Assembly: GCF_000007225.1 (NCBI RefSeq)
Contig: NC_003364.1
Location: forward strand, 960,001 to 992,000
Reading direction: 5' to 3'
Origin: Pyrobaculum aerophilum str. IM2
GTDB taxonomy: Archaea; Thermoproteota; Thermoprotei; Thermoproteales; Thermoproteaceae
Length of the DNA: 32,000 nucleotides
Both the position numbers and the translations under genes were made by a program. Within the stretch, counting starts at the first letter, position 1. Every line of letters begins with the position of its first letter. The notes beneath the pieces are model-generated. The model did no database searches. It saw only the letters and a program-made list of their open reading frames with translations, and had not been told where the DNA came from. This document shows, in pieces, positions 1-32,000 of the stretch.

Positions 1-63
1 ATAGCAACATCTCAGCGTTTAGCCAAAAAGTAAAAATTAAAATATTACACGTAACTTACTGCT

Positions 64-777
64 ATGAGTTACCAACATGTTGCTATTTACATAGCGGGAG
101 ATATTATAGTGTCAGATAATCCCGGTGAGGCTATTAAAAAGTGGAGACTTATTTTCGGCTTGACCCAGACCGCTATTGCAACGCGGCTAAAAACTTCGCC
201 TAGTGTAATAAGCGATTACGAGTCTGGCCGCAGGAAGTTCCCAGGTTCTAGATTTGTCAAAAAATTTGTACAGGCGTTGATAGAGACGGATTTAGAGCGG
301 GGAGGCATTGTGATAAACCTCCTTGAGCGCCAGTTGTTAAAAGAGAAGTTCTGGATAGCAGTGTTAGACATGAGGGAGTTTACTGAGCCAGTCCCAGTGT
401 CCAATTTTCTACAGGCAATAGACGCCGAGGTAATAGTATCGCCTCCCGCCGGGCTTGACGTGCATGGCTACACTATTGTCGACAGTGTCAGGCTGGTGTT
501 AGAAGTCCCCTCTGTGGAATACGTGAGGCTGTATGGTAGCACGACTCAACGCGCCGCTATATTCACCAAAGTGTCTACGGGTAGGTCGCCTATGATAGCA
601 ATAAAATCCATGTCCGCAGTTTTGAGCGTTAAACCCGCTCTAGTTGTCCTCCACGGGATAAAATCCGAGGCGGTTGATCCCCTGGCAGTCGAGATCGCTA
701 AGAGAGGCCACATCCCTCTGGCGACTACCACAATGGGTATAGAGAAGCTAATAGAAAATCTGAGACACTTTAAATAA
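64..777 (+). CDS. HTH (XRE/Cro-type) transcriptional regulator, conserved archaeal family
   Basis: 237-aa ORF. The N-terminal segment WRLIFGLTQTAIATRLKTSPSVISDYESGRR is a typical XRE-type helix-turn-helix. The long C-terminal domain resembles archaeal COG1395-like regulators (from memory). Confidence 0.6.
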   Translation: MSYQHVAIYIAGDIIVSDNPGEAIKKWRLIFGLTQTAIATRLKTSPSVISDYESGRRKFPGSRFVKKFVQALIETDLERGGIVINLLERQLLKEKFWIAVLDMREFTEPVPVSNFLQAIDAEVIVSPPAGLDVHGYTIVDSVRLVLEVPSVEYVRLYGSTTQRAAIFTKVSTGRSPMIAIKSMSAVLSVKPALVVLHGIKSEAVDPLAVEIAKRGHIPLATTTMGIEKLIENLRHFK

Positions 778-1257
778 TTATTTCGACCCATCGTTAATAA
801 TTCTCGATATTCTCAACAAGTTCCCTAATCCTTTAGTTGCCTCGTGCCTCTTCTTCAGCCTCCTCTCCTTTGCCTTCTTCTTATACTTATAGTTATGAGT
901 CTCTCTGAACTTAGTCGAGACTAAGCCACGCGATTTTCTGCCGGCGGATGTGAGACCTCTAAAGGCCCTGCCTCTTTTTCGTTTGACTTTTACCAGTTTT
1001 GGATACGTCGGGTCAGGAGCCTGGGCCCTGCCCTCTAGAAGGTCTATTAGCCACTTTCTCAACGCTTCAATGTTCTGGGGCCAAGACGTCTCCCTTCTCT
1101 CGTCCACTGGTATTCCCAGCAACCTTGCTTGATCCACGCTGAGACCTAAAGCGCGTAGCTCTCCTATGGAGAACCCTCTGCCGTACTTCCACTTAACTAC
1201 TCCGCCGTGGGTTATTTTGGCGGGCGTCTTAACAAGCGGCTTGGGCACAGATGCCAT
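778..1257 (-). CDS. rpl13e: Ribosomal protein L13e
   Basis: 159-aa basic ORF with [15 protein letters not shown]...[12 protein letters not shown], which matches the L13e signature (GRGFS..EL...G......A...GI.VD.RR). The C-terminus is K/R-rich. An AT box lies about 24 nt upstream. Confidence 0.8.
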
Positions 1258-1277
1258 TGATCCCCTTCAAAAACCTC

Positions 1278-1285
1278 TTTATAAA
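1278..1285 (-). promoter_or_regulatory. TATA-like box (TTTATAAA) for the leaderless L13e gene
   Basis: Palindromic TTTATAAA centred about 24 nt upstream of the ATG at 1257. Confidence 0.45.
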
Positions 1286-1332
1286 TCTTAGCCCGCAGAC
1301 AAGCTTATTTACTGGCGTTAACTCTCCACTAG

Positions 1333-1644
1333 ATGCACCGGACTCTAGCCACAGTGGCGCTCTTCAAATTTTTCATAGCCGCTGTGATATTCTCCACTAC
1401 TTCGGCCATAGATCCGGTACTGTTAACTAGCAGTCTGTTAATGGCCATATCGGCTTTAATATTGCGTATAGTAGAGGAGGGAGAAGTGGCATTTGTACTG
1501 GTAGGGCTCATATTACTAATTGATATAATAGGCCTGCTCCTCTCATTTACATATGCAACATTTAAAATAATTCTGTCATATATTTTCCTTATAATATGGG
1601 ATATTCAAATACTTATACTTTTTAGACAAATTTTACAGAGTTAA
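1333..1644 (+). CDS. Hypothetical small membrane protein
   Basis: 103-aa ORF with about 3 strongly hydrophobic segments, in an AT-rich stretch. I recognise no homology. It competes with a 60-aa antisense ORF. Confidence 0.3.
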   Translation: MHRTLATVALFKFFIAAVIFSTTSAIDPVLLTSSLLMAISALILRIVEEGEVAFVLVGLILLIDIIGLLLSFTYATFKIILSYIFLIIWDIQILILFRQILQS

Positions 1645-1645
1645 T

Positions 1646-1984
1646 TTATTCAACAACTTTAATACTTCTATGTATCTTATAAAAGTCTAAAAACCCCCAC
1701 GCCTCAAATACAATCTCTAATTCCCCGGGTCCAGCCAATATCTTAACTATATTACCATCAACGGTATACTGAACAGCCCCCTTAGCATTAACTCTATACC
1801 TAAAATTTTGAACAAAGATATAGAGTTTGTCTAAATCTATAATTCCTCCGCTTTTTATTAATGTAGGTAGAGGATACTTTTTAAAAATATTAACAAGCCT
1901 ATAATCATATTGTATTTTCTGGAATAAGTAAATACCAATTATCGTTATTATAATAGATGTTAATAACTCAAAAGTTAGGTTCAT
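1646..1984 (-). CDS. Hypothetical protein with N-terminal transmembrane anchor
   Basis: 112-aa ORF with N-terminal LLTSIIITIIGIYLF. Its start overlaps the stop of the upstream HIT-like ORF by 4 nt, suggesting an operon. Confidence 0.4.
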   Translation of the reverse strand: MNLTFELLTSIIITIIGIYLFQKIQYDYRLVNIFKKYPLPTLIKSGGIIDLDKLYIFVQNFRYRVNAKGAVQYTVDGNIVKILAGPGELEIVFEAWGFLDFYKIHRSIKVVE

Positions 1985-2295
1985 TGTAATTTATTGATAA
2001 TATTTTCTTTTACATCATCGTTAGACAGCGGTATTACCTTAATCCCTCCGAAAAAAGCGACGTTAATATCTCCGCACCAGCGGGGAATGATGTGGATTTC
2101 CTCCCCTGTGATATATATGTTAAACCCCTCCGGGGAAAACTCCTCTTTTTCTAGTTTAATAAGCGAGTCAATTAAGCCCTTGAGCCTCTTTAGCTCAGCC
2201 TCAGAGAGCTCGAATATTGACTTCTTTAGTCTTATTACCACATGTCCTCCGTTAAAGGGCCTTTCCGCAACTTCTACTGAGGCCCAAGGCTCCAC
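1981..2295 (-). CDS. HIT-like protein with a degenerate histidine triad
   Basis: 104 aa. ...FNIYITGEEIHIIPRW... aligns to the HIT motif H-x-H-x-H-(I/V)-(I/V)-P-R, but only one His is kept. Confidence 0.45.
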   Translation of the reverse strand: MEPWASVEVAERPFNGGHVVIRLKKSIFELSEAELKRLKGLIDSLIKLEKEEFSPEGFNIYITGEEIHIIPRWCGDINVAFFGGIKVIPLSNDDVKENIINKLQ

Positions 2296-2324
2296 TTACA
2301 AAGAGAATTAGGCGTTAAAAAATC

Positions 2325-3326
2325 TTACTTTACAGGCACCTTTATGTTAAGCGCCTTTGCCAGCTCTTTATATCTATTTCTAACTGTCACCTCAGTCACC
2401 CCCGCAGCCACTGCGAAGTCTTTCTGCGTCCTATTGTCGCCGTGCATTAGCGATGCTATATACACAGCAGCTGCCGCCAGACCCGCTGGATCTTTACCTG
2501 CCGTAATACCCGCCTTTTTCGCCTTTTGTAAGATATCAATTGCCGTTTTGACCACCTCGCCGCTTAGCTTTAACTGCTCTGCTATTCTTGATATGTATAG
2601 TATGGGGTCGCTAATGGGGACTTTTACGTTCAGCTCCCTGAGCAACAGCCTATAACACCTAGCCACCTCTCTTCTAGAGGCCTTCGTATATCTCACTAAT
2701 TCGTCGAGAGGTCTCGGCATTTTCATCATGCGACACGCCATGTATAGGGCAGCAGCCGCCATGGCCTCGACGGACCTGCCTCTTACTAGCTCTTTTTCTA
2801 ATGCCTGTCTGTAGATCTCCAGCGCCTGTTCTATACAAGGCCTTGGGATGCCCATGGCACTTCTCAGCCTTTCAAGCTCCTGCGCCGCTTGTATGAAATT
2901 CCTTTCATATGAAGTCTGGACCCTGGCCCTCGTCTGCCACTTCCTCAGCCTAATTACTTCAAGTTTTCTCTTGATGTCAAGCTCCTTGCCGGAGACGTCC
3001 TTATCCCTCCAGTCAATTACAGTGGTAAGCGCCTCTGAGATAAGCCTCGTGAGCGGGGCGCCCGTGCGAGCCCGCTGGCCCTTTTCCTCAGAGGTGAAGG
3101 CCCTCCACTCAGGTCCCAAGTCTAGGAGCTGTTCTTGCACCACGGCCCCACATACTATACACACGGCCTCTCCCCTCTCGTAGTTATAAACGAATTTGTC
3201 GTTGCCACAAATGGGGCACTTATATACCTCGCCACTCTCAGTGACAAGGCTTAAATATCCTTCACTATCTTTATTAACTCGGAGCTTGAGGGGCTTTCCA
3301 GAGGAGGGGGGATTTGAGACCGACAT
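2325..3326 (-). CDS. tfb: Transcription initiation factor IIB (TFB)
   Basis: 333 aa with an N-terminal Zn ribbon (CPICG...CIVCG) followed by two cyclin-fold repeats (SRREVARCY..., ...TQKDFAVAAGVTEVTVRNRYKEL). Confidence 0.95.
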   Translation of the reverse strand: MSVSNPPSSGKPLKLRVNKDSEGYLSLVTESGEVYKCPICGNDKFVYNYERGEAVCIVCGAVVQEQLLDLGPEWRAFTSEEKGQRARTGAPLTRLISEALTTVIDWRDKDVSGKELDIKRKLEVIRLRKWQTRARVQTSYERNFIQAAQELERLRSAMGIPRPCIEQALEIYRQALEKELVRGRSVEAMAAAALYMACRMMKMPRPLDELVRYTKASRREVARCYRLLLRELNVKVPISDPILYISRIAEQLKLSGEVVKTAIDILQKAKKAGITAGKDPAGLAAAAVYIASLMHGDNRTQKDFAVAAGVTEVTVRNRYKELAKALNIKVPVK

Positions 3327-3350
3327 AGCGTGTTTATAAGCTTTTCTCAG

Positions 3351-3360
3351 ATATATAAAT
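3351..3360 (-). promoter_or_regulatory. TATA-like box for tfb
   Basis: ATTTATATAT on the minus strand, 25-34 nt upstream of the ATG at 3326. Confidence 0.45.
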
Positions 3361-3393
3361 CTTTCGTTTATTGCTCCAGCGTTGATTAGTAGC

Positions 3394-4353
3394 CTATACT
3401 GATTTTAAAAGCCTTCTAACTTTTGCAAGGGCTCCATATATTTGGGTCAGCCCGTGCGCTCCCCTTAAGATGGCGTAATGCGCCTCCGCTATTATATACG
3501 CGATCTCCGGCTTTACGTACTCCTGGACGTCCAGCCTCAGCATTTCTCTGTGAATCTGTTTAATTATTTCCAGCTCCCCCACGCCGCCGTCTGCCACAAA
3601 GCCGTATATTTGCGTCGCTGCCTTTCCGAAACTGCCCTTCACCGCTTCATATAGTGTCTCCCTCAACAGCCTGGGGCTTACCATTCCCAAAGCCTTTGCC
3701 ACCACCTCCTCAGTGACGGCCTTGCTTACAGTGGCCGCTATTTGTAACGCGTTTATCGCCCTCCTCATATCGCCTTGTGTAAATTCATATATAGCCTCCA
3801 ACGCGTCGTCTGATACCTTCACGCCCTCATTCTCAGCTATATAGCGAAGACGTGCGAACACGGCCTCTTTCGGAAGCGGCGAGAATCTTATCATGACAGT
3901 GCGCGACTGTATAGGCTCAATAATTCCGCTGACGTAATTTGCCAGTAGTATAAATCTTGTGTTTTGTGCGTATATTTCCATTATTCTGCGGAGTGCTTGT
4001 TGTGCGTCTGAGGTCATGTTGTCAGCCTCGTCTAGTATTACTAATTTAAACGGCGCTTTTCCCACCGGCGCCGTCCTCGCGAACTCCTTCACTCTCTCTC
4101 TAATTACGTTTATCCCCCTCTCGTCTGAGGCGTTTAGCTCAAGGGTATTCTCCCGCCAGTACTCCCCGTAGAGCTCCCTCGCCAAAACTAAAGCCATGGT
4201 AGTCTTCCCAGTGCCCGGAGGGCCGTAGAAAAGGAGATGGGGCATATTCCCGGCTTTAACAAACTGCCTAAGCCTAGCCTTAACCTCCTCTAAATCCACC
4301 ACCTCATCAAAAGAACGAGGACGGTATTTCTCAAACCAAAACAACTCGCTCAT
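3394..4353 (-). CDS. rfcS: Replication factor C, small subunit
   Basis: 319 aa. N-terminal RFC box (WFEKYRP), Walker [10 protein letters not shown], Walker [10 protein letters not shown] and QSR (SRC-like) motif. The start overlaps the upstream ORF stop by 4 nt. Confidence 0.95.
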
Positions 4354-4808
4354 ACGTAAAACTCCTCTGCCAGCTCTGTTTTAATATATTGACCGCCTTT
4401 TAATAACACATAGCCGAGCCTATTTAGGACTTGAAGCAATTCGTAGTCGCGCTCACTGAGCTTCTCAGCGTCTTTAACAGACATGGGCAGCTTGTCTAGC
4501 AAATCTCGCGCCGCCTCTTTCAACACTACCAGTTCTTTATTGGCCCCCTCATCGCGAAGTACTAACACTAAGCCCCTTTCCAGTGCCTGTCTAAGCGCTG
4601 GTTTTGACTTCACTTCAGAAAGGGGCATGAACTTCCTCTCGCGTAATATCTCAATAAGCGAAGACTTAGGCGCTTGCCGCGCCTCGGGTTTTCTCTTCTT
4701 TAACTCTCTTAATTCTTCCAAAACAGTATTGAGCAGTATTTCAATTTCGTCAAGCCGCTCTAGGATTTTTTTGGCGTCTTCGCAATCCTCCCTACGCATG
4801 TATTTCAA
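4350..4808 (-). CDS. Hypothetical protein (charged, coiled-coil-like)
   Basis: 152-aa ORF translationally coupled on both sides: it overlaps the GTPase stop and the rfcS start. I recognise no domain. Confidence 0.5.
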
Positions 4809-5961
4809 CTATTTCGTTGTCAGAAAGCACGTAGTCGCGCCCAACGCGCTTAGGGCGATTGGGGAAATCCTCCCGGCGCCAAACCACGGCGTATTTAAAA
4901 GTCTCGGCCAGGGATGAGTGTATCATCGCCGCCACCTCGCCCACTGTAGAGCCGGCCTTCACTACAATGGGCTTTGGCGTGTACGTCTTTGAGTGAATAG
5001 GCTTAGTGAAGACTCTGATTCTCCCAGTGACCTTTAACAAATCCTCTAAAAGCCTCCTCTTGTCAACGCTACACGTTTTTAAGTCGGCGAGGTAATACCT
5101 CACGCCGCTTTTCGATAATAAATCAATAACTGAGTCCGAGGGCTTTAGTAAATCTGTCTTGGAAATCACCGCTATAGTCGGCTTATAGATCCTGTCTAAA
5201 TAAAGAGCTTCTTCAACTTCGTCTAGAGTAACCTCCCCCTCTATGCGCACCACTGCGTGGTATATTCCATATTCGTTTAATATTTTCTTTACATCATTTA
5301 GAGTGCCGCCTATAACCCTCCCCGAACCCATGATTTGTATCCCGCCGAGGCCCCTTCTCTCTATCTTTACATAATTCCGCAATGGGGTTAGGTAAACCCC
5401 CTCGTCCTCAAAAAACTGGAAAATCCTTTCCACAGCCCCGCGGTCTGTATCTGCGCCAATTACTAAAATCACTGCGTCTGCGTTTCTCACCGTCGCCAAA
5501 GCTATGGCGTTTAAATCACTGCTTTGATCAAGGACTAGGCTCGGCGTCTTAACCAGCTGCACGTAAACGCCGTCCTCCACGAACATTGAAGGCACGGGTT
5601 CCACTGTTGAAAAAGGCAAGTCGTCAGGTCTAAGCGTTGTGTTTGATAGACAACACAGCAGAGAGGTCTTGCCGGAGCTTGGAGGGCCCACGACCGCCAC
5701 TTGTATATCCCCCTCTTTAGCCACATAAAGGCGCGATCCGCCACCGCCCCGCAGAGCTCTCTCCTTCTCCCGCCGCTCGTTCAACTCCCTCTTCAGCTCA
5801 GCCATCCTTCTCCTTATATGCTTTATCAACTTCTCAGTCCCCTTATGTTTAGGCACTGTGGATAAAAACTCCTCCATCGCCTTAATCTTCTCCTCAGGCG
5901 TCTTCGCCTCCATCACCTTAAGCCAAGCCGCTTTAGCCTCCGCTGGCAAATTGGCAGGCAC
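4792..5961 (-). CDS. DRG/Obg-class GTP-binding protein with C-terminal TGS domain
   Basis: 389 aa with P-loop GPPSSGKTSLL and a charged helical N-terminus typical of archaeal DRG. The C-terminus is TGS-like (VFTKP...VVKAGSTVGEVAAMIH). GTG start with AGGTG 10-14 nt upstream, 23 nt after the crotonase-family stop. Confidence 0.8.
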   Translation of the reverse strand: MPANLPAEAKAAWLKVMEAKTPEEKIKAMEEFLSTVPKHKGTEKLIKHIRRRMAELKRELNERREKERALRGGGGSRLYVAKEGDIQVAVVGPPSSGKTSLLCCLSNTTLRPDDLPFSTVEPVPSMFVEDGVYVQLVKTPSLVLDQSSDLNAIALATVRNADAVILVIGADTDRGAVERIFQFFEDEGVYLTPLRNYVKIERRGLGGIQIMGSGRVIGGTLNDVKKILNEYGIYHAVVRIEGEVTLDEVEEALYLDRIYKPTIAVISKTDLLKPSDSVIDLLSKSGVRYYLADLKTCSVDKRRLLEDLLKVTGRIRVFTKPIHSKTYTPKPIVVKAGSTVGEVAAMIHSSLAETFKYAVVWRREDFPNRPKRVGRDYVLSDNEIVEIHA

Positions 5962-5983
5962 TTATAACACCACCTGGAAATTT

Positions 5984-6694
5984 TTAGCTTTTACCCCGAT
6001 TTCCAGCAAAGAATTTTTTAATTCTAGACCGAGTCTCCTCGCTTGTCGCCGCCTCGGCCAGTTTATACAAATACGGCACTGCCTCGTCCACTCTCTCCAT
6101 TATCCACCTTTTTGCCTTGACAAACGCGCCAATGTGCTCCGGCGGCGAGAAGAGCCTCTCTGGAGACAGTTGCCCTATTTCGGAAACAATGCCGAATCTA
6201 AACGCCTCACCTGCTGTAAAATCTCTACTTAACATAATTCTAAGATGGCCGTAGGAGAATAAGTATTTTCCAATTGATACCGTGTAGGGAGGGAAGAGGC
6301 CAAAATTAATACCTTGTAAGGAAAATTTCAACGCCTCACTAGCCGCCACTACGTAATCAAAGAAATATAGGAGTTCTACTCCTAATCCATATACATCTCC
6401 CTTTATATAAGCAATTATACGCTTATCACAATCAAGAAATTTTTTAATTAATTTATGAATAGTAAATAAATACTCTAATACTCTCTCCTTACTTTCTAGG
6501 AAAACCGAGAGGTCGAGACCAGCGGAGAAGACGGGGCCTTCGTTTGTCACAATTACTTCTCTTTCACAACCCAGCTTCAGCAAGCTTTCAAGTACATCAC
6601 GCGTAATCGCGTTCCTTTTCTCGCCGGTCAGAACTACTTTGTCGTATTTGCCAAATGGCTCAATTCTTATCACAATTCTGACTAATAAATACAT
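5984..6694 (-). CDS. Enoyl-CoA hydratase/isomerase (crotonase) family protein
   Basis: Crotonase pattern VVLTGEKRNAIT...GPVFSAGLDL...GDVYGLGVEL. I moved the start from the ORF-track 6763 to ATG 6694, because the longer form overlaps icd. GTG 6673 is an alternative start. Confidence 0.7.
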   Translation of the reverse strand: MYLLVRIVIRIEPFGKYDKVVLTGEKRNAITRDVLESLLKLGCEREVIVTNEGPVFSAGLDLSVFLESKERVLEYLFTIHKLIKKFLDCDKRIIAYIKGDVYGLGVELLYFFDYVVAASEALKFSLQGINFGLFPPYTVSIGKYLFSYGHLRIMLSRDFTAGEAFRFGIVSEIGQLSPERLFSPPEHIGAFVKAKRWIMERVDEAVPYLYKLAEAATSEETRSRIKKFFAGNRGKS

Positions 6695-6708
6695 TTTAAT
6701 TATATTTG
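6695..6708. promoter_or_regulatory. Shared AT box between divergent crotonase-family and icd genes
   Basis: TTTTAATTATATTT is the only AT-rich element between the two divergent starts. It sits 12-25 nt from the icd ATG at 6720. Confidence 0.4.
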
Positions 6709-6719
6709 CCGCCTCTGCT

Positions 6720-8039
6720 ATGGCTGTAGATATAGAGAAAATCAAACAGGGAATACCCAACATAGTCCCCTACGCTGGGAAGTATGTAGACCCTCCAGAG
6801 GGGGATTACGTAGAGTACACGGGCCCGGGCCAATTCAAAGTCCCCGATAAGGTCGTTATCGGGTACATAGAGGGAGACGGGATAGGGCCAGAGGTGGCTT
6901 ATGCGGCTATTAGAGTGGCAAACGCCGCAGTTGAAAAGGCATATGGGAAGTCTAGAAAAGTAATCTGGTATGAGGTAGTGGTCGGCGAAAAGGCCGAAAA
7001 AATCTTCGGCAACAGACTGCCTGACCAGAGCATTAACGTCTTGAAGAAAATACGGGTGTTTCTTAAAGCCCCGCTTGAGACTCCAGTGGGAGGAGGGTTT
7101 AGAAGTATAAACGTGACGTTGCGCCAGCTCTTTGATCTCTACGCCAATATTAGACCTGTGAAGTACTTCCCGGGCCTCCCCTCGCCTCTGAAAAGGCCAG
7201 AGGTTGTCGATTTAGTAATTTTTAGAGAAAACACAGAGGACGTCTATGCTGGCATTGAGTGGCCTTACAACAGCCCTGAGGCGTCTAAAATCCGGGATTT
7301 CCTGCGTAGGGAGTTCGGAATTAATATAAGAGACGACGCCGGCATTGGCATAAAGCCCATTAGCAAATTCGGCACGCAGAGAATTGCAAGGCTGGCCTTG
7401 AAATTTGCAATTGAAAACAAGAGGCGTGTGGTAACAGTTATGCATAAGGGAAATATCCAGAAATACACCGAAGGCGCATTTAAAGATTGGGCGTTTGAAG
7501 TGGCTAGGAATGAGTTTAGGGAACACGTGGTGTTTGAAGACGAGCTGGCCCAGTACGGCGGCCAGGTGCCCCCGGGCAAAGTCCTTGTTAACGACAGAAT
7601 TGCCGACAATATGTTACAACAGCTACTCACGAGAACGGGGGAATACGACGTAATTCTAGCCCCCAACTTAAATGGGGATTACGTCTCTGACGAGGCCGCT
7701 GGCCTAGTCGGAGGCCTCGGCGTCGCCCCCGGCATTGACGTGGGAGACTGGGGAATGATGGCGGAGCCGGTCCACGGCACAGCGCCTAAATATAGAGGTA
7801 AAAATTACGTAAACCCCACTGCCACAATACTAGCCCTTGAACTACTCTTCCGATTCTTGGGGTGGAGAGAAGCCGCGAATTATATTATCAAAGGAGTTGA
7901 GACTGCATATAGGGAGGGCTATTTCACCGGAGATCTGGCAAGGCAAATGGACGAGGAGGAGAGGAAACATCGGGTTAAGGAGGTGCTTGGGACGCAGGAA
8001 TTTGCCGATAAAGTAGTAGAGATAATAAAAAGATTGTAA
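6720..8039 (+). CDS. icd: Isocitrate dehydrogenase (NADP-type)
   Basis: Motifs IEGDGIGPEV, NLNGDYVSDEAAGLVGGLG and HGTAPKY, with about 440 aa from ATG 6720. The ORF-track start at 6639 adds a hydrophobic extension that overlaps the divergent gene, so I did not use it. Confidence 0.9.
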   Translation: MAVDIEKIKQGIPNIVPYAGKYVDPPEGDYVEYTGPGQFKVPDKVVIGYIEGDGIGPEVAYAAIRVANAAVEKAYGKSRKVIWYEVVVGEKAEKIFGNRLPDQSINVLKKIRVFLKAPLETPVGGGFRSINVTLRQLFDLYANIRPVKYFPGLPSPLKRPEVVDLVIFRENTEDVYAGIEWPYNSPEASKIRDFLRREFGINIRDDAGIGIKPISKFGTQRIARLALKFAIENKRRVVTVMHKGNIQKYTEGAFKDWAFEVARNEFREHVVFEDELAQYGGQVPPGKVLVNDRIADNMLQQLLTRTGEYDVILAPNLNGDYVSDEAAGLVGGLGVAPGIDVGDWGMMAEPVHGTAPKYRGKNYVNPTATILALELLFRFLGWREAANYIIKGVETAYREGYFTGDLARQMDEEERKHRVKEVLGTQEFADKVVEIIKRL

Positions 8040-8041
8040 AA

Positions 8042-8515
8042 TTAGACCTCTTTTGCAAATAAGTACTCTATTGGTCTAAATCCCATTTTTTTGTAAAAGT
8101 TAATAGCTATCTCATTAAGCGCGGGGAAAGATGCCATAATTATCTCTGCGCCTTTCTTCCTTAACTGTTCGACGCCCTCCATCATAAGCCTTTTGCCAAT
8201 GCCCTTCCTCCTGTACTCCGGCAGTATGTAGAACTCTTTTATAACCCCGGCATATCTCGGCTTGTAGAAAATCCTGTCCTCCACGTCGCCCTTCAGCAAC
8301 CCCACTACTTTACTTCCCTCTGCCGCGACTAAAAGCACTGAGGACGGGCTATTTAAGGCGTTTTCGAGATATTTTCTAACGGCTTGTTCTATGTCTGGGA
8401 CTACTTCTAACATGGGGTCAAACTCTGCATTGAGCCGTTTTAACCTAACTACTAGCTGGACGGCAGAGTCAAGGTCTTCTTTTGTGGCGAGTCTAATCAC
8501 TACTGTTGGATACAT
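8042..8515 (-). CDS. GNAT-family N-acetyltransferase
   Basis: 157 aa with the acetyl-CoA binding motif RRKGIGKRLM and a GNAT-type beta-alpha layout. Confidence 0.8.
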   Translation of the reverse strand: MYPTVVIRLATKEDLDSAVQLVVRLKRLNAEFDPMLEVVPDIEQAVRKYLENALNSPSSVLLVAAEGSKVVGLLKGDVEDRIFYKPRYAGVIKEFYILPEYRRKGIGKRLMMEGVEQLRKKGAEIIMASFPALNEIAINFYKKMGFRPIEYLFAKEV

Positions 8516-8658
8516 AAATAGGGTATATTTTCATGTTTTTAAATATTTAATAACAGCATATACTTCTTTTATTTATTAGTATTTACATAAAAATTTTATA
8601 ATTTAAAAATAGTGAATATAGTAAAATTCTCTAGCTATGAATAGTTAATGAAATATAA

Positions 8659-9543
8659 TTAATGTTGTCCTATAAACGTCACTTCGCTTCTTAACAGTTC
8701 AGAAATAGACAACTGCTCATATCTCCCCCTTTCTGACAAGTGTAAAACCACGTACTTGTTATTAATACTAGTTACCGCCATTTTTTCGCCCTTTAAGACT
8801 ATAACATCGCCAGGTTTGTAAGTCGCGATTCTCACAGAATACGTCATATGGTATATCTTCCTGCCGTCTTTTACGCCAACAACCTTAGCCGTCTCTGTTA
8901 CGACGCTAGGGAATTGTCTGTGTATGACGTAAGCCAAATGTCTTGCGAGATTTGCATTTGTTGTATATATATCTATTCCATTTTTCAAATCTTTTATATC
9001 ACTTATAAAACCTATTTTTTTATCTTTAAGTTTATAAAGTTCTTGTTCTATTATGAAAATAATTTTCTTTTTAACGTCATTCTCTATACCTCTAGGATAC
9101 CCTCTAATTTGTAACACAGCGACTTCCCTTCTGCTTAACATCTCTCTACACGAGTTACAAATATCGTAGACGTACTCAAACGTTAAGACGTAAGTAAACA
9201 ATCTCGGCTCAATAGAGGGGTGGGGAGAGCCTTTGACCACTACTCTAGCCGTAAGGCCATCATAACTCTGAGACGCCTCTATTCTCTCTATCGCCCCGCT
9301 AACTGACGCCTTGTCTGACAAGACCTTTGCCGCCAACTCCTCCACGCCTCCCCTCCCCTCTCTAATCCACCTCCCTCTTATAAATAAAGCGCCGCAGTAC
9401 CTACACCTCAAGACTCTGGTTTCCTTTACCTTTACCAGTGGGTGTCTCTCAACGTAACAATCTTCGCACATGCCCTCAATTAGCCTATCAACTAGGCGTC
9501 CGCAAAACGGGCAAGGAATTTTAGCCACGTCTCTACCGGCCAC
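8659..9543 (-). CDS. NMD3-family protein (ribosome-associated, archaeal homologue)
   Basis: 294 aa with an N-terminal cluster of CxxC pairs (CPFCG, CEDC, CRYCG, CNSC), as in the NMD3 N-domain. GTG start. Confidence 0.75.
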   Translation of the reverse strand: MAGRDVAKIPCPFCGRLVDRLIEGMCEDCYVERHPLVKVKETRVLRCRYCGALFIRGRWIREGRGGVEELAAKVLSDKASVSGAIERIEASQSYDGLTARVVVKGSPHPSIEPRLFTYVLTFEYVYDICNSCREMLSRREVAVLQIRGYPRGIENDVKKKIIFIIEQELYKLKDKKIGFISDIKDLKNGIDIYTTNANLARHLAYVIHRQFPSVVTETAKVVGVKDGRKIYHMTYSVRIATYKPGDVIVLKGEKMAVTSINNKYVVLHLSERGRYEQLSISELLRSEVTFIGQH

Positions 9544-9591
9544 CCTCTAAATATTTTTTTACTTCTAAAGCTATGGCGTATGATAGCGGCG
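9542..9591. repeat. Direct repeat A: relic copy of the last 17 codons of the C5-MTase gene
   Basis: 46/50 identical to 14307-14356. Read on the minus strand it encodes PLSYAIALEVKKYLEG, the same as the MTase C-terminus. Confidence 0.85.
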
Positions 9592-9596
9592 TCCTC

Positions 9597-12524
9597 TTAA
9601 TTACTATTGTCAGCGCCAGCGCCTTGTTTATCACTATCAAGTTTTCCTCTGCGCCACTGGTCTACGGCGTCTTTAAGCGCCTTAAAGCGGCACAGGGCGT
9701 CTAGCTGGTCCGCGAGGAGGAACACTCTGCCCCTCTTAGCCTTTCCGGTCAGCGCCTTTAACACGGCGGCTTCCACATCGTCTTTGACCGTGAGTGTTGC
9801 CATTTCAAAGTAATACGTGGTCGTTGTATTGCCTTTTTTCTTTTGTTGCTTTTTCCAGTACCACTCTATTTTGAACTGTTTCCTCTCTCCCCCAACCTCG
9901 TACTCCGCGATAATGCGCAGGCGGCAGTCCCTTCCAGCGCAGTGGCTCACCGGCTGGCCGTTTTCCACAAATTCATACCGCAGATCTACAACGCGGGCAA
10001 TTAAGTTGCCCCCCTCGTCGTATACCGCCAGCGGAAGCTCCGCCGCTCCCTCCTCCCTCGCCGGAGTCAGAACCTCAATTAGCTTTTTCGCTGCGTCATC
10101 GCCGTGTCTGCGCTTCAAAACGTCCTCCAACTCCCTGATGAACCGCTCCGCCTCCACGTTGCCGCCCAGCGCCATACGCTGAATTTCGCGGAGGCCGTCG
10201 TAAGTGATGTAGATTATGTACTGTCCGCTCCACTTCACCGCGAAGTGCTTTCCCTCCGCCAGCCCCGCCGCCTTCAAGGCGTTTACGATGGCGTCTTTGT
10301 GGTCTTTTTTAACGCGGATTTCGCGCCTTTTATCGTAAACAGCGTAGTGCTCGCCTTTCTTCAGCCCGCTCTGCGCCAAAGTCTCAACGGCCTTGGCGTA
10401 TGCTTCTTTTGTAACGCGGATTTCGTAACCGCCATGCTCTTTCACCGTGAAGTGTATGCCCTCCTTCAGACCCCTCGCCTTTAATGCGTTTAAGGCGGCG
10501 TTTTTAGATGCCTCGCTAGTCGGAGTATATCTCACTTGTATTATATCGCTATACTTGTCTCTCGTCTTGTAATTAACCGAGAACTCCACGTCGGCGAATT
10601 TAACGGTGTTGGGCCCAGTCTCAATCTCTTTCACCACCTGTTTATACCTATTCTCGCTGATCAGCCCCTTGTCTTTAAGCTCGTCCACAAAGCTCCTCAC
10701 CGCGTTCAGCCAGCCGTTGTGGCGGATTGACGCAATGCCGTCGGTGTAGAGCTTGACTTTCCATACCTTACTTACGCGCTTAACCTCTGCCTCGCCGCCG
10801 AGGGCCCTAATGATAGAGGCCAGCCGTTCGGCGTTTTCGCGGGAGCCGCCGAATTTGGCATAAAGCTCAGTGCCGGTCCAGTATACTGTTATGTGCGCCA
10901 CTTCCTCACCGTTCAACTTGAAGCGAATTATGGCCTTTGGCCACTGCCCGCTTGTGTCCAAAGGTCCTTTCTCCACGGCGATGTTTTTGTAGACGTAGTC
11001 CTCTGCCATTGTAACAACTTCCTCTAGCTTTTTGAAAAACATTTCGTTTCTCACGTCGTAACCCCAGTCAATGCCGAATTTCCTTTTAACCGCCTCGCGG
11101 GTAACGACTTTAAACGCGTCGGCGAATTCTGTCAGGGCATCCCTAAGCTCGTGCAACGCGGGTAGCGCCGGCGTTACAGCCTCCAGTAAGCCGTTCAGCT
11201 CGGCGCCTTTGAAGGCAATATGGTGCGCGCCTCTGCCCCTATACACTGAGCTTGGCTTAAGGCCAAGCTCCTTCAGAGCCCACAGCCAGAAAGCGGTGAA
11301 GTGGTCGCGGGTCATAATCGGACTTTCCACGTGTTCAGGGCCGCCGATGAAAAGCAGAATTTCGTCTCTAAACACAGTCCCATCGTACAACACAGCGAAA
11401 ATCACCGCAAGGGCCGCCTCCTCTCTAGACAGTTCACCCATCTTGCGCGCCTCTACGGCATATGCCAGCGGGAGGAGGACGCGGAGGTATTTGCCCAGCT
11501 TGTCTACCTCCATTACCACCTTTTTCCTCTCTTCGTCCTTTTTCTCCTTTGCCTCCTCTTCTAGCTGTTTCCACAGTGCTAACAGCTCATTAACGCGCTC
11601 CCAGAACTCGCCGGCCGCCGTCTCCAAGGCCTTCTTTAATTCATCATTCATTTTAACATCAGTTAGAGCCACCTTCAGATCAACGCCGCCTTCCGACTGT
11701 TTGTTAGGTGTCAATAGATTTTCAAACACGGCGCGGCTTACACTCAGCACCTCGCGCACCGCCTCAGTGTACTTGCCCTCAACGCGCCACATCGGCTTTA
11801 GCCCCTCCTCGGAGGGGTATACTCTTACGAGCCCAATTCCGCCCCCAGCGTCGAGCTTAATTTCGCGCTCAGCCAGCGCCCAGTAGGTAAATGTCTGCGA
11901 GAGGTAAGAGGAGTCGCCGAGGACGTACTCACGTCCGGGGTATAGGACGGCGTCTGTGGGCAGTGCGCCGATTGTAATGGCCCTAGCCGTTTTCTTCACT
12001 ATTTTTCTCGTCTTTTTCACCGCTTTTACTGCCCTCTCCCACTCCCCTCCGCCAAGCCCCTCCAGTAGTTTAGAGCCGGAGGAGGCGGCCGCCGCCAAAT
12101 TAGCAACTTCTTTAAACAGCTCTACCACCTCTCCCTCCGCCGAAAGCGGTATTAGCCACTTGCCAGCCTCCCATGGGACTTTGAGGAGCTCGTGGCCGTT
12201 TTCTACAAATGTGGCGTATACGCGCCTTTTGCCGTTTTCTGTCTTCTCCTCTATGCGTACTTCCACGCCCTGTCTGCCGGCCAGTATTTCTCTCATTGCG
12301 GGTTCTATCAGTAGAGTGGCAATGCGGAAGGCCAGTTTTCTGGTCTCTGACAGCTTCTCATCACCGCTGGCTGATCTAAACACCTTGTAGAAGACGAAGG
12401 GTGTATTCCTAACAGCTGACGCAATGCTGAGAGTGCCGGCTATCTGCTCACCTTTCCCCGCCAACGCCCTCTCCATGGAGACGCCGAATAGGCCGCCAGT
12501 TACAAGCGATAGCAAAGCGGTCAC
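9597..12524 (-). CDS. paREP2b-like large repeat-family protein (probably the downstream part of a frameshift-split gene)
   Basis: 975-aa ORF, paralogous to 19203-21128 over its C-terminal two thirds. The GTG start has no promoter, and the frame stays open 186 nt upstream. The family name is from my memory of the P. aerophilum annotation. Confidence 0.7.
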   Translation of the reverse strand: MTALLSLVTGGLFGVSMERALAGKGEQIAGTLSIASAVRNTPFVFYKVFRSASGDEKLSETRKLAFRIATLLIEPAMREILAGRQGVEVRIEEKTENGKRRVYATFVENGHELLKVPWEAGKWLIPLSAEGEVVELFKEVANLAAAASSGSKLLEGLGGGEWERAVKAVKKTRKIVKKTARAITIGALPTDAVLYPGREYVLGDSSYLSQTFTYWALAEREIKLDAGGGIGLVRVYPSEEGLKPMWRVEGKYTEAVREVLSVSRAVFENLLTPNKQSEGGVDLKVALTDVKMNDELKKALETAAGEFWERVNELLALWKQLEEEAKEKKDEERKKVVMEVDKLGKYLRVLLPLAYAVEARKMGELSREEAALAVIFAVLYDGTVFRDEILLFIGGPEHVESPIMTRDHFTAFWLWALKELGLKPSSVYRGRGAHHIAFKGAELNGLLEAVTPALPALHELRDALTEFADAFKVVTREAVKRKFGIDWGYDVRNEMFFKKLEEVVTMAEDYVYKNIAVEKGPLDTSGQWPKAIIRFKLNGEEVAHITVYWTGTELYAKFGGSRENAERLASIIRALGGEAEVKRVSKVWKVKLYTDGIASIRHNGWLNAVRSFVDELKDKGLISENRYKQVVKEIETGPNTVKFADVEFSVNYKTRDKYSDIIQVRYTPTSEASKNAALNALKARGLKEGIHFTVKEHGGYEIRVTKEAYAKAVETLAQSGLKKGEHYAVYDKRREIRVKKDHKDAIVNALKAAGLAEGKHFAVKWSGQYIIYITYDGLREIQRMALGGNVEAERFIRELEDVLKRRHGDDAAKKLIEVLTPAREEGAAELPLAVYDEGGNLIARVVDLRYEFVENGQPVSHCAGRDCRLRIIAEYEVGGERKQFKIEWYWKKQQKKKGNTTTTYYFEMATLTVKDDVEAAVLKALTGKAKRGRVFLLADQLDALCRFKALKDAVDQWRRGKLDSDKQGAGADNSN
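10988..11432. repeat. 445-bp tract identical to 20609-21053
   Basis: Base-by-base comparison at an offset of 9621 found no mismatch. The flanks drop to roughly 70-75% identity by hand alignment. Confidence 0.9.
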
Positions 12525-12651
12525 TGTCCTCTCTCCTCTAGTGGCGTCTATCTTGGGAAGATCGTCTGCGGCGGCCTCCGCAAGCCTTATTACGTTCTCC
12601 GTAGCCGCTTTCAGCCTTTCGGCAATTCCGCTGTAACCAGCTCCCTCCAGC

Positions 12652-13680
12652 CTATATGCAATTCTGTCCAGCTCGTTGGTAACCTCCCTTCGCCCTTTCC
12701 GCGGCTTCTACTAACACGTTGAGGTCACCCCATACGTCGCTAAGGGCAAATCTGCCGCTTTTCACAGCTCCTTCCAGCCTTTCAAGCGCCTTGTAGGACT
12801 TGTTCTTCAGCTCTACAAACTCCCTCAAGTGGTTTAATAGCGTGAAGGAGGCTATTAGATATGCTATTCTGTCATCGTCATCTTCAAAGACCTTTACGCT
12901 CTTGCCGGTCTCCCTAGCGCCAAGTACTGCCAGAGCCCAAAGCGCCGCGGGATCTCTTTGCTCATACCACGCCTTAGAGGCCTCCTCAAGGGCCTTTTTG
13001 TAGTTGGCGGCTTTCATCGCCTGCACGTAACTCGTCAAGCGCCTTAACTCTAACACTGCATTTTCTATTTGCTTCTCATCCATCGCGTGTCTCAGCGTTG
13101 AGAAGGCGCTTACCGCCTTCTCCACAACGCCTTTGTCAAGGCCTAGCTGGGCGGCGCGCTCTACAATCTCTTTCTCGCTTGCTGTTTTTGTCAATACCGC
13201 ATTCCCTACTTCCTTCCACTTATCGCCAACGCCAGCCGCCTTTGCCAGTCCCGCTATCGCCCCGGCGTTAAGCGCTATGTGGTTCTGCCAAAGCGTGTAG
13301 TCCAGTTGTTGCGCCACTACCCACGCCATCAGCCCGGCCGCCGCGGCGGCCATTATGAACCAATGCGCTCTTACGTAGTCAAGGACTCTCGCCACCGCCT
13401 CTACAAACAGCTCGTAAAGCCTCTGCAACGTTATTCTCGCCTTTTCGAATACCTCCCTCGCGGCTTCATACGCCGCCTCGGCGGCCCTTCTTACGTACTC
13501 CACTGCCCTCTCAAAGGCCCCCTCCCTCGCCAGTACTACCGCCGCGGCCGTCGCTGACACAACAGCCGTTGAGTACAGCCCGTCGTGTAGCGCCGCGTAT
13601 CCGGCCAGGCCGGCGGCGGCTACAACTGCCGGCTTGACTGCCTCCTCTACCGCCGCGATGCATCCCGGCGCCTCTTCCAC
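12652..13680 (-). CDS. Ala-rich protein with hydrophobic segments; probable upstream part of the split paREP2b-like gene
   Basis: 342-aa ORF with a GTG start, 14-23 nt from the AT box TTTTTAAAAA (13694-13703). Its last 57 nt overlap the open upstream extension of the 975-aa frame. Confidence 0.5.
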   Translation of the reverse strand: MEEAPGCIAAVEEAVKPAVVAAAGLAGYAALHDGLYSTAVVSATAAAVVLAREGAFERAVEYVRRAAEAAYEAAREVFEKARITLQRLYELFVEAVARVLDYVRAHWFIMAAAAAGLMAWVVAQQLDYTLWQNHIALNAGAIAGLAKAAGVGDKWKEVGNAVLTKTASEKEIVERAAQLGLDKGVVEKAVSAFSTLRHAMDEKQIENAVLELRRLTSYVQAMKAANYKKALEEASKAWYEQRDPAALWALAVLGARETGKSVKVFEDDDDRIAYLIASFTLLNHLREFVELKNKSYKALERLEGAVKSGRFALSDVWGDLNVLVEAAERAKGGYQRAGQNCI

Positions 13681-13780
13681 GTATTTCCGCGCCTTTTTAA
13701 AAACAACTTAAGCGAGATTTAAGGCAATATTTTAACGCATACGCGCCATAGATTACATAAAGAACGAGGAGCCCCGCGTA

Positions 13781-14215
13781 TTGGAGTGGAGGAAGAGGGA
13801 GGAGGAGCAGAGGAGGCTTGAGCTTAAGAGTCAGGTAATGGCGGCGTTAAAGGACTGGTATCGCAGATGTTTTAAGTGGCCCATCATGCCGGGGGAGGAG
13901 GGCAAGGTAGTGAGAAGGCTAGAGCTTTACTACGGAATGTGCGAAATGGCTAAGGCCGTAATCGCCGAATACGGCGAAAAATACGCCGAGCCTCTAATCA
14001 GCGAGTATGCCCTTAGGCGCGCATTTTGGTGGGAAGGGGAATGGAGGGGGAAGCCCATGTCGTGTTTCGTGACGGAAAAGAAGGCCGTTTGCAAGGTGGG
14101 CGACAAGATGGCCACATTTTACGTATTTGACACGCCCCACGGCGTGTACCTAAGGCCAGAAATCAAGCTTGTAGACGACTGGATTAAAGTGGCGTATAGG
14201 GGCGATGACAGTTAA
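13781..14215 (+). CDS. paREP2a-like small repeat-family protein (short form)
   Basis: 144 aa. ...EYALRRAFWWEGEWRGKPMSCFVTEKKAVCKVG...GVYLRPEIKLVDDWIKVAYRGDDS recurs at 21128-21384, 21371-22204 and, degraded, at 16594-17012. The start is uncertain: TTG 13781 or ATG 13838. Confidence 0.6.
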   Translation: MEWRKREEEQRRLELKSQVMAALKDWYRRCFKWPIMPGEEGKVVRRLELYYGMCEMAKAVIAEYGEKYAEPLISEYALRRAFWWEGEWRGKPMSCFVTEKKAVCKVGDKMATFYVFDTPHGVYLRPEIKLVDDWIKVAYRGDDS

Positions 14216-14306
14216 GGCGACGTGCGTAAAAGTCCTCCTCCCAGAGGTTTTTGAACTGCCGCGGAGGTTTGGAGTGTCATGGGACTGTTTAACGCTACCT
14301 TCAACG
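14205..14306 (+). pseudogene. Truncated start of a second paREP2a-like unit (N-domain fragment)
   Basis: MTVKATCVKVLLPEVFELPRRFGVSWDCLT matches the N-terminus of the 277-aa ORF at 21371 (MEAVSVKECIRVKLPEAFELPRRFGVSWGCLT). It is cut off at the repeat B boundary. Confidence 0.55.
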
Positions 14307-15245
14307 ACCCTCTAAATATTTTTTAACCTCTAGGGCTATGGCGTATGATAGCGGCGGCGGGACGCTCTCGCCAACCTGGTTATACTGAGACTCCTTTGAG
14401 CCGAGGAATATATATCCGTCGGGATAGCCCATTAGCCTGGCCTGCTCCCGCACTGTTAATACCCTGTGCTCCTCGGGGTGTATAAACCGCCTAGAGCCCA
14501 TTACCGTGGGCGCTATGTCGTCCCACATGAGGCGTATATAATTTTCATAAAAGCCGCCTGCCCCTCTATATCTCATTAAGGCCTCGCCGGGCTTCAGCTT
14601 GGAAATTCTTTCTTGTTTCTTCGGGCTTAAAGTCGTAGTCTCGTGGTTGGGAACTATGCCGCTGTCAGGAGGAGGTAAGTCGCGCAACGCCTCTCTTACT
14701 GTAACCCGCCTAGACTTAACAGGTCTAATTTCTATATTTGATACAAATACCCTCCTTCTTCTACTAGGCACTCCGTAGTCCTCGGCGTGTAGTATATTAA
14801 AATAAACCTCGTATCCAACTCTCTTAAACTCCCTTTTAATGTAAGTCCTGAGAGGCTCTTCGGCGAGGGCGGCCACGTTCTCCATTACAAAGACCTTGGG
14901 CCCTATTTCGCCCACTAGCCTTATGAACTCTAAAGTTAATTGGCCCGCGGGGTCTGTGTAAAGCCTATCTGCCGGGTCCTCCATTCTATTGGGATTTGCC
15001 GCGGTGAACGGCTCGCAGGGCGGGCTACCGATAATTACATCGACATCACCCGCATATTTTAACAAATCCCCATAGTCTATATATCTGATGTCTTCTTGTA
15101 TAATGATTGTGTATCTGTGATTGGCGCTGTAAGTCCTCACGGCATCTCTGTCAATATCTACAGCAACAGCAATTTTAAACCCCGCCATTCTAAAGCCCAG
15201 CCCAAACCCGCCCCCGCCTGCGAATAAATCCACTGCGCTGTACAC
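14301..15245 (-). CDS. DNA (cytosine-5)-methyltransferase
   Basis: 314 aa with C5-MTase motifs in canonical order: I DLFAGGGGFGLGF, IV GSPPCEPFT (catalytic Cys), VI VFVMENV, VIII PSRRRRVFV and X GESVPPPL. GTG start with ATTATAAAC about 25 nt upstream. Confidence 0.9.
   Translation of the reverse strand: MYSAVDLFAGGGGFGLGFRMAGFKIAVAVDIDRDAVRTYSANHRYTIIIQEDIRYIDYGDLLKYAGDVDVIIGSPPCEPFTAANPNRMEDPADRLYTDPAGQLTLEFIRLVGEIGPKVFVMENVAALAEEPLRTYIKREFKRVGYEVYFNILHAEDYGVPSRRRRVFVSNIEIRPVKSRRVTVREALRDLPPPDSGIVPNHETTTLSPKKQERISKLKPGEALMRYRGAGGFYENYIRLMWDDIAPTVMGSRRFIHPEEHRVLTVREQARLMGYPDGYIFLGSKESQYNQVGESVPPPLSYAIALEVKKYLEGR
14307..14356. repeat. Direct repeat B (functional 3' end of the C5-MTase gene)
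   Basis: 46/50 identical to 9542-9591. Confidence 0.85.
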
Positions 15246-15462
15246 CTTTTACAAAAACTACGCAGTTTATAATGTCACCTCCCAATTACAGCCTTCCGGC
15301 GCAACGCCCAGCCGCCCTGCCGTGTAGAGAGCTGGTTGATGCTCTCTAAAAACCAAGTGGCGTTGTCCCCAACCAGCCTCTCCCAAGATCGCCGTAAGAG
15401 CATAAAATTGTAGATAGTGGGGACGGGGCATGTTCCACATTATATATTCCCTAGTAGTGAGT

Positions 15463-15479
15463 AAATTTTATAAATATAT
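15463..15479 (+). promoter_or_regulatory. TATA-like box for the PD-(D/E)XK gene
   Basis: AAATTTTATAAATATAT, 15-31 nt upstream of the ATG at 15494. Confidence 0.45.
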
Positions 15480-15493
15480 GACCAGCCCCGTTC

Positions 15494-16084
15494 ATGGGCT
15501 TTGCCAAGAGGCTGAAGTATCGCCTTAGTGATTTAATAAAACTAGAGAAGCCAGACGCCTTGAGCTCCCGCTATGGAAAGGCCTTTGAAAAGGCAGTGCT
15601 GGCGCTGATAAAGGCCAAGGACTCTGTAGCCGCTTTACGTACTTTTATTGAAAACTACGGCGAGCCGCACACCGGCGCCTTTAGTAAACTAATAAAACTA
15701 ATGCCCTGGGCGAAAAGAGTCGTAGAAATAGAGCCCGCGCCTCCCGTGTTTTTCCAACTAGACGGCGTCACTATAACAGCTCAAGCCGATTTCATTGTGA
15801 AATATTCAGATGGGAAGAATGAGCTAGTTGAGCTAAAGTCTCATATTCTGAAGAGGGGTGAGTGGAAAATAAAAGCTGAGTGGTCGCTCGCCACTAAAAT
15901 AATGCGCATGCTCTATAGAAAAGCGGGTTATGACTACCCGCTACGCCTAATTTATTTTGTGGAACGGGAAGACGGCGTCGTCACAGAAGAGGAGGTGTTT
16001 ATATACCCCAAAGACGAGAAAGACGACGAAACTCTCCTCAACGTCCTCCGCGAGAGGCTTAAAAAGGCTATTACAGGCAGGTAA
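15494..16084 (+). CDS. PD-(D/E)XK-type nuclease (candidate restriction endonuclease partner of the MTase)
   Basis: 196 aa. GKAFEKAV (helix with Glu), then ...TAQADFIV... and ...NELVELKSH... give D-x(n)-E-x-K spacing. It lacks the Cys cluster of Cas4. Divergent from the MTase across a 248-bp spacer. Confidence 0.55.
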   Translation: MGFAKRLKYRLSDLIKLEKPDALSSRYGKAFEKAVLALIKAKDSVAALRTFIENYGEPHTGAFSKLIKLMPWAKRVVEIEPAPPVFFQLDGVTITAQADFIVKYSDGKNELVELKSHILKRGEWKIKAEWSLATKIMRMLYRKAGYDYPLRLIYFVEREDGVVTEEEVFIYPKDEKDDETLLNVLRERLKKAITGR

Positions 16085-16364
16085 ACCTCTCTTTAGCTAA
16101 TGCGAATGCTTGCTTTATAATCGACGTTGCGACGTCTAGTTTATCTAAGTGGCGTGGTTGAATAACTGCGTTTTCATCGCCAAGCATAAACTCTATACTA
16201 CACTCTTCATCTGACCAGGAAAAGACTATGAAAACAAAGAAATCCTCACGGAGCTGGATCTGTCCAAGCGCCTCATACTGTCTCCACTCCACTGTGAAGG
16301 CCTCTATCTCCTTGTCTATCCTCTCCTCAAGCTCTCTAAAAAATTGTTCCACTCTCTGGCGCAT
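16071..16364 (-). CDS. Hypothetical acidic protein
   Basis: 97-aa ORF with an AT box (TTTAAATTTATTTA) about 25 nt upstream. Convergent with the nuclease gene, overlapping it by 14 nt. Confidence 0.4.
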   Translation of the reverse strand: MRQRVEQFFRELEERIDKEIEAFTVEWRQYEALGQIQLREDFFVFIVFSWSDEECSIEFMLGDENAVIQPRHLDKLDVATSIIKQAFALAKERFTCL

Positions 16365-16407
16365 GTATCTGGCTTGATCTCTCTTTAAATTTATTTATCG
16401 TTTATAC

Positions 16408-16560
16408 CAGCGGGTTTCACCCCCTCCACTTGTCTATGGCGTCTTTCAGCGCCTTAAACCTGCGCAGGGCGTTCAGCTCGTCGGCTAAGAGATCCACTTG
16501 GACCTCTTCGCCTTCACCGTCAGCGCTTTCAACACGGTTGCCTCCACCCCGTCTTTGGCC
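16408..16560 (-). pseudogene. paREP2b-like C-terminal fragment
   Basis: The minus strand reads ...ATVLKALTVKAKRSKWISLADELNALRRFKALKDAIDKWRG*. This matches the C-termini of both large genes (e.g. AAVLKALTGKAKRGRVFLLADQLDALCRFKALKDAVDQWRRG in the 975-aa ORF). Confidence 0.65.
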
Positions 16561-16593
16561 TTTGAAGAGATCGCCTACAGAGGCCATTAAGAG

Positions 16594-17012
16594 CGAGAGG
16601 GAGTGGCGCGAGCTGAGGGATCAAGTATACCGCGCCGTGGCGGAGTGGCATAGGCAGTGTCTCGGATACTAACCGTGGTCTGAGGTGGAGGTTGTGAATC
16701 GGCATGAGGAGTACGCGGCGATGTGCCAGCTGTACCGCCTTGTCAAGGAGGAGCTGGGGGATAAGGCGTCGCTGTACGCCTCTGACTTCTCCCTCAGGTG
16801 CGTTTTTTAGTGGGAGGGGGGAGTGGCTGGGGCGTCCGCGTCGTGTCTCATAGCGGCATATAACGCCTTATGCCGCGTGGGGAGCGCCAAAATGGAATTT
16901 CGCGCTTATTATGTGAAAAACGGCGTATATCTAGAGCCGAAAATACTCCTGTACAGAGACAGAGTAAAGCGGCGCATAGGGGAGGTGGGGGCAGTTTGGA
17001 GGCAAGAAGCCG
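16594..17012 (+). pseudogene. paREP2a-like remnant with in-frame stops and frameshift
   Basis: EREWRELRDQVYRAVAEWHRQC..*..EEYAAMCQLY...SLRCVF*WEGG, then in another frame ...SCLIAAYNALCRVGSAKMEFRAYYVKNGVYLEPKILLY. It is collinear with the 13781-14215 protein. Confidence 0.65.
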
Positions 17013-17063
17013 CCGCTACAACTCACGAACTTGATTTTTTAAAGTTTTAATTCCTAACCTCAA

Positions 17064-18611
17064 GTGCCTGTGATAGACGTCGCAAAAAGCGACTTGGAGA
17101 GACTCACAGGATTAAAATACGAGGAAATCGCTAAGCTCTTTGAGTATATCAAAGGGGAAATAGAGAGCGACTCAGGCGAGAGGCTTAGAATTGAGGTGAC
17201 CCACGACAGGCCAGATCATTTCTCGGCGGAGGGACTGGCCAAGACCCTCAAGGGAATTGCCGAAATAGAGGTGGGCCTCCCCCGGATTTCGCTGGGGCGC
17301 TCTTCAATAAGGCTAGTGGCGGAGAGCATTACTGAAAGGCCTTATATTGCCATGGCCGTTGTAAGAAATGTTAGGCTCGACGAGGAGGCAATTAAGCAAA
17401 TGATACAGCTACAGGAAAAGCTACACGAGACTTATGGGAGGGGGAGGCGGAAAATAGCCATTGGCTTTTACGACGTTTCAAAAATAAAGCCTCCCATATA
17501 CTACCGGAGGATTTCCCAAGAGGATGAGTACATACCGCTGGGATTTCAGAAGCCCGTCAAAGTCAGGGAGATGTACGAGCTCACAGAACAGGGGAGGAGG
17601 TACAGCGGCCTAATTAATAGGGAAAATCCGCCTGCCCTAGTGGACGCCTCGGGGCAAATAATGGTCGTGATCCCAGTCTTAGGCTCTGAGTGTTGTAAAA
17701 TCACCGAGGCCACTAGAGACGTCTTAATTGACGTCACTGGGACAGATCACCGCGCGGTGGCCAACGCGCTCTCAATTCTCATATATTCCCTTCTAGAGCG
17801 CAGCGGCTCAAAGGAGGTGGAAATTGTAGAGGGGGGGACGGGCTACTCCCACGAATACGTGAAAATTTACGTCGACGAGAGAGCAGTCAGCGAGTTTTTA
17901 GGCGTTAAAATAGCCCACGAGGATTTTATTAAATACATCAAAAAGGCGCGTTTTGACTACCAGGAGGGAGCTGTTATTATTCCGCCTTACAGGATTAACG
18001 TCTTGTCGTGGGTAGATGTGGCTGAAGACGTCGCTATTGTGATGGGATATAACCAAATGCCTAGAGAGGTGCCGGAAATCCCGTCAGCTGGAAGACGGCA
18101 TAGAACAGAGGTAATTACTCTGGAGGTGCGCAAGTCTATGCTGTCCATGGGCTTTACCGAGTTGAATAACTACGTGCTTACAGACGAGGCTGTGGCCGAG
18201 GTGTGTAGCCCCGCCCGCGTCGCCAACCCCATCTCTGAGTTGTATACAACAATTAGATGTTCTATAATCACGCAATTAATCTCGGCGGCTTCGGCGCTGA
18301 AGAGGAGGGAGACGAAAATATTTGAAGTTGGAGAGGTAGTAAGGGAGGGGAGAACCGTTAGGGCGCTGGCGTTTCTCATCAGTCGAGACGGCGCCACGCT
18401 TACAGACGGGCTCTCTGTCGTGAAGAGCCTATGTAAACGCTTAGGATTAAAGTGTGAATTCTTCCCAGCGGAAGCCAAGTGGGCCCTTCCGAATAGAATG
18501 GCTGAAGTGAGAGGCGAGATAACAGGCTATATTGCCGAAGTTAACCCCGACGTGTTAACAGCCCTAAAACACGCGGTGCCCACCGTCGTCGCCGAACTGT
18601 ACATAGGCTAA
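17064..18611 (+). CDS. pheT: Phenylalanine--tRNA ligase, beta subunit (archaeal type)
   Basis: 515 aa. The start MPVIDVAKSDLERLTG is typical of archaeal PheT (B3_4/B5 layout). GTG start, AT box at 17036-17053. Confidence 0.9.
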   Translation: MPVIDVAKSDLERLTGLKYEEIAKLFEYIKGEIESDSGERLRIEVTHDRPDHFSAEGLAKTLKGIAEIEVGLPRISLGRSSIRLVAESITERPYIAMAVVRNVRLDEEAIKQMIQLQEKLHETYGRGRRKIAIGFYDVSKIKPPIYYRRISQEDEYIPLGFQKPVKVREMYELTEQGRRYSGLINRENPPALVDASGQIMVVIPVLGSECCKITEATRDVLIDVTGTDHRAVANALSILIYSLLERSGSKEVEIVEGGTGYSHEYVKIYVDERAVSEFLGVKIAHEDFIKYIKKARFDYQEGAVIIPPYRINVLSWVDVAEDVAIVMGYNQMPREVPEIPSAGRRHRTEVITLEVRKSMLSMGFTELNNYVLTDEAVAEVCSPARVANPISELYTTIRCSIITQLISAASALKRRETKIFEVGEVVREGRTVRALAFLISRDGATLTDGLSVVKSLCKRLGLKCEFFPAEAKWALPNRMAEVRGEITGYIAEVNPDVLTALKHAVPTVVAELYIG

Positions 18612-18638
18612 ATCTTAAATAGGACTAATACACTACAC

Positions 18639-19001
18639 TTGATGACAGACGAAATAGACTCCCTTCTCAGGAAAAAGGCATTGGAGCTCGCCAAGATGAG
18701 AATCCAAGAGAGCGGGCCAAAGCAAAAGGCCTTATCCGGTGATGAGGCGATCCAAATTGTTAGAAAAATTGTAAAGGGGGAAAGGGCCAGTGAAATAATT
18801 GACAACGCCCTATCACTGTATAGTCAACAGGCGATTGCCTTGTTCAAGAAGCTAGCCGAGCTCCACCTCCAAGGCGTAATTAAAGAGCTCGCAGATTATG
18901 AACTTTACCAGATGTTATTAAGACTCGGCATGAGAGTGCCCGTGAAGACTGAAATAAAAATTGTGAGACACGGCAGGGAGTACAAACTGGGAGAGTCCTA
19001 G
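18639..19001 (+). CDS. PDCD5/TFAR19-like dsDNA-binding protein
   Basis: 120 aa. SLLRKKALELAKMR... and ...LAELHLQGVIKE.LADYELYQMLLRLG...EIKIVR follow the COG2118 pattern as I remember it. Confidence 0.5.
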   Translation: MMTDEIDSLLRKKALELAKMRIQESGPKQKALSGDEAIQIVRKIVKGERASEIIDNALSLYSQQAIALFKKLAELHLQGVIKELADYELYQMLLRLGMRVPVKTEIKIVRHGREYKLGES

Positions 19002-19008
19002 CTCAGAT
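18989..19008. repeat. 20-bp direct repeat, left copy (3' end of the PDCD5-like gene)
   Basis: GGGAGAGTCCTAGCTCAGAT versus GGGAGAGTCTTAACTCAGAT at 22321-22340, 18/20 identical. Confidence 0.75.
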
Positions 19009-19202
19009 TTAGTGTGAAAAACAACGCATAGAGGAGATAGAGGTGGTTAAGGCGACGTGTAAAAAGCGCCTAAGACCTAGGGTTGAGGATTTCTAGAGTC
19101 CCGCCTCCAACGGCCCACTCCCCATCGCTACGTCTCTCGAGCTTAATGCCGTGAGACATAACATTCCATCGTAGAAGTGGAGGAATCAAAACTTTCTACG
19201 TT

Positions 19203-21128
19203 CTAATTGTCGCTCCTCTGTCCCTGTCCTTGCGAACTAGCCGGTTTTCCCTCTCTCCACTTGTCAATGGCGTCTTTTAAGGCCTTAAAGCGGCGCAAGG
19301 CGTCTAGCTGGTCGGCGTAGAGGTATACTCTGCCTCTCTTCGCCTCTTTTCCTGTCAGCGTTTCCAACACGGCCGCCTCTACTTCGTCTTTTACCGTTGG
19401 CCGTGCTATTTCGTAATAGTACGTGATAATCGCGTCGCCCTTCTTTTCCCGCTTCTCTGCCCAATACCACTCCATCTTGAACTGTCTCCTCTCGCCGCTG
19501 GGCAATTCGTATTCTACGATGATGCGCAGGCGGCAGTCCTCACCGGCGCATTGGCTCACTGGCTGGCTCGCCAGCCGCTTGCTCCTCTGTTTTCCTTTCA
19601 CGAATTCACACTTCAAATCTACAACGCGGGCGATTAAGTTGCCCCTATCGTCGTAAACTGCCAGTGGCAGATCTACAGTCCCCTCTTCCCTCGCCGGCCT
19701 CAGAACCTCTGTCAGCTTTTTCGCCGCGCCATCGCCGTGTCTACGCCTCAAAACATCCTCTAGCTCCCTGATGAACTTTTCAGCCTCCATATCGCCGTTT
19801 GACGCCATGCGTTGAATTTCGCGAAGGCCGTCGTAAGTGATGTAGACTACGTAGTATCTGCTACTCTTGACGGTGAAGTCTCTGCCCTCTTTCAGCCCCG
19901 CCGCCTTTAGGGCGTTTACAATAACGTCTTTTTGTTCCGCCTTGACGCTAATTATGCGCCATTTGCCGTAAACGGAGTAGTGTTTGCCCTCTTCCAGCCC
20001 GCTATGTACAAGGGCATCAATAGCCTTTACGAAAGCCTCTTTCGTAACACGAATTTCGTAACGTTCAGTGCCCTCTGTAGTAACCGTGAAGTGTACTCCC
20101 TCCCTCAGACCCCTTGCCATTAAGGCGTTTACGGCGGCGTTTTTAGCGTTCTCGTTGCGCGGATGATATTTTACCATTATTTTGTTTTCATAATTAACCG
20201 TGAATTCAACGCCGGCGAATTTAACGGTGTTGGGGCCGGTCTCTAGGTCCCTCACTAACTGTTCGTACTTATCTTTGTCGATTAACCCCTTGCCGTAAAG
20301 CTCGTCCACAAAGCCCCTCACCGCGTTTAGCCAGCCGTCATGGCGAATTGCTATGATGTCGTCAGTAGTGAGCCAAGTTCTCCATACCTTACCTATGCGT
20401 TTAACCTCCGCCTTACCTCCAAGCGCTCTGATAATAGAGGCCAACCTTTCGGCGTTTTCGTGAGAGCCGCCGAACTGGGCTTGTAGCTCCCTGCCAGTCC
20501 AGTACACGGTTATGTACGCCACCTCCTCCCCTCCCAACTTAAAGTGTATTACGGCCTTTGGTTGCTTACCGCTTGTATCTAACGGCCACCTCTCCACTGT
20601 GACGTTTCTGTAGACGTAGTCCTCTGCCATTGTAACAACTTCCTCTAGCTTTTTGAAAAACATTTCGTTTCTCACGTCGTAACCCCAGTCAATGCCGAAT
20701 TTCCTTTTAACCGCCTCGCGGGTAACGACTTTAAACGCGTCGGCGAATTCTGTCAGGGCATCCCTAAGCTCGTGCAACGCGGGTAGCGCCGGCGTTACAG
20801 CCTCCAGTAAGCCGTTCAGCTCGGCGCCTTTGAAGGCAATATGGTGCGCGCCTCTGCCCCTATACACTGAGCTTGGCTTAAGGCCAAGCTCCTTCAGAGC
20901 CCACAGCCAGAAAGCGGTGAAGTGGTCGCGGGTCATAATCGGACTTTCCACGTGTTCAGGGCCGCCGATGAAAAGCAGAATTTCGTCTCTAAACACAGTC
21001 CCATCGTACAACACAGCGAAAATCACCGCAAGGGCCGCCTCCTCTCTAGACAGCTCTCCCCTTCTGTACGCCTCCACGGCGTACGCCAGAGGCAAGAGAA
21101 CGTGGAAATATTTAGGCAAAAATAGCAT
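19203..21128 (-). CDS. paREP2b-like protein, N-terminally truncated copy (possibly not expressed)
   Basis: 641-aa ORF collinear with residues ~345-975 of the 975-aa ORF. Its ATG is created at the deletion junction, and no AT box lies upstream. Confidence 0.6.
   Translation of the reverse strand: MLFLPKYFHVLLPLAYAVEAYRRGELSREEAALAVIFAVLYDGTVFRDEILLFIGGPEHVESPIMTRDHFTAFWLWALKELGLKPSSVYRGRGAHHIAFKGAELNGLLEAVTPALPALHELRDALTEFADAFKVVTREAVKRKFGIDWGYDVRNEMFFKKLEEVVTMAEDYVYRNVTVERWPLDTSGKQPKAVIHFKLGGEEVAYITVYWTGRELQAQFGGSHENAERLASIIRALGGKAEVKRIGKVWRTWLTTDDIIAIRHDGWLNAVRGFVDELYGKGLIDKDKYEQLVRDLETGPNTVKFAGVEFTVNYENKIMVKYHPRNENAKNAAVNALMARGLREGVHFTVTTEGTERYEIRVTKEAFVKAIDALVHSGLEEGKHYSVYGKWRIISVKAEQKDVIVNALKAAGLKEGRDFTVKSSRYYVVYITYDGLREIQRMASNGDMEAEKFIRELEDVLRRRHGDGAAKKLTEVLRPAREEGTVDLPLAVYDDRGNLIARVVDLKCEFVKGKQRSKRLASQPVSQCAGEDCRLRIIVEYELPSGERRQFKMEWYWAEKREKKGDAIITYYYEIARPTVKDEVEAAVLETLTGKEAKRGRVYLYADQLDALRRFKALKDAIDKWREGKPASSQGQGQRSDN
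20609..21053. repeat. 445-bp tract identical to 10988-11432
   Basis: See the partner entry at 10988-11432. Confidence 0.9.
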
Positions 21129-21384
21129 TGGCTGAGTACGGCATTAAGCCAGACAGCCCGATAATCAGCGAATACGCCCTTAGGCGCGCATTTTGGTGGA
21201 ATGGGGAATGGAGGGGAAGGCCAATGTCCTGTTTCGTGACCGACTTGAGGGCGTTTTGTAAAGTGGGCAAAAAATGGCAGCGTTTTACGTATTCGACACG
21301 CCCCATGGCGTATACCTCAGGCCGGAAATCAAGCTAATAGACGAGTGGATTAAGGTGGCCCACAGGGGAGATGGAGGCGGTTAG
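21128..21384 (+). pseudogene. paREP2a-like fragment, 5'-truncated and frameshifted
   Basis: AEYGIKPDSPIISEYALRRAFWWNGEWRGRPMSCFVTDLRAFCKVGKK, then the frame is lost at the A6 run (21269-21274). With A7 it would read MAAFYVFDTPHGVYLRPEIKLIDEWIKVAHRGDGGG*. Confidence 0.7.
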
Positions 21385-22204
21385 CGTTAAGGAGTGTATA
21401 CGCGTTAAACTGCCAGAGGCCTTTGAGCTACCGAGGAGGTTTGGAGTGTCCTGGGGGTGCCTAACACAGGGCGCCTTTAGGGGTGTGGACGCCGTTGTGG
21501 CTGAGGGGAAGGGGAGGGGCGTTTATTTCCGCTACGTGCTACCCTACGACGCAAACGCCAAACGCTATATGGCGGAGTACGGGCAGAGGGAAAGGAGGGA
21601 GGGCTATGGCATATCGCCAACGCTGGCGGAGGCCCTATACGAGCTGGCTGAGAGGCATGAGGTAGAAGTCGTGATAGAGAAAACACAATACAAAACGTAT
21701 TACTACGCCGTTGTAGACGGCGTGAAGATAGACGGCAGACTTTGCTATAGGGAAAGTCTCAGGGACTGTGTCAATAAGGTAGTGAGGTGGGTTAAAGAGG
21801 AGAAAAAGTGGAGAGAATCATTGCGACTACTGAGGATTAGGGAGGAAGTGCTGAACGCAGTGGCGGAGTGGTATTTCCGCTGTTTTGGAGAAACTGCAAA
21901 CCAGCTGAAAGTGGCCAAGAGGCTAGAGGAATACCACACGCTGTGTCAAATGCGTAGCGCCGCGAAGAGGGAATTCGGAGTGGCGCCAACGGAGAGGGCC
22001 CTAAGAAGGGCATTTTGGTGGGACGGGGAGTGGGGAGGGAGGGCGTTGTCGTGTTTCGTGACGGAAAGGGAGGCGGTGTGCAGATGGGGAGGCGCGAAGT
22101 GGAAATTCACAGTGAGGGCGGGAACAGACGGCGTATATATTAAGCCTGAGAGCCCACTATACCAAGAGTGGATTAAGGCGGCACATAGGGGTAACGACAG
22201 TTAA
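21371..22204 (+). CDS. paREP2a-like protein, long form (extra ~130-aa N-domain)
   Basis: 277 aa. The C-terminal half matches 13781-14215 (ALRRAFWWDGEWGGRALSCFVTEREAVC...GVYIKPESPLYQEWIKAAHRGNDS). The N-terminal domain matches the fragment at 14205-14306. Confidence 0.65.
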   Translation: MEAVSVKECIRVKLPEAFELPRRFGVSWGCLTQGAFRGVDAVVAEGKGRGVYFRYVLPYDANAKRYMAEYGQRERREGYGISPTLAEALYELAERHEVEVVIEKTQYKTYYYAVVDGVKIDGRLCYRESLRDCVNKVVRWVKEEKKWRESLRLLRIREEVLNAVAEWYFRCFGETANQLKVAKRLEEYHTLCQMRSAAKREFGVAPTERALRRAFWWDGEWGGRALSCFVTEREAVCRWGGAKWKFTVRAGTDGVYIKPESPLYQEWIKAAHRGNDS

Positions 22205-22320
22205 GGCGACGAGAGAAGAGCCGAGTGATGAGAGGGAGTGGAAGAGGCTGTGAGAACGCCTCCACAGACCCTGTTACTCTAATTATGCGGACTCTCTTGC
22301 CCAGCTCTGCGAAGTAGTTA

Positions 22321-22340
22321 GGGAGAGTCTTAACTCAGAT
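22321..22340. repeat. 20-bp direct repeat, right copy (3' end of the Zn-ribbon gene)
   Basis: 18/20 identical to 18989-19008. Confidence 0.75.
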
Positions 22341-22581
22341 ACAGGGCATATAGCTCTTCCATCAGACCGCGCCAGTTGAATAGCCTAACAGAGTAGTTGA
22401 CATATCTCCTTGCCAATTCTCTCTTCTCCCTCTTTACATAACGCAAACAGCGCTTACAGCCAAACCAGACGTATGTGTTATCCTCAACGATCTCCATAGC
22501 ACTGCCACAGAGGGGGCATCTACTGGCCACCTCAACAGCCAGGAGATCCATACACACTATCATCCCGCCATTTAAAGCCAC
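22330..22581 (-). CDS. Small zinc-ribbon protein
   Basis: 83 aa with CPLCG...x17...CKRC. The start is GTG 22581 or ATG 22563. Confidence 0.5.
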   Translation of the reverse strand: MALNGGMIVCMDLLAVEVASRCPLCGSAMEIVEDNTYVWFGCKRCLRYVKREKRELARRYVNYSVRLFNWRGLMEELYALYLS

Positions 22582-22744
22582 AGTAAGTAAAATAGCTATT
22601 TCACTTTAAAAAGGGGCGCCCACTATACGCAATGAAATTAATATTGAAACTCGTGGAACGGAAAAAACTGATCAAGGAGTTAAAAGAAGATATTGAAGTA
22701 ATTTAAAAGCCTCCTCACTGCTGAAAGCGGAAGTCTTAGAGCGG

Positions 22745-23020
22745 TCAGCACTGCGTAAAGCTCGGCAGATTCCTCCCCACTTCTTTTAAATCCGCCGCGA
22801 TCTCTAGGTAAAACCTCTTGGCCTCTGCGCATCTACGCCGCCAGAACTGGTCGTCCCCCCTCTCGGCTTCTAATAAAAGCACTGATATCCTTGCCACGTA
22901 TTCCAGCCTGTCGTAAAAGTCCTCTGGCGGCGGTGGAGGCTTAAGCCCAACCTCCTTGGCGTATTCGATTATTAAAGTGGGGCGTCTAACGGCCTCCCAG
23001 AGGAAATCATAAAAATTCAT
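22745..23020 (-). CDS. Hypothetical protein
   Basis: 91-aa ORF whose start overlaps the stop of the YbaK-like gene by 4 nt, suggesting an operon with archease and YbaK. Confidence 0.45.
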   Translation of the reverse strand: MNFYDFLWEAVRRPTLIIEYAKEVGLKPPPPPEDFYDRLEYVARISVLLLEAERGDDQFWRRRCAEAKRFYLEIAADLKEVGRNLPSFTQC

Positions 23021-23421
23021 AGCTCCACAGGCTTTGCGACGCCTCTCTCCACCAAGACCCTCGGCTGGAATTTCAACAAACTGTAATCGTCGCCGCCGCC
23101 CCCATATACGTACTCGTCTTTTAATAAATCTATGTCTATATACACCGGTATGTTCAAGACCGGGGGCACCCCGCCAACTGGATACCCTGTCATGTTGAGG
23201 ACTTCTTGAGGAGTTGCCATACTACACCCCAGCTTTTTTAAATCTAGCTTTTTAGTGCCGCGTATTATATACGCCTTGAACTCGCCGCCGCACTTGACCA
23301 CCAGCGTCTTCACTATTTTACCCTCCTCCACTCCAACAGCCCTAGCGGCCTCTTTGACAGTGCGCACAGGCTCGGCGAGTCTTATCACCTCGCCGAAATC
23401 CTCCAGCGAGATCCGGCTCAT
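23017..23421 (-). CDS. YbaK/ProX-type aminoacyl-tRNA deacylase domain protein
   Basis: 134 aa. [44 protein letters not shown]...GGVPP is a typical YbaK/EbsC pattern. Confidence 0.75.
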
Positions 23422-23861
23422 ATGTCCACGACGTATTGGACAAGCCAGTAATCCTCCACCTTTTTGATCTCCATCATGTGATAAGTCATCGCCTTCACGA
23501 TAAGCCCCGTAAAGCCGTGTTTATTAATGTCGTACTTCTCCCCGTAGAGTAGAGCCCTTATTGCGTATCCATTCCCCTTCTCTAGTTTTACTTCAATCCT
23601 CCTGCTTAGGGCGAACTTCTCGGCGTCGAATAAGTACAACAGCTCGTCTATCCAGCGGAATAAGAGCCCCTCTAAATCCTCATATTCTACGGCGACCTCT
23701 CTGCTCTCTTTTGGCTCAACGCGGCTACTGTAGTAAGTCAAATCGGCCAGCGCCAAGGCTGCGTTTTTAAACGCCTCCTCTAGCGTGCATCCATACGCCT
23801 GGATTAAGACGTCTGCTGTATGCTCGCCGTATTTATAATCGCCAGGCTTGCCGCAAGGCAC
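23418..23861 (-). CDS. Archease
   Basis: 147 aa with the N-terminal archease signature [30 protein letters not shown]. Confidence 0.85.
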
Positions 23862-23906
23862 AATTTGTGAGAAAATCTGTTTTAAATCATTGACCTTGAC
23901 GATTAT

Positions 23907-24557
23907 ATGAAACTCCAGGTGGCGCTTGACCTCGTAGATCTCAGGAAAGCCGTAAATCTGGCGCGCGAGCTGTGTAGCGTCGGCGCGGAGATGATAGAGG
24001 CGGGAACTCCGCTGATTAAGCTCTACGGCATGGCGTCAGTAAGCGCCATTAAATCAGCATGTCCCAAGGCCGAGGTTGTGGCCGATATAAAAACTGCAGA
24101 CGTAGGAGGCTTGGAGGCGAGGCTCGCGAGGGAGTTCGGCGCCGATTGGGGCACAGTGCTGGGCATGACAAACCTCGAGACCATCGTCGAATTTATAAAA
24201 GAGGGGAAAGCCGTGGGCCTCAAGACAGCAGTCGATTTAATCGGATCGCGTGACCCTGAGGGCAGAGCCCAGGAGATATTAAAAGCGGCTCGCCCCGATC
24301 TCTTCATAGTGCACTTAGGCGTTGACGTCCAAACGAGGACTGGGATGCGATTTGAGGACCTCTTAGAAATTGCGCTTAAAATAAAAAACATGGGCGTGGG
24401 AGTCGCCGTGGCAGGCGGCATTACCGAGCGGGAGCTTGAACTTATTATCAAGCGCGGGGCTCAAGTTGATGTGGTTGTTGTTGGCAGAAGTATTGTAAAC
24501 GATACTTCGCCTGCGTCAAAATTTGTAATGATGAACAACATTTTAAAACATATCTAA
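23907..24557 (+). CDS. 3-hexulose-6-phosphate synthase-like protein (OMP decarboxylase superfamily)
   Basis: 216 aa. MKLQVALDL...[12 protein letters not shown]...[14 protein letters not shown] matches the HPS signature. Confidence 0.75.
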
Positions 24558-24568
24558 GTGAGGGGGTT

Positions 24569-25162
24569 GTGAAAATTGTAATTGTCGCCCTGCCGGGAAG
24601 CGGCAAGACCACCATTTTGAATTTTGTAAAACAGAAGTTACCTGACGTGAAAATAGTCAACTACGGCGATGTCATGTTGGAAATAGCGAAGAAGAGATTT
24701 GGTATACAGCACAGAGATGAAATGCGGAAAAAAATTCCAGTGGACGAGTACCGAAAGGTGCAGGAAGAGGCGGCGGAGTACATAGCCTCTCTAACAGGCG
24801 ACGTAATTATCGACACGCACGCCTCAATAAAAATAGGCGGCGGGTATTACCCCGGCTTGCCTGACAGGATAATTTCAAAGCTTAAACCAGATGTAATCCT
24901 CCTCCTGGAATACGATCCCAAGGTCATTTTAGAAAGGCGTAAGAAGGACCCAGATAGGTTTAGAGACTTAGAGAGCGAGGAGGAAATTGAAATGCACCAG
25001 CAGGCTAATAGATATTACGCGTTTGCCGCCGCAAACGCCGGCGAGAGCACTGTTCACGTGCTCAATTTTAGAGGAAAGCCGGAGAGCAGGCCTTTTGAAC
25101 ACGCAGAAGTAGCCGCAGAATATATCGTTAACCTCATTTTAAGAACTCGGCAGAAGTCTTAG
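24569..25162 (+). CDS. adkA: Adenylate kinase, archaeal type
   Basis: 197 aa with P-loop KIVIVALPGSGKTT. Length and layout fit archaeal AdkA. GTG start preceded by GAGGGGG (SD-like), 11 nt after the HPS stop. Confidence 0.85.
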   Translation: MKIVIVALPGSGKTTILNFVKQKLPDVKIVNYGDVMLEIAKKRFGIQHRDEMRKKIPVDEYRKVQEEAAEYIASLTGDVIIDTHASIKIGGGYYPGLPDRIISKLKPDVILLLEYDPKVILERRKKDPDRFRDLESEEEIEMHQQANRYYAFAAANAGESTVHVLNFRGKPESRPFEHAEVAAEYIVNLILRTRQKS

Positions 25163-25376
25163 CCGTTTTGACTCCCACTTTGCATCGCGCTTTTCAGCGG
25201 CTTGACGACACTAATCCCTCTAACGCGGGCTTTCACGCCGAGGTACGACAAACCTCCGTCTAGCGCCAGAGGGAACAGGAGAAGTATCTCTTTAAAGCGG
25301 CGATGCTGGCAGGAGACAGGCGGACGTCATAAGAGTTCTCGGCATAACCTTTATATATCCTCCCGTTGTGAGGGGC

Positions 25377-26946
<1,570 letters not shown>

Positions 26947-27491
26947 CTACTGTCTGTACGCGAGGCGCGCCCTCCGGCTCTGGCCCCAAACGTGGCGCTC
27001 AAGAGGTGGCCAGTTCACTGGCATGTATGTGGCGGAGCTACAGGCTACAAGGGATAGGGGGATAGGGTCTAACTGCCAAGGCCGCAAGGCCAGAGGTCTA
27101 AAGCCGCAGTAGGAAAATTTATCCCTTGCTGAAGGCGTGGCAATTAGTGTGTCAAGATAGTGCGGCGTTTCCCAATGTGAAAAGCCCGGCCCCAGGTCCG
27201 TTACCCAGGACAGAACCCAGCGCCGGTTATACGCCATGCTAAACGCCGAGAAATAAGACACAATAGCCCGGGCAACAAGCCATCCTTCAAAAGAAGCAGA
27301 CATAGCCCCGGGGTGTGAAAGGGGTAAAACCTATCTAGCGCCGTTGCATTAAGCGACTATCCACATGTAAACATAGCGACTATCGCCTCAAGGCATTTGA
27401 ATGCGCCGATAAATTTAATATACCTCCTCTCTGAGGGTATAGGATGAATGGAGGTTTCCGGGGCGAGGGGTGAGCGGAGCCGTAGTTCTGA

Positions 27492-27899
27492 CTAGTAGAA
27501 GTCTATTATATCGGCGTTTAAGACGCTTATAATCGGAATATCGAGGGGTATGAAATACGCCGTTCTCCCCGGCAACCTCGGCGACGCCACTATGCCTTTC
27601 TTGCCGTAAAACGCCGCGCCGATTAGCAAATTCCTGCGCGGGAAGAAAAGCCACCCAGTTCCGAAGAGCTTTTCATTTATTTTTATATATACCCCCTCAA
27701 TATCGTTTATTTTTATTTTTTTGGAGATATTTCTCTTCAAAAGTTTTTTAATATAGATATCTACCTTATCACAAGGGATTTTTTTAATAGATAAGTTTTT
27801 GTTTACTATATCTTTAATAATAATTATACATTTATTTCTTCTATACTTATTTCTATAAATCTTGATGTTTAATTGCCTACTGCCGCTGTTCATATCCAT
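27492..27899 (-). CDS. Hypothetical protein (N-terminal half encoded by very AT-rich DNA)
   Basis: 135-aa ORF with an AT box 12-28 nt upstream of its ATG. The C-terminal half looks protein-like ([41 protein letters not shown]). The N-terminal half is K/I/N-rich low complexity. Confidence 0.3.
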
Positions 27900-27910
27900 G
27901 GACCAGCGAA

Positions 27911-27927
27911 ATATTTAATTATATATT
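27911..27927. promoter_or_regulatory. Shared AT box between divergent genes (27899 minus, 27941 plus)
   Basis: ATATTTAATTATATATT lies 14-30 nt from the malic enzyme GTG and 12-28 nt from the minus-strand ATG. Confidence 0.4.
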
Positions 27928-27940
27928 AGTTATTGTCTTT

Positions 27941-29245
27941 GTGACGGAAAAATGGTACCAGCTCTCCGTAGAAATACATAGAAAATACGGAGGTAAGATA
28001 TCCATCACGCCTAAAGTCCCCATTAGATCTATGGACGACTTCGCCATATACTACACCCCTGGCATTGCAGAGGTCTCCCGACAGATACATAAAAACCCAG
28101 AGTTGGCCTTTGAGCTGACCTCTAGGTGGAATATCATAGGCGTCATTACGGACGGCACCAGAGTGCTGGGCCTTGGCAACATCGGACCAGAGGCGGCATA
28201 CCCAGTCATGGAGGGAAAAGCGCTTATTTTTAAATACCTGGGGGGAGTTGACGCAGTTCCAATACCAATTAGGGTAAAGACACAGGAGGAGTTCGTCTTT
28301 GTCGCAAAGGCGCTGGAGCCTGCTTTAGGCGGGATAAATCTTGAGGACATCGAATCGCCGAAATGCTTCTACCTCCTGGAACGGCTGAGGGAGGAGTTGC
28401 GCATCCCCGTGTGGCACGACGACCAGCAAGGCACGGCGACGGCGACTCTCGCAGGCTTAATTAACGCGCTGAAGCTCGTGGGGAAGAAAATTAGCGACGT
28501 CACAATAGCCCTTATAGGCGCAGGCGCCTCAAATATATACACAGCGAGAATTCTCATAAAATACGGCGCAAAGCCGGGCAATCTCATATTAGTGGACAGC
28601 AGGGGCATATTACACCCAGAGCGGGATGACATAGATAAATTGATGATAGAAAACCCCTGGAAGTATAAATACGCCATTGAGACTAATGCAGAAAGGCGCA
28701 AGGGAGGGATACCGGAGGCCATGAGGGGCGCCGACGTGGTCATCGCCGCGTCTAGCCCAGGGCCAGGCGTTATTAAAAAGGAGTGGGTCGCCTCTATGAA
28801 TAAAGACGCCATTGTATTCGCCTTAGCTAATCCAGTGCCGGAGATATGGCCGTGGGAGGCTAAAGAGGCGGGCGCGAAAATAGTGGCAACGGGCAGAAGC
28901 GACTTCCCCAATCAAGTGAACAACTCCCTGATTTTCCCCGCGGTTTTCAGAGGAGCTCTTGACGTAAGAGCGACGGCTATAACCGACGAGATGTTAATCG
29001 CAGCCGCCGAAGAGGTTGCTAAATTCGCCGAAGAGAAAGGCATACACGAAGAGTACATAATCCCCAAAATGACGGAGTGGGAAGTATACGTGAGAGAGGC
29101 GGCGGCGGTGGCGGCCACAGCATCCGCCCAGAAGGTGGCCAGAATACCAAGATCATATAAAGAGGAGCTTGAAATTGCCGGCAGTATTATTGGAAAAAGC
29201 ATTAAGATGTTAGAAGTTCTAATGATGGAGAAAATTATTGAATAA
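27941..29245 (+). CDS. NAD(P)-dependent malic enzyme
   Basis: 434 aa, short prokaryotic malic enzyme form: [56 protein letters not shown]. Confidence 0.9.
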
Positions 29246-29249
29246 TTTT

Positions 29250-30479
29250 TTATCTCTGTTCAAGCGGGATGTATTGTAAATCGTGGGGGCCAATATAGCA
29301 AGCCCTAGGCCTGAATATCCTGTTGTTCTCCCAGTACTCCAAGACGTGCGCAACCCAGCCCACTACTCTAGACATGGCGAATATTGGGGTGAAGTACTCA
29401 TACGGTATCCCCATGTAATAAAACGCTATTCCGGACCAGAAGTCGACGTTTGGGTATAGCTTCCGCTGTTGGAAATAGGGGTGGCTCAGTACTTCTTGCT
29501 CTATGGCGCTGGCGATTGCAAACAAGTTTTGGGGATCGCCGAATTTGGCTACATAATCTCTTGAAAACTCTTTAAATATCTTGGCCCTTGGATCATATGC
29601 CTTATATACGCGGTGGCCGACGCCCATTAACTTTGGCCCGCCTGGCTTAGTCGCCGCCTCTACTATCTCCTTGGCCTTAGCCGGAGTGCCTATTTCGAGG
29701 TAGTTCCTAACGGCCATTTCATTAGCCCCGCCGTGCAACGGGCCTTTAAGTGCGGCTATTGCAGCGGCTACTGAGGAGTAGAGGTCGCTCAGCGTAGACG
29801 CAACGACGTGGGCAGCGAAAGTGCTGGCGGGGACCTCGTGATCTGCGTGGAGTATTAAGTAGAGATCTATCCCCCTCGAGGCAAGGGGATCTGGCTCTCT
29901 GCCGAACATCATGTAGAGAAAGTTCGCCGCGTGTCCCAAATCGTCTCTAGGCCTTACTACCTCTAGTCCACGCGAGAATCTGTAGTGATACGCCACTATT
30001 GTCGGCATTTTGGCCACAAGCTTCTCGGCTATTCTATACGCAAGCTCCTTCTCCTCGGCTTTATACCTGCCTACTGATAACGCCTCTATTAATTTCTGGT
30101 TGTCTTCATCGTACGCGCCCTCCGCCGCCACAGCCGCCTCTAGCGCAAACATGGGATGGGCCTTGGCGAGGTTTCTAATTACCTCAACTGTCGCCGGGTG
30201 GAGCTCTCTGTATTTTTTCATTCTATTAATGTAATCTTCAAGCTCCCTCTTCGTCGGCAACCTCCCATATAGAATGAGGTACGAGACCTCTTCATAAGTA
30301 GAGAGCCTGGCCAACTCTTCTATCCTATACCCTCTGTACCAAAGAATGCCCTTCTCGCCGTCTATATCGCTTATTGATGTGCTTTTTATCAAAACGTCTT
30401 CTAAACCGTGAATAATGGGACCACAGGGAGACTGAAGAATTTTACCCGTAGTTTTTACCTGAACAGTTTGTTCACTCAT
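29250..30479 (-). CDS. gltA: Citrate synthase
   Basis: 409 aa with ILWYRGYRIEELA, LILHADHEVPASTF, LKGPLHGGANE and GVGHRVYK. Cys19 and Cys394 are present. Confidence 0.95.
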   Translation of the reverse strand: MSEQTVQVKTTGKILQSPCGPIIHGLEDVLIKSTSISDIDGEKGILWYRGYRIEELARLSTYEEVSYLILYGRLPTKRELEDYINRMKKYRELHPATVEVIRNLAKAHPMFALEAAVAAEGAYDEDNQKLIEALSVGRYKAEEKELAYRIAEKLVAKMPTIVAYHYRFSRGLEVVRPRDDLGHAANFLYMMFGREPDPLASRGIDLYLILHADHEVPASTFAAHVVASTLSDLYSSVAAAIAALKGPLHGGANEMAVRNYLEIGTPAKAKEIVEAATKPGGPKLMGVGHRVYKAYDPRAKIFKEFSRDYVAKFGDPQNLFAIASAIEQEVLSHPYFQQRKLYPNVDFWSGIAFYYMGIPYEYFTPIFAMSRVVGWVAHVLEYWENNRIFRPRACYIGPHDLQYIPLEQR

Positions 30480-30606
30480 ATGGGCATTTTAATATTAATG
30501 AATAATTTACATTGACTTTAGATAATTGCGTAAGTAGTTTTCACATAAGTCGAATCAGATAGGATGCCGACAGTCATACCTCCTCCGGGTTCTAATCATC
30601 ACAAAA

Positions 30607-31191
30607 TCAAAACACCCTTAGAATATTAATACATCTCCACTCCAGGGGAGTTAGGACGTCGGCAAAGGTGTCGCCGCAAGCAACGATTACAGAGGCGTCT
30701 CGGCGCACACGCGATTTCAAAGCCTCGGCGAGGGCAACGTCGTAGTGCTCTAAGGGCTCTCCAATAGGGGGTATCAGGAGGTTTCCTCCCCTTGACTCCA
30801 CTATTAAAACGCCGCATGAGCCAAGCCTTATTAGCGAGTCGCGGGTTTTTAAAACATCGCCTACCTCCCCCTCGACGACGTGGGCCACGCACCTTTTCCC
30901 ACATAGTAATTTTCTAGCCTCGTCTACTGTGAACATGCCGGATATTCCGCATAAATTCAACGCGTCTCTGAGGAAGATCTCGCCCTGCTCTGATATTTTC
31001 ACCCCGCCTTTTAAAACTATCACATGGCCTAAGTCCTTGCCGCCTTCCAGCAACGTCCTTACCACTCCCTCCCCGATTCTGAGCTCTTCTGCGAGGTTTT
31101 TCCTTCCCCTGGGGGTCCTCGAGGCGCTGAGAATAGCCAGCATTTGCAAATAGGCCACCTCTCTAGCCCTCACGTGCTGTACTACACACAC
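30607..31191 (-). CDS. Conserved hypothetical protein with N-terminal wHTH-like segment
   Basis: 194-aa ORF. GRKNLAEELRIGEGVVRTLL looks like an HTH. The start is uncertain: GTG 31191, GTG 31173 or ATG 31143. Confidence 0.4.
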   Translation of the reverse strand: MCVVQHVRAREVAYLQMLAILSASRTPRGRKNLAEELRIGEGVVRTLLEGGKDLGHVIVLKGGVKISEQGEIFLRDALNLCGISGMFTVDEARKLLCGKRCVAHVVEGEVGDVLKTRDSLIRLGSCGVLIVESRGGNLLIPPIGEPLEHYDVALAEALKSRVRRDASVIVACGDTFADVLTPLEWRCINILRVF

Positions 31192-31192
31192 C

Positions 31193-31207
31193 TTAAAAAG
31201 TTTTTAA
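31193..31207. promoter_or_regulatory. Shared AT box between divergent genes (TIP49-like plus, hypothetical minus)
   Basis: CTTAAAAAGTTTTTAAA region, 23-37 nt upstream of the ATG at 31230. Confidence 0.35.
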
Positions 31208-31229
31208 ACGGGATATGTAGTGCCGAATT

Positions 31230-32000
31230 ATGTCCATAAAGATTGAAGAGGTTAAAACTCAGTTTGAGCGTTTCGCCGCCCACAGCCATATAAAAGGCCT
31301 GGGCGTGAGGGATGGGAAAGTGGAATTTATAGGCGATGGCTTTGTCGGCCAAGTGGAGGCCCGCGAGGCGGCGTATATAGTTGTGAAGATGATAAAGGAG
31401 GGTAAATTCGCCGGTAAGGGCGTATTAATCGTAGGTCCCCCCGGCACTGGGAAAACGGCGTTGGCTTTGGGAATTGCGAGAGAGCTCGGCTCAGAGACGC
31501 CTTTTGTTGCGCTGTCAGGCGGCGAGATTTACTCGCTAGAAGTAAAGAAGTCGGAATTCCTTATGCGGGCACTACGCAGGGCAATTGGGATTAAGGTGAG
31601 GGAGTGGAGGAAGGTTTACGAGGGAGAGGTGAGGTCAATAGAACTGCGATACGGAAAGCATCCATACAACCCCTATTTACAGAGGGTAATGGGGGCCACT
31701 ATTAAATTGAGGACTAGAGACGAAGAGAAAGTTTTGCGAATTCCCGCGGAGATAGCTCAGCAGATTATTGAACTAGGAGTCGAAGAGGGCGATATCATTA
31801 TGATAGACGAGGAAACCGGCGCGGTGTCTGTTTTAGGTAGGGGAGAAGGCGGAGAGCAATACGACGTCGCGATTAAGAGAAGGGCGGAGCTGCCCAAGGG
31901 CCCCGTGTACAAGGAGAAAGAGATAGTGAGGTTTTTCACTCTGCACGATATAGACGTCTCTCTGGCGAGGCAGAGAGGCCTCATCTCGGCGATGATTTTC
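31230..32000 (+). CDS. TIP49/RuvB-like AAA+ ATPase (partial, runs off the window)
   Basis: My own translation from ATG 31230 gives MSIKIEEVKTQFERFAAHSHIKGLGV...[49 protein letters not shown]. It stays open to the window end. Confidence 0.85.
   Translation, partial: MSIKIEEVKTQFERFAAHSHIKGLGVRDGKVEFIGDGFVGQVEAREAAYIVVKMIKEGKFAGKGVLIVGPPGTGKTALALGIARELGSETPFVALSGGEIYSLEVKKSEFLMRALRRAIGIKVREWRKVYEGEVRSIELRYGKHPYNPYLQRVMGATIKLRTRDEEKVLRIPAEIAQQIIELGVEEGDIIMIDEETGAVSVLGRGEGGEQYDVAIKRRAELPKGPVYKEKEIVRFFTLHDIDVSLARQRGLISAMIF

Follow-up and report, generated by a model that had tools for sequence, protein, structure and literature searches.

A 50-bp direct repeat around a paREP2 insertion at the methyltransferase-NMD3 junction of Pyrobaculum aerophilum, and two types of empty site in near-identical genomes

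The stretch of DNA analysed here, referred to as the window, comprises 32,000 nucleotides of Pyrobaculum aerophilum str. IM2. It contains a 4.7-kb insert of Pyrobaculum-specific paREP2 genes, cassette 1, which lies between a DNA methyltransferase gene and an NMD3-family gene and is bordered by a 50-bp direct repeat. With moderate confidence, the repeat is interpreted as a target-site-type duplication that arose from the insertion of paREP2 DNA at the MTase/NMD3 junction in an ancestor of P. aerophilum. The junction consists of the following features.

8659-9528, minus strand: NMD3-family gene, likely 289 aa (Pfam PF04981; RefSeq/IM2 names)
9533-9535, minus strand: relic stop TAG of the ancestral 315-aa MTase (ending EGGR-stop), from comparison with P0001
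9542-9591, minus strand: copy A, a leftover MTase 3' end, situated between NMD3 and the stop of PaRep2b, with the TATA-like box of NMD3 inside it
9548-9559, minus strand: putative NMD3 TATA box AAAAAATATTTA, spanning -31 to -20 relative to the GTG at 9528, in the 18-bp identical block
9592-14306, unstranded: cassette 1, inserted paREP2 DNA, present neither in other Pyrobaculum species nor in nine near-identical contigs
14301-14306, minus strand: CGT TGA from the cassette edge, where the IM2 MTase ends (Arg, stop); GGC CGG TAG at empty sites
14307-14356, minus strand: copy B, within the intact MTase gene: part of a Pro codon and the 16 codons PLSYAIALEVKKYLEG
14301-15245, minus strand: C5 cytosine DNA methyltransferase (MTase) gene, 314 aa in IM2 (Pfam PF00145, E 6e-59); orthologues adjoin NMD3

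As the first-pass annotation had reported, positions 9542-9591 and 14307-14356 are identical at 46 of 50 positions without an indel, and all four mismatches are synonymous in the MTase frame: GCT/GCC, TTA/CTA, GAA/GAG and GTA/GTT (copy A/copy B), caused by the bases at 9560/14325 (T/A), 9563/14328 (T/C), 9568/14333 (A/G) and 9569/14334 (A/G). Identical blocks of 22 bp and 18 bp lie within the repeat, and the minus-strand reading of both copies is PLSYAIALEVKKYLEG. Copy B had been described as the last 17 codons of the MTase gene; it does form the C-terminal end, but consists of 16 complete codons and 2 nt from a Pro codon. Past the repeat, copy A continues with GGC CGG TAG (G, R, stop) and copy B with CGT TGA, which is cassette sequence. 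The last Arg and the stop codon of the IM2 MTase are derived from the cassette edge, as had been proposed, since empty sites read GGC CGG TAG at this point. In the border-window repeat test, cassette 1 scored 38 as compared to a shuffle maximum of 11. Only two copies of the 50-mer occur in the 32,000-nt window, with no third copy, and none of 100 shuffles gave a match. A search for the 50-mer covering the window, the fetched loci and a JGI metagenome scan with a 22-mer gave no sign of a dispersed repeat: the scan returned a single contig, which is an empty site carrying the copy-B variants (B-type), and the remaining occurrences in the fetched loci are chromosomal junctions.

The MTase and NMD3 genes abut in all nine related genomes compared (seven Pyrobaculum and two Thermoproteus). 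P0001 equals the window MTase except for its EGGR end, and NMD3 follows 4 nt further on. The claim that copy A is a relic of an ancestral MTase-NMD3 junction is borne out by these nine relatives and by nine near-identical empty-site contigs with an MTase ending in EGGR-stop. Comparison at the sequence level supports cassette 1 as an insertion. An 11-nt overlap with NMD3 had also been noted, and this applies only to the GTG at 9543, to which the ORF finder extends NMD3 (294 aa). The likely start, however, is the GTG at 9528 with a 289-aa product, because this form is called in all other assemblies and in RefSeq, and the P. oguniense sequence shows an ATG in that alignment column. With this start there is no overlap: the relic stop and NMD3 are 4 nt apart.

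The putative TATA box is nearly invariant in nucleotides across seven other Pyrobaculum genomes, although it lies within coding sequence that is variable at synonymous positions. Its spacing, together with general knowledge of archaeal promoters, suggests that it serves as the NMD3 promoter. As annotated, the MTase C-terminus and this conserved box both fall within the repeat, the box some 26 nt ahead of the likely start of NMD3. Because the last codons of the uninterrupted MTase overlap the NMD3 TATA-box region, an insertion at this point would be tolerable only with that stretch on both sides.

Empty sites had been predicted and were found. Nine contigs, 99.8-99.96% identical to the window, join the MTase (ending EGGR-stop) straight to NMD3; seven of these carry the copy-A variants (A-type) and two are B-type (L019, L027). 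The copy-A sequence is the MTase end in those seven contigs and the NMD3-proximal copy in all occupied contigs, including a lineage of 97.5% identity, and the B-type sequence is found at all occupied right junctions as well as at the two empty sites. The empty alleles are exact recombinants of both repeat copies, the pattern expected of repeat-mediated precise deletion, and the two types correspond in sequence to the two products predicted for inter-repeat recombination in the 22-bp or the 18-bp block. Against L020 and L024, the MTase-side differences are the four repeat mismatches only, over 5.2 kb and 1.8 kb. Four differences clustered in 10 bp have a Poisson probability of about 4e-13, so the empty-site 50-mer is a chimera of both copies and no product of point mutation. 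Among the contigs compared, empty sites are confined to the 99.9% population and have the SNP 8379G in common with part of the occupied haplotypes.

Chance similarity or an assembly artefact, which would make the repeat or the empty sites non-biological, is a negligible prospect. The multi-copy paREP2 genes do break assemblies. However, the 46/50 identity falls exactly at the homology borders, where 0 of 100 and 0 of 200 shuffles match, and joining MTase-specific sequence to an A-specific base needs at least 24 contiguous nt, as joining a B-specific base to NMD3-specific sequence needs at least 20 nt. The shared blocks of 22 and 18 bp therefore cannot create the junctions at k=31, and the empty-site junctions are present in independent assemblies as well as in k=31 Logan contigs. 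The pattern resembles the loss of genomic islands via flanking direct repeats, in that both predicted recombinant empty sites are seen and ancestral order and frame are restored. Here, by comparison, the identical blocks are very short and the host is a hyperthermophilic archaeon, in which blocks of 22 and 18 bp would suffice for the precise loss of a 4.7-kb insert.

In a sister lineage of about 97.5% identity, the right junction is again the one with a B-type copy and the left junction the one with an A-type copy, so both the occupied state and the A/B difference are older than the split. Since the insertion is this old, the empty sites are most likely deletions and not never-occupied sites. 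It is on parsimony that we infer this direction of change, deletion rather than insertion.

If the repeat is a duplication, the history of the site may be reconstructed as follows. The inserted unit would have comprised a PaRep2b gene (here split in two) and a PaRep2a gene, and the duplication would presumably have a break-and-fill origin. Copy B would complete the MTase, with an Arg-stop borrowed from the cassette edge, and copy A would retain the NMD3 promoter. After insertion, the copies would have drifted at four positions, mostly through GC-to-AT changes in the relic copy A, and the repeats would now be substrates for homology-driven deletion by recombination or replication slippage. Such a deletion would remove the cassette precisely and rebuild an intact 315-aa MTase beside NMD3; a crossover in the 22-bp block would yield an A-type empty site, and one in the 18-bp block a B-type empty site. 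The locus would thus be a natural experiment in which one site is occupied, emptied in two ways and, in other species, never occupied. It would also illustrate how insertions are tolerated where genes overlap their neighbours' signals, namely by duplication of the overlapping stretch.

At three of the four mismatch sites the outgroup majority base is the B-type base, and three of the four changes would accordingly appear to be GC-to-AT transitions in the relic copy A. This polarity is weak because the outgroups are distant (76-86% amino-acid identity in the MTase). Changes after the split number zero in either copy of either lineage, where about 2.6 would be expected if copy A were neutral (P about 0.07), a further point against a duplication. 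The silent-only divergence had been taken to argue against a target duplication that decayed, an argument that proves statistically weak (P about 0.003-0.06): P is about 0.003-0.01 with all changes unconstrained and about 0.04-0.06 when the selected copy B may also have changed. If the changes had mostly struck a non-coding relic, four silent differences out of four would be mildly surprising, and this counts against a duplication.

The insert itself contains the following features.

9597-12524, minus strand: PaRep2b, 975 aa (Pfam PF07775, E 6e-278); stop 5 nt from copy A
10575-11522, minus strand: PaRep2b core, residues 335-650 (AF2 model)
12652-13680, minus strand: 342-aa ORF, without a Pfam match, homologous to N-terminal modules of longer PaRep2b proteins
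13781-14215, plus strand: PaRep2a, 144 aa (Pfam PF07903, E 6e-65)
14238-14293, plus strand: beginning of a second PaRep2a unit of the long type, cut short; matches 21410-21465 at 80% identity

The cassette-1 PaRep2b is 100% identical to 'paREP2b [P. aerophilum str. IM2]', and neither PaRep2b (975 aa) nor the 342-aa ORF had a record in exact-sequence look-ups. The 342-aa ORF matches the N-terminus of the PaRep2b protein P0183 (E 4e-66, exhaustive HMMER search) and is probably a part split off from the same PaRep2b gene. Pfam scores exceed the gathering score for PaRep2b and PaRep2a both in cassette 1 (923 and 217 bits) and in a second cassette of the window, cassette 2 (898 and 194 bits), so that by profile the cassette genes are full members of the paREP2 family (PF07903, PF07775). 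The right end of cassette 1 falls within the truncated PaRep2a unit, whose counterpart at 21410-21465 is the 5' end of a 277-aa PaRep2a gene. A virus or plasmid origin was rejected, as PaRep2b has no relatives among PLSDB plasmids, INPHARED phages or IMG/VR.

To our knowledge, the paREP2 family has gone unexplained since genome sequencing in the early 2000s. Its genes make up a sizeable, strain-variable share of Pyrobaculum genomes, without an assigned function or mobility mechanism. In the P. oguniense genome paper (PMC3558965), PaREP2b is termed a putative transposon and paREP2 regions are tied to strain-specific indels. The literature searched contained no account of flanking target duplications, precise loss alleles or the PaRep2b fold for paREP2.

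Two further paREP2 regions lie in the window.

16390-17063, unstranded: insertion 3, degenerate PaRep2b and PaRep2a fragments, between a divergent 97-aa gene and the PheRS beta gene
18989-19008, unstranded: left 20-bp duplication copy of cassette 2, GGGAGAGTCCTAGCTCAGAT, ending the 120-aa gene 18639-19001
19009-22320, unstranded: cassette 2, lacking in other species, where both flanking genes converge directly
19203-21128, minus strand: cassette-2 PaRep2b, 641 aa
about 21137-21370: cassette-2 PaRep2a pseudogene fragment
21371-22204, plus strand: cassette-2 PaRep2a, 277 aa
22321-22340, unstranded: right 20-bp duplication copy of cassette 2, GGGAGAGTCTTAACTCAGAT, ending the small Zn-ribbon gene 22330-22581 (minus strand)

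Cassettes 1 and 2 both show a repeat-insert-repeat geometry, which was counted in favour of a duplication. In the case of cassette 2, the border test scored 14, a value reached by 0 of 200 shuffles. Its copies are identical at 20 of 20 positions in the sister lineage (L025, L026) and differ by two silent changes in IM2 (AGC TAG to AGT TAA). The perfect repeat in the sister lineage indicates that this pair began as a perfect duplication and diverged later. The repeats of the two cassettes are unrelated sequences with no core in common. We know of no mechanism for staggered breaks of 20 bp and 50 bp, which was counted against a duplication. Insertion 3 may have a flanking repeat that includes TTTAAA, but this fell short of significance in the ungapped repeat test, and three further paREP2 cassettes (L037, L038), whose borders were set without empty sites, had no significant flanking repeat. 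A long duplication is therefore no inherent mark of the family.

The recurrence of this geometry bears on the proposal that copy A is a relic of a second MTase allele. An incoming MTase with a B-type end, together with a paREP2 cassette, would have replaced the resident gene by one homologous crossover and one illegitimate join 50 bp before the resident gene end, so that copy A would be all that remained of the old allele. Such a replacement is improbable. It would account for the silent-only differences and for the cassette-derived Arg-stop of the present MTase, and paREP2 regions are clearly recombination-prone, but the MTase is identical in occupied and empty haplotypes outside a 10-bp patch and no second allele lies upstream. 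The illegitimate join would also have to hit the exact end of homology, producing the repeat-insert-repeat arrangement by accident, and again at cassette 2.

Searches for mobility machinery with Pfam, NCBIfam, PHROGs, PADLOC and PDB sequences found no integrase, transposase, Cas1 or defence protein in the cassette. The window contains no tRNA and no Rfam family at the gathering score, and lenient Rfam thresholds near both repeats gave noise only. The ends of cassette 1 match in inverted orientation over 8 nt at best, a length that 84 of 300 shuffles also attain, and thus have no terminal inverted repeats. No conserved termini were found among paREP2 cassettes, whose inner ends are variable.

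In archaeal elements of the SSV and pNOB8 types, tyrosine-recombinase att sites duplicate a gene 3' end, for example at tRNA genes. Cassette 1 is like them in its direct repeat of about 50 bp around the insert, in that one copy completes the target gene while the other is a relic beside the downstream gene, and in that excision restores the junction. It differs in having neither an integrase nor a tRNA target; sibling cassettes share no att core, their inner ends are variable, and the natural deletions cross over in two different blocks. A tyrosine- or serine-recombinase element is not favoured, since no integrase model matched a cassette ORF (Pfam, NCBIfam, PHROGs, PADLOC) and the largest ORF has another fold. 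Casposons are Cas1-dependent self-synthesizing transposons; they target the 3' ends of genes, whether these encode tRNA or protein, and duplicate about 14-15 bp of the target. Cassette 1 shares with them the insertion at a gene 3' end with a gene-preserving target duplication. This class was rejected, as the cassette lacks Cas1, a family-B polymerase and terminal inverted repeats, and the duplications, 20 and 50 bp, have no fixed length. A classical IS or transposon was discarded in view of the missing transposase and terminal inverted repeats, and of duplications that measure 50 and 20 bp and are not detectable at four other cassettes.

The same evidence bears on an att-like or homing-type import, a possible but unlikely alternative. 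Here the cassette would have brought an already diverged B-type MTase 3' end, evolved under coding selection in another lineage, and recombined with an A-type resident site in the 22-bp block (by site-specific or short-homology recombination or by endonuclease-induced repair). A-type empty sites would then be naive targets and B-type empty sites later excisions. Silent-only differences would follow if both versions evolved as real gene ends, but the sister lineage is already occupied in the order B...A, and the cassette-2 repeat began as a duplication. The four differences alone separate occupied from A-type empty haplotypes over kilobases, like a short co-conversion tract; positions 14205-14405 are almost identical between two lineages that are 2.7% apart over the rest of the MTase gene; and SNP diversity inside A-type empty alleles is as high as in occupied ones. 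On the other hand, the crossovers of the empty sites lie in two blocks, which argues against a fixed crossover point, and neither the fetched loci nor the JGI metagenome scan for the 22-mer contained a circle junction. The LAGLIDADG-like core of PaRep2b is suggestive of homing, yet the 50-bp duplication leaves targets of up to 50 bp intact when the site is occupied, unlike homing-endonuclease immunity. The earlier view that an att-like capture of a gene 3' end fits better was not supported as stated, as no integrase, tRNA or shared att core was found. An import is less parsimonious than a duplication and is not favoured.

Homing normally does not duplicate its target. At cassette 1, by comparison, the duplication keeps the target, and every subsite of the empty allele of up to 50 bp persists when occupied, except for the four SNPs. 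Points of likeness to LAGLIDADG homing endonuclease genes are the PaRep2b core fold, in which a conserved Asp-Gly closes the first helix, the cluster of silent differences adjoining the insert, and the presence/absence polymorphism at one site among near-identical genomes, which recalls the homing cycle of gain, degeneration and loss. It is conceivable, though rather doubtful, that paREP2 elements are mobile cassettes peculiar to Pyrobaculum, with PaRep2b as a nuclease or nickase of LAGLIDADG descent and PaRep2a as its small partner, that they enter gene junctions via staggered breaks with variable target duplications of up to 50 bp preserving overlapping gene ends and promoters, and that natural populations gain them and precisely lose them again in a cycle. 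If true, such an element would resemble a homing endonuclease gene but duplicate its target in the manner of a transposon, and this would explain the paREP2 repeat family.

The fold likeness is treated as a lead drawn from structure prediction. It would turn the label 'putative transposon' into a testable biochemical hypothesis. The AF2 model of the PaRep2b core (pLDDT 87, pTM 0.82) contains two alpha-beta-beta-alpha-beta-beta-alpha units and resembles a LAGLIDADG double domain. In a Foldseek search against the PDB, the top 50 matches were all LAGLIDADG endonucleases (E down to 4e-5, probability 0.98-1.00), with TM values of just 0.15-0.27 because the two units are differently arranged in the PaRep2b model. 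PaRep2b differs from LAGLIDADG homing endonucleases in having no sequence-level membership and an Asn in the second unit: Pfam gave no LAGLIDADG match even at E up to 10, a PDB sequence search with the PaRep2b family profile gave no match, and hhalign against an approximate I-DmoI sequence gave a probability of 0.2. As read from secondary structure and not from residue-level superposition, the unit-1 helix ends in the near-invariant L379-Y380-D381-G382, and the unit-2 helix ends in YKN, with the near-invariant N514 at the position where an acidic residue would be.

The two copies of the direct repeat bracketing cassette 1, the paREP2 insert (9592-14306) between a methyltransferase gene and an NMD3-family gene, were compared. 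Copy A (9542-9591, on the NMD3 side) and copy B (14307-14356, on the methyltransferase side) are identical at 46 of 50 positions without indels, and on the minus strand both translate to PLSYAIALEVKKYLEG, all four differences being synonymous, as the first-pass annotation had reported. The 50-mer has only these two copies in the window, and no match was obtained from any shuffle. Copy B is part of an intact C5 cytosine methyltransferase (MTase) gene; past copy A the translation continues as G-R-stop, followed by the NMD3-family gene (PF04981). Four paREP2 features lie between the copies.

14301-15245: C5 cytosine MTase gene (PF00145)
14301-14306: final Arg and stop codon of the MTase, outside the repeat
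Between copies A and B: PaRep2b gene, 975 aa (PF07775)
Between copies A and B: 342-aa ORF, N-terminal PaRep2b module
Between copies A and B: PaRep2a gene, 144 aa (PF07903)
Between copies A and B: truncated start of another PaRep2a unit
16390-17063: insertion 3, a degenerate paREP2 remnant (PaRep2b 3' fragment and frameshifted PaRep2a)

The PaRep2b protein of cassette 1 matches 'paREP2b [Pyrobaculum aerophilum str. IM2]' at 100% identity, which places the window in the IM2 genome. The 12-mer GTTAAGGCGACG, present in the window at 14211-14222, 19046-19057 and 22200-22211, overlaps the stop codons of PaRep2a units and also occurs at the left edge of cassette 2 (19009-22320) without any PaRep2a gene. 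In two other paREP2 cassettes (locus L038, 5573-5600 and 12857-12885) a conserved GTCATGAACA... after the PaRep2b stop begins a further ORF (184 aa in L038), so a third conserved gene, missing from cassette 1, belongs to some paREP2 units.

Copy A had been proposed to preserve an ancestral MTase-NMD3 junction, and related genomes confirm this. The search for relatives of NMD3 gave seven Pyrobaculum and two Thermoproteus loci, and at all nine the end of the MTase gene directly precedes NMD3 and the cassette is missing; cassette 2 and the 670-bp paREP2 remnant of insertion 3 are likewise absent from these genomes. A search for MTase homologues recovered one protein identical to the window MTase except for one additional residue, ending ...EGGR, exactly as copy A predicts. 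Eight contigs, from MAGs and public sequencing runs, encode this protein and have NMD3 starting 4 nt after the MTase; a metagenome scan added a ninth. Empty sites, with the MTase joined to NMD3 without cassette 1, are thus present, and the nine contigs match the window at 99.8-99.96% identity on both cassette flanks. NMD3 itself (8659-9528) shares no more than 55-63% identity with its orthologues in other Pyrobaculum, its neighbours (MTase, GNAT acetyltransferase and isocitrate dehydrogenase) being better conserved at 76-93%, and its 3' half is AT-rich (GC 0.32 in 8501-9000).

Three alleles occur in one population: occupied, A-type empty and B-type empty. Of the empty sites, seven match copy A at the four variable positions and two (L019 and L027) match copy B; all occupied contigs have a B-type copy beside the MTase and an A-type copy beside NMD3. 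On the MTase side, the four repeat positions are the only differences from two of the empty-site contigs, L020 (5.2 kb) and L024 (1.8 kb). Given a background difference rate of ~1.8e-4 per bp, finding four within 10 bp has P ~4e-13, which rules out point mutation as the source of the empty-site 50-mer and points to recombination, either of both copies to give this 50-mer or of two alleles to give the occupied site. With just 20-24 nt separating the diagnostic bases, assembly at k=31 could not have created the empty junctions artefactually. Where genomes share 99.9% identity in single-copy DNA, their differences are concentrated in short stretches of the PaRep2b genes (noted at window 19242-19307, 20454-20516 and 20636-20645), and the cassette-1 copy at locus L028 has patches down to 75-97% identity with window 9900-12500; both patterns suggest that paREP2 paralogues frequently undergo ectopic gene conversion.

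A sister P. aerophilum lineage (two assemblies) is ~97.5% identical to the window (97.3% on the MTase side, 97.5% on the NMD3 side). It shares the right junction with the B-type copy, as well as the left junction, where GAGGA separates the PaRep2b stop from the A-type copy. Both the insertion and the A/B difference are therefore older than the split between the lineages. Empty sites were seen only in the 99.9% population, and SNP 8379G is common to them and some occupied haplotypes. The parsimonious explanation of the empty sites is deletion of the cassette, through recombination or slippage between the repeats; re-insertion is the less likely alternative. A crossover within the 22-bp identical block would yield an A-type empty site, and one within the 18-bp identical block a B-type empty site. 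With moderate confidence, the repeat is best explained as an old target-type duplication on which precise deletion now acts. The sister lineage has its two cassette-1 junctions on separate contigs (L025, L026, L035 and L036), behind them are unrelated genes (nitrate-reductase-like, EF-Tu-like GTPase and polysaccharide-synthesis), and the two assemblies differ from one another there; paREP2 copies seem to be rearrangement breakpoints.

The silent-only divergence had been taken to argue against a neutrally decayed target duplication and for capture of a gene 3' end. The pattern is suggestive, but a decayed duplication is still compatible with it (P ~0.003-0.06). Synonymous changes make up ~24% of all single-base changes in the repeat stretch (37.5% of transitions, ~18% of transversions). 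The probability that all four are silent is ~0.003-0.01 if all changes were unconstrained, and ~0.04-0.06 with roughly 20-27% of them in the selected copy B. Two of the four sit side by side (TT/CC) and may have arisen in one event. The outgroup majority base is the B-type base at three of the four sites, implying that copy A changed by C-to-T, C-to-T and G-to-A, a weak polarity given how distant the outgroups are. The main rival to a target-type duplication, considered rather unlikely, is att-like or homing-type import of a diverged 3' end.

NMD3 probably starts at the GTG at 9528, giving the 289-aa form called in all other assemblies and RefSeq; in P. oguniense an ATG occupies that alignment column. 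At -31 to -20 relative to the GTG, within the last MTase codons, is AAAAAATATTTA, which is almost invariant in nucleotides across seven other Pyrobaculum genomes, while adjacent synonymous positions vary. Archaeal promoters have a TATA box centred near -26, and many mRNAs in Pyrobaculum are leaderless. On this general knowledge and the spacing, AAAAAATATTTA probably serves as the NMD3 promoter. The putative promoter thus overlaps the MTase end, and an insertion between the two genes would be harmless only with the overlap duplicated.

Cassette 2 shows the same logic. Its neighbours converge, sharing the palindromic stop CTAG, and a 20-bp duplication flanks the cassette, each neighbour gene thereby having its own end. 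This repeat is 20/20 in the sister lineage and has two silent differences in IM2, which indicates that such repeats start exact and later diverge. A small conserved Zn-ribbon ORF (22330-22581, minus strand; CPLC...CKRC; 73-83 aa) is convergent with a 120-aa gene, and in the reconstructed ancestral sequence their stop codons share the CTAG palindrome. Insertion 3 sits between a divergent 97-aa gene and the PheRS beta gene, with a TTTAAA box on each side; its remnant retains GTTAAGGCGACG in the sister lineage, the motif being partly lost in IM2.

No resemblance to an integrase, transposase or Cas1 was found anywhere in cassette 1, nor were terminal inverted repeats. Cassettes end at differing points of paREP2 units, and PaRep2b is absent from plasmid, phage and IMG/VR collections. 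No statistically significant flanking repeat was found at three cassettes on other contigs or at insertion 3, so long duplications are seen only where neighbouring genes overlap. This fits imprecise break-and-capture with outcomes filtered by selection; an enzyme with a fixed-stagger cut, or a recombinase with a fixed att site, fits less well with that restriction.

The full-length PaRep2b model is mediocre (pLDDT 67), its best PDB matches being weak LAGLIDADG ones. Residues 335-650 (10575-11522, minus strand) gave a confident AF2 model (pLDDT 87, pTM 0.82), and its top 50 PDB matches are all LAGLIDADG homing endonucleases (E down to 4e-5, probability up to 1.00), the archaeal intron enzyme I-Tsp061I among them. 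The low TM-scores (0.15-0.27) reflect a different arrangement of the two units in the model. Unit 1 has the canonical alpha-beta-beta-alpha-beta-beta-alpha order, and its first helix ends in a near-invariant L-Y-D381-G382, at the position of the catalytic Asp in LAGLIDADG enzymes; unit 2 has Asn at that position. No sequence-level support for the link was found. The model suggests, as a lead, a LAGLIDADG resemblance at the fold level, with nuclease activity as a hypothesis only. Unlike classical homing, the 50-bp duplication keeps any short target intact.

The paREP2 family is already known; the flanking duplications, the natural gain/loss alleles and the PaRep2b fold appear undescribed in the literature searched. 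Elsewhere in the window, strongly AT-rich patches at 1501-2000 (GC 0.28) and 27501-28000 (GC 0.35) coincide with ORFs at 1646-1984 and 27492-27899.

Follow-up and report, generated by a model that had tools for sequence, protein, structure and literature searches.

How do three related gene cassettes come to lie between conserved genes of Pyrobaculum aerophilum str. IM2 when no recognizable mobility gene accompanies them? We addressed this question in a window of 32,000 nucleotides (NC_003364.1:960001-992000; positions are counted from its first letter), where an earlier note had described three copies of one divergent two-gene cassette and taken them for mobile DNA. The P. oguniense genome paper termed PaREP2b a putative transposon and linked paREP2 to 4 of the 16 largest strain-specific regions (PMC3558965). 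Our search of the accessible literature returned no description of paREP2 insertion sites, target duplications, excision or mechanism.

Gene content and kinship of the cassettes

The paREP2 cassette pairs a large PaRep2b gene with one or two PaRep2a genes, which diverge from a common spacer (Table 1). The family identity given in the earlier note was borne out by Pfam. The minus-strand ORFs A975 (9597-12524) and C641 match PaRep2b (PF07775) with E values of 6e-278 and 2e-270 and full-length scores of 923 and 898 bits (curated cutoff, 20.4), and the plus-strand a144 and c277 match PaRep2a (PF07903) with full-length scores of 217 and 194 bits (curated cutoff, 25). P0121 carries the annotation "paREP2b [Pyrobaculum aerophilum str. 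IM2]." Self-BLAST of the window likewise confirmed three related copies: cassettes 1 and 3 are 79.6% identical over 1,898 bp (9633-11492 and 19236-21113) and 77% identical between 13995-14283 and 21162-21455, and cassettes 1 and 2 are 78% identical between 9654-9789 and 16426-16560. At the protein level, C641 aligns with residues 343 to 973 of A975. The dN/dS among PaRep2 copies is 0.15 to 0.36 (0.25 for C641 versus A975); PaRep2a and PaRep2b evolve as coding genes.

Cassette 1 has a G+C content of 54 to 56% versus 37 to 51% in its flanks. Its large gene had been read as two ORFs of 975 and 342 amino acids; both exist, but they are parts of a single frameshifted ORF, colinear with the intact 1,348-aa homologue P0123 and interrupted in IM2 where a run of G near 12686-12690 has one G too many. 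Toward its N terminus, PaRep2b contains hydrophobic, possibly membrane-spanning segments. Homology to the long-form PaRep2a begins upstream of a144, near 13745, and the start of a second long-form gene matches c277 residues 3 to 32 with 71% identity (tblastn). In cassette 3, the large gene does begin near residue 345 and adjoin PaRep2a sequence, as first described, but the presumed single small gene is two pieces: a fragment, which meets the truncated PaRep2b at the internal deletion junction, and the complete c277. Cassette 2 proved, as proposed, to hold only the last codons of the large gene and a decayed small gene.

Table 1. Positions of the paREP2 cassettes, their genes and their insertion sites in the window
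Feature	Position	Strand	Remark
Left copy of 50-bp direct repeat, L variant	9542-9591		Flanks cassette 1
Cassette 1	9592-14306		4,715-bp insertion; absent from six near-identical assemblies and both sister species
Large PaRep2b gene, ~1,350 codons	9597-13680	-	Split in IM2 into 975-aa and 342-aa ORFs
Spacer between divergent genes	13681-13780		A+T-rich TATA-like boxes, read from sequence
PaRep2a gene a144	13781-14215	+	Long form truncated N-terminally
Second long-form PaRep2a, first 31 codons	14202-14294	+	Cut by right end of insertion
Right copy of 50-bp direct repeat, R variant	14307-14356		Flanks cassette 1
Cassette 2, decayed relic	16404-17050		Sister species have 45 bp only at this site
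PaRep2b 3' end	~16411-16564	-	About 37 to 45 C-terminal codons kept
Frameshifted PaRep2a	~16586-16969	+	a144 residues 14-136 at 16610-16969
Left copy of 20-bp target duplication	18989-19008		Spans stop codon of 120-aa gene
Cassette 3	19009-22320		3,312-bp insertion; in all P. aerophilum assemblies seen, in neither sister species
N-terminally shortened PaRep2b, 641 aa (C641)	19203-21128	-	Equivalent to residues 343-975 of cassette-1 ORF
PaRep2a fragment	21128-21337	+	Equivalent to a144 residues 57-139
Complete long-form PaRep2a, 277 aa (c277)	21371-22204	+	Pfam PaRep2a match
Right copy of 20-bp target duplication	22321-22340		Spans stop codon of 83-aa zinc-ribbon gene (22330-22581, -)
Site 4, unoccupied in IM2	23844-23891		PaRep2 insertion in ERZ936123; ~48 bp duplicated on both sides
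PaRep2b insertion position, unoccupied in IM2	30580-30592		Seen in contig L012; one junction recovered

Empty sites and target duplications

All three cassette sites are empty in P. ferrireducens (L007) and in a Pyrobaculum species known from MAGs (L008 and L009). In these genomes, the NMD3-like and methyltransferase genes of site 1 are adjacent or overlap by 8 bp, 45 bp separates a 101-aa gene from pheT at site 2, and the 120-aa and zinc-ribbon genes of site 3 overlap by 4 bp. (The 120-aa gene had been called PDCD5-like.) The earlier note had proposed such a comparison and would have taken shared cassettes with the same junctions as a sign of old vertical inheritance; the sister genomes lack the cassettes, their neighboring genes abut or overlap, and the limits that the note assigned to cassettes 1 and 3 are exactly those set by the empty sites. 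Judged against these sites, all three cassettes are insertions at junctions of two essential or conserved genes.

Direct repeats, which had escaped the earlier note, flank cassettes 1 and 3, and alignments of the left and right IM2 flanks to the single sister-species sites overlap by the repeat length. The target duplications measure 50 bp at cassette 1, about 48 bp at site 4 and 20 bp at cassette 3. The copies at cassette 1 are identical at 46 of 50 positions, and the four mismatches fall in four consecutive methyltransferase codons, each at a synonymous third position. The right copy covers the end of the C5 DNA methyltransferase gene (14301-15245, minus strand), encoding its last 17 codons short of the terminal one, and the left copy holds the TATA-like box that precedes the NMD3-like gene. 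At cassette 3, 18 of 20 positions agree in IM2, a match reached in 0 of 300 shuffles, and all 20 agree in L020 and L022. The doubtful, decayed repeat at cassette 2 (16373-16396 and 17030-17052) was indistinguishable from chance, and no flanking repeat was seen at another two cassettes, those of L011 and L030. The duplicated target is the part common to both neighbors, either overlapping stop codons or the end of one gene plus the promoter of the other, and therefore both genes stay intact. The three cassette target sequences are unrelated to one another.

L020 and L022 carry the cassette-3 insertion with an identical 20-bp duplication and a different internal deletion, which indicates that the truncated cassettes arose by later deletion in place, after insertion. 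Thus, while the idea of a mobile insertion without standard mobility genes stood, that of cassettes 2 and 3 as transposed, non-autonomous derivatives did not; MITE-like movement after deletion is ruled out by these two assemblies and by the unshared termini.

Presence and absence among strains

Cassette 1 is precisely missing, with a single repeat copy left, in six independent assemblies whose flanks are 99.9% identical to those of the occupied site, a polymorphism that upholds the earlier reading as a mobile-type insertion. Several occupied contigs match IM2 at 100% identity and could come from that strain. The copy left at the empty site is the L variant in four of the six assemblies and the R variant in two; every occupied junction seen has L on the left and R on the right. 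Flanks of empty and occupied sites differ by singleton SNPs only, and L-type and R-type empty sites encode an identical methyltransferase C-terminal end. These junctions show that cassette 1 is lost precisely, in two forms. The two forms fit recombination between the repeat copies on either side of the four-mismatch cluster. At site 1 either repeat variant, L or R, could be the native one. An old insertion followed only by repeated loss, with no re-integration, would account for this locus.

Collapse of the 50-bp repeat during assembly might mimic such losses, given that the empty sites were found in assemblies of metagenomes or MAGs and that contigs break at paREP2 repeats (all pheT contigs stop within cassette 3). 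The repeat copies share no exact match longer than 22 bp, however, which is below the k-mer length of the k127 and Logan assemblies, and six independent data sets yield clean junctions with one repeat copy, in two sequence versions. We regard such an artifact as extremely improbable.

Other strains carry two additional PaRep2 insertions within the same 21 kb. The element at site 4 was pieced together from L015 and L025, two contigs from the same metagenome rather than a single molecule. In these contigs, every position of the right repeat copy is native. The left copy keeps the native sequence over 14 bp, beyond which it diverges by about 20% and encodes the start of archease as VTCG, like P. 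ferrireducens. Mismatches are otherwise absent over 2.6 kb on the left and 0.7 kb on the right. Such restriction of foreign sequence to one repeat copy is consistent with a circle that integrated with a single target copy.

The same observations bear on the proposal that the cassettes are themselves immobile, being swapped by homologous recombination in the conserved genes that flank them and lost by deletion. P. aerophilum populations do recombine: the L010 cassette shows mosaic divergence (76 to 100%) between identical flanks, and L003 has a substitution cluster at 19242-19307. Exchange of this kind would create no target duplications, though, and the targets are single copy, with overlapping genes, in the sister species. 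Moreover, foreign tracts stop at the repeat edge on both sides, with none in the flanking genes at site 4 and only singleton SNPs at site 1. We therefore hold this proposal to be improbable. The minimal mobile elements of Neisseria are alternative cassettes between housekeeping genes, exchanged by flanking homology. Like them, paREP2 cassettes lie between conserved genes, carry no mobility genes and would depend on host recombination; unlike them, they duplicate their target on insertion and apparently find homology only in the element-borne 20- to 50-bp target, not in the flanking genes, and donor tracts reaching those genes were not found at sites 1 and 4.

Mobility enzymes and the proposed mechanism

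Searches of Pfam, NCBIfam, PADLOC and PHROGs assigned the cassette proteins to PaRep2 families only, with no recombinase, transposase or integrase; no transposase family was found for any cassette protein in Pfam, NCBIfam or PHROGs. Inverted terminal repeats bracket none of the cassettes, and the element ends are ragged and differ between copies, with no terminal sequences in common. The family and repeat searches thus agree with what the earlier note had seen by eye, both in the lack of these hallmarks and in the differing outermost sequences. Casposons, insertion sequences and MITEs resemble paREP2 in being inserted DNA with a target-site duplication. They differ in having Cas1, a transposase or inverted terminal repeats and in the duplication, which is fixed at 2 to 15 bp versus a variable 20 to 50 bp in paREP2; unlike MITEs, truncated paREP2 copies lack the ends of the long copy. 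We rejected a casposon (no Cas1, inverted terminal repeats or 14- to 15-bp duplication) and a DNA transposon or insertion sequence (no transposase, inverted repeats, conserved ends or short duplication of fixed length, the observed lengths being 50, ~48 and 20 bp).

Archaeal att sites of SSV-type and pNOB8-type elements are typically direct repeats of 20 to 50 bp at the end of a gene, one of the two copies being non-native. The paREP2 repeats look much the same: they measure tens of base pairs, stand at a gene end, have one element-borne copy and, like attL and attR, leave a single copy at empty sites after target-restoring and putatively reversible excision. The cassettes could accordingly be remnants or satellites of integrated viruses or plasmids, with the integrase elsewhere or lost, and the foreign patch restricted to one repeat copy at site 4 agrees with this. 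Yet neither an integrase nor a fragment of one was found in or beside any copy, the circular junction of the element restores no ORF, and searches of viral contigs and of phage and plasmid records did not find PaRep2b. Unlike in SSV-type and pNOB8-type elements, there is no tRNA target, the three targets are unrelated and the ends are ragged. The crossover position also varies: the two empty-site classes call for crossovers to the left as well as to the right of the 10-bp mismatch cluster, which a fixed-position recombinase would not give. A viral or plasmid origin is therefore unlikely in our estimate. An integrase-type element was set aside as no tyrosine or serine integrase gene, either intact or divided between the ends, was found, and an integrase-type fixed crossover in an attachment core was rejected on the L-type and R-type empty sites in otherwise identical genomes.

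PaRep2b might instead be a homing-type endonuclease that cuts empty sites, the cassette being copied in by double-strand-break repair with an occupied allele as donor. Free-standing LAGLIDADG genes are likewise selfish genes between conserved genes, with occupied and empty versions of identical sites, and at site 4 donor-type sequence adjoins the junction. Compared with PDB structures, the PaRep2b model finds its best fold matches in LAGLIDADG homing endonucleases, among them the archaeal I-Tsp061I and I-DmoI; the viral library adds a few more. PaRep2b also has three conserved helix ends, GL-x-EG, each followed by a strand. The fold resemblance is weak, however: the best match has an E value of 8.5e-3 with an rmsd above 15 Å, and none reaches E 0.001. 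A permissive Pfam scan of 28 members and a profile search of PDB sequences gave no LAGLIDADG motif or profile match; the weak matches that recur are SPOR and YscJ/FliF, generic alpha-beta-beta repeats. Unlike LAGLIDADG enzymes, PaRep2b exceeds 1,300 aa and has hydrophobic N-terminal segments. Homing, furthermore, makes no target duplications, and its co-conversion should spread past the repeat, which it does not at site 4. Homing thus seems highly unlikely. PaRep2a and PaRep2b, neither with a recognizable fold match, could conceivably include a recombination enzyme of the element's own.

On balance, we favor the reading that the paREP2 cassette is a selfish mobile segment of P. aerophilum that spreads by target-duplicating insertion, repeat recombination and re-entry of a circle. 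As inferred from two loci, loss of a cassette would release a circle carrying one target copy, which could act as a portable attachment site; neither a circular form nor an excision junction was seen. After transfer to a new cell, a single crossover at the matching chromosomal site would restore the cassette at the same locus. Such recombination would be driven by homology, most likely by host enzymes rather than by an integrase with a fixed crossover point. The first insertion may have been the capture, at a stalled fork or a staggered break, of a broken piece of some longer paREP2 array, to which the ragged, non-conserved ends and the variable duplication length point. Selection would retain only insertions whose duplication spares both neighbors.

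The long target duplications are the main clue to mechanism. We tentatively suggest that paREP2 may be an undescribed archaeal mobile element whose long, variable target duplication (20 to 50 bp) serves as its own attachment site for precise excision in circular form and for re-entry into naive genomes, either with no dedicated recombinase or with PaRep2b and PaRep2a as an unrecognized machine for recombination or DNA transfer.

Gene content of the cassettes

Comparison of the window with itself bore out the three cassette copies described in the earlier note: two stretches are shared by cassettes 1 and 3, and the end of the large gene recurs in cassette 2, followed by a frameshifted small gene. 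The 975-aa ORF of cassette 1 (A975) has a 100% identical counterpart whose annotation reads 'paREP2b [Pyrobaculum aerophilum str. IM2]', and in Pfam both large ORFs match PaRep2b and both small ORFs match PaRep2a over their full lengths. The genes in the window are members of the known paREP2a and paREP2b families. The G+C content of the cassettes is 54-56%, as opposed to 37-51% for their flanks.

The large gene of cassette 1, formerly read as two ORFs of 975 and 342 aa, proved to be one gene of ~1350 codons broken by a single extra G within a run of guanines; both parts align colinearly with P0123, an intact homologue of 1348 aa. The reading frame across this run is intact in the homologues P0123 and P0126 from other strains. 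The extra G may have arisen by recent inactivating mutation or by sequencing error, or it may reflect homopolymer instability in this species. The small gene usually occurs in a long form of 277-300 aa. The copy in cassette 3 is a complete long form (277 aa), the one in cassette 1 (a144) lacks its N-terminal domain, and the 31 codons 3' of a144 open a second long form that is truncated where the insertion ends. In two other cassettes (contig L011, 4700-5254 and 12050-12075; contig L030, 3576-4130), a conserved start, ATGAACA(A/G)C..., comes after the PaRep2b stop codon and in one of them continues as a 184-aa ORF without a family match. ORFs of this type may represent a third cassette gene that is missing from the copies in the window.

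The paREP families account for a visible part of Pyrobaculum genomes and, to our knowledge, have merely been annotated as repeats since 2002. No description of insertion sites, duplications or excision of paREP2 was found in the papers that were searched. A 2012 genome paper listed PaREP2b as a putative transposon and tied paREP2 to large strain-specific regions (PMC3558965).

Coordinates of cassettes, repeats and related features in the window
Feature	Window positions	Description
Cassette 1	9592-14306	one end 5 bp beyond the PaRep2b stop, the other at codon 32 of a second PaRep2a
Direct repeats of cassette 1	9542-9591 / 14307-14356	46/50 identical
Extra G in cassette 1	12686-12690 (near)	interrupts PaRep2b
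Tandem units in A975	~10200-10520	residues 668-775
Cassette 2	16404-17050	
End of large gene in cassette 2	16411-16564	repeat of the last ~150 bp
Candidate repeat of cassette 2	16373-16396 / 17030-17052	
Cassette 3	19009-22320	one end ~195 bp before the PaRep2b stop, including a relic of the PaRep2a 3' end
Direct repeats of cassette 3	18989-19008 / 22321-22340	GGGAGAGTCCTAGCTCAGAT / GGGAGAGTCTTAACTCAGAT
PaRep2a 3'-end relic, left end of cassette 3	19030-19066	GGTTAAGGCGACGTGTAAAAAG
Possible PaRep2b 3'-end relic, right end of cassette 3	22281-22320	
Cassette 1/cassette 3 match	9633-11492 / 19236-21113	79.6% identity over 1898 bp
Cassette 1/cassette 3 match	13995-14283 / 21162-21455	77% identity
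C5 cytosine DNA methyltransferase gene	14301-15245	
Site 4 duplication	23844-23891	~48 bp
Site 4 element		one end 35 bp beyond the PaRep2b stop, the other at about codon 54
Interval with five paREP2 sites	9542-30590	21 kb

Empty sites, target duplications and element ends

Neither pheT nor a PaRep2b alignment gave a hit in a genome collection from which the species seems to be missing or masked. Contigs were instead fetched by exact-protein look-up with the window's pheT protein, and pheT homologues gave the same region in two sister species, P. ferrireducens (73% pheT identity) and a Pyrobaculum species known from MAGs (71%). All three sites were empty in both. The NMD3-like and C5-methyltransferase genes of site 1 are adjacent in P. 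ferrireducens and overlap by 8 bp in the MAG species; at site 2, 45 bp separate the 101-aa gene from pheT in both species, and at site 3 the 120-aa gene overlaps the zinc-ribbon gene by 4 bp in both. The insertion of mobile DNA proposed earlier was thereby upheld, the related genomes carrying empty sites rather than the same cassettes.

The methyltransferase gene lies amid housekeeping genes at a position conserved in both sister species, and no restriction enzyme partner was noticed near it. In P. ferrireducens, two unrelated small genes (81 and 217 aa; contig L007, 12142-13007) are inserted between pheT and a 118-aa gene, where P. aerophilum and the MAG species have only ~30 bp. The pheT region seems to be an insertion hotspot in several species.

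No inverted repeats bracket the cassettes, as the earlier note had observed; the cassettes are not free of repeats, however, since direct repeats flank cassettes 1 and 3. The match between the cassette 3 repeats was reached in none of 300 shuffles, and both copies are identical in contigs L020 and L022 (~97.5% identical to IM2). When the left and right flanks from the window were aligned to the single site of a sister species, they overlapped by the length of the repeat. Thus, the repeats of cassettes 1 and 3 are true target duplications. The candidate repeat of cassette 2 is A+T-rich promoter sequence indistinguishable from chance, and no flanking repeats were found at two further cassettes on L011. 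The right end of cassette 1 showed 34 bp of extra homology to P. ferrireducens, most likely an alignment overrun, since the stretch in question codes for PaRep2a.

Wherever the duplication is clear, it consists of the sequence common to both neighbouring genes: at site 3 it comprises both stop codons of the convergent, overlapping genes, and at site 1 the last codons of the methyltransferase gene together with a TATA-like box of the NMD3-like gene. Both neighbours retain the sequence that they need. The methyltransferase ends in ...YLEGR* in IM2 and in ...YLEGGR* in the empty form, a difference confined to the last residues.

The outermost sequences of the copies do differ, as had been stated, and no end sequence is held in common. 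Such ragged ends suggest that the inserted DNA consists of pieces of a longer paREP2 array. The right end of cassette 3 may hold a relic of the PaRep2b 3' end, and the whole insert may be an excerpt, slightly longer than one unit, from a concatemer or head-to-tail array.

From the retention of ends and loss of the middle, the shorter copies had been taken for non-autonomous derivatives. This view had to be abandoned. In L020 and L022, cassette 3 occupies the same site with the same 20-bp duplication and carries a different internal deletion, in which the large gene, at about the equivalent of 20901, is fused to a homologue of 13418-13533 of cassette 1 and no small-gene fragment is left. Since the deletions differ within the same insertion, truncation is decay after insertion. 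Two other differences were seen at cassette 3. Contig L003, otherwise ~99.5% identical, has 13 substitutions within 66 bp at the 3' end of PaRep2b (19242-19307), a pattern resembling a short tract of conversion from another copy. Between IM2 and L020, dS is 0.08 for PaRep2b and 0.81 for PaRep2a (L020/L022 3378-4298 against 21371-22204); the PaRep2a gene seems to have been swapped for a different paralogue in one lineage.

Loss and gain of cassettes among strains

Six contigs from six data sets lack exactly the DNA of cassette 1 and contain one copy of the 50-bp sequence, with 99.8-99.9% identity to the window on both sides. Four mismatches, clustered within 10 bp, distinguish the two repeat copies of IM2; each falls on the third position of one of four consecutive methyltransferase codons and is synonymous. 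Empty sites carry the left-copy variant in four assemblies and the right-copy variant in two. At occupied sites, every left junction recovered has the left variant and 2/2 right junctions have the right variant, with the caveat that several of these contigs are 100% identical to IM2 and may come from the same strain. Outside the four-mismatch cluster, only singleton SNPs without a common haplotype were found relative to the window.

The simplest reading of these alignments is that recombination between the repeats would have removed cassette 1 from a progenitor on at least two occasions, with one crossover in an 18-bp block of identity and another in a 22-bp block. The two forms of empty site argue against a recombinase whose crossover point is fixed, because such an enzyme would yield one empty form only. 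Collapse of the repeats during assembly is unlikely, the longest exact match between them being 22 bp. In one assembly (GCA_036754085; contigs L010/L039), the flanks are 100% identical to IM2 and the cassette is a mosaic of 76-100% identity in 250-bp bins (window 9750-13019), which points either to gene conversion between paREP2b paralogues or to a MAG assembly that is chimeric.

Two further insertions came to light when the zinc-ribbon and OMP-decarboxylase proteins were used for look-ups. At site 4 (sample ERZ936123), a cassette encoding a 1266-aa PaRep2b, a PaRep2a and the first part of another long form lies between the archease and OMP-decarboxylase genes, where IM2 has 45 bp. Its target duplication was recovered on two junction contigs (L015 and L025). 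The right copy is 100% native. In the left copy, the first 14 bp are native and the remainder is ~20% diverged, encoding the archease start VTCG, as in P. ferrireducens, rather than the VPCG of IM2. Beyond the repeat there are zero mismatches across 2.6 kb on the left and 0.7 kb on the right. Such a patch would be the expected trace of a single crossover between the chromosome and a circle carrying one foreign target copy. Allelic replacement or homing from a diverged donor is disfavoured, because the flanking genes should then hold donor sequence. Cassette 1 fits the single-crossover scheme as well, and either repeat variant could be native there.

At site 5 (contig L012), another PaRep2b lies upstream of the citrate synthase gene; it is absent from IM2 and L013. 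One junction was recovered, at which a diverged target patch was sought and could not be demonstrated. A metagenome scan returned five loci only and no new complete junction pairs. The five paREP2 sites, three occupied in IM2 and two elsewhere, all fall within 21 kb of conserved housekeeping genes, a density that looks unusually high.

We infer that loss of a cassette would produce a circle with one target copy, that a single homology-driven crossover could return this circle to the same site in a naive genome, and that host recombination would carry out both exchanges. For the first insertion at a new site, a staggered break or template switch capturing a fragment of a paREP2 array is proposed, because it would fit the variable duplication length and the ragged ends; selection would then keep only events that duplicate shared gene ends.

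Cassette proteins and relation to known elements

The cassette genes are coding and moderately constrained, with dN/dS among paralogues of 0.25-0.36 for PaRep2b and 0.15-0.22 for PaRep2a; the comparison value for pheT between species is 0.04-0.08. When 1.84 billion representative proteins were searched with a profile, only 85 relatives emerged at E<=0.001, and most of these have in common only a ~200-residue domain (profile positions 530-730). Beyond the PaRep2 families, the cassette proteins had no match in Pfam, NCBIfam, PADLOC or PHROGs. Full-length PaRep2b has two or three hydrophobic segments in its N-terminal part. Residues 668-775 of A975 form three tandem ~34-residue units (helix, GL-x-EG, beta hairpin) with nearly invariant Glu688 and Glu757, also visible as the DNA direct repeats D5, D6 and D10.

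The AlphaFold model of PaRep2a (pLDDT 71; residues 80-277 confident) had no match in the PDB. For the PaRep2b model (pLDDT 71), the top PDB matches were LAGLIDADG homing endonucleases, the best with an E value of 8.5e-3, none reaching 0.001, and with an rmsd of >15 A; the viral structure library gave no significant match. No LAGLIDADG signal appeared in a permissive Pfam scan (28 members) or in profile searches of PDB sequences, which gave just weak SPOR and YscJ/FliF matches, generic alpha-beta-beta repeats. An endonuclease role of PaRep2b, suggested by the predicted fold, is an unproven lead.

No recognisable recombinase is encoded in the cassettes, and joining the ends of cassette 1 into a hypothetical circle was not found to restore any ORF. 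Neither Rfam nor tRNA scans gave a hit in the window, so the insertions do not involve a tRNA target. Searches of viral contigs and of phage and plasmid records did not detect PaRep2b. The cassettes failed the tests for a transposon, casposon, MITE and flanking-homology cassette and, as regards a LAGLIDADG sequence motif or profile match, for a homing endonuclease gene. Closest in behaviour are integrative elements of the integrase type, which likewise have attachment repeats and reversible excision; unlike these, paREP2 cassettes have no integrase, no fixed crossover and unrelated targets. We rate the paREP2 cassette as an integrative cassette without a recombinase of its own, with a real chance that it is something more unusual.

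These results provide a testable model for the family, in which a cassette is inserted between essential genes without harm, exits precisely and apparently carries its target along, and which explains much of the difference in genome size between strains. Exchange of genes between Pyrobaculum populations can be followed with the cassettes, which are natural markers of it. The mobility may also follow a new route. Should PaRep2b or PaRep2a be the enzyme responsible, it would represent a new class of recombination protein. If no enzyme encoded by the element takes part, short duplicated targets and host recombination would suffice for horizontal spread in hyperthermophilic archaea.

Follow-up and report, generated by a model that had tools for sequence, protein, structure and literature searches.

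Patchwork gene conversion among PaREP2b paralogues as the probable origin of a 445-bp identity tract in Pyrobaculum aerophilum IM2

A 445-bp tract that is identical between two otherwise diverged PaREP2b genes of Pyrobaculum aerophilum IM2 is best explained as the product of recent ectopic gene conversion, homologous and non-reciprocal, among PaREP2b copies; we put the probability of this reading, in which each of the two genes shares a longer block with a third paralogue, at roughly 85%. Both genes are on the minus strand of the window (the whole 32,000-nt stretch of DNA that was analyzed). Gene A (9597 to 12524) is a long form of 975 aa that matches Pfam PF07775 over residues 447 to 961 (E 6e-278), and gene B (19203 to 21128) is a short form of 641 aa that matches the same family (E 2e-270). 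The tract occupies positions 10988 to 11432 in gene A (minus strand, codons 365-512) and positions 20609 to 21053 in gene B (minus strand, codons 26-173), and the same 445 bp are found in paralogue C, a third IM2 PaRep2b copy, which lies outside the window. The deposited IM2 protein of C is AAL63966.1 (P0069); the DNA of C was read from L006, a metagenome contig of 5.3 kb that encodes a product 100% identical to AAL63966.1.

The preliminary description of this DNA had reported that the two segments (offset 9621) were identical at every base compared, and this was confirmed by exact matching: all 445 of 445 positions agree, and the maximal exact run has precisely these ends. The residue range that it gave for the 975-aa protein was borne out as well, with the tract in frame in both genes. 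The sharpness of the edges was upheld by a sliding-window gapped alignment, in which identity was far from uniformly high. In 60-nt windows, identity was 0.65-0.85 on the 3′ side (10581 to 10987), 1.00 within the tract, and 0.88, 0.77, 0.58, and 0.38 on the 5′ side. Outside the tract the two genes are approximately 74% identical, with values of 74.5% over 1,370 nt of the 3′ flank and 71.7% over the final 60 bp of A/B homology on the 5′ side (11433 to 11492, minus strand, 72%), which extend up to the long-form/short-form junction. The BLAST homology stops at 11492/21113, 15 bp inside the start codon of gene B (21128), and the distance of 60 bp between the tract and the short-form junction was therefore given correctly. 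The next longest identical A/B run was 22 nt. The longest run in 2,000 column shuffles averaged 29 nt and never exceeded 72 nt, and the chance probability (0.74^445) is approximately 1e-58; an origin of the identity by chance is excluded. The 148 codons of the tract contain neither synonymous nor non-synonymous A/B differences, and the 448 flank codons contain 102 and 138, respectively.

Comparison with paralogue C placed the tract within two longer blocks. On the basis of string matches to L006, gene A is identical to C over 852 bp (10988 to 11839, minus strand; L006 1137-1988) and gene B over 465 bp (20589 to 21053, minus strand; L006 1544-2008), these lengths being inferred for IM2 at the DNA level through L006 and shown at the protein level, where C is identical to A over residues 230-512, including the whole tract. 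The A=B tract is the intersection of these two blocks. At its 3′ end the A/C match stops and the B/C match runs 20 bp further; at its 5′ end the B/C match stops and the A/C match runs 407 bp further. A second A=C identity block of at least 386 bp (12611 to 12996, minus strand, running to the end of contig L006) covers the 3′ part of a 342-aa ORF together with the spacer that precedes gene A. The 5′ segment of gene A at 11840 to 12610 (minus strand) is not C-like, being approximately 80% identical to C and to the gene A orthologue, and its nearest relatives are the other paralogues P0003, P0011, and P0012 (∼90% at the amino acid level).

From gene position 1356 onward, across the edge of the tract and as far as the end of the gene, the C genes of L006 and L007 are identical, so that C appears unchanged in this 3′ part. 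In L007, which represents another strain, the sequence of the tract's 3′ end is continuous with C's own flank, and this points to C as the probable source there, with A and B as the recipients that were overwritten. The states of IM2 at positions 1433-1524 agree with this polarity, matching the C type of L007 and neither the B type of L008, L002, and L003 nor the A-specific states of L001. Genes A and B would thus have been overwritten by C's own sequence at gene positions ∼1433-1537. From these alignments, the direction of transfer can be assigned for the 3′ part of the tract only. The immediate template of B could have been either C or an already-converted A, the two being indistinguishable because A and C are identical wherever B was changed. 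That ambiguity would also suit a single direct conversion of ∼445 bp from A to B or from B to A with no other partner, as would the identity of A and B over exactly the tract span. We consider such a two-gene transfer unlikely, however: each end of the tract falls where a match to the third copy also ends, A must itself have exchanged with C, and passage from B to A is excluded for positions 1433-1510 because the shared states there are C-type rather than the B-type states kept by L008, L002, and L003.

Orthologues of A, B, and C were then compared in five other assemblies. Most of these loci are short-read MAG or metagenome contigs, and chimeric paths induced by repeats, or collapsed bubbles, in their assembly could give rise to or obscure patches such as the 398-bp block described below. 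The syntenic orthologue of gene A is at L001 496-3426, and those of gene B are in L002, L003, L004, L005, and L008. The orthologues are 99-100% identical to IM2 over most of the gene and match the flanks of the tract at 96-100%. Those of B are 98.6-99.8% identical to IM2 B in the 3′ part, with tract values of 92-93% (L002 and L003) and 71% (L004 and L005); A compared with L001 gives 96.2% in the flank and 91.2% in the tract. Divergence within the tract is thus 7-8% for the A orthologue and two of the B orthologues, and reaches ∼30% for two further B orthologues. For all three genes the mismatches to orthologues cluster at gene positions 1100-1599. The differences are mosaic, and those of the C orthologue are limited to part of the tract. 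The segments also conflict phylogenetically, with A, B, and C 100% identical in the tract versus ∼74% in the flank, where the orthologues group together.

The excess of orthologue differences in the tract over those in the flanks is the opposite of what would be expected if a DNA- or RNA-level element or an overlapping antisense gene kept every base. Two plus-strand ORFs (11071-11886 and 20692-21135) do begin at the same ATG inside the tract, but we give such a constraint almost no credence. The IM2 paralogues P0084 and P0088 are only ∼77% identical in this segment, neither Rfam families at the gathering threshold nor tRNAs were found anywhere in the window, and substitutions in the flanks, counted by codon position of the minus-strand frame (98/70/174), favor the third position and so mark that frame as the selected one. 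A scan of the window for bacterial-type promoters and terminators, a model that does not apply to archaea, gave signals near background. The tract was also evaluated as a hyper-conserved segment of the family and this was rejected, with protein identities of 60-93% family-wide that resemble those in the rest of the protein.

The comparison with other strains that the preliminary description had proposed was informative about the recency of the event. Gene B of IM2 and that of L008 differ at 28 sites in 6.5 kb, and 17 of these fall within a single sub-segment of the tract (20636 to 20713, minus strand), leaving 11 for the remainder. In this sub-segment L008 has B-type states that are also present in L002, and IM2 has C-type states that are also present in L007. 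We take the sub-segment, from the distribution of these states, to be the minimal and most recent replacement in B. The surroundings of both genes are undisturbed. Gene B is flanked on both sides by sequence on one syntenic contig in L003 that matches IM2 at 100%, the 3′ flank of A is syntenic in L001 and L008, and the far 5′ flank of A (the PaRep2a and methylase genes) is syntenic in L002 and L003. The outer sides of A and both sides of B are therefore syntenic with L001, L002, L003, and L008, flanking markers were not exchanged, and no crossover or rearrangement is apparent from gene order. A scan of metagenome contigs with a degenerate 46-mer from the tract matched one contig, L008; in genome contigs, a protein-pattern scan found no relative and a DNA-pattern scan no match at all, and megablast of positions 9000-22500 against an E. 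coli genome collection gave no match.

These data bear on the interpretation offered previously. Recent non-reciprocal recombination is well supported by the sharp block, the flanks that keep their own synteny, and the orthologues that match the flanks at 96-100% and not the tract; it need not have been a direct exchange between A and B. Nor was this a one-off event of two genes. The region is mosaic in all strains examined, and the A gene of L001 is identical to the B gene of L003 over 398 bp (positions 1069-1466), in a block whose sequence and ends differ from those of the IM2 tract. L001 and L003 are on adjacent accession series and are presumed to represent one genome.

The recurrence of such blocks also bears on whether the tract could be an artefact of the IM2 assembly, produced by a repeat that was collapsed or made chimeric. 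The blocks (445-852 bp) approximate the length of a Sanger read, and an exact-protein look-up places A and B on one contig only, that of the 2,222,430-bp genome. An artefact nevertheless appears highly improbable: at both loci, each of which has unique flanks, the tract keeps the reading frame and shows no seam; L006, an Illumina metagenome contig of independent origin, has the tract together with C-specific flanks; the block is present in the C protein deposited for IM2; and five further assemblies, also independent, contain analogous blocks and mosaics.

Comparison of paralogous proteins throughout the family yielded 83 identical blocks with a length of 60 aa or more, nearly all of them within residues 1-512. 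Within IM2, C equals D at residues ∼1-262, A equals C at 230-512, and B equals C at 363-519. The ends of the blocks vary by pair (686, 1069, and 1093 on one side; 1466, 1537, and 1557 on the other). This variation, and the lack of length polymorphism at the ends, led us to reject the tract as a mobile insert of the intein or homing-endonuclease cassette type. Inspection of the long-form/short-form junction and of the differing junction in L004 and L005 for microhomology revealed nothing convincing.

On this reading the event belongs to a continuing process, in which short patches copied from various paralogues, some of them overlapping, replace the 5′ half of PaREP2b genes again and again and the 3′ half stays locus-specific. 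RadA-type strand invasion may be seeded on the islands of identity left by earlier conversions, such as those at gene positions 1055-1168 and 1485-1557 around the patch in B, and could be followed by short-patch heteroduplex processing of the kind described for hyperthermophilic crenarchaea. The region would thereby become a self-reinforcing hot spot; in short-form genes it would reach no further in the 5′ direction than the point, 60 bp upstream, at which homology ends. The process is an ordinary, known mechanism acting on an obscure gene family.

Ectopic gene conversion and concerted evolution in prokaryotes are exemplified by duplicated tuf genes, rRNA operons, and IS copies. PaREP2b resembles families that undergo ectopic conversion in having a sharp identity block within diverged paralogues, intact flanks and synteny, a conflict between tract and flank trees, and a segment that is hit repeatedly. 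It differs from the tuf, rRNA, and IS cases in having at least three or four partners in one genome with overlapping blocks that are confined to the 5′ half, and in residing within insertion-type elements.

In the Neisseria pilE/pilS and Borrelia vlsE systems, gene conversion from cassettes drives antigenic or phase variation. PaREP2b has many partial copies and segmental mosaic transfers in common with these systems, and truncated or silent PaREP2b copies might likewise serve as programmed donors to expressed ones. The many truncated family members, the patchy mosaic of the 5′ half, and the presence of several donors per recipient fit such a scheme. Set against it are the intact ORFs of A, B, and C, transfers that homogenize copies as much as they diversify them, and the lack of any sign of a dedicated expression site, one-way flow, or a surface protein; nor is the family known to have an expression locus, a cis-acting initiator, or a surface location. 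The observations do not separate cassette-type diversification from passive ectopic conversion; we regard the former as very improbable.

An experimental parallel is from Sulfolobus acidocaldarius, a hyperthermophilic crenarchaeon in which mismatches are resolved in short patches and without coordination during homologous recombination (PMC3367456). As in that work (Mao & Grogan 2012), moderately diverged DNAs yield discontinuous mosaics in which markers of donor and recipient alternate within a few hundred bp. The Sulfolobus experiments involved laboratory transformation with short exogenous DNAs, whereas here the templates are paralogues on the chromosome and the evidence comes solely from sequence comparison. 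No genetic data for Pyrobaculum were found in the literature searched.

The converted segment had previously been called a LAGLIDADG-like module. This did not hold beyond a weak resemblance in fold (Foldseek E ∼1e-3, TM ∼0.2), which had no counterpart at the sequence level. The top Foldseek matches in the PDB, for the whole protein and for residues 1-270, included I-OnuI, I-Tsp061I, mMsoI, and WhiA, with weak E values of 8e-4 to 1e-2, and some LAGLIDADG proteins were matched in a viral structure library as well. The order of secondary structure elements in the tract fits an alpha-beta-beta-alpha-beta-beta-alpha unit, and a nearly invariant LYDG motif (B residues 40-43) is located at the end of helix 28-42; no equivalent was evident at the end of B helix 156-175. 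Pfam searches of PaRep2b at E≤10 returned PF07775 and no LAGLIDADG profile, a profile search of PDB sequences found nothing relevant, and hhalign against I-CreI and I-DmoI gave probabilities below 1%. A search of 1.84 billion proteins gave remote homologues that matched only PF07775 in a Pfam scan.

These structural features raise the question of whether PaRep2b might act as an endonuclease of the LAGLIDADG type, cutting sister copies near their 5′ region, with homing-like repair from a paralogue that would carry over the sequence of the nuclease module. The unit encoded by the tract, whose first helix has LYDG at its C-terminal end, is consistent with this idea, as are top PDB matches that are almost all LAGLIDADG enzymes. 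The concentration of identity blocks in the 5′ half also fits, since a break site at the 5′ side should produce a gradient of polarity. As in LAGLIDADG homing with co-conversion of flanks, moreover, the conversion appears to be non-reciprocal. Unlike homing, PaREP2b lacks sequence membership in the LAGLIDADG family and an empty/occupied target site. The structural resemblance is weak (E 1e-3 to 1e-2, TM 0.1-0.25, rmsd 16-18 Å), the sequence-level tests were all negative, and the second unit has no comparable motif. The module shows no presence/absence polymorphism at a fixed target, as every paralogue that extends across the region contains it, and the ends of the blocks vary. Nuclease-driven conversion is thus quite improbable, in our estimation.

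In the literature searched, PaREP2b was mentioned solely as a putative transposon posing difficulties for assembly (PMC3558965), and nothing was found on gene conversion in the family. Our results indicate that PaREP2b evolves by frequent, patchy conversion with multiple partners, confined to the 5′ half of the gene. In practice, these genes will be misleading as a basis for trees, orthology calls, and strain typing. The breaks in short-read assemblies at PaREP2 loci are also explained by identical blocks of 400-850 bp. The family may also be viewed as a natural record, in a hyperthermophilic crenarchaeon, of homologous recombination between sequences of 70-80% identity, with mosaics that resemble the experimental Sulfolobus patterns. 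Two features offer handles on what this family does: the weak LAGLIDADG-like fold of the converted module, and a precise presence/absence polymorphism, bounded by a 50-bp repeat, of the whole element that carries gene A.

This PaREP2 element A (9592 to 14306) comprises PaRep2b gene A, the 342-aa ORF of long-form elements (12652 to 13680, minus strand), and a PaRep2a gene (13781 to 14215, plus strand; PF07903, E 6e-65). Both L001 and L006 have a homologue of the 342-aa ORF upstream of their 2b gene, and the ORF had no match above threshold in Pfam, PHROGs, or NCBIfam; the same libraries revealed no integrase or transposase above threshold in the element. The PaRep2a gene of element B (21371 to 22204, plus strand; PF07903, E 9e-58; repeat families D3, D6, and D9) is preceded by a PaRep2a 3′ fragment (21162-21388), and no direct repeats longer than 12 bp flank that element. 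Element A is bounded by 50-bp direct repeats at 9542 to 9591 and 14307 to 14356, identical at 46 of 50 positions, the right copy of which is the 3′ end of a C5 DNA methylase gene (14301-15245, minus strand). Duplication of a methylase-gene end and a precise empty site in the relative L008 are features of att-bounded integrative elements; element A differs from these in having no recognizable integrase or transposase family. It is rather unlikely that PaREP2 is an undescribed archaeal mobile element that combines an att-like duplication of ∼50 bp with a highly diverged LAGLIDADG-derived nuclease module in PaRep2b and promotes conversion of the 5′ half among copies by making breaks near the 5′ region, in place of passive recombination between repeats. 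The empty site is equally well explained by deletion through recombination between the repeats. Contig L008 is colinear with positions 4267-9591 and 14307-20868 of the window with nothing in between, so that the 4,715 bp of element A are absent, and the 50-bp repeat occurs there once, as a single copy identical to the right copy of IM2.

The two PaRep2b genes of the window (Pfam PF07775), both on the minus strand, are gene A (9597-12524), a long form encoding 975 aa, and gene B (19203-21128), a short form encoding 641 aa; the long form carries an additional N-terminal extension of 344 residues. Each lies in a PaREP2 unit (element A or element B) with a divergent PaRep2a gene (PF07903), located at 13781-14215 and 21371-22204, respectively. 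The preliminary description had reported an identical block in the two genes and ascribed it to recent gene conversion between them. The reported match of 10988-11432 to 20609-21053 is perfect (445/445), and these coordinates are the exact limits of the maximal run. The tract encodes residues 365-512 of A and 26-173 of B and lies 60 bp from the short-form junction, both as previously reported. Outside of it, identity between A and B falls to 74.5% in the 3' flank (1,370 nt) and to 72% in the 5' flank (60 nt), with homology stopping at 11492/21113, just inside the B start codon. Elsewhere identical runs reach at most 22 nt, and none above 72 arose on column shuffling. Synonymous differences are absent from the 148 tract codons, and the flanks have 102 synonymous and 138 non-synonymous differences in 448 codons. 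The flank substitutions are biased to the third codon position of the minus-strand frame, identifying that strand as coding, and selection therefore cannot account for the tract identity. Because this bias backs the minus-strand frame only, two plus-strand ORFs of 271 aa (11071-11886) and 147 aa (20692-21135), which have a common ATG within the tract, are probably spurious.

Protein searches revealed a third partner, C (P0069, AAL63966.1), an IM2 protein of 991 aa encoded outside the window; its 148 tract residues are 100% identical, and the remaining parts are 68-77% identical. As a proxy for the C DNA we used the ENA metagenome contig L006, the product of which is identical to AAL63966.1 across 991 residues. 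String matching to this proxy gave an 852-bp block shared by A and C (10988-11839), a 465-bp block shared by B and C (20589-21053), and a second A/C block of at least 386 bp (12611-12996) that reaches the end of the contig. The A/B tract is the exact intersection of the A/C and B/C blocks, its 3' edge being the end of the A/C match and its 5' edge the end of the B/C match. L006 spans the 852-bp repeat, which a de Bruijn assembler normally would not do were an identical copy present, and its source organism may therefore lack the A copy found in IM2. This doubt does not touch the protein-level evidence from IM2, which makes no use of L006: AAL63966.1 as deposited matches A exactly at residues 230-512 and is diverged on either side. 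An assembly artefact is an unlikely origin for the shared sequence, since the tract keeps the reading frame at two loci whose flanks are unique, C is reproduced by an independent contig (L006), and analogous mosaics occur in other assemblies.

Syntenic loci were compared for A (contig L001), B (L002, L003, L004, L005, and L008), and C (L007), these being mostly short-read metagenome or MAG contigs in which chimeras are possible at repeats. Over the 3' 1.4 kb, orthologues are 98.6-99.8% (B), 96.2% (A), and ∼100% (C) identical, compared to ∼74% for paralogues. The tract reverses this pattern. Within it, B of IM2 is 92-93% identical to the B genes of L002 and L003 and 71% identical to those of L004 and L005, A of IM2 is 91% identical to its orthologue, and C (L006 versus L007) differs only at positions 1139-1355 along the gene. 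Orthologue mismatches per 100 nt peak at gene positions 1100-1599 for all three loci. A DNA- or RNA-level constraint as the cause of the identity is contradicted both by orthologues being more diverged inside the tract than outside it and by finding no Rfam match at gathering threshold in the window (1-32000); the 32 kb also contain no tRNA genes. The table of variable sites is mosaic, every sequence having short runs of states in common with different partners. A of L001 and B of L003, contigs presumed to derive from the same MAG, match exactly over 398 bp (gene positions 1069-1466), with a sequence and ends unlike those of the IM2 block. Conversion here has thus been recurrent, and independent in separate lineages.

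The C genes of L006 and L007 are the same without a break from gene position 1356 past both tract edges to the gene end, so that in C the 3' part of the tract runs on into sequence native to that gene. At gene positions 1433-1524 the state common to the three IM2 genes is of C type; a distinct B type is found in B of L008, L002, and L003, and further A-specific states (1468-1524) are found in A of L001. C-type sequence has therefore replaced that of A and B at these positions, making C the likely donor for the 3' end of the tract. The immediate template for B may have been C or an already-converted A. The direction so assigned applies to this 3' part, beyond gene positions 686-1432. The closest relative, L008, is 99.6-99.8% identical across 11.8 kb. 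Its B gene differs from that of IM2 at 17 sites, all within window positions 20636-20713, and there are 11 differences in the remaining 6.5 kb. This clustering dates the last replacement in B to after the divergence from an L008-like strain, and the segment replaced may have been as short as 80-190 bp. The segments of B beside the changed region (gene positions 1055-1168 and 1485-1557) are already identical in the B and C orthologues; they would provide homology anchors, which could account for the repeated conversion of the same segment. Both sides of B are syntenic on a single contig (L003), and for A the NMD3 side is syntenic with L001 and L008 and the methylase/2a side with L002 and L003. 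This synteny indicates that no crossover took place and that sequence was exchanged in patches without rearrangement.

Among 94 collected proteins of the family, paralogous pairs were defined by ≤85% identity in the C-terminal core and blocks by ≥60 residues of exact identity. The 83 exact blocks between such pairs lie almost all in A residues 1-512, with few in 513-975; sequence is thus shuffled among copies in the 5' half, and each locus keeps its own 3' half, which holds most of the Pfam domain. The IM2 blocks form an overlapping chain in which C is identical to P0084 (D, a fourth IM2 paralogue) over its ∼283 N-terminal residues, to A at 230-512, and to B at 363-519, with A and B identical at 363-512. 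For the N-terminal 230 residues of A (window 11840-12610), the closest sequences are P0003, P0011, and P0012, paralogues from other loci (∼90% amino acid identity), and the positional orthologue reaches only 73%; C in its 5' part differs little from the L001 orthologue of A. By these sequence comparisons, 5' modules are swapped between PaRep2b loci. Homogenisation is only partial, since in the tract P0084 and another IM2 paralogue, P0088, show just ∼77% identity. PaRep2b is an extremely narrow family: searching 1.84 billion proteins with a profile built on residues 6-270 retrieved, at E ≤ 1e-3, just 35 cluster representatives, of which 4 match the first (tract) unit. Transfer among the paralogues of one genome is recurrent and patchy and appears to be non-reciprocal. 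The earlier proposal of gene conversion was right in kind but incomplete, as there are at least three partners, the process recurs, and C is likely the 3'-end source. We infer that ordinary homologous recombination would seed on islands of identity and that the heteroduplex would then be handled by short-patch processing. Such recombination has been demonstrated experimentally in Sulfolobus acidocaldarius, in which moderately diverged DNA gives rise to varied mosaic recombinants over short intervals (PMC3367456). Positive feedback from earlier conversions, or a site of initiation close to the 5' end, could explain the 5' bias. These genes add a new and well-documented example of a known process, from an archaeal repeat family that is uncharacterised.

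The tract had also been described as a LAGLIDADG-like module, an assignment that is tentative. AlphaFold2 modeled B with a pLDDT of 86.5 (86.6 for residues 1-270, pTM 0.80), placing an alpha-beta-beta-alpha-beta-beta-alpha unit and a long helix in the tract and a second such unit next to it; an almost invariant LYDG closes the first helix. The best PDB matches by Foldseek are nearly all LAGLIDADG proteins, at marginal values (best E 8e-4, TM 0.1-0.25, rmsd 16-18 Å), and the viral library gave a few comparably weak matches. All sequence-level tests of PaRep2b for LAGLIDADG were negative, including Pfam scans of 10 of the 35 relatives, which contained PF07775 or no Pfam family, except for two sub-threshold matches in one relative, and in no case a LAGLIDADG family. 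Nuclease-driven conversion by homing is a rival of low probability, weakened further because block ends vary and no target site occurs in both empty and occupied states. Each PaRep2b gene contains internal repeats ∼207-213 bp apart (A, 10237-10298/10444-10505; B, 19870-19931/20083-20144) that match repeated helix-strand-strand units (motif ...NALKA.GL.EG.HFTV...) in the C-terminal half of the predicted structure.

Contig L008 is colinear with window positions 4267-9591 and 14307-20868 and lacks 9592-14306, i.e., all of element A (4,715 bp: PaRep2b, a 342-aa ORF, and PaRep2a). A 50-bp direct repeat bounds the element (9542-9591 and 14307-14356; 46/50 identical), its right copy being the 3' end of a C5 DNA methylase gene, and the single copy in L008 (5276-5325) is the right, methylase-side version. 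With its empty site and bounding repeat, element A looks like a discrete insertion/excision unit with att-like ends; no integrase was recognisable in it using Pfam, PHROGs, and NCBIfam. The 342-aa ORF (12652-13680, minus strand, family unassigned), located between 2b and 2a in long-form elements, had no above-threshold matches in the same three databases; it is alanine-rich with hydrophobic stretches, and its final 114 residues are 100% identical in elements A and C. In two other P. aerophilum assemblies, L004 (13807-14397) and L005 (16857-18187), the A locus has another internal deletion, which fuses PaRep2a (window 13969) to PaRep2b (window 11191) with the junction within the tract. Nitrate-reductase-beta-like genes, in place of NMD3, follow this locus in L004, pointing to rearrangement at this copy of PaREP2. 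The short-form start MLF(L/S)PKYFHV (window 21113-21162) is common to at least seven short-form proteins from several loci and strains (P0025, P0026, P0029, P0030, P0031, and P0068 among the proteins compared); the junction is therefore not private to B, and the short form has been propagated as a variant element. Upstream of gene B, a PaRep2a 3'-end fragment (21162-21388) directly precedes the full PaRep2a ORF, giving two C-terminal segments in tandem (21162-21388 and 21984-22211) that are 70-83% identical to the element A counterpart (13995-14222). An isolated PaRep2b 3'-end fragment of ∼160 bp (16405-16564; 65-78% identical to A and B) sits between a 196-aa ORF and the PheRS beta gene and occupies the same place in L002-L005 and L008.

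Follow-up and report, generated by a model that had tools for sequence, protein, structure and literature searches.

A 20-bp direct repeat at a convergent-gene junction, probably a target-site duplication, brackets a PaREP2 cassette in Pyrobaculum aerophilum

Classical DNA transposons and insertion sequences are multi-copy, differ in position between strains and species, and are flanked at both borders by a direct duplication of the target, and the PaREP2 cassettes of Pyrobaculum share all of these properties. The target duplication made by a typical transposase has a fixed length of 2-15 bp, whereas that of PaREP2 is variable and extends over 20-50 bp. PaREP2 also differs in lacking terminal inverted repeats, conserved ends and any detected transposase domain of the DDE, HUH, serine or tyrosine type. 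Casposon and Cas1-type integration gives duplications of 14-15 bp, with the CRISPR repeat being duplicated over about 24-48 bp, and resembles PaREP2 in that a long duplication arises from two far-apart strand-transfer or cleavage events on opposite strands; unlike these systems, PaREP2 cassettes have no Cas1, no family-B polymerase, no fixed length and no terminal inverted repeats. In archaea, integrative elements use att sites of 40-60 bp. Those of the SSV and pTN3 types are bounded by direct repeats, some 20-50 bp long, which restore the ends of the interrupted genes, and are lost precisely at these repeats, but they encode an integrase and target tRNA genes, while PaREP2 encodes none, sits at protein-gene junctions and promoters, and is flanked by a different repeat at each site. 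Neither a tyrosine or serine recombinase nor an att core common to the insertions was found in the cassettes. Free-standing LAGLIDADG homing endonuclease genes are likewise selfish cassettes between host genes, and they appear among the non-significant structural matches to a PaRep2b model. These enzymes cut with a 4-nt stagger and homing makes no target duplications, in contrast to PaREP2, which also shows no sequence similarity to LAGLIDADG proteins.

A large share of strain-specific Pyrobaculum DNA consists of PaREP2 genes, which have been called "putative transposons" without described borders or mechanism. The protein families of the paREP2 repeats in Pyrobaculum genomes are identical to those of the cassette analysed here. 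In the genome paper on P. oguniense, PaREP2b-type repeats are given this name and tied to regions in which P. oguniense differs from P. arsenaticum (PMC3558965). The searchable literature yielded no account of PaREP2 borders or excision, nor of target duplications. The first concrete evidence here of PaREP2 inserting as discrete units comes from filled and empty sites resolved to the base, with duplications of 20, 46 and 50 bp; these duplications point to a mechanism that differs from the short, fixed stagger of known transposases.

The window, a stretch of 32,000 nucleotides from P. aerophilum str. IM2 whose first letter is position 1, contains three cassettes. The third lies between two convergent genes, with the following features:

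18642..19001, plus strand: conserved 119-aa gene, downstream of pheT
18989..19008: left copy of the probable 20-bp target duplication; final codons and stop of the 119-aa gene, with 9 nt corresponding to the Ser codon and stop of the Zn-ribbon gene on the other strand
19009..22320: cassette 3, a probable PaREP2 insertion of 3,312 bp, absent from three other Pyrobaculum species
19026..19058, plus strand: degenerate PaRep2a 3' end (..GGTGGTTAAGGCGACG) at the left edge of cassette 3
19203..21128, minus strand: PaRep2b gene, 641 aa (PF07775, E = 2.4e-270, full-length profile match)
21128..21337, plus strand: PaRep2a fragment, an ORF of 69 aa upstream of the full PaRep2a gene (PF07903, E = 3.2e-23)
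21371..22204, plus strand: PaRep2a gene, 277 aa (PF07903, E = 8.9e-58)
22321..22340: right copy of the probable 20-bp target duplication; final codons and stop of the Zn-ribbon gene, with 9 nt corresponding to the GES codons of the 119-aa gene
22330..22581, minus strand: small Zn-ribbon gene, 83 aa as called; its orthologues start at an internal Met (about 73 aa)

The label "PDCD5-like", which the sequence-only reading had attached to the 119-aa gene, was dropped, as neither Pfam nor NCBIfam nor a profile search of PDB sequences supports it. PaRep2a and PaRep2b are named after Pyrobaculum aerophilum repeat family 2, and PaREP2 is greatly expanded in this species specifically. Cassette 3 holds what identifies a PaREP2 element, a PF07775 protein with an adjoining, divergently oriented PF07903 protein, and the same divergent arrangement of neighbours is seen in cassette 1 and at two further loci (L045 and L047). 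Its PaRep2b is a short form, the long forms of the family reaching about 1,270-1,350 aa. Because a PaRep2a 3' remnant lies at the left edge, the sequence of the insert suggests an arbitrary slice of a PaREP2 array.

The borders of the cassette are formed by two 20-mers, GGGAGAGTCCTAGCTCAGAT at 18989-19008 and GGGAGAGTCTTAACTCAGAT at 22321-22340, which are identical at 18 of 20 positions and beyond which similarity stops at both ends. The plus-strand 119-aa gene ends (...KLGES*) in the left copy and the minus-strand Zn-ribbon gene (...ALYLS*) in the right copy. The sequence-only reading had described this repeat and had raised the possibility that it was the trace of an insertion. It is confirmed as a direct repeat bracketing the cassette, as is the claim that in both frames the two mismatches (C/T at position 10 and G/A at position 13) affect only third codon positions or stop codons. 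Its further point, that both genes could end in either copy, holds since the third positions of the two overlapping frames coincide, but selection on the single functional gene is enough to explain it.

Two gene ends could resemble each other by chance, and an analytic estimate does predict about one match of 18/20 in a comparison of 32 kb with 32 kb. Several observations count against this. Within zones of 320 nt centred on both borders, the 20-mer pair is the single match of at least 18/20 and it sits exactly at both borders, while such a match occurred in none of 300 shuffles and in none of 1,500 random pairs of real zones from the window. In a sister lineage (L034 and L036, about 97% identical) the cassette is bordered by a perfect 20/20 repeat, so the two mismatches in the window are later silent transitions, both of which lie in the right 20-mer of the window's lineage. 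The GES codons of the 119-aa gene, whose end is now 3.3 kb away, also occur in the right copy and agree with the junction in outgroups. Chance similarity is thereby effectively refuted, and its probability is negligible.

Independent evidence for the border comes from assembly. Contigs from five Logan samples, in six fetched loci (L017, L020, L021, L024, L025 and L040, the last being the same contig as L020), break off at 22291. Counted from the 22320|22321 border, this point lies 30 nt (k-1) into the cassette, and by these ends repeated and unique DNA meet at the edge of the 20-mer. The breaks imply a second genomic context of the 30-mer at 22291-22320, and none was found in the fetched loci, in a metagenome scan (zero hits) or in a PaRep2a look-up.

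The state before insertion can be seen in relatives. In P. oguniense TE7, Pyrobaculum sp. WP30 and one Pyrobaculum MAG, gene order is kept over about 14 genes, all three cassettes are missing, and the 119-aa and Zn-ribbon genes adjoin tail-to-tail with one copy of the junction. The stop codons overlap there, TAG on the plus strand and CTA on the minus strand with CTAG in common. The outgroup junction, GAGTCCTAGCT, agrees with the left copy of the window, including the terminal Ser codon of the Zn-ribbon gene. A single copy with overlapping stops is what is expected in related genomes if, as the sequence-only reading had proposed, an insertion duplicated the junction, and the two genes are indeed neighbours there. 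We therefore regard cassette 3 as a PaREP2 insertion made in the P. aerophilum lineage at the convergent-gene junction, and the 20-mer as the target-site duplication made at insertion, with a probability of roughly 85%. No empty site for cassette 3 was found in near-isogenic strains: all junction-spanning contigs with an identical 119-aa or Zn-ribbon protein are filled, and the cassette is present in every P. aerophilum-type contig examined.

The same empty junctions could be deletion scars if the cassette were ancestral to the genus and had been lost independently in the other species. Loss between repeats is clear at cassette 1, where single-copy alleles of two types exist (see below). Independent loss would, however, have to explain three species that lack all of the cassettes at all three junctions without remnants, and the PaREP2 expansion is specific to P. 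aerophilum. Presence only in the P. aerophilum group suggests that the cassette-bearing genomes form a derived clade. Ancestral presence is thus very improbable, and it would alter the timing alone, as the 20-mer would remain a junction duplication made by insertion.

The clearest view of gain and loss is given by cassette 1, for which the features are:

9542..9591: left (L) 50-bp copy, holding the NMD3 promoter region
9592..14306: cassette 1, a PaREP2 insertion of 4,715 bp with presence/absence polymorphism between strains of more than 99.5% identity
14307..14356: right (R) 50-bp copy, encoding the DNA methylase C-terminus

Seven contigs that are more than 99.5% identical and lack the cassette match the window as far as 9591 and again from 14307, with exactly 50 bp in common, so that empty sites in near-isogenic strains hold exactly one 50-mer; the parallel drawn earlier between the two cassettes is borne out by these sites. 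All filled left borders (the window and six further contigs) have the L version and all filled right borders (the window and three further contigs) the R version, while the single-copy sites are purely L in five cases and purely R in two. Pure types are expected, because a crossover can fall on either side of the mismatch cluster. The left copy shows four changes within 10 bp in otherwise identical flanks, and all four L/R differences are synonymous in the methylase frame (p about 0.004). The L-type and R-type single-copy alleles match the left and right copies at filled sites exactly and occur in a star-like set of strains.

These observations also fit a circular cassette that carries a copy of the junction and integrates site-specifically or by homology, the repeats being att-like sites. 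Gain or loss of cassette 1 takes place exactly at the 50-bp repeats; a circle with one allele entering a chromosome with the other would always produce filled sites with L at the left border and R at the right, and both alleles exist singly; the four differences, all synonymous, look as though each version had evolved as coding DNA; and repeats of 46-50 bp resemble archaeal att sites. Against this stand the lack of any tyrosine or serine recombinase or integrase-like domain in the cassettes, a repeat that differs and is target-derived at each cassette with no common attP, and a search for viral or plasmid carriers of PaRep2b that found none. An initial duplication would still be needed to put the target sequence on the element. 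This explanation is unlikely, if the least improbable of the alternatives to insertion with target-site duplication.

Two further sites in the window bear on how general such duplications are:

16365..17063: cassette 2, a decayed PaREP2 remnant, at a site that is an intergenic region of 45-46 bp in other species
23844..23889: empty target of a PaREP2 insertion in another strain, with these 46 bp on both sides of that insert

Cassette 2 is flanked by a weak repeat, about 25 bp long, around the TATA box. The polymorphic insertion in the other strain (L019 and L039, one sample) duplicates window positions 23844-23889, and its left repeat copy has seven changes within a 20-bp span in otherwise identical flanks. 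Import of this insertion together with divergent flanking DNA was considered and rejected, since its flanks are identical over 2.6 kb and all differences lie within 20 bp of the repeat copy. At four other compact PaREP2 cassettes in P. aerophilum genomes (L044, L045 and L047), tested without exact borders and without empty sites, no flanking repeat rose above the shuffle background. The expectation that other cassettes would have flanking repeats thus held at cassette 1 (50 bp), at L019 (46 bp) and weakly at cassette 2, and failed at these four; flanking repeats are not universally detectable at PaREP2 cassettes.

With lengths of 20, about 25, 46 and 50 bp, the duplications at PaREP2 sites have no characteristic fixed length. 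The four repeat sequences are mutually unrelated and are therefore derived from the target rather than carried by the element. No shared termini or inverted repeats exist among five cassette borders, and homology between cassettes ends at differing distances from the borders. PaREP2 thus behaves as a transposable element in its target duplication with single-copy empty sites and its presence/absence polymorphism at orthologous sites, but not in conserved termini, a recognisable transposase or a fixed duplication length. For a mobile element with neither recognisable transposase nor terminal repeats, the duplications are unusually long and variable.

On the target-site duplication reading, PaREP2 DNA carrying PaRep2b and PaRep2a would have entered where the 119-aa and Zn-ribbon genes converge with overlapping stops, and one ancestral copy of the junction (GGGAGAGTCCTAGCTCAGAT) would have become two; as a result of this duplication, both genes retained full 3' ends. 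A staggered break with fill-in is the most likely mechanism: two strand cuts may be made 20-50 nt apart, and the single-stranded overhangs would be filled in on both sides of the incoming DNA, itself probably an arbitrary array slice and not a unit with fixed ends. The empty single-copy junction in relatives, the perfect duplication in the sister lineage and the 46- and 50-bp duplications elsewhere are observed directly, while the staggered cuts and the nature of the incoming DNA are inferred. Long duplications would also let a cassette be lost, and possibly regained, by recombination between the copies, which may explain why cassette 1 (50 bp) is polymorphic and cassette 3 (20 bp, two mismatches) is apparently fixed. 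It is likewise due to the long duplications that insertions in overlapping gene ends and shared promoters spare all neighbouring genes, and that cassettes are cleanly lost and polymorphic among near-identical strains.

Several observations do not fit this mechanism easily. Duplications of 20-50 bp are far from the fixed length made by transposases, and the clustered changes in the left copies of both polymorphic insertions are not predicted by simple duplication and neutral decay. Searches with PaRep2a and PaRep2b yield no catalyst that can be assigned to the staggered-cut step, and four cassettes have no flanking repeat above background. A broader proposal is that PaREP2 represents an uncharacterised class of archaeal mobile element, devoid of terminal repeats and of known transposases, in which arbitrary array slices enter intergenic junctions at breaks staggered by 20-50 nt, PaRep2b is possibly a LAGLIDADG-related nuclease, cassettes cycle in and out of the chromosome by way of their own long duplications, and the clustered silent changes in one repeat copy are a functional footprint, reflecting retuning of promoters or immunity to re-cleavage; we consider this speculative and rather doubtful as a whole.

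PaRep2b suggests itself as the candidate enzyme behind the break. In Pfam, NCBIfam, PADLOC, PHROGs and PDB sequences, PaRep2a and PaRep2b match only their own families, domain and sequence searches found no nuclease, transposase, integrase or tyrosine/serine recombinase among the cassette proteins, and PaRep2b has no sequence similarity to LAGLIDADG proteins in Pfam or PDB sequences. With the full PaRep2b model, LAGLIDADG enzymes recur as top structural matches, which are non-significant (E 1e-3 to 5e-2, TM < 0.3), and the best natural matches of the N-terminal domain model are WhiA and the TliVMA intein endonuclease, both weak (E >= 0.2). For experimental work, this analysis provides defined target sequences and PaRep2b, with its invariant Asp42-Gly43, as a candidate protein. 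The empty sites reconstructed here are AAACTGGGAGAGTCCTAGCTCAGATACAGGG and the 50-mer in its L and R versions. The predicted N-terminal unit of PaRep2b has the order alpha-beta-beta-alpha-beta-beta-alpha, with an invariant Asp-Gly closing the first helix: D42-G43 is unchanged in 20 sequences and stands at the end of helix 28-40, where a beta-hairpin follows.

Cassette 3, a 3,312-bp PaREP2 insertion (19009-22320), is flanked by two 20-mers, GGGAGAGTCCTAGCTCAGAT at 18989-19008 and GGGAGAGTCTTAACTCAGAT at 22321-22340, which agree at 18 of 20 positions and outside which similarity ends sharply on either side of both copies. As a sequence-only reading of this DNA had described, the left copy ends a plus-strand gene for a protein of 119/120 aa (...KLGES-stop) and the right copy ends the minus-strand gene for an 83-aa Zn-ribbon protein (...ALYLS-stop). 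The pair is the sole match of at least 18/20 between two border-centred zones of 320 nt, and neither 300 shuffles nor 1,500 real zone pairs drawn at random from the window produced one of this quality. The label "PDCD5-like", which the same reading had given to the gene at 18642-19001, finds no support in Pfam, NCBIfam or PDB profiles; the gene lies downstream of pheT, and each of the four compared Pyrobaculum genomes conserves its 119-aa product.

With the 119-aa protein as anchor, the region was located in three other Pyrobaculum genomes (P. oguniense TE7, strain WP30 and a MAG), all of which preserve gene order there over about 14 genes and lack cassette 3 as well as the second full cassette of the window (cassette 1, 9592-14306) and the decayed remnant at 16365-17063 (cassette 2). 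In each of them the 119-aa and Zn-ribbon genes are, as predicted, immediate tail-to-tail neighbours with a single junction, at which the stop codons overlap as CTAG (plus-strand TAG, minus-strand CTA). The P. oguniense junction, GAGTCCTAGCT, agrees with the left copy of the window through the last Ser codon of the Zn-ribbon gene, and GGGAGAGTC in the right copy corresponds to the 119-aa gene's own conserved codons for Gly-Glu-Ser; that gene now ends 3.3 kb away. Cassette 3 is found at the same borders in L034 and L036, assemblies of the P. aerophilum group that share about 97% identity with the window, where both flanking copies read GGGAGAGTCCTAGCTCAGAT and match at 20/20 positions. This implies that the two mismatches of the window are transitions, C>T and G>A, that arose later in the right copy; both are silent for the Zn-ribbon gene and, as the third codon positions of the overlapping frames coincide, in the other frame too. 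The single-copy empty junctions in three genomes and the perfect repeat in L034 and L036 bear out the proposal that insertion duplicated the junction, and show that the repeat arose when the ancestral gene junction was duplicated on the arrival of cassette 3. It is a real target-site duplication, in itself an ordinary kind of finding.

Contigs from five Logan samples stop at window position 22291, which is 30 nt inside cassette 3 from its right border (22320|22321) and thus k-1 for k = 31, which supports the border independently. These ends, seen in six fetched loci (L017, L020, L021, L024, L025 and L040, the last being the same contig as L020), are the signature of an assembler passing from a unique flank into DNA with another context in the sample, and imply a second genomic context for the terminal 30-mer of cassette 3. 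None was found in the fetched loci, in a metagenome scan (zero matches) or by a PaRep2a look-up.

Cassette 1 provides a filled-versus-empty comparison at single-base resolution. Among contigs that encode an identical 119-aa protein and are >99.5% identical to the window (L007-L013 and L048-L057 concern the presence or absence of this cassette), seven lack it, with alignments that run to 9591 and resume at 14307 and with exactly 50 bp common to both. The parallel drawn earlier between the 20-mer and a 50-bp repeat at cassette 1 therefore holds. The two 50-mers of the window, L on the left (9542-9591) and R on the right (14307-14356), carry four clustered differences. All filled contigs that reach the borders have the L version on the left (the window and six others) and the R version on the right (the window and three others), while the single-copy empties are purely L in five contigs and purely R in two, never chimeric. 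This is the pattern expected of recombination between the 50-mer copies with the crossover on either side of the mismatch cluster, and it shows that long duplications allow the clean loss of cassettes. Since the strains are star-like with private SNPs, cassette 1 has probably been lost more than once. Four consecutive methylase codons hold the differences, every one of them synonymous in that frame (p ~0.004), and the cluster lies just upstream of the TATA box that belongs to the displaced NMD3 promoter; outgroups are nearer to R than to L. The silent cluster may reflect promoter retuning that is silent by coincidence, selection as the site alternates repeatedly between filled and empty, or a footprint of immunity to a nuclease.

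Further insertions were found in related strains. In ERZ936123, one contig (L019) follows the window from the Archease side to 23889 and then enters PaRep2b, and another (L039) leaves PaRep2a sequence to join the window at 23844, so that 46 bp (23844-23889) stand on both sides of an insertion with a 1,266-aa PaRep2b in the divergent promoter region of Archease and OMPdecase. Sister insertions are thereby shown to duplicate 46-50 bp. In the copy on the Archease side, 7 changes are crowded into 20 bp; import of this insertion together with divergent flanking DNA is ruled out by the neighbouring 2.6 kb, which is identical to the window. A PaRep2b border (1,161 aa or more) of a further strain (L016, 1-1995), recovered on one side, lies at 30586, about 107 bp upstream of the citrate synthase start. 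Both flanks of cassette 2 align to a single TATA-containing intergenic region of other species and carry a degenerate repeat of ~25 bp (p ~0.04); as a TATA-containing copy is kept on both flanks, each divergent gene retained a promoter. In other species this site is a bidirectional promoter region of 45-46 bp, and the remnant itself holds a C-terminal piece of PaRep2b and pieces of PaRep2a. The expectation that other cassettes would also have flanking repeats therefore stands for cassette 1 (50 bp), the L019/L039 insertion (46 bp) and, more weakly, cassette 2 (~25 bp), but not for four compact cassettes elsewhere (L044, L045, L047), where no repeat rises above the shuffle background and borders are not fixed by empty sites.

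Duplications of this kind probably arose from a break with strand cuts 20-50 nt apart, whose overhangs, one on either flank of the inserted DNA, would then be filled in. To save both stops it would have sufficed to duplicate 4 bp, CTAG, so selection alone does not explain the 20-bp length, which reflects the mechanism. The chief alternative is a circle that already carries the junction and integrates by att-like recombination, which agrees with the behaviour of cassette 1; however, there is no integrase, each site needs a different att, and the initial duplication is still required. The contents of cassette 3 are as follows.

19203-21128, minus strand: PaRep2b gene (PF07775, E = 2.4e-270)
21371-22204, plus strand: PaRep2a gene (PF07903, E = 8.9e-58)
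21128-21337: PaRep2a fragment
19026-19058: degenerate 3' end of PaRep2a (from comparison with repeat family D7)

PaRep2a and PaRep2b are "Pyrobaculum aerophilum repeat family 2" proteins with homologues nearly all from P. aerophilum and related MAGs. Homology between cassettes is internal only and stops at differing distances from the borders, and neither terminal inverted repeats nor common ends were found among them; the insert thus resembles a piece cut at arbitrary points from a PaREP2 array. PaREP2b-type repeats have been called "putative transposons" and tied to regions that differ between species (PMC3558965), and the searchable literature yielded no description of PaREP2 borders, duplications or excision. 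In contrast to characterised transposons, casposons and integrase-type elements, PaREP2 has long and variable duplications, no defined ends and no known recombinase.

Pfam, NCBIfam, PADLOC and PHROGs gave no function for PaRep2a, PaRep2b or a 342-aa ORF of cassette 1. The AlphaFold model of PaRep2b is confident (mean pLDDT 84) and shows repeated beta-beta-alpha modules, four of which stand in tandem at residues ~300-445 and are also DNA repeats spaced 207-213 nt. LAGLIDADG homing endonucleases are its best structural matches, both in the PDB and in a library of viral structures, at non-significant values (E ~1e-3 to 5e-2, TM < 0.3). The N-terminal unit (alpha-beta-beta-alpha-beta-beta-alpha, residues 28-115), in which an invariant Asp42-Gly43 closes the first helix, has no significant match to LAGLIDADG domains when modelled alone, and no sequence similarity to them was found for PaRep2b, so the predicted likeness may serve as a lead only. 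The 641-aa PaRep2b of cassette 3 is without the N-terminal half. In L019 (764-4564), a single 1,266-aa ORF matches two reading frames of cassette 1: the 342-aa ORF (12652-13680), which long forms carry as a fusion with PaRep2b, and the 975-aa PaRep2b (9597-12524). Either cassette 1 contains a split gene, or it is the long form that is intact.

Patches of dense differences occur inside PaRep2b between otherwise near-identical strains (window 20636-20964; L019), and a cassette-1-like patch lies within cassette 3 of the sister lineage (L034, 3257-3353); both observations suggest that PaREP2 paralogues have undergone gene conversion. All PaREP2 insertions in the ~35-kb region (9592-22320, 23889, 30586 and beyond 32000 in L026 and L029) share one orientation: the minus strand carries PaRep2b, whose 3' end lies at the left border, and the plus strand carries PaRep2a, which is on the right. 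The density of insertions here also looks high for the genome.
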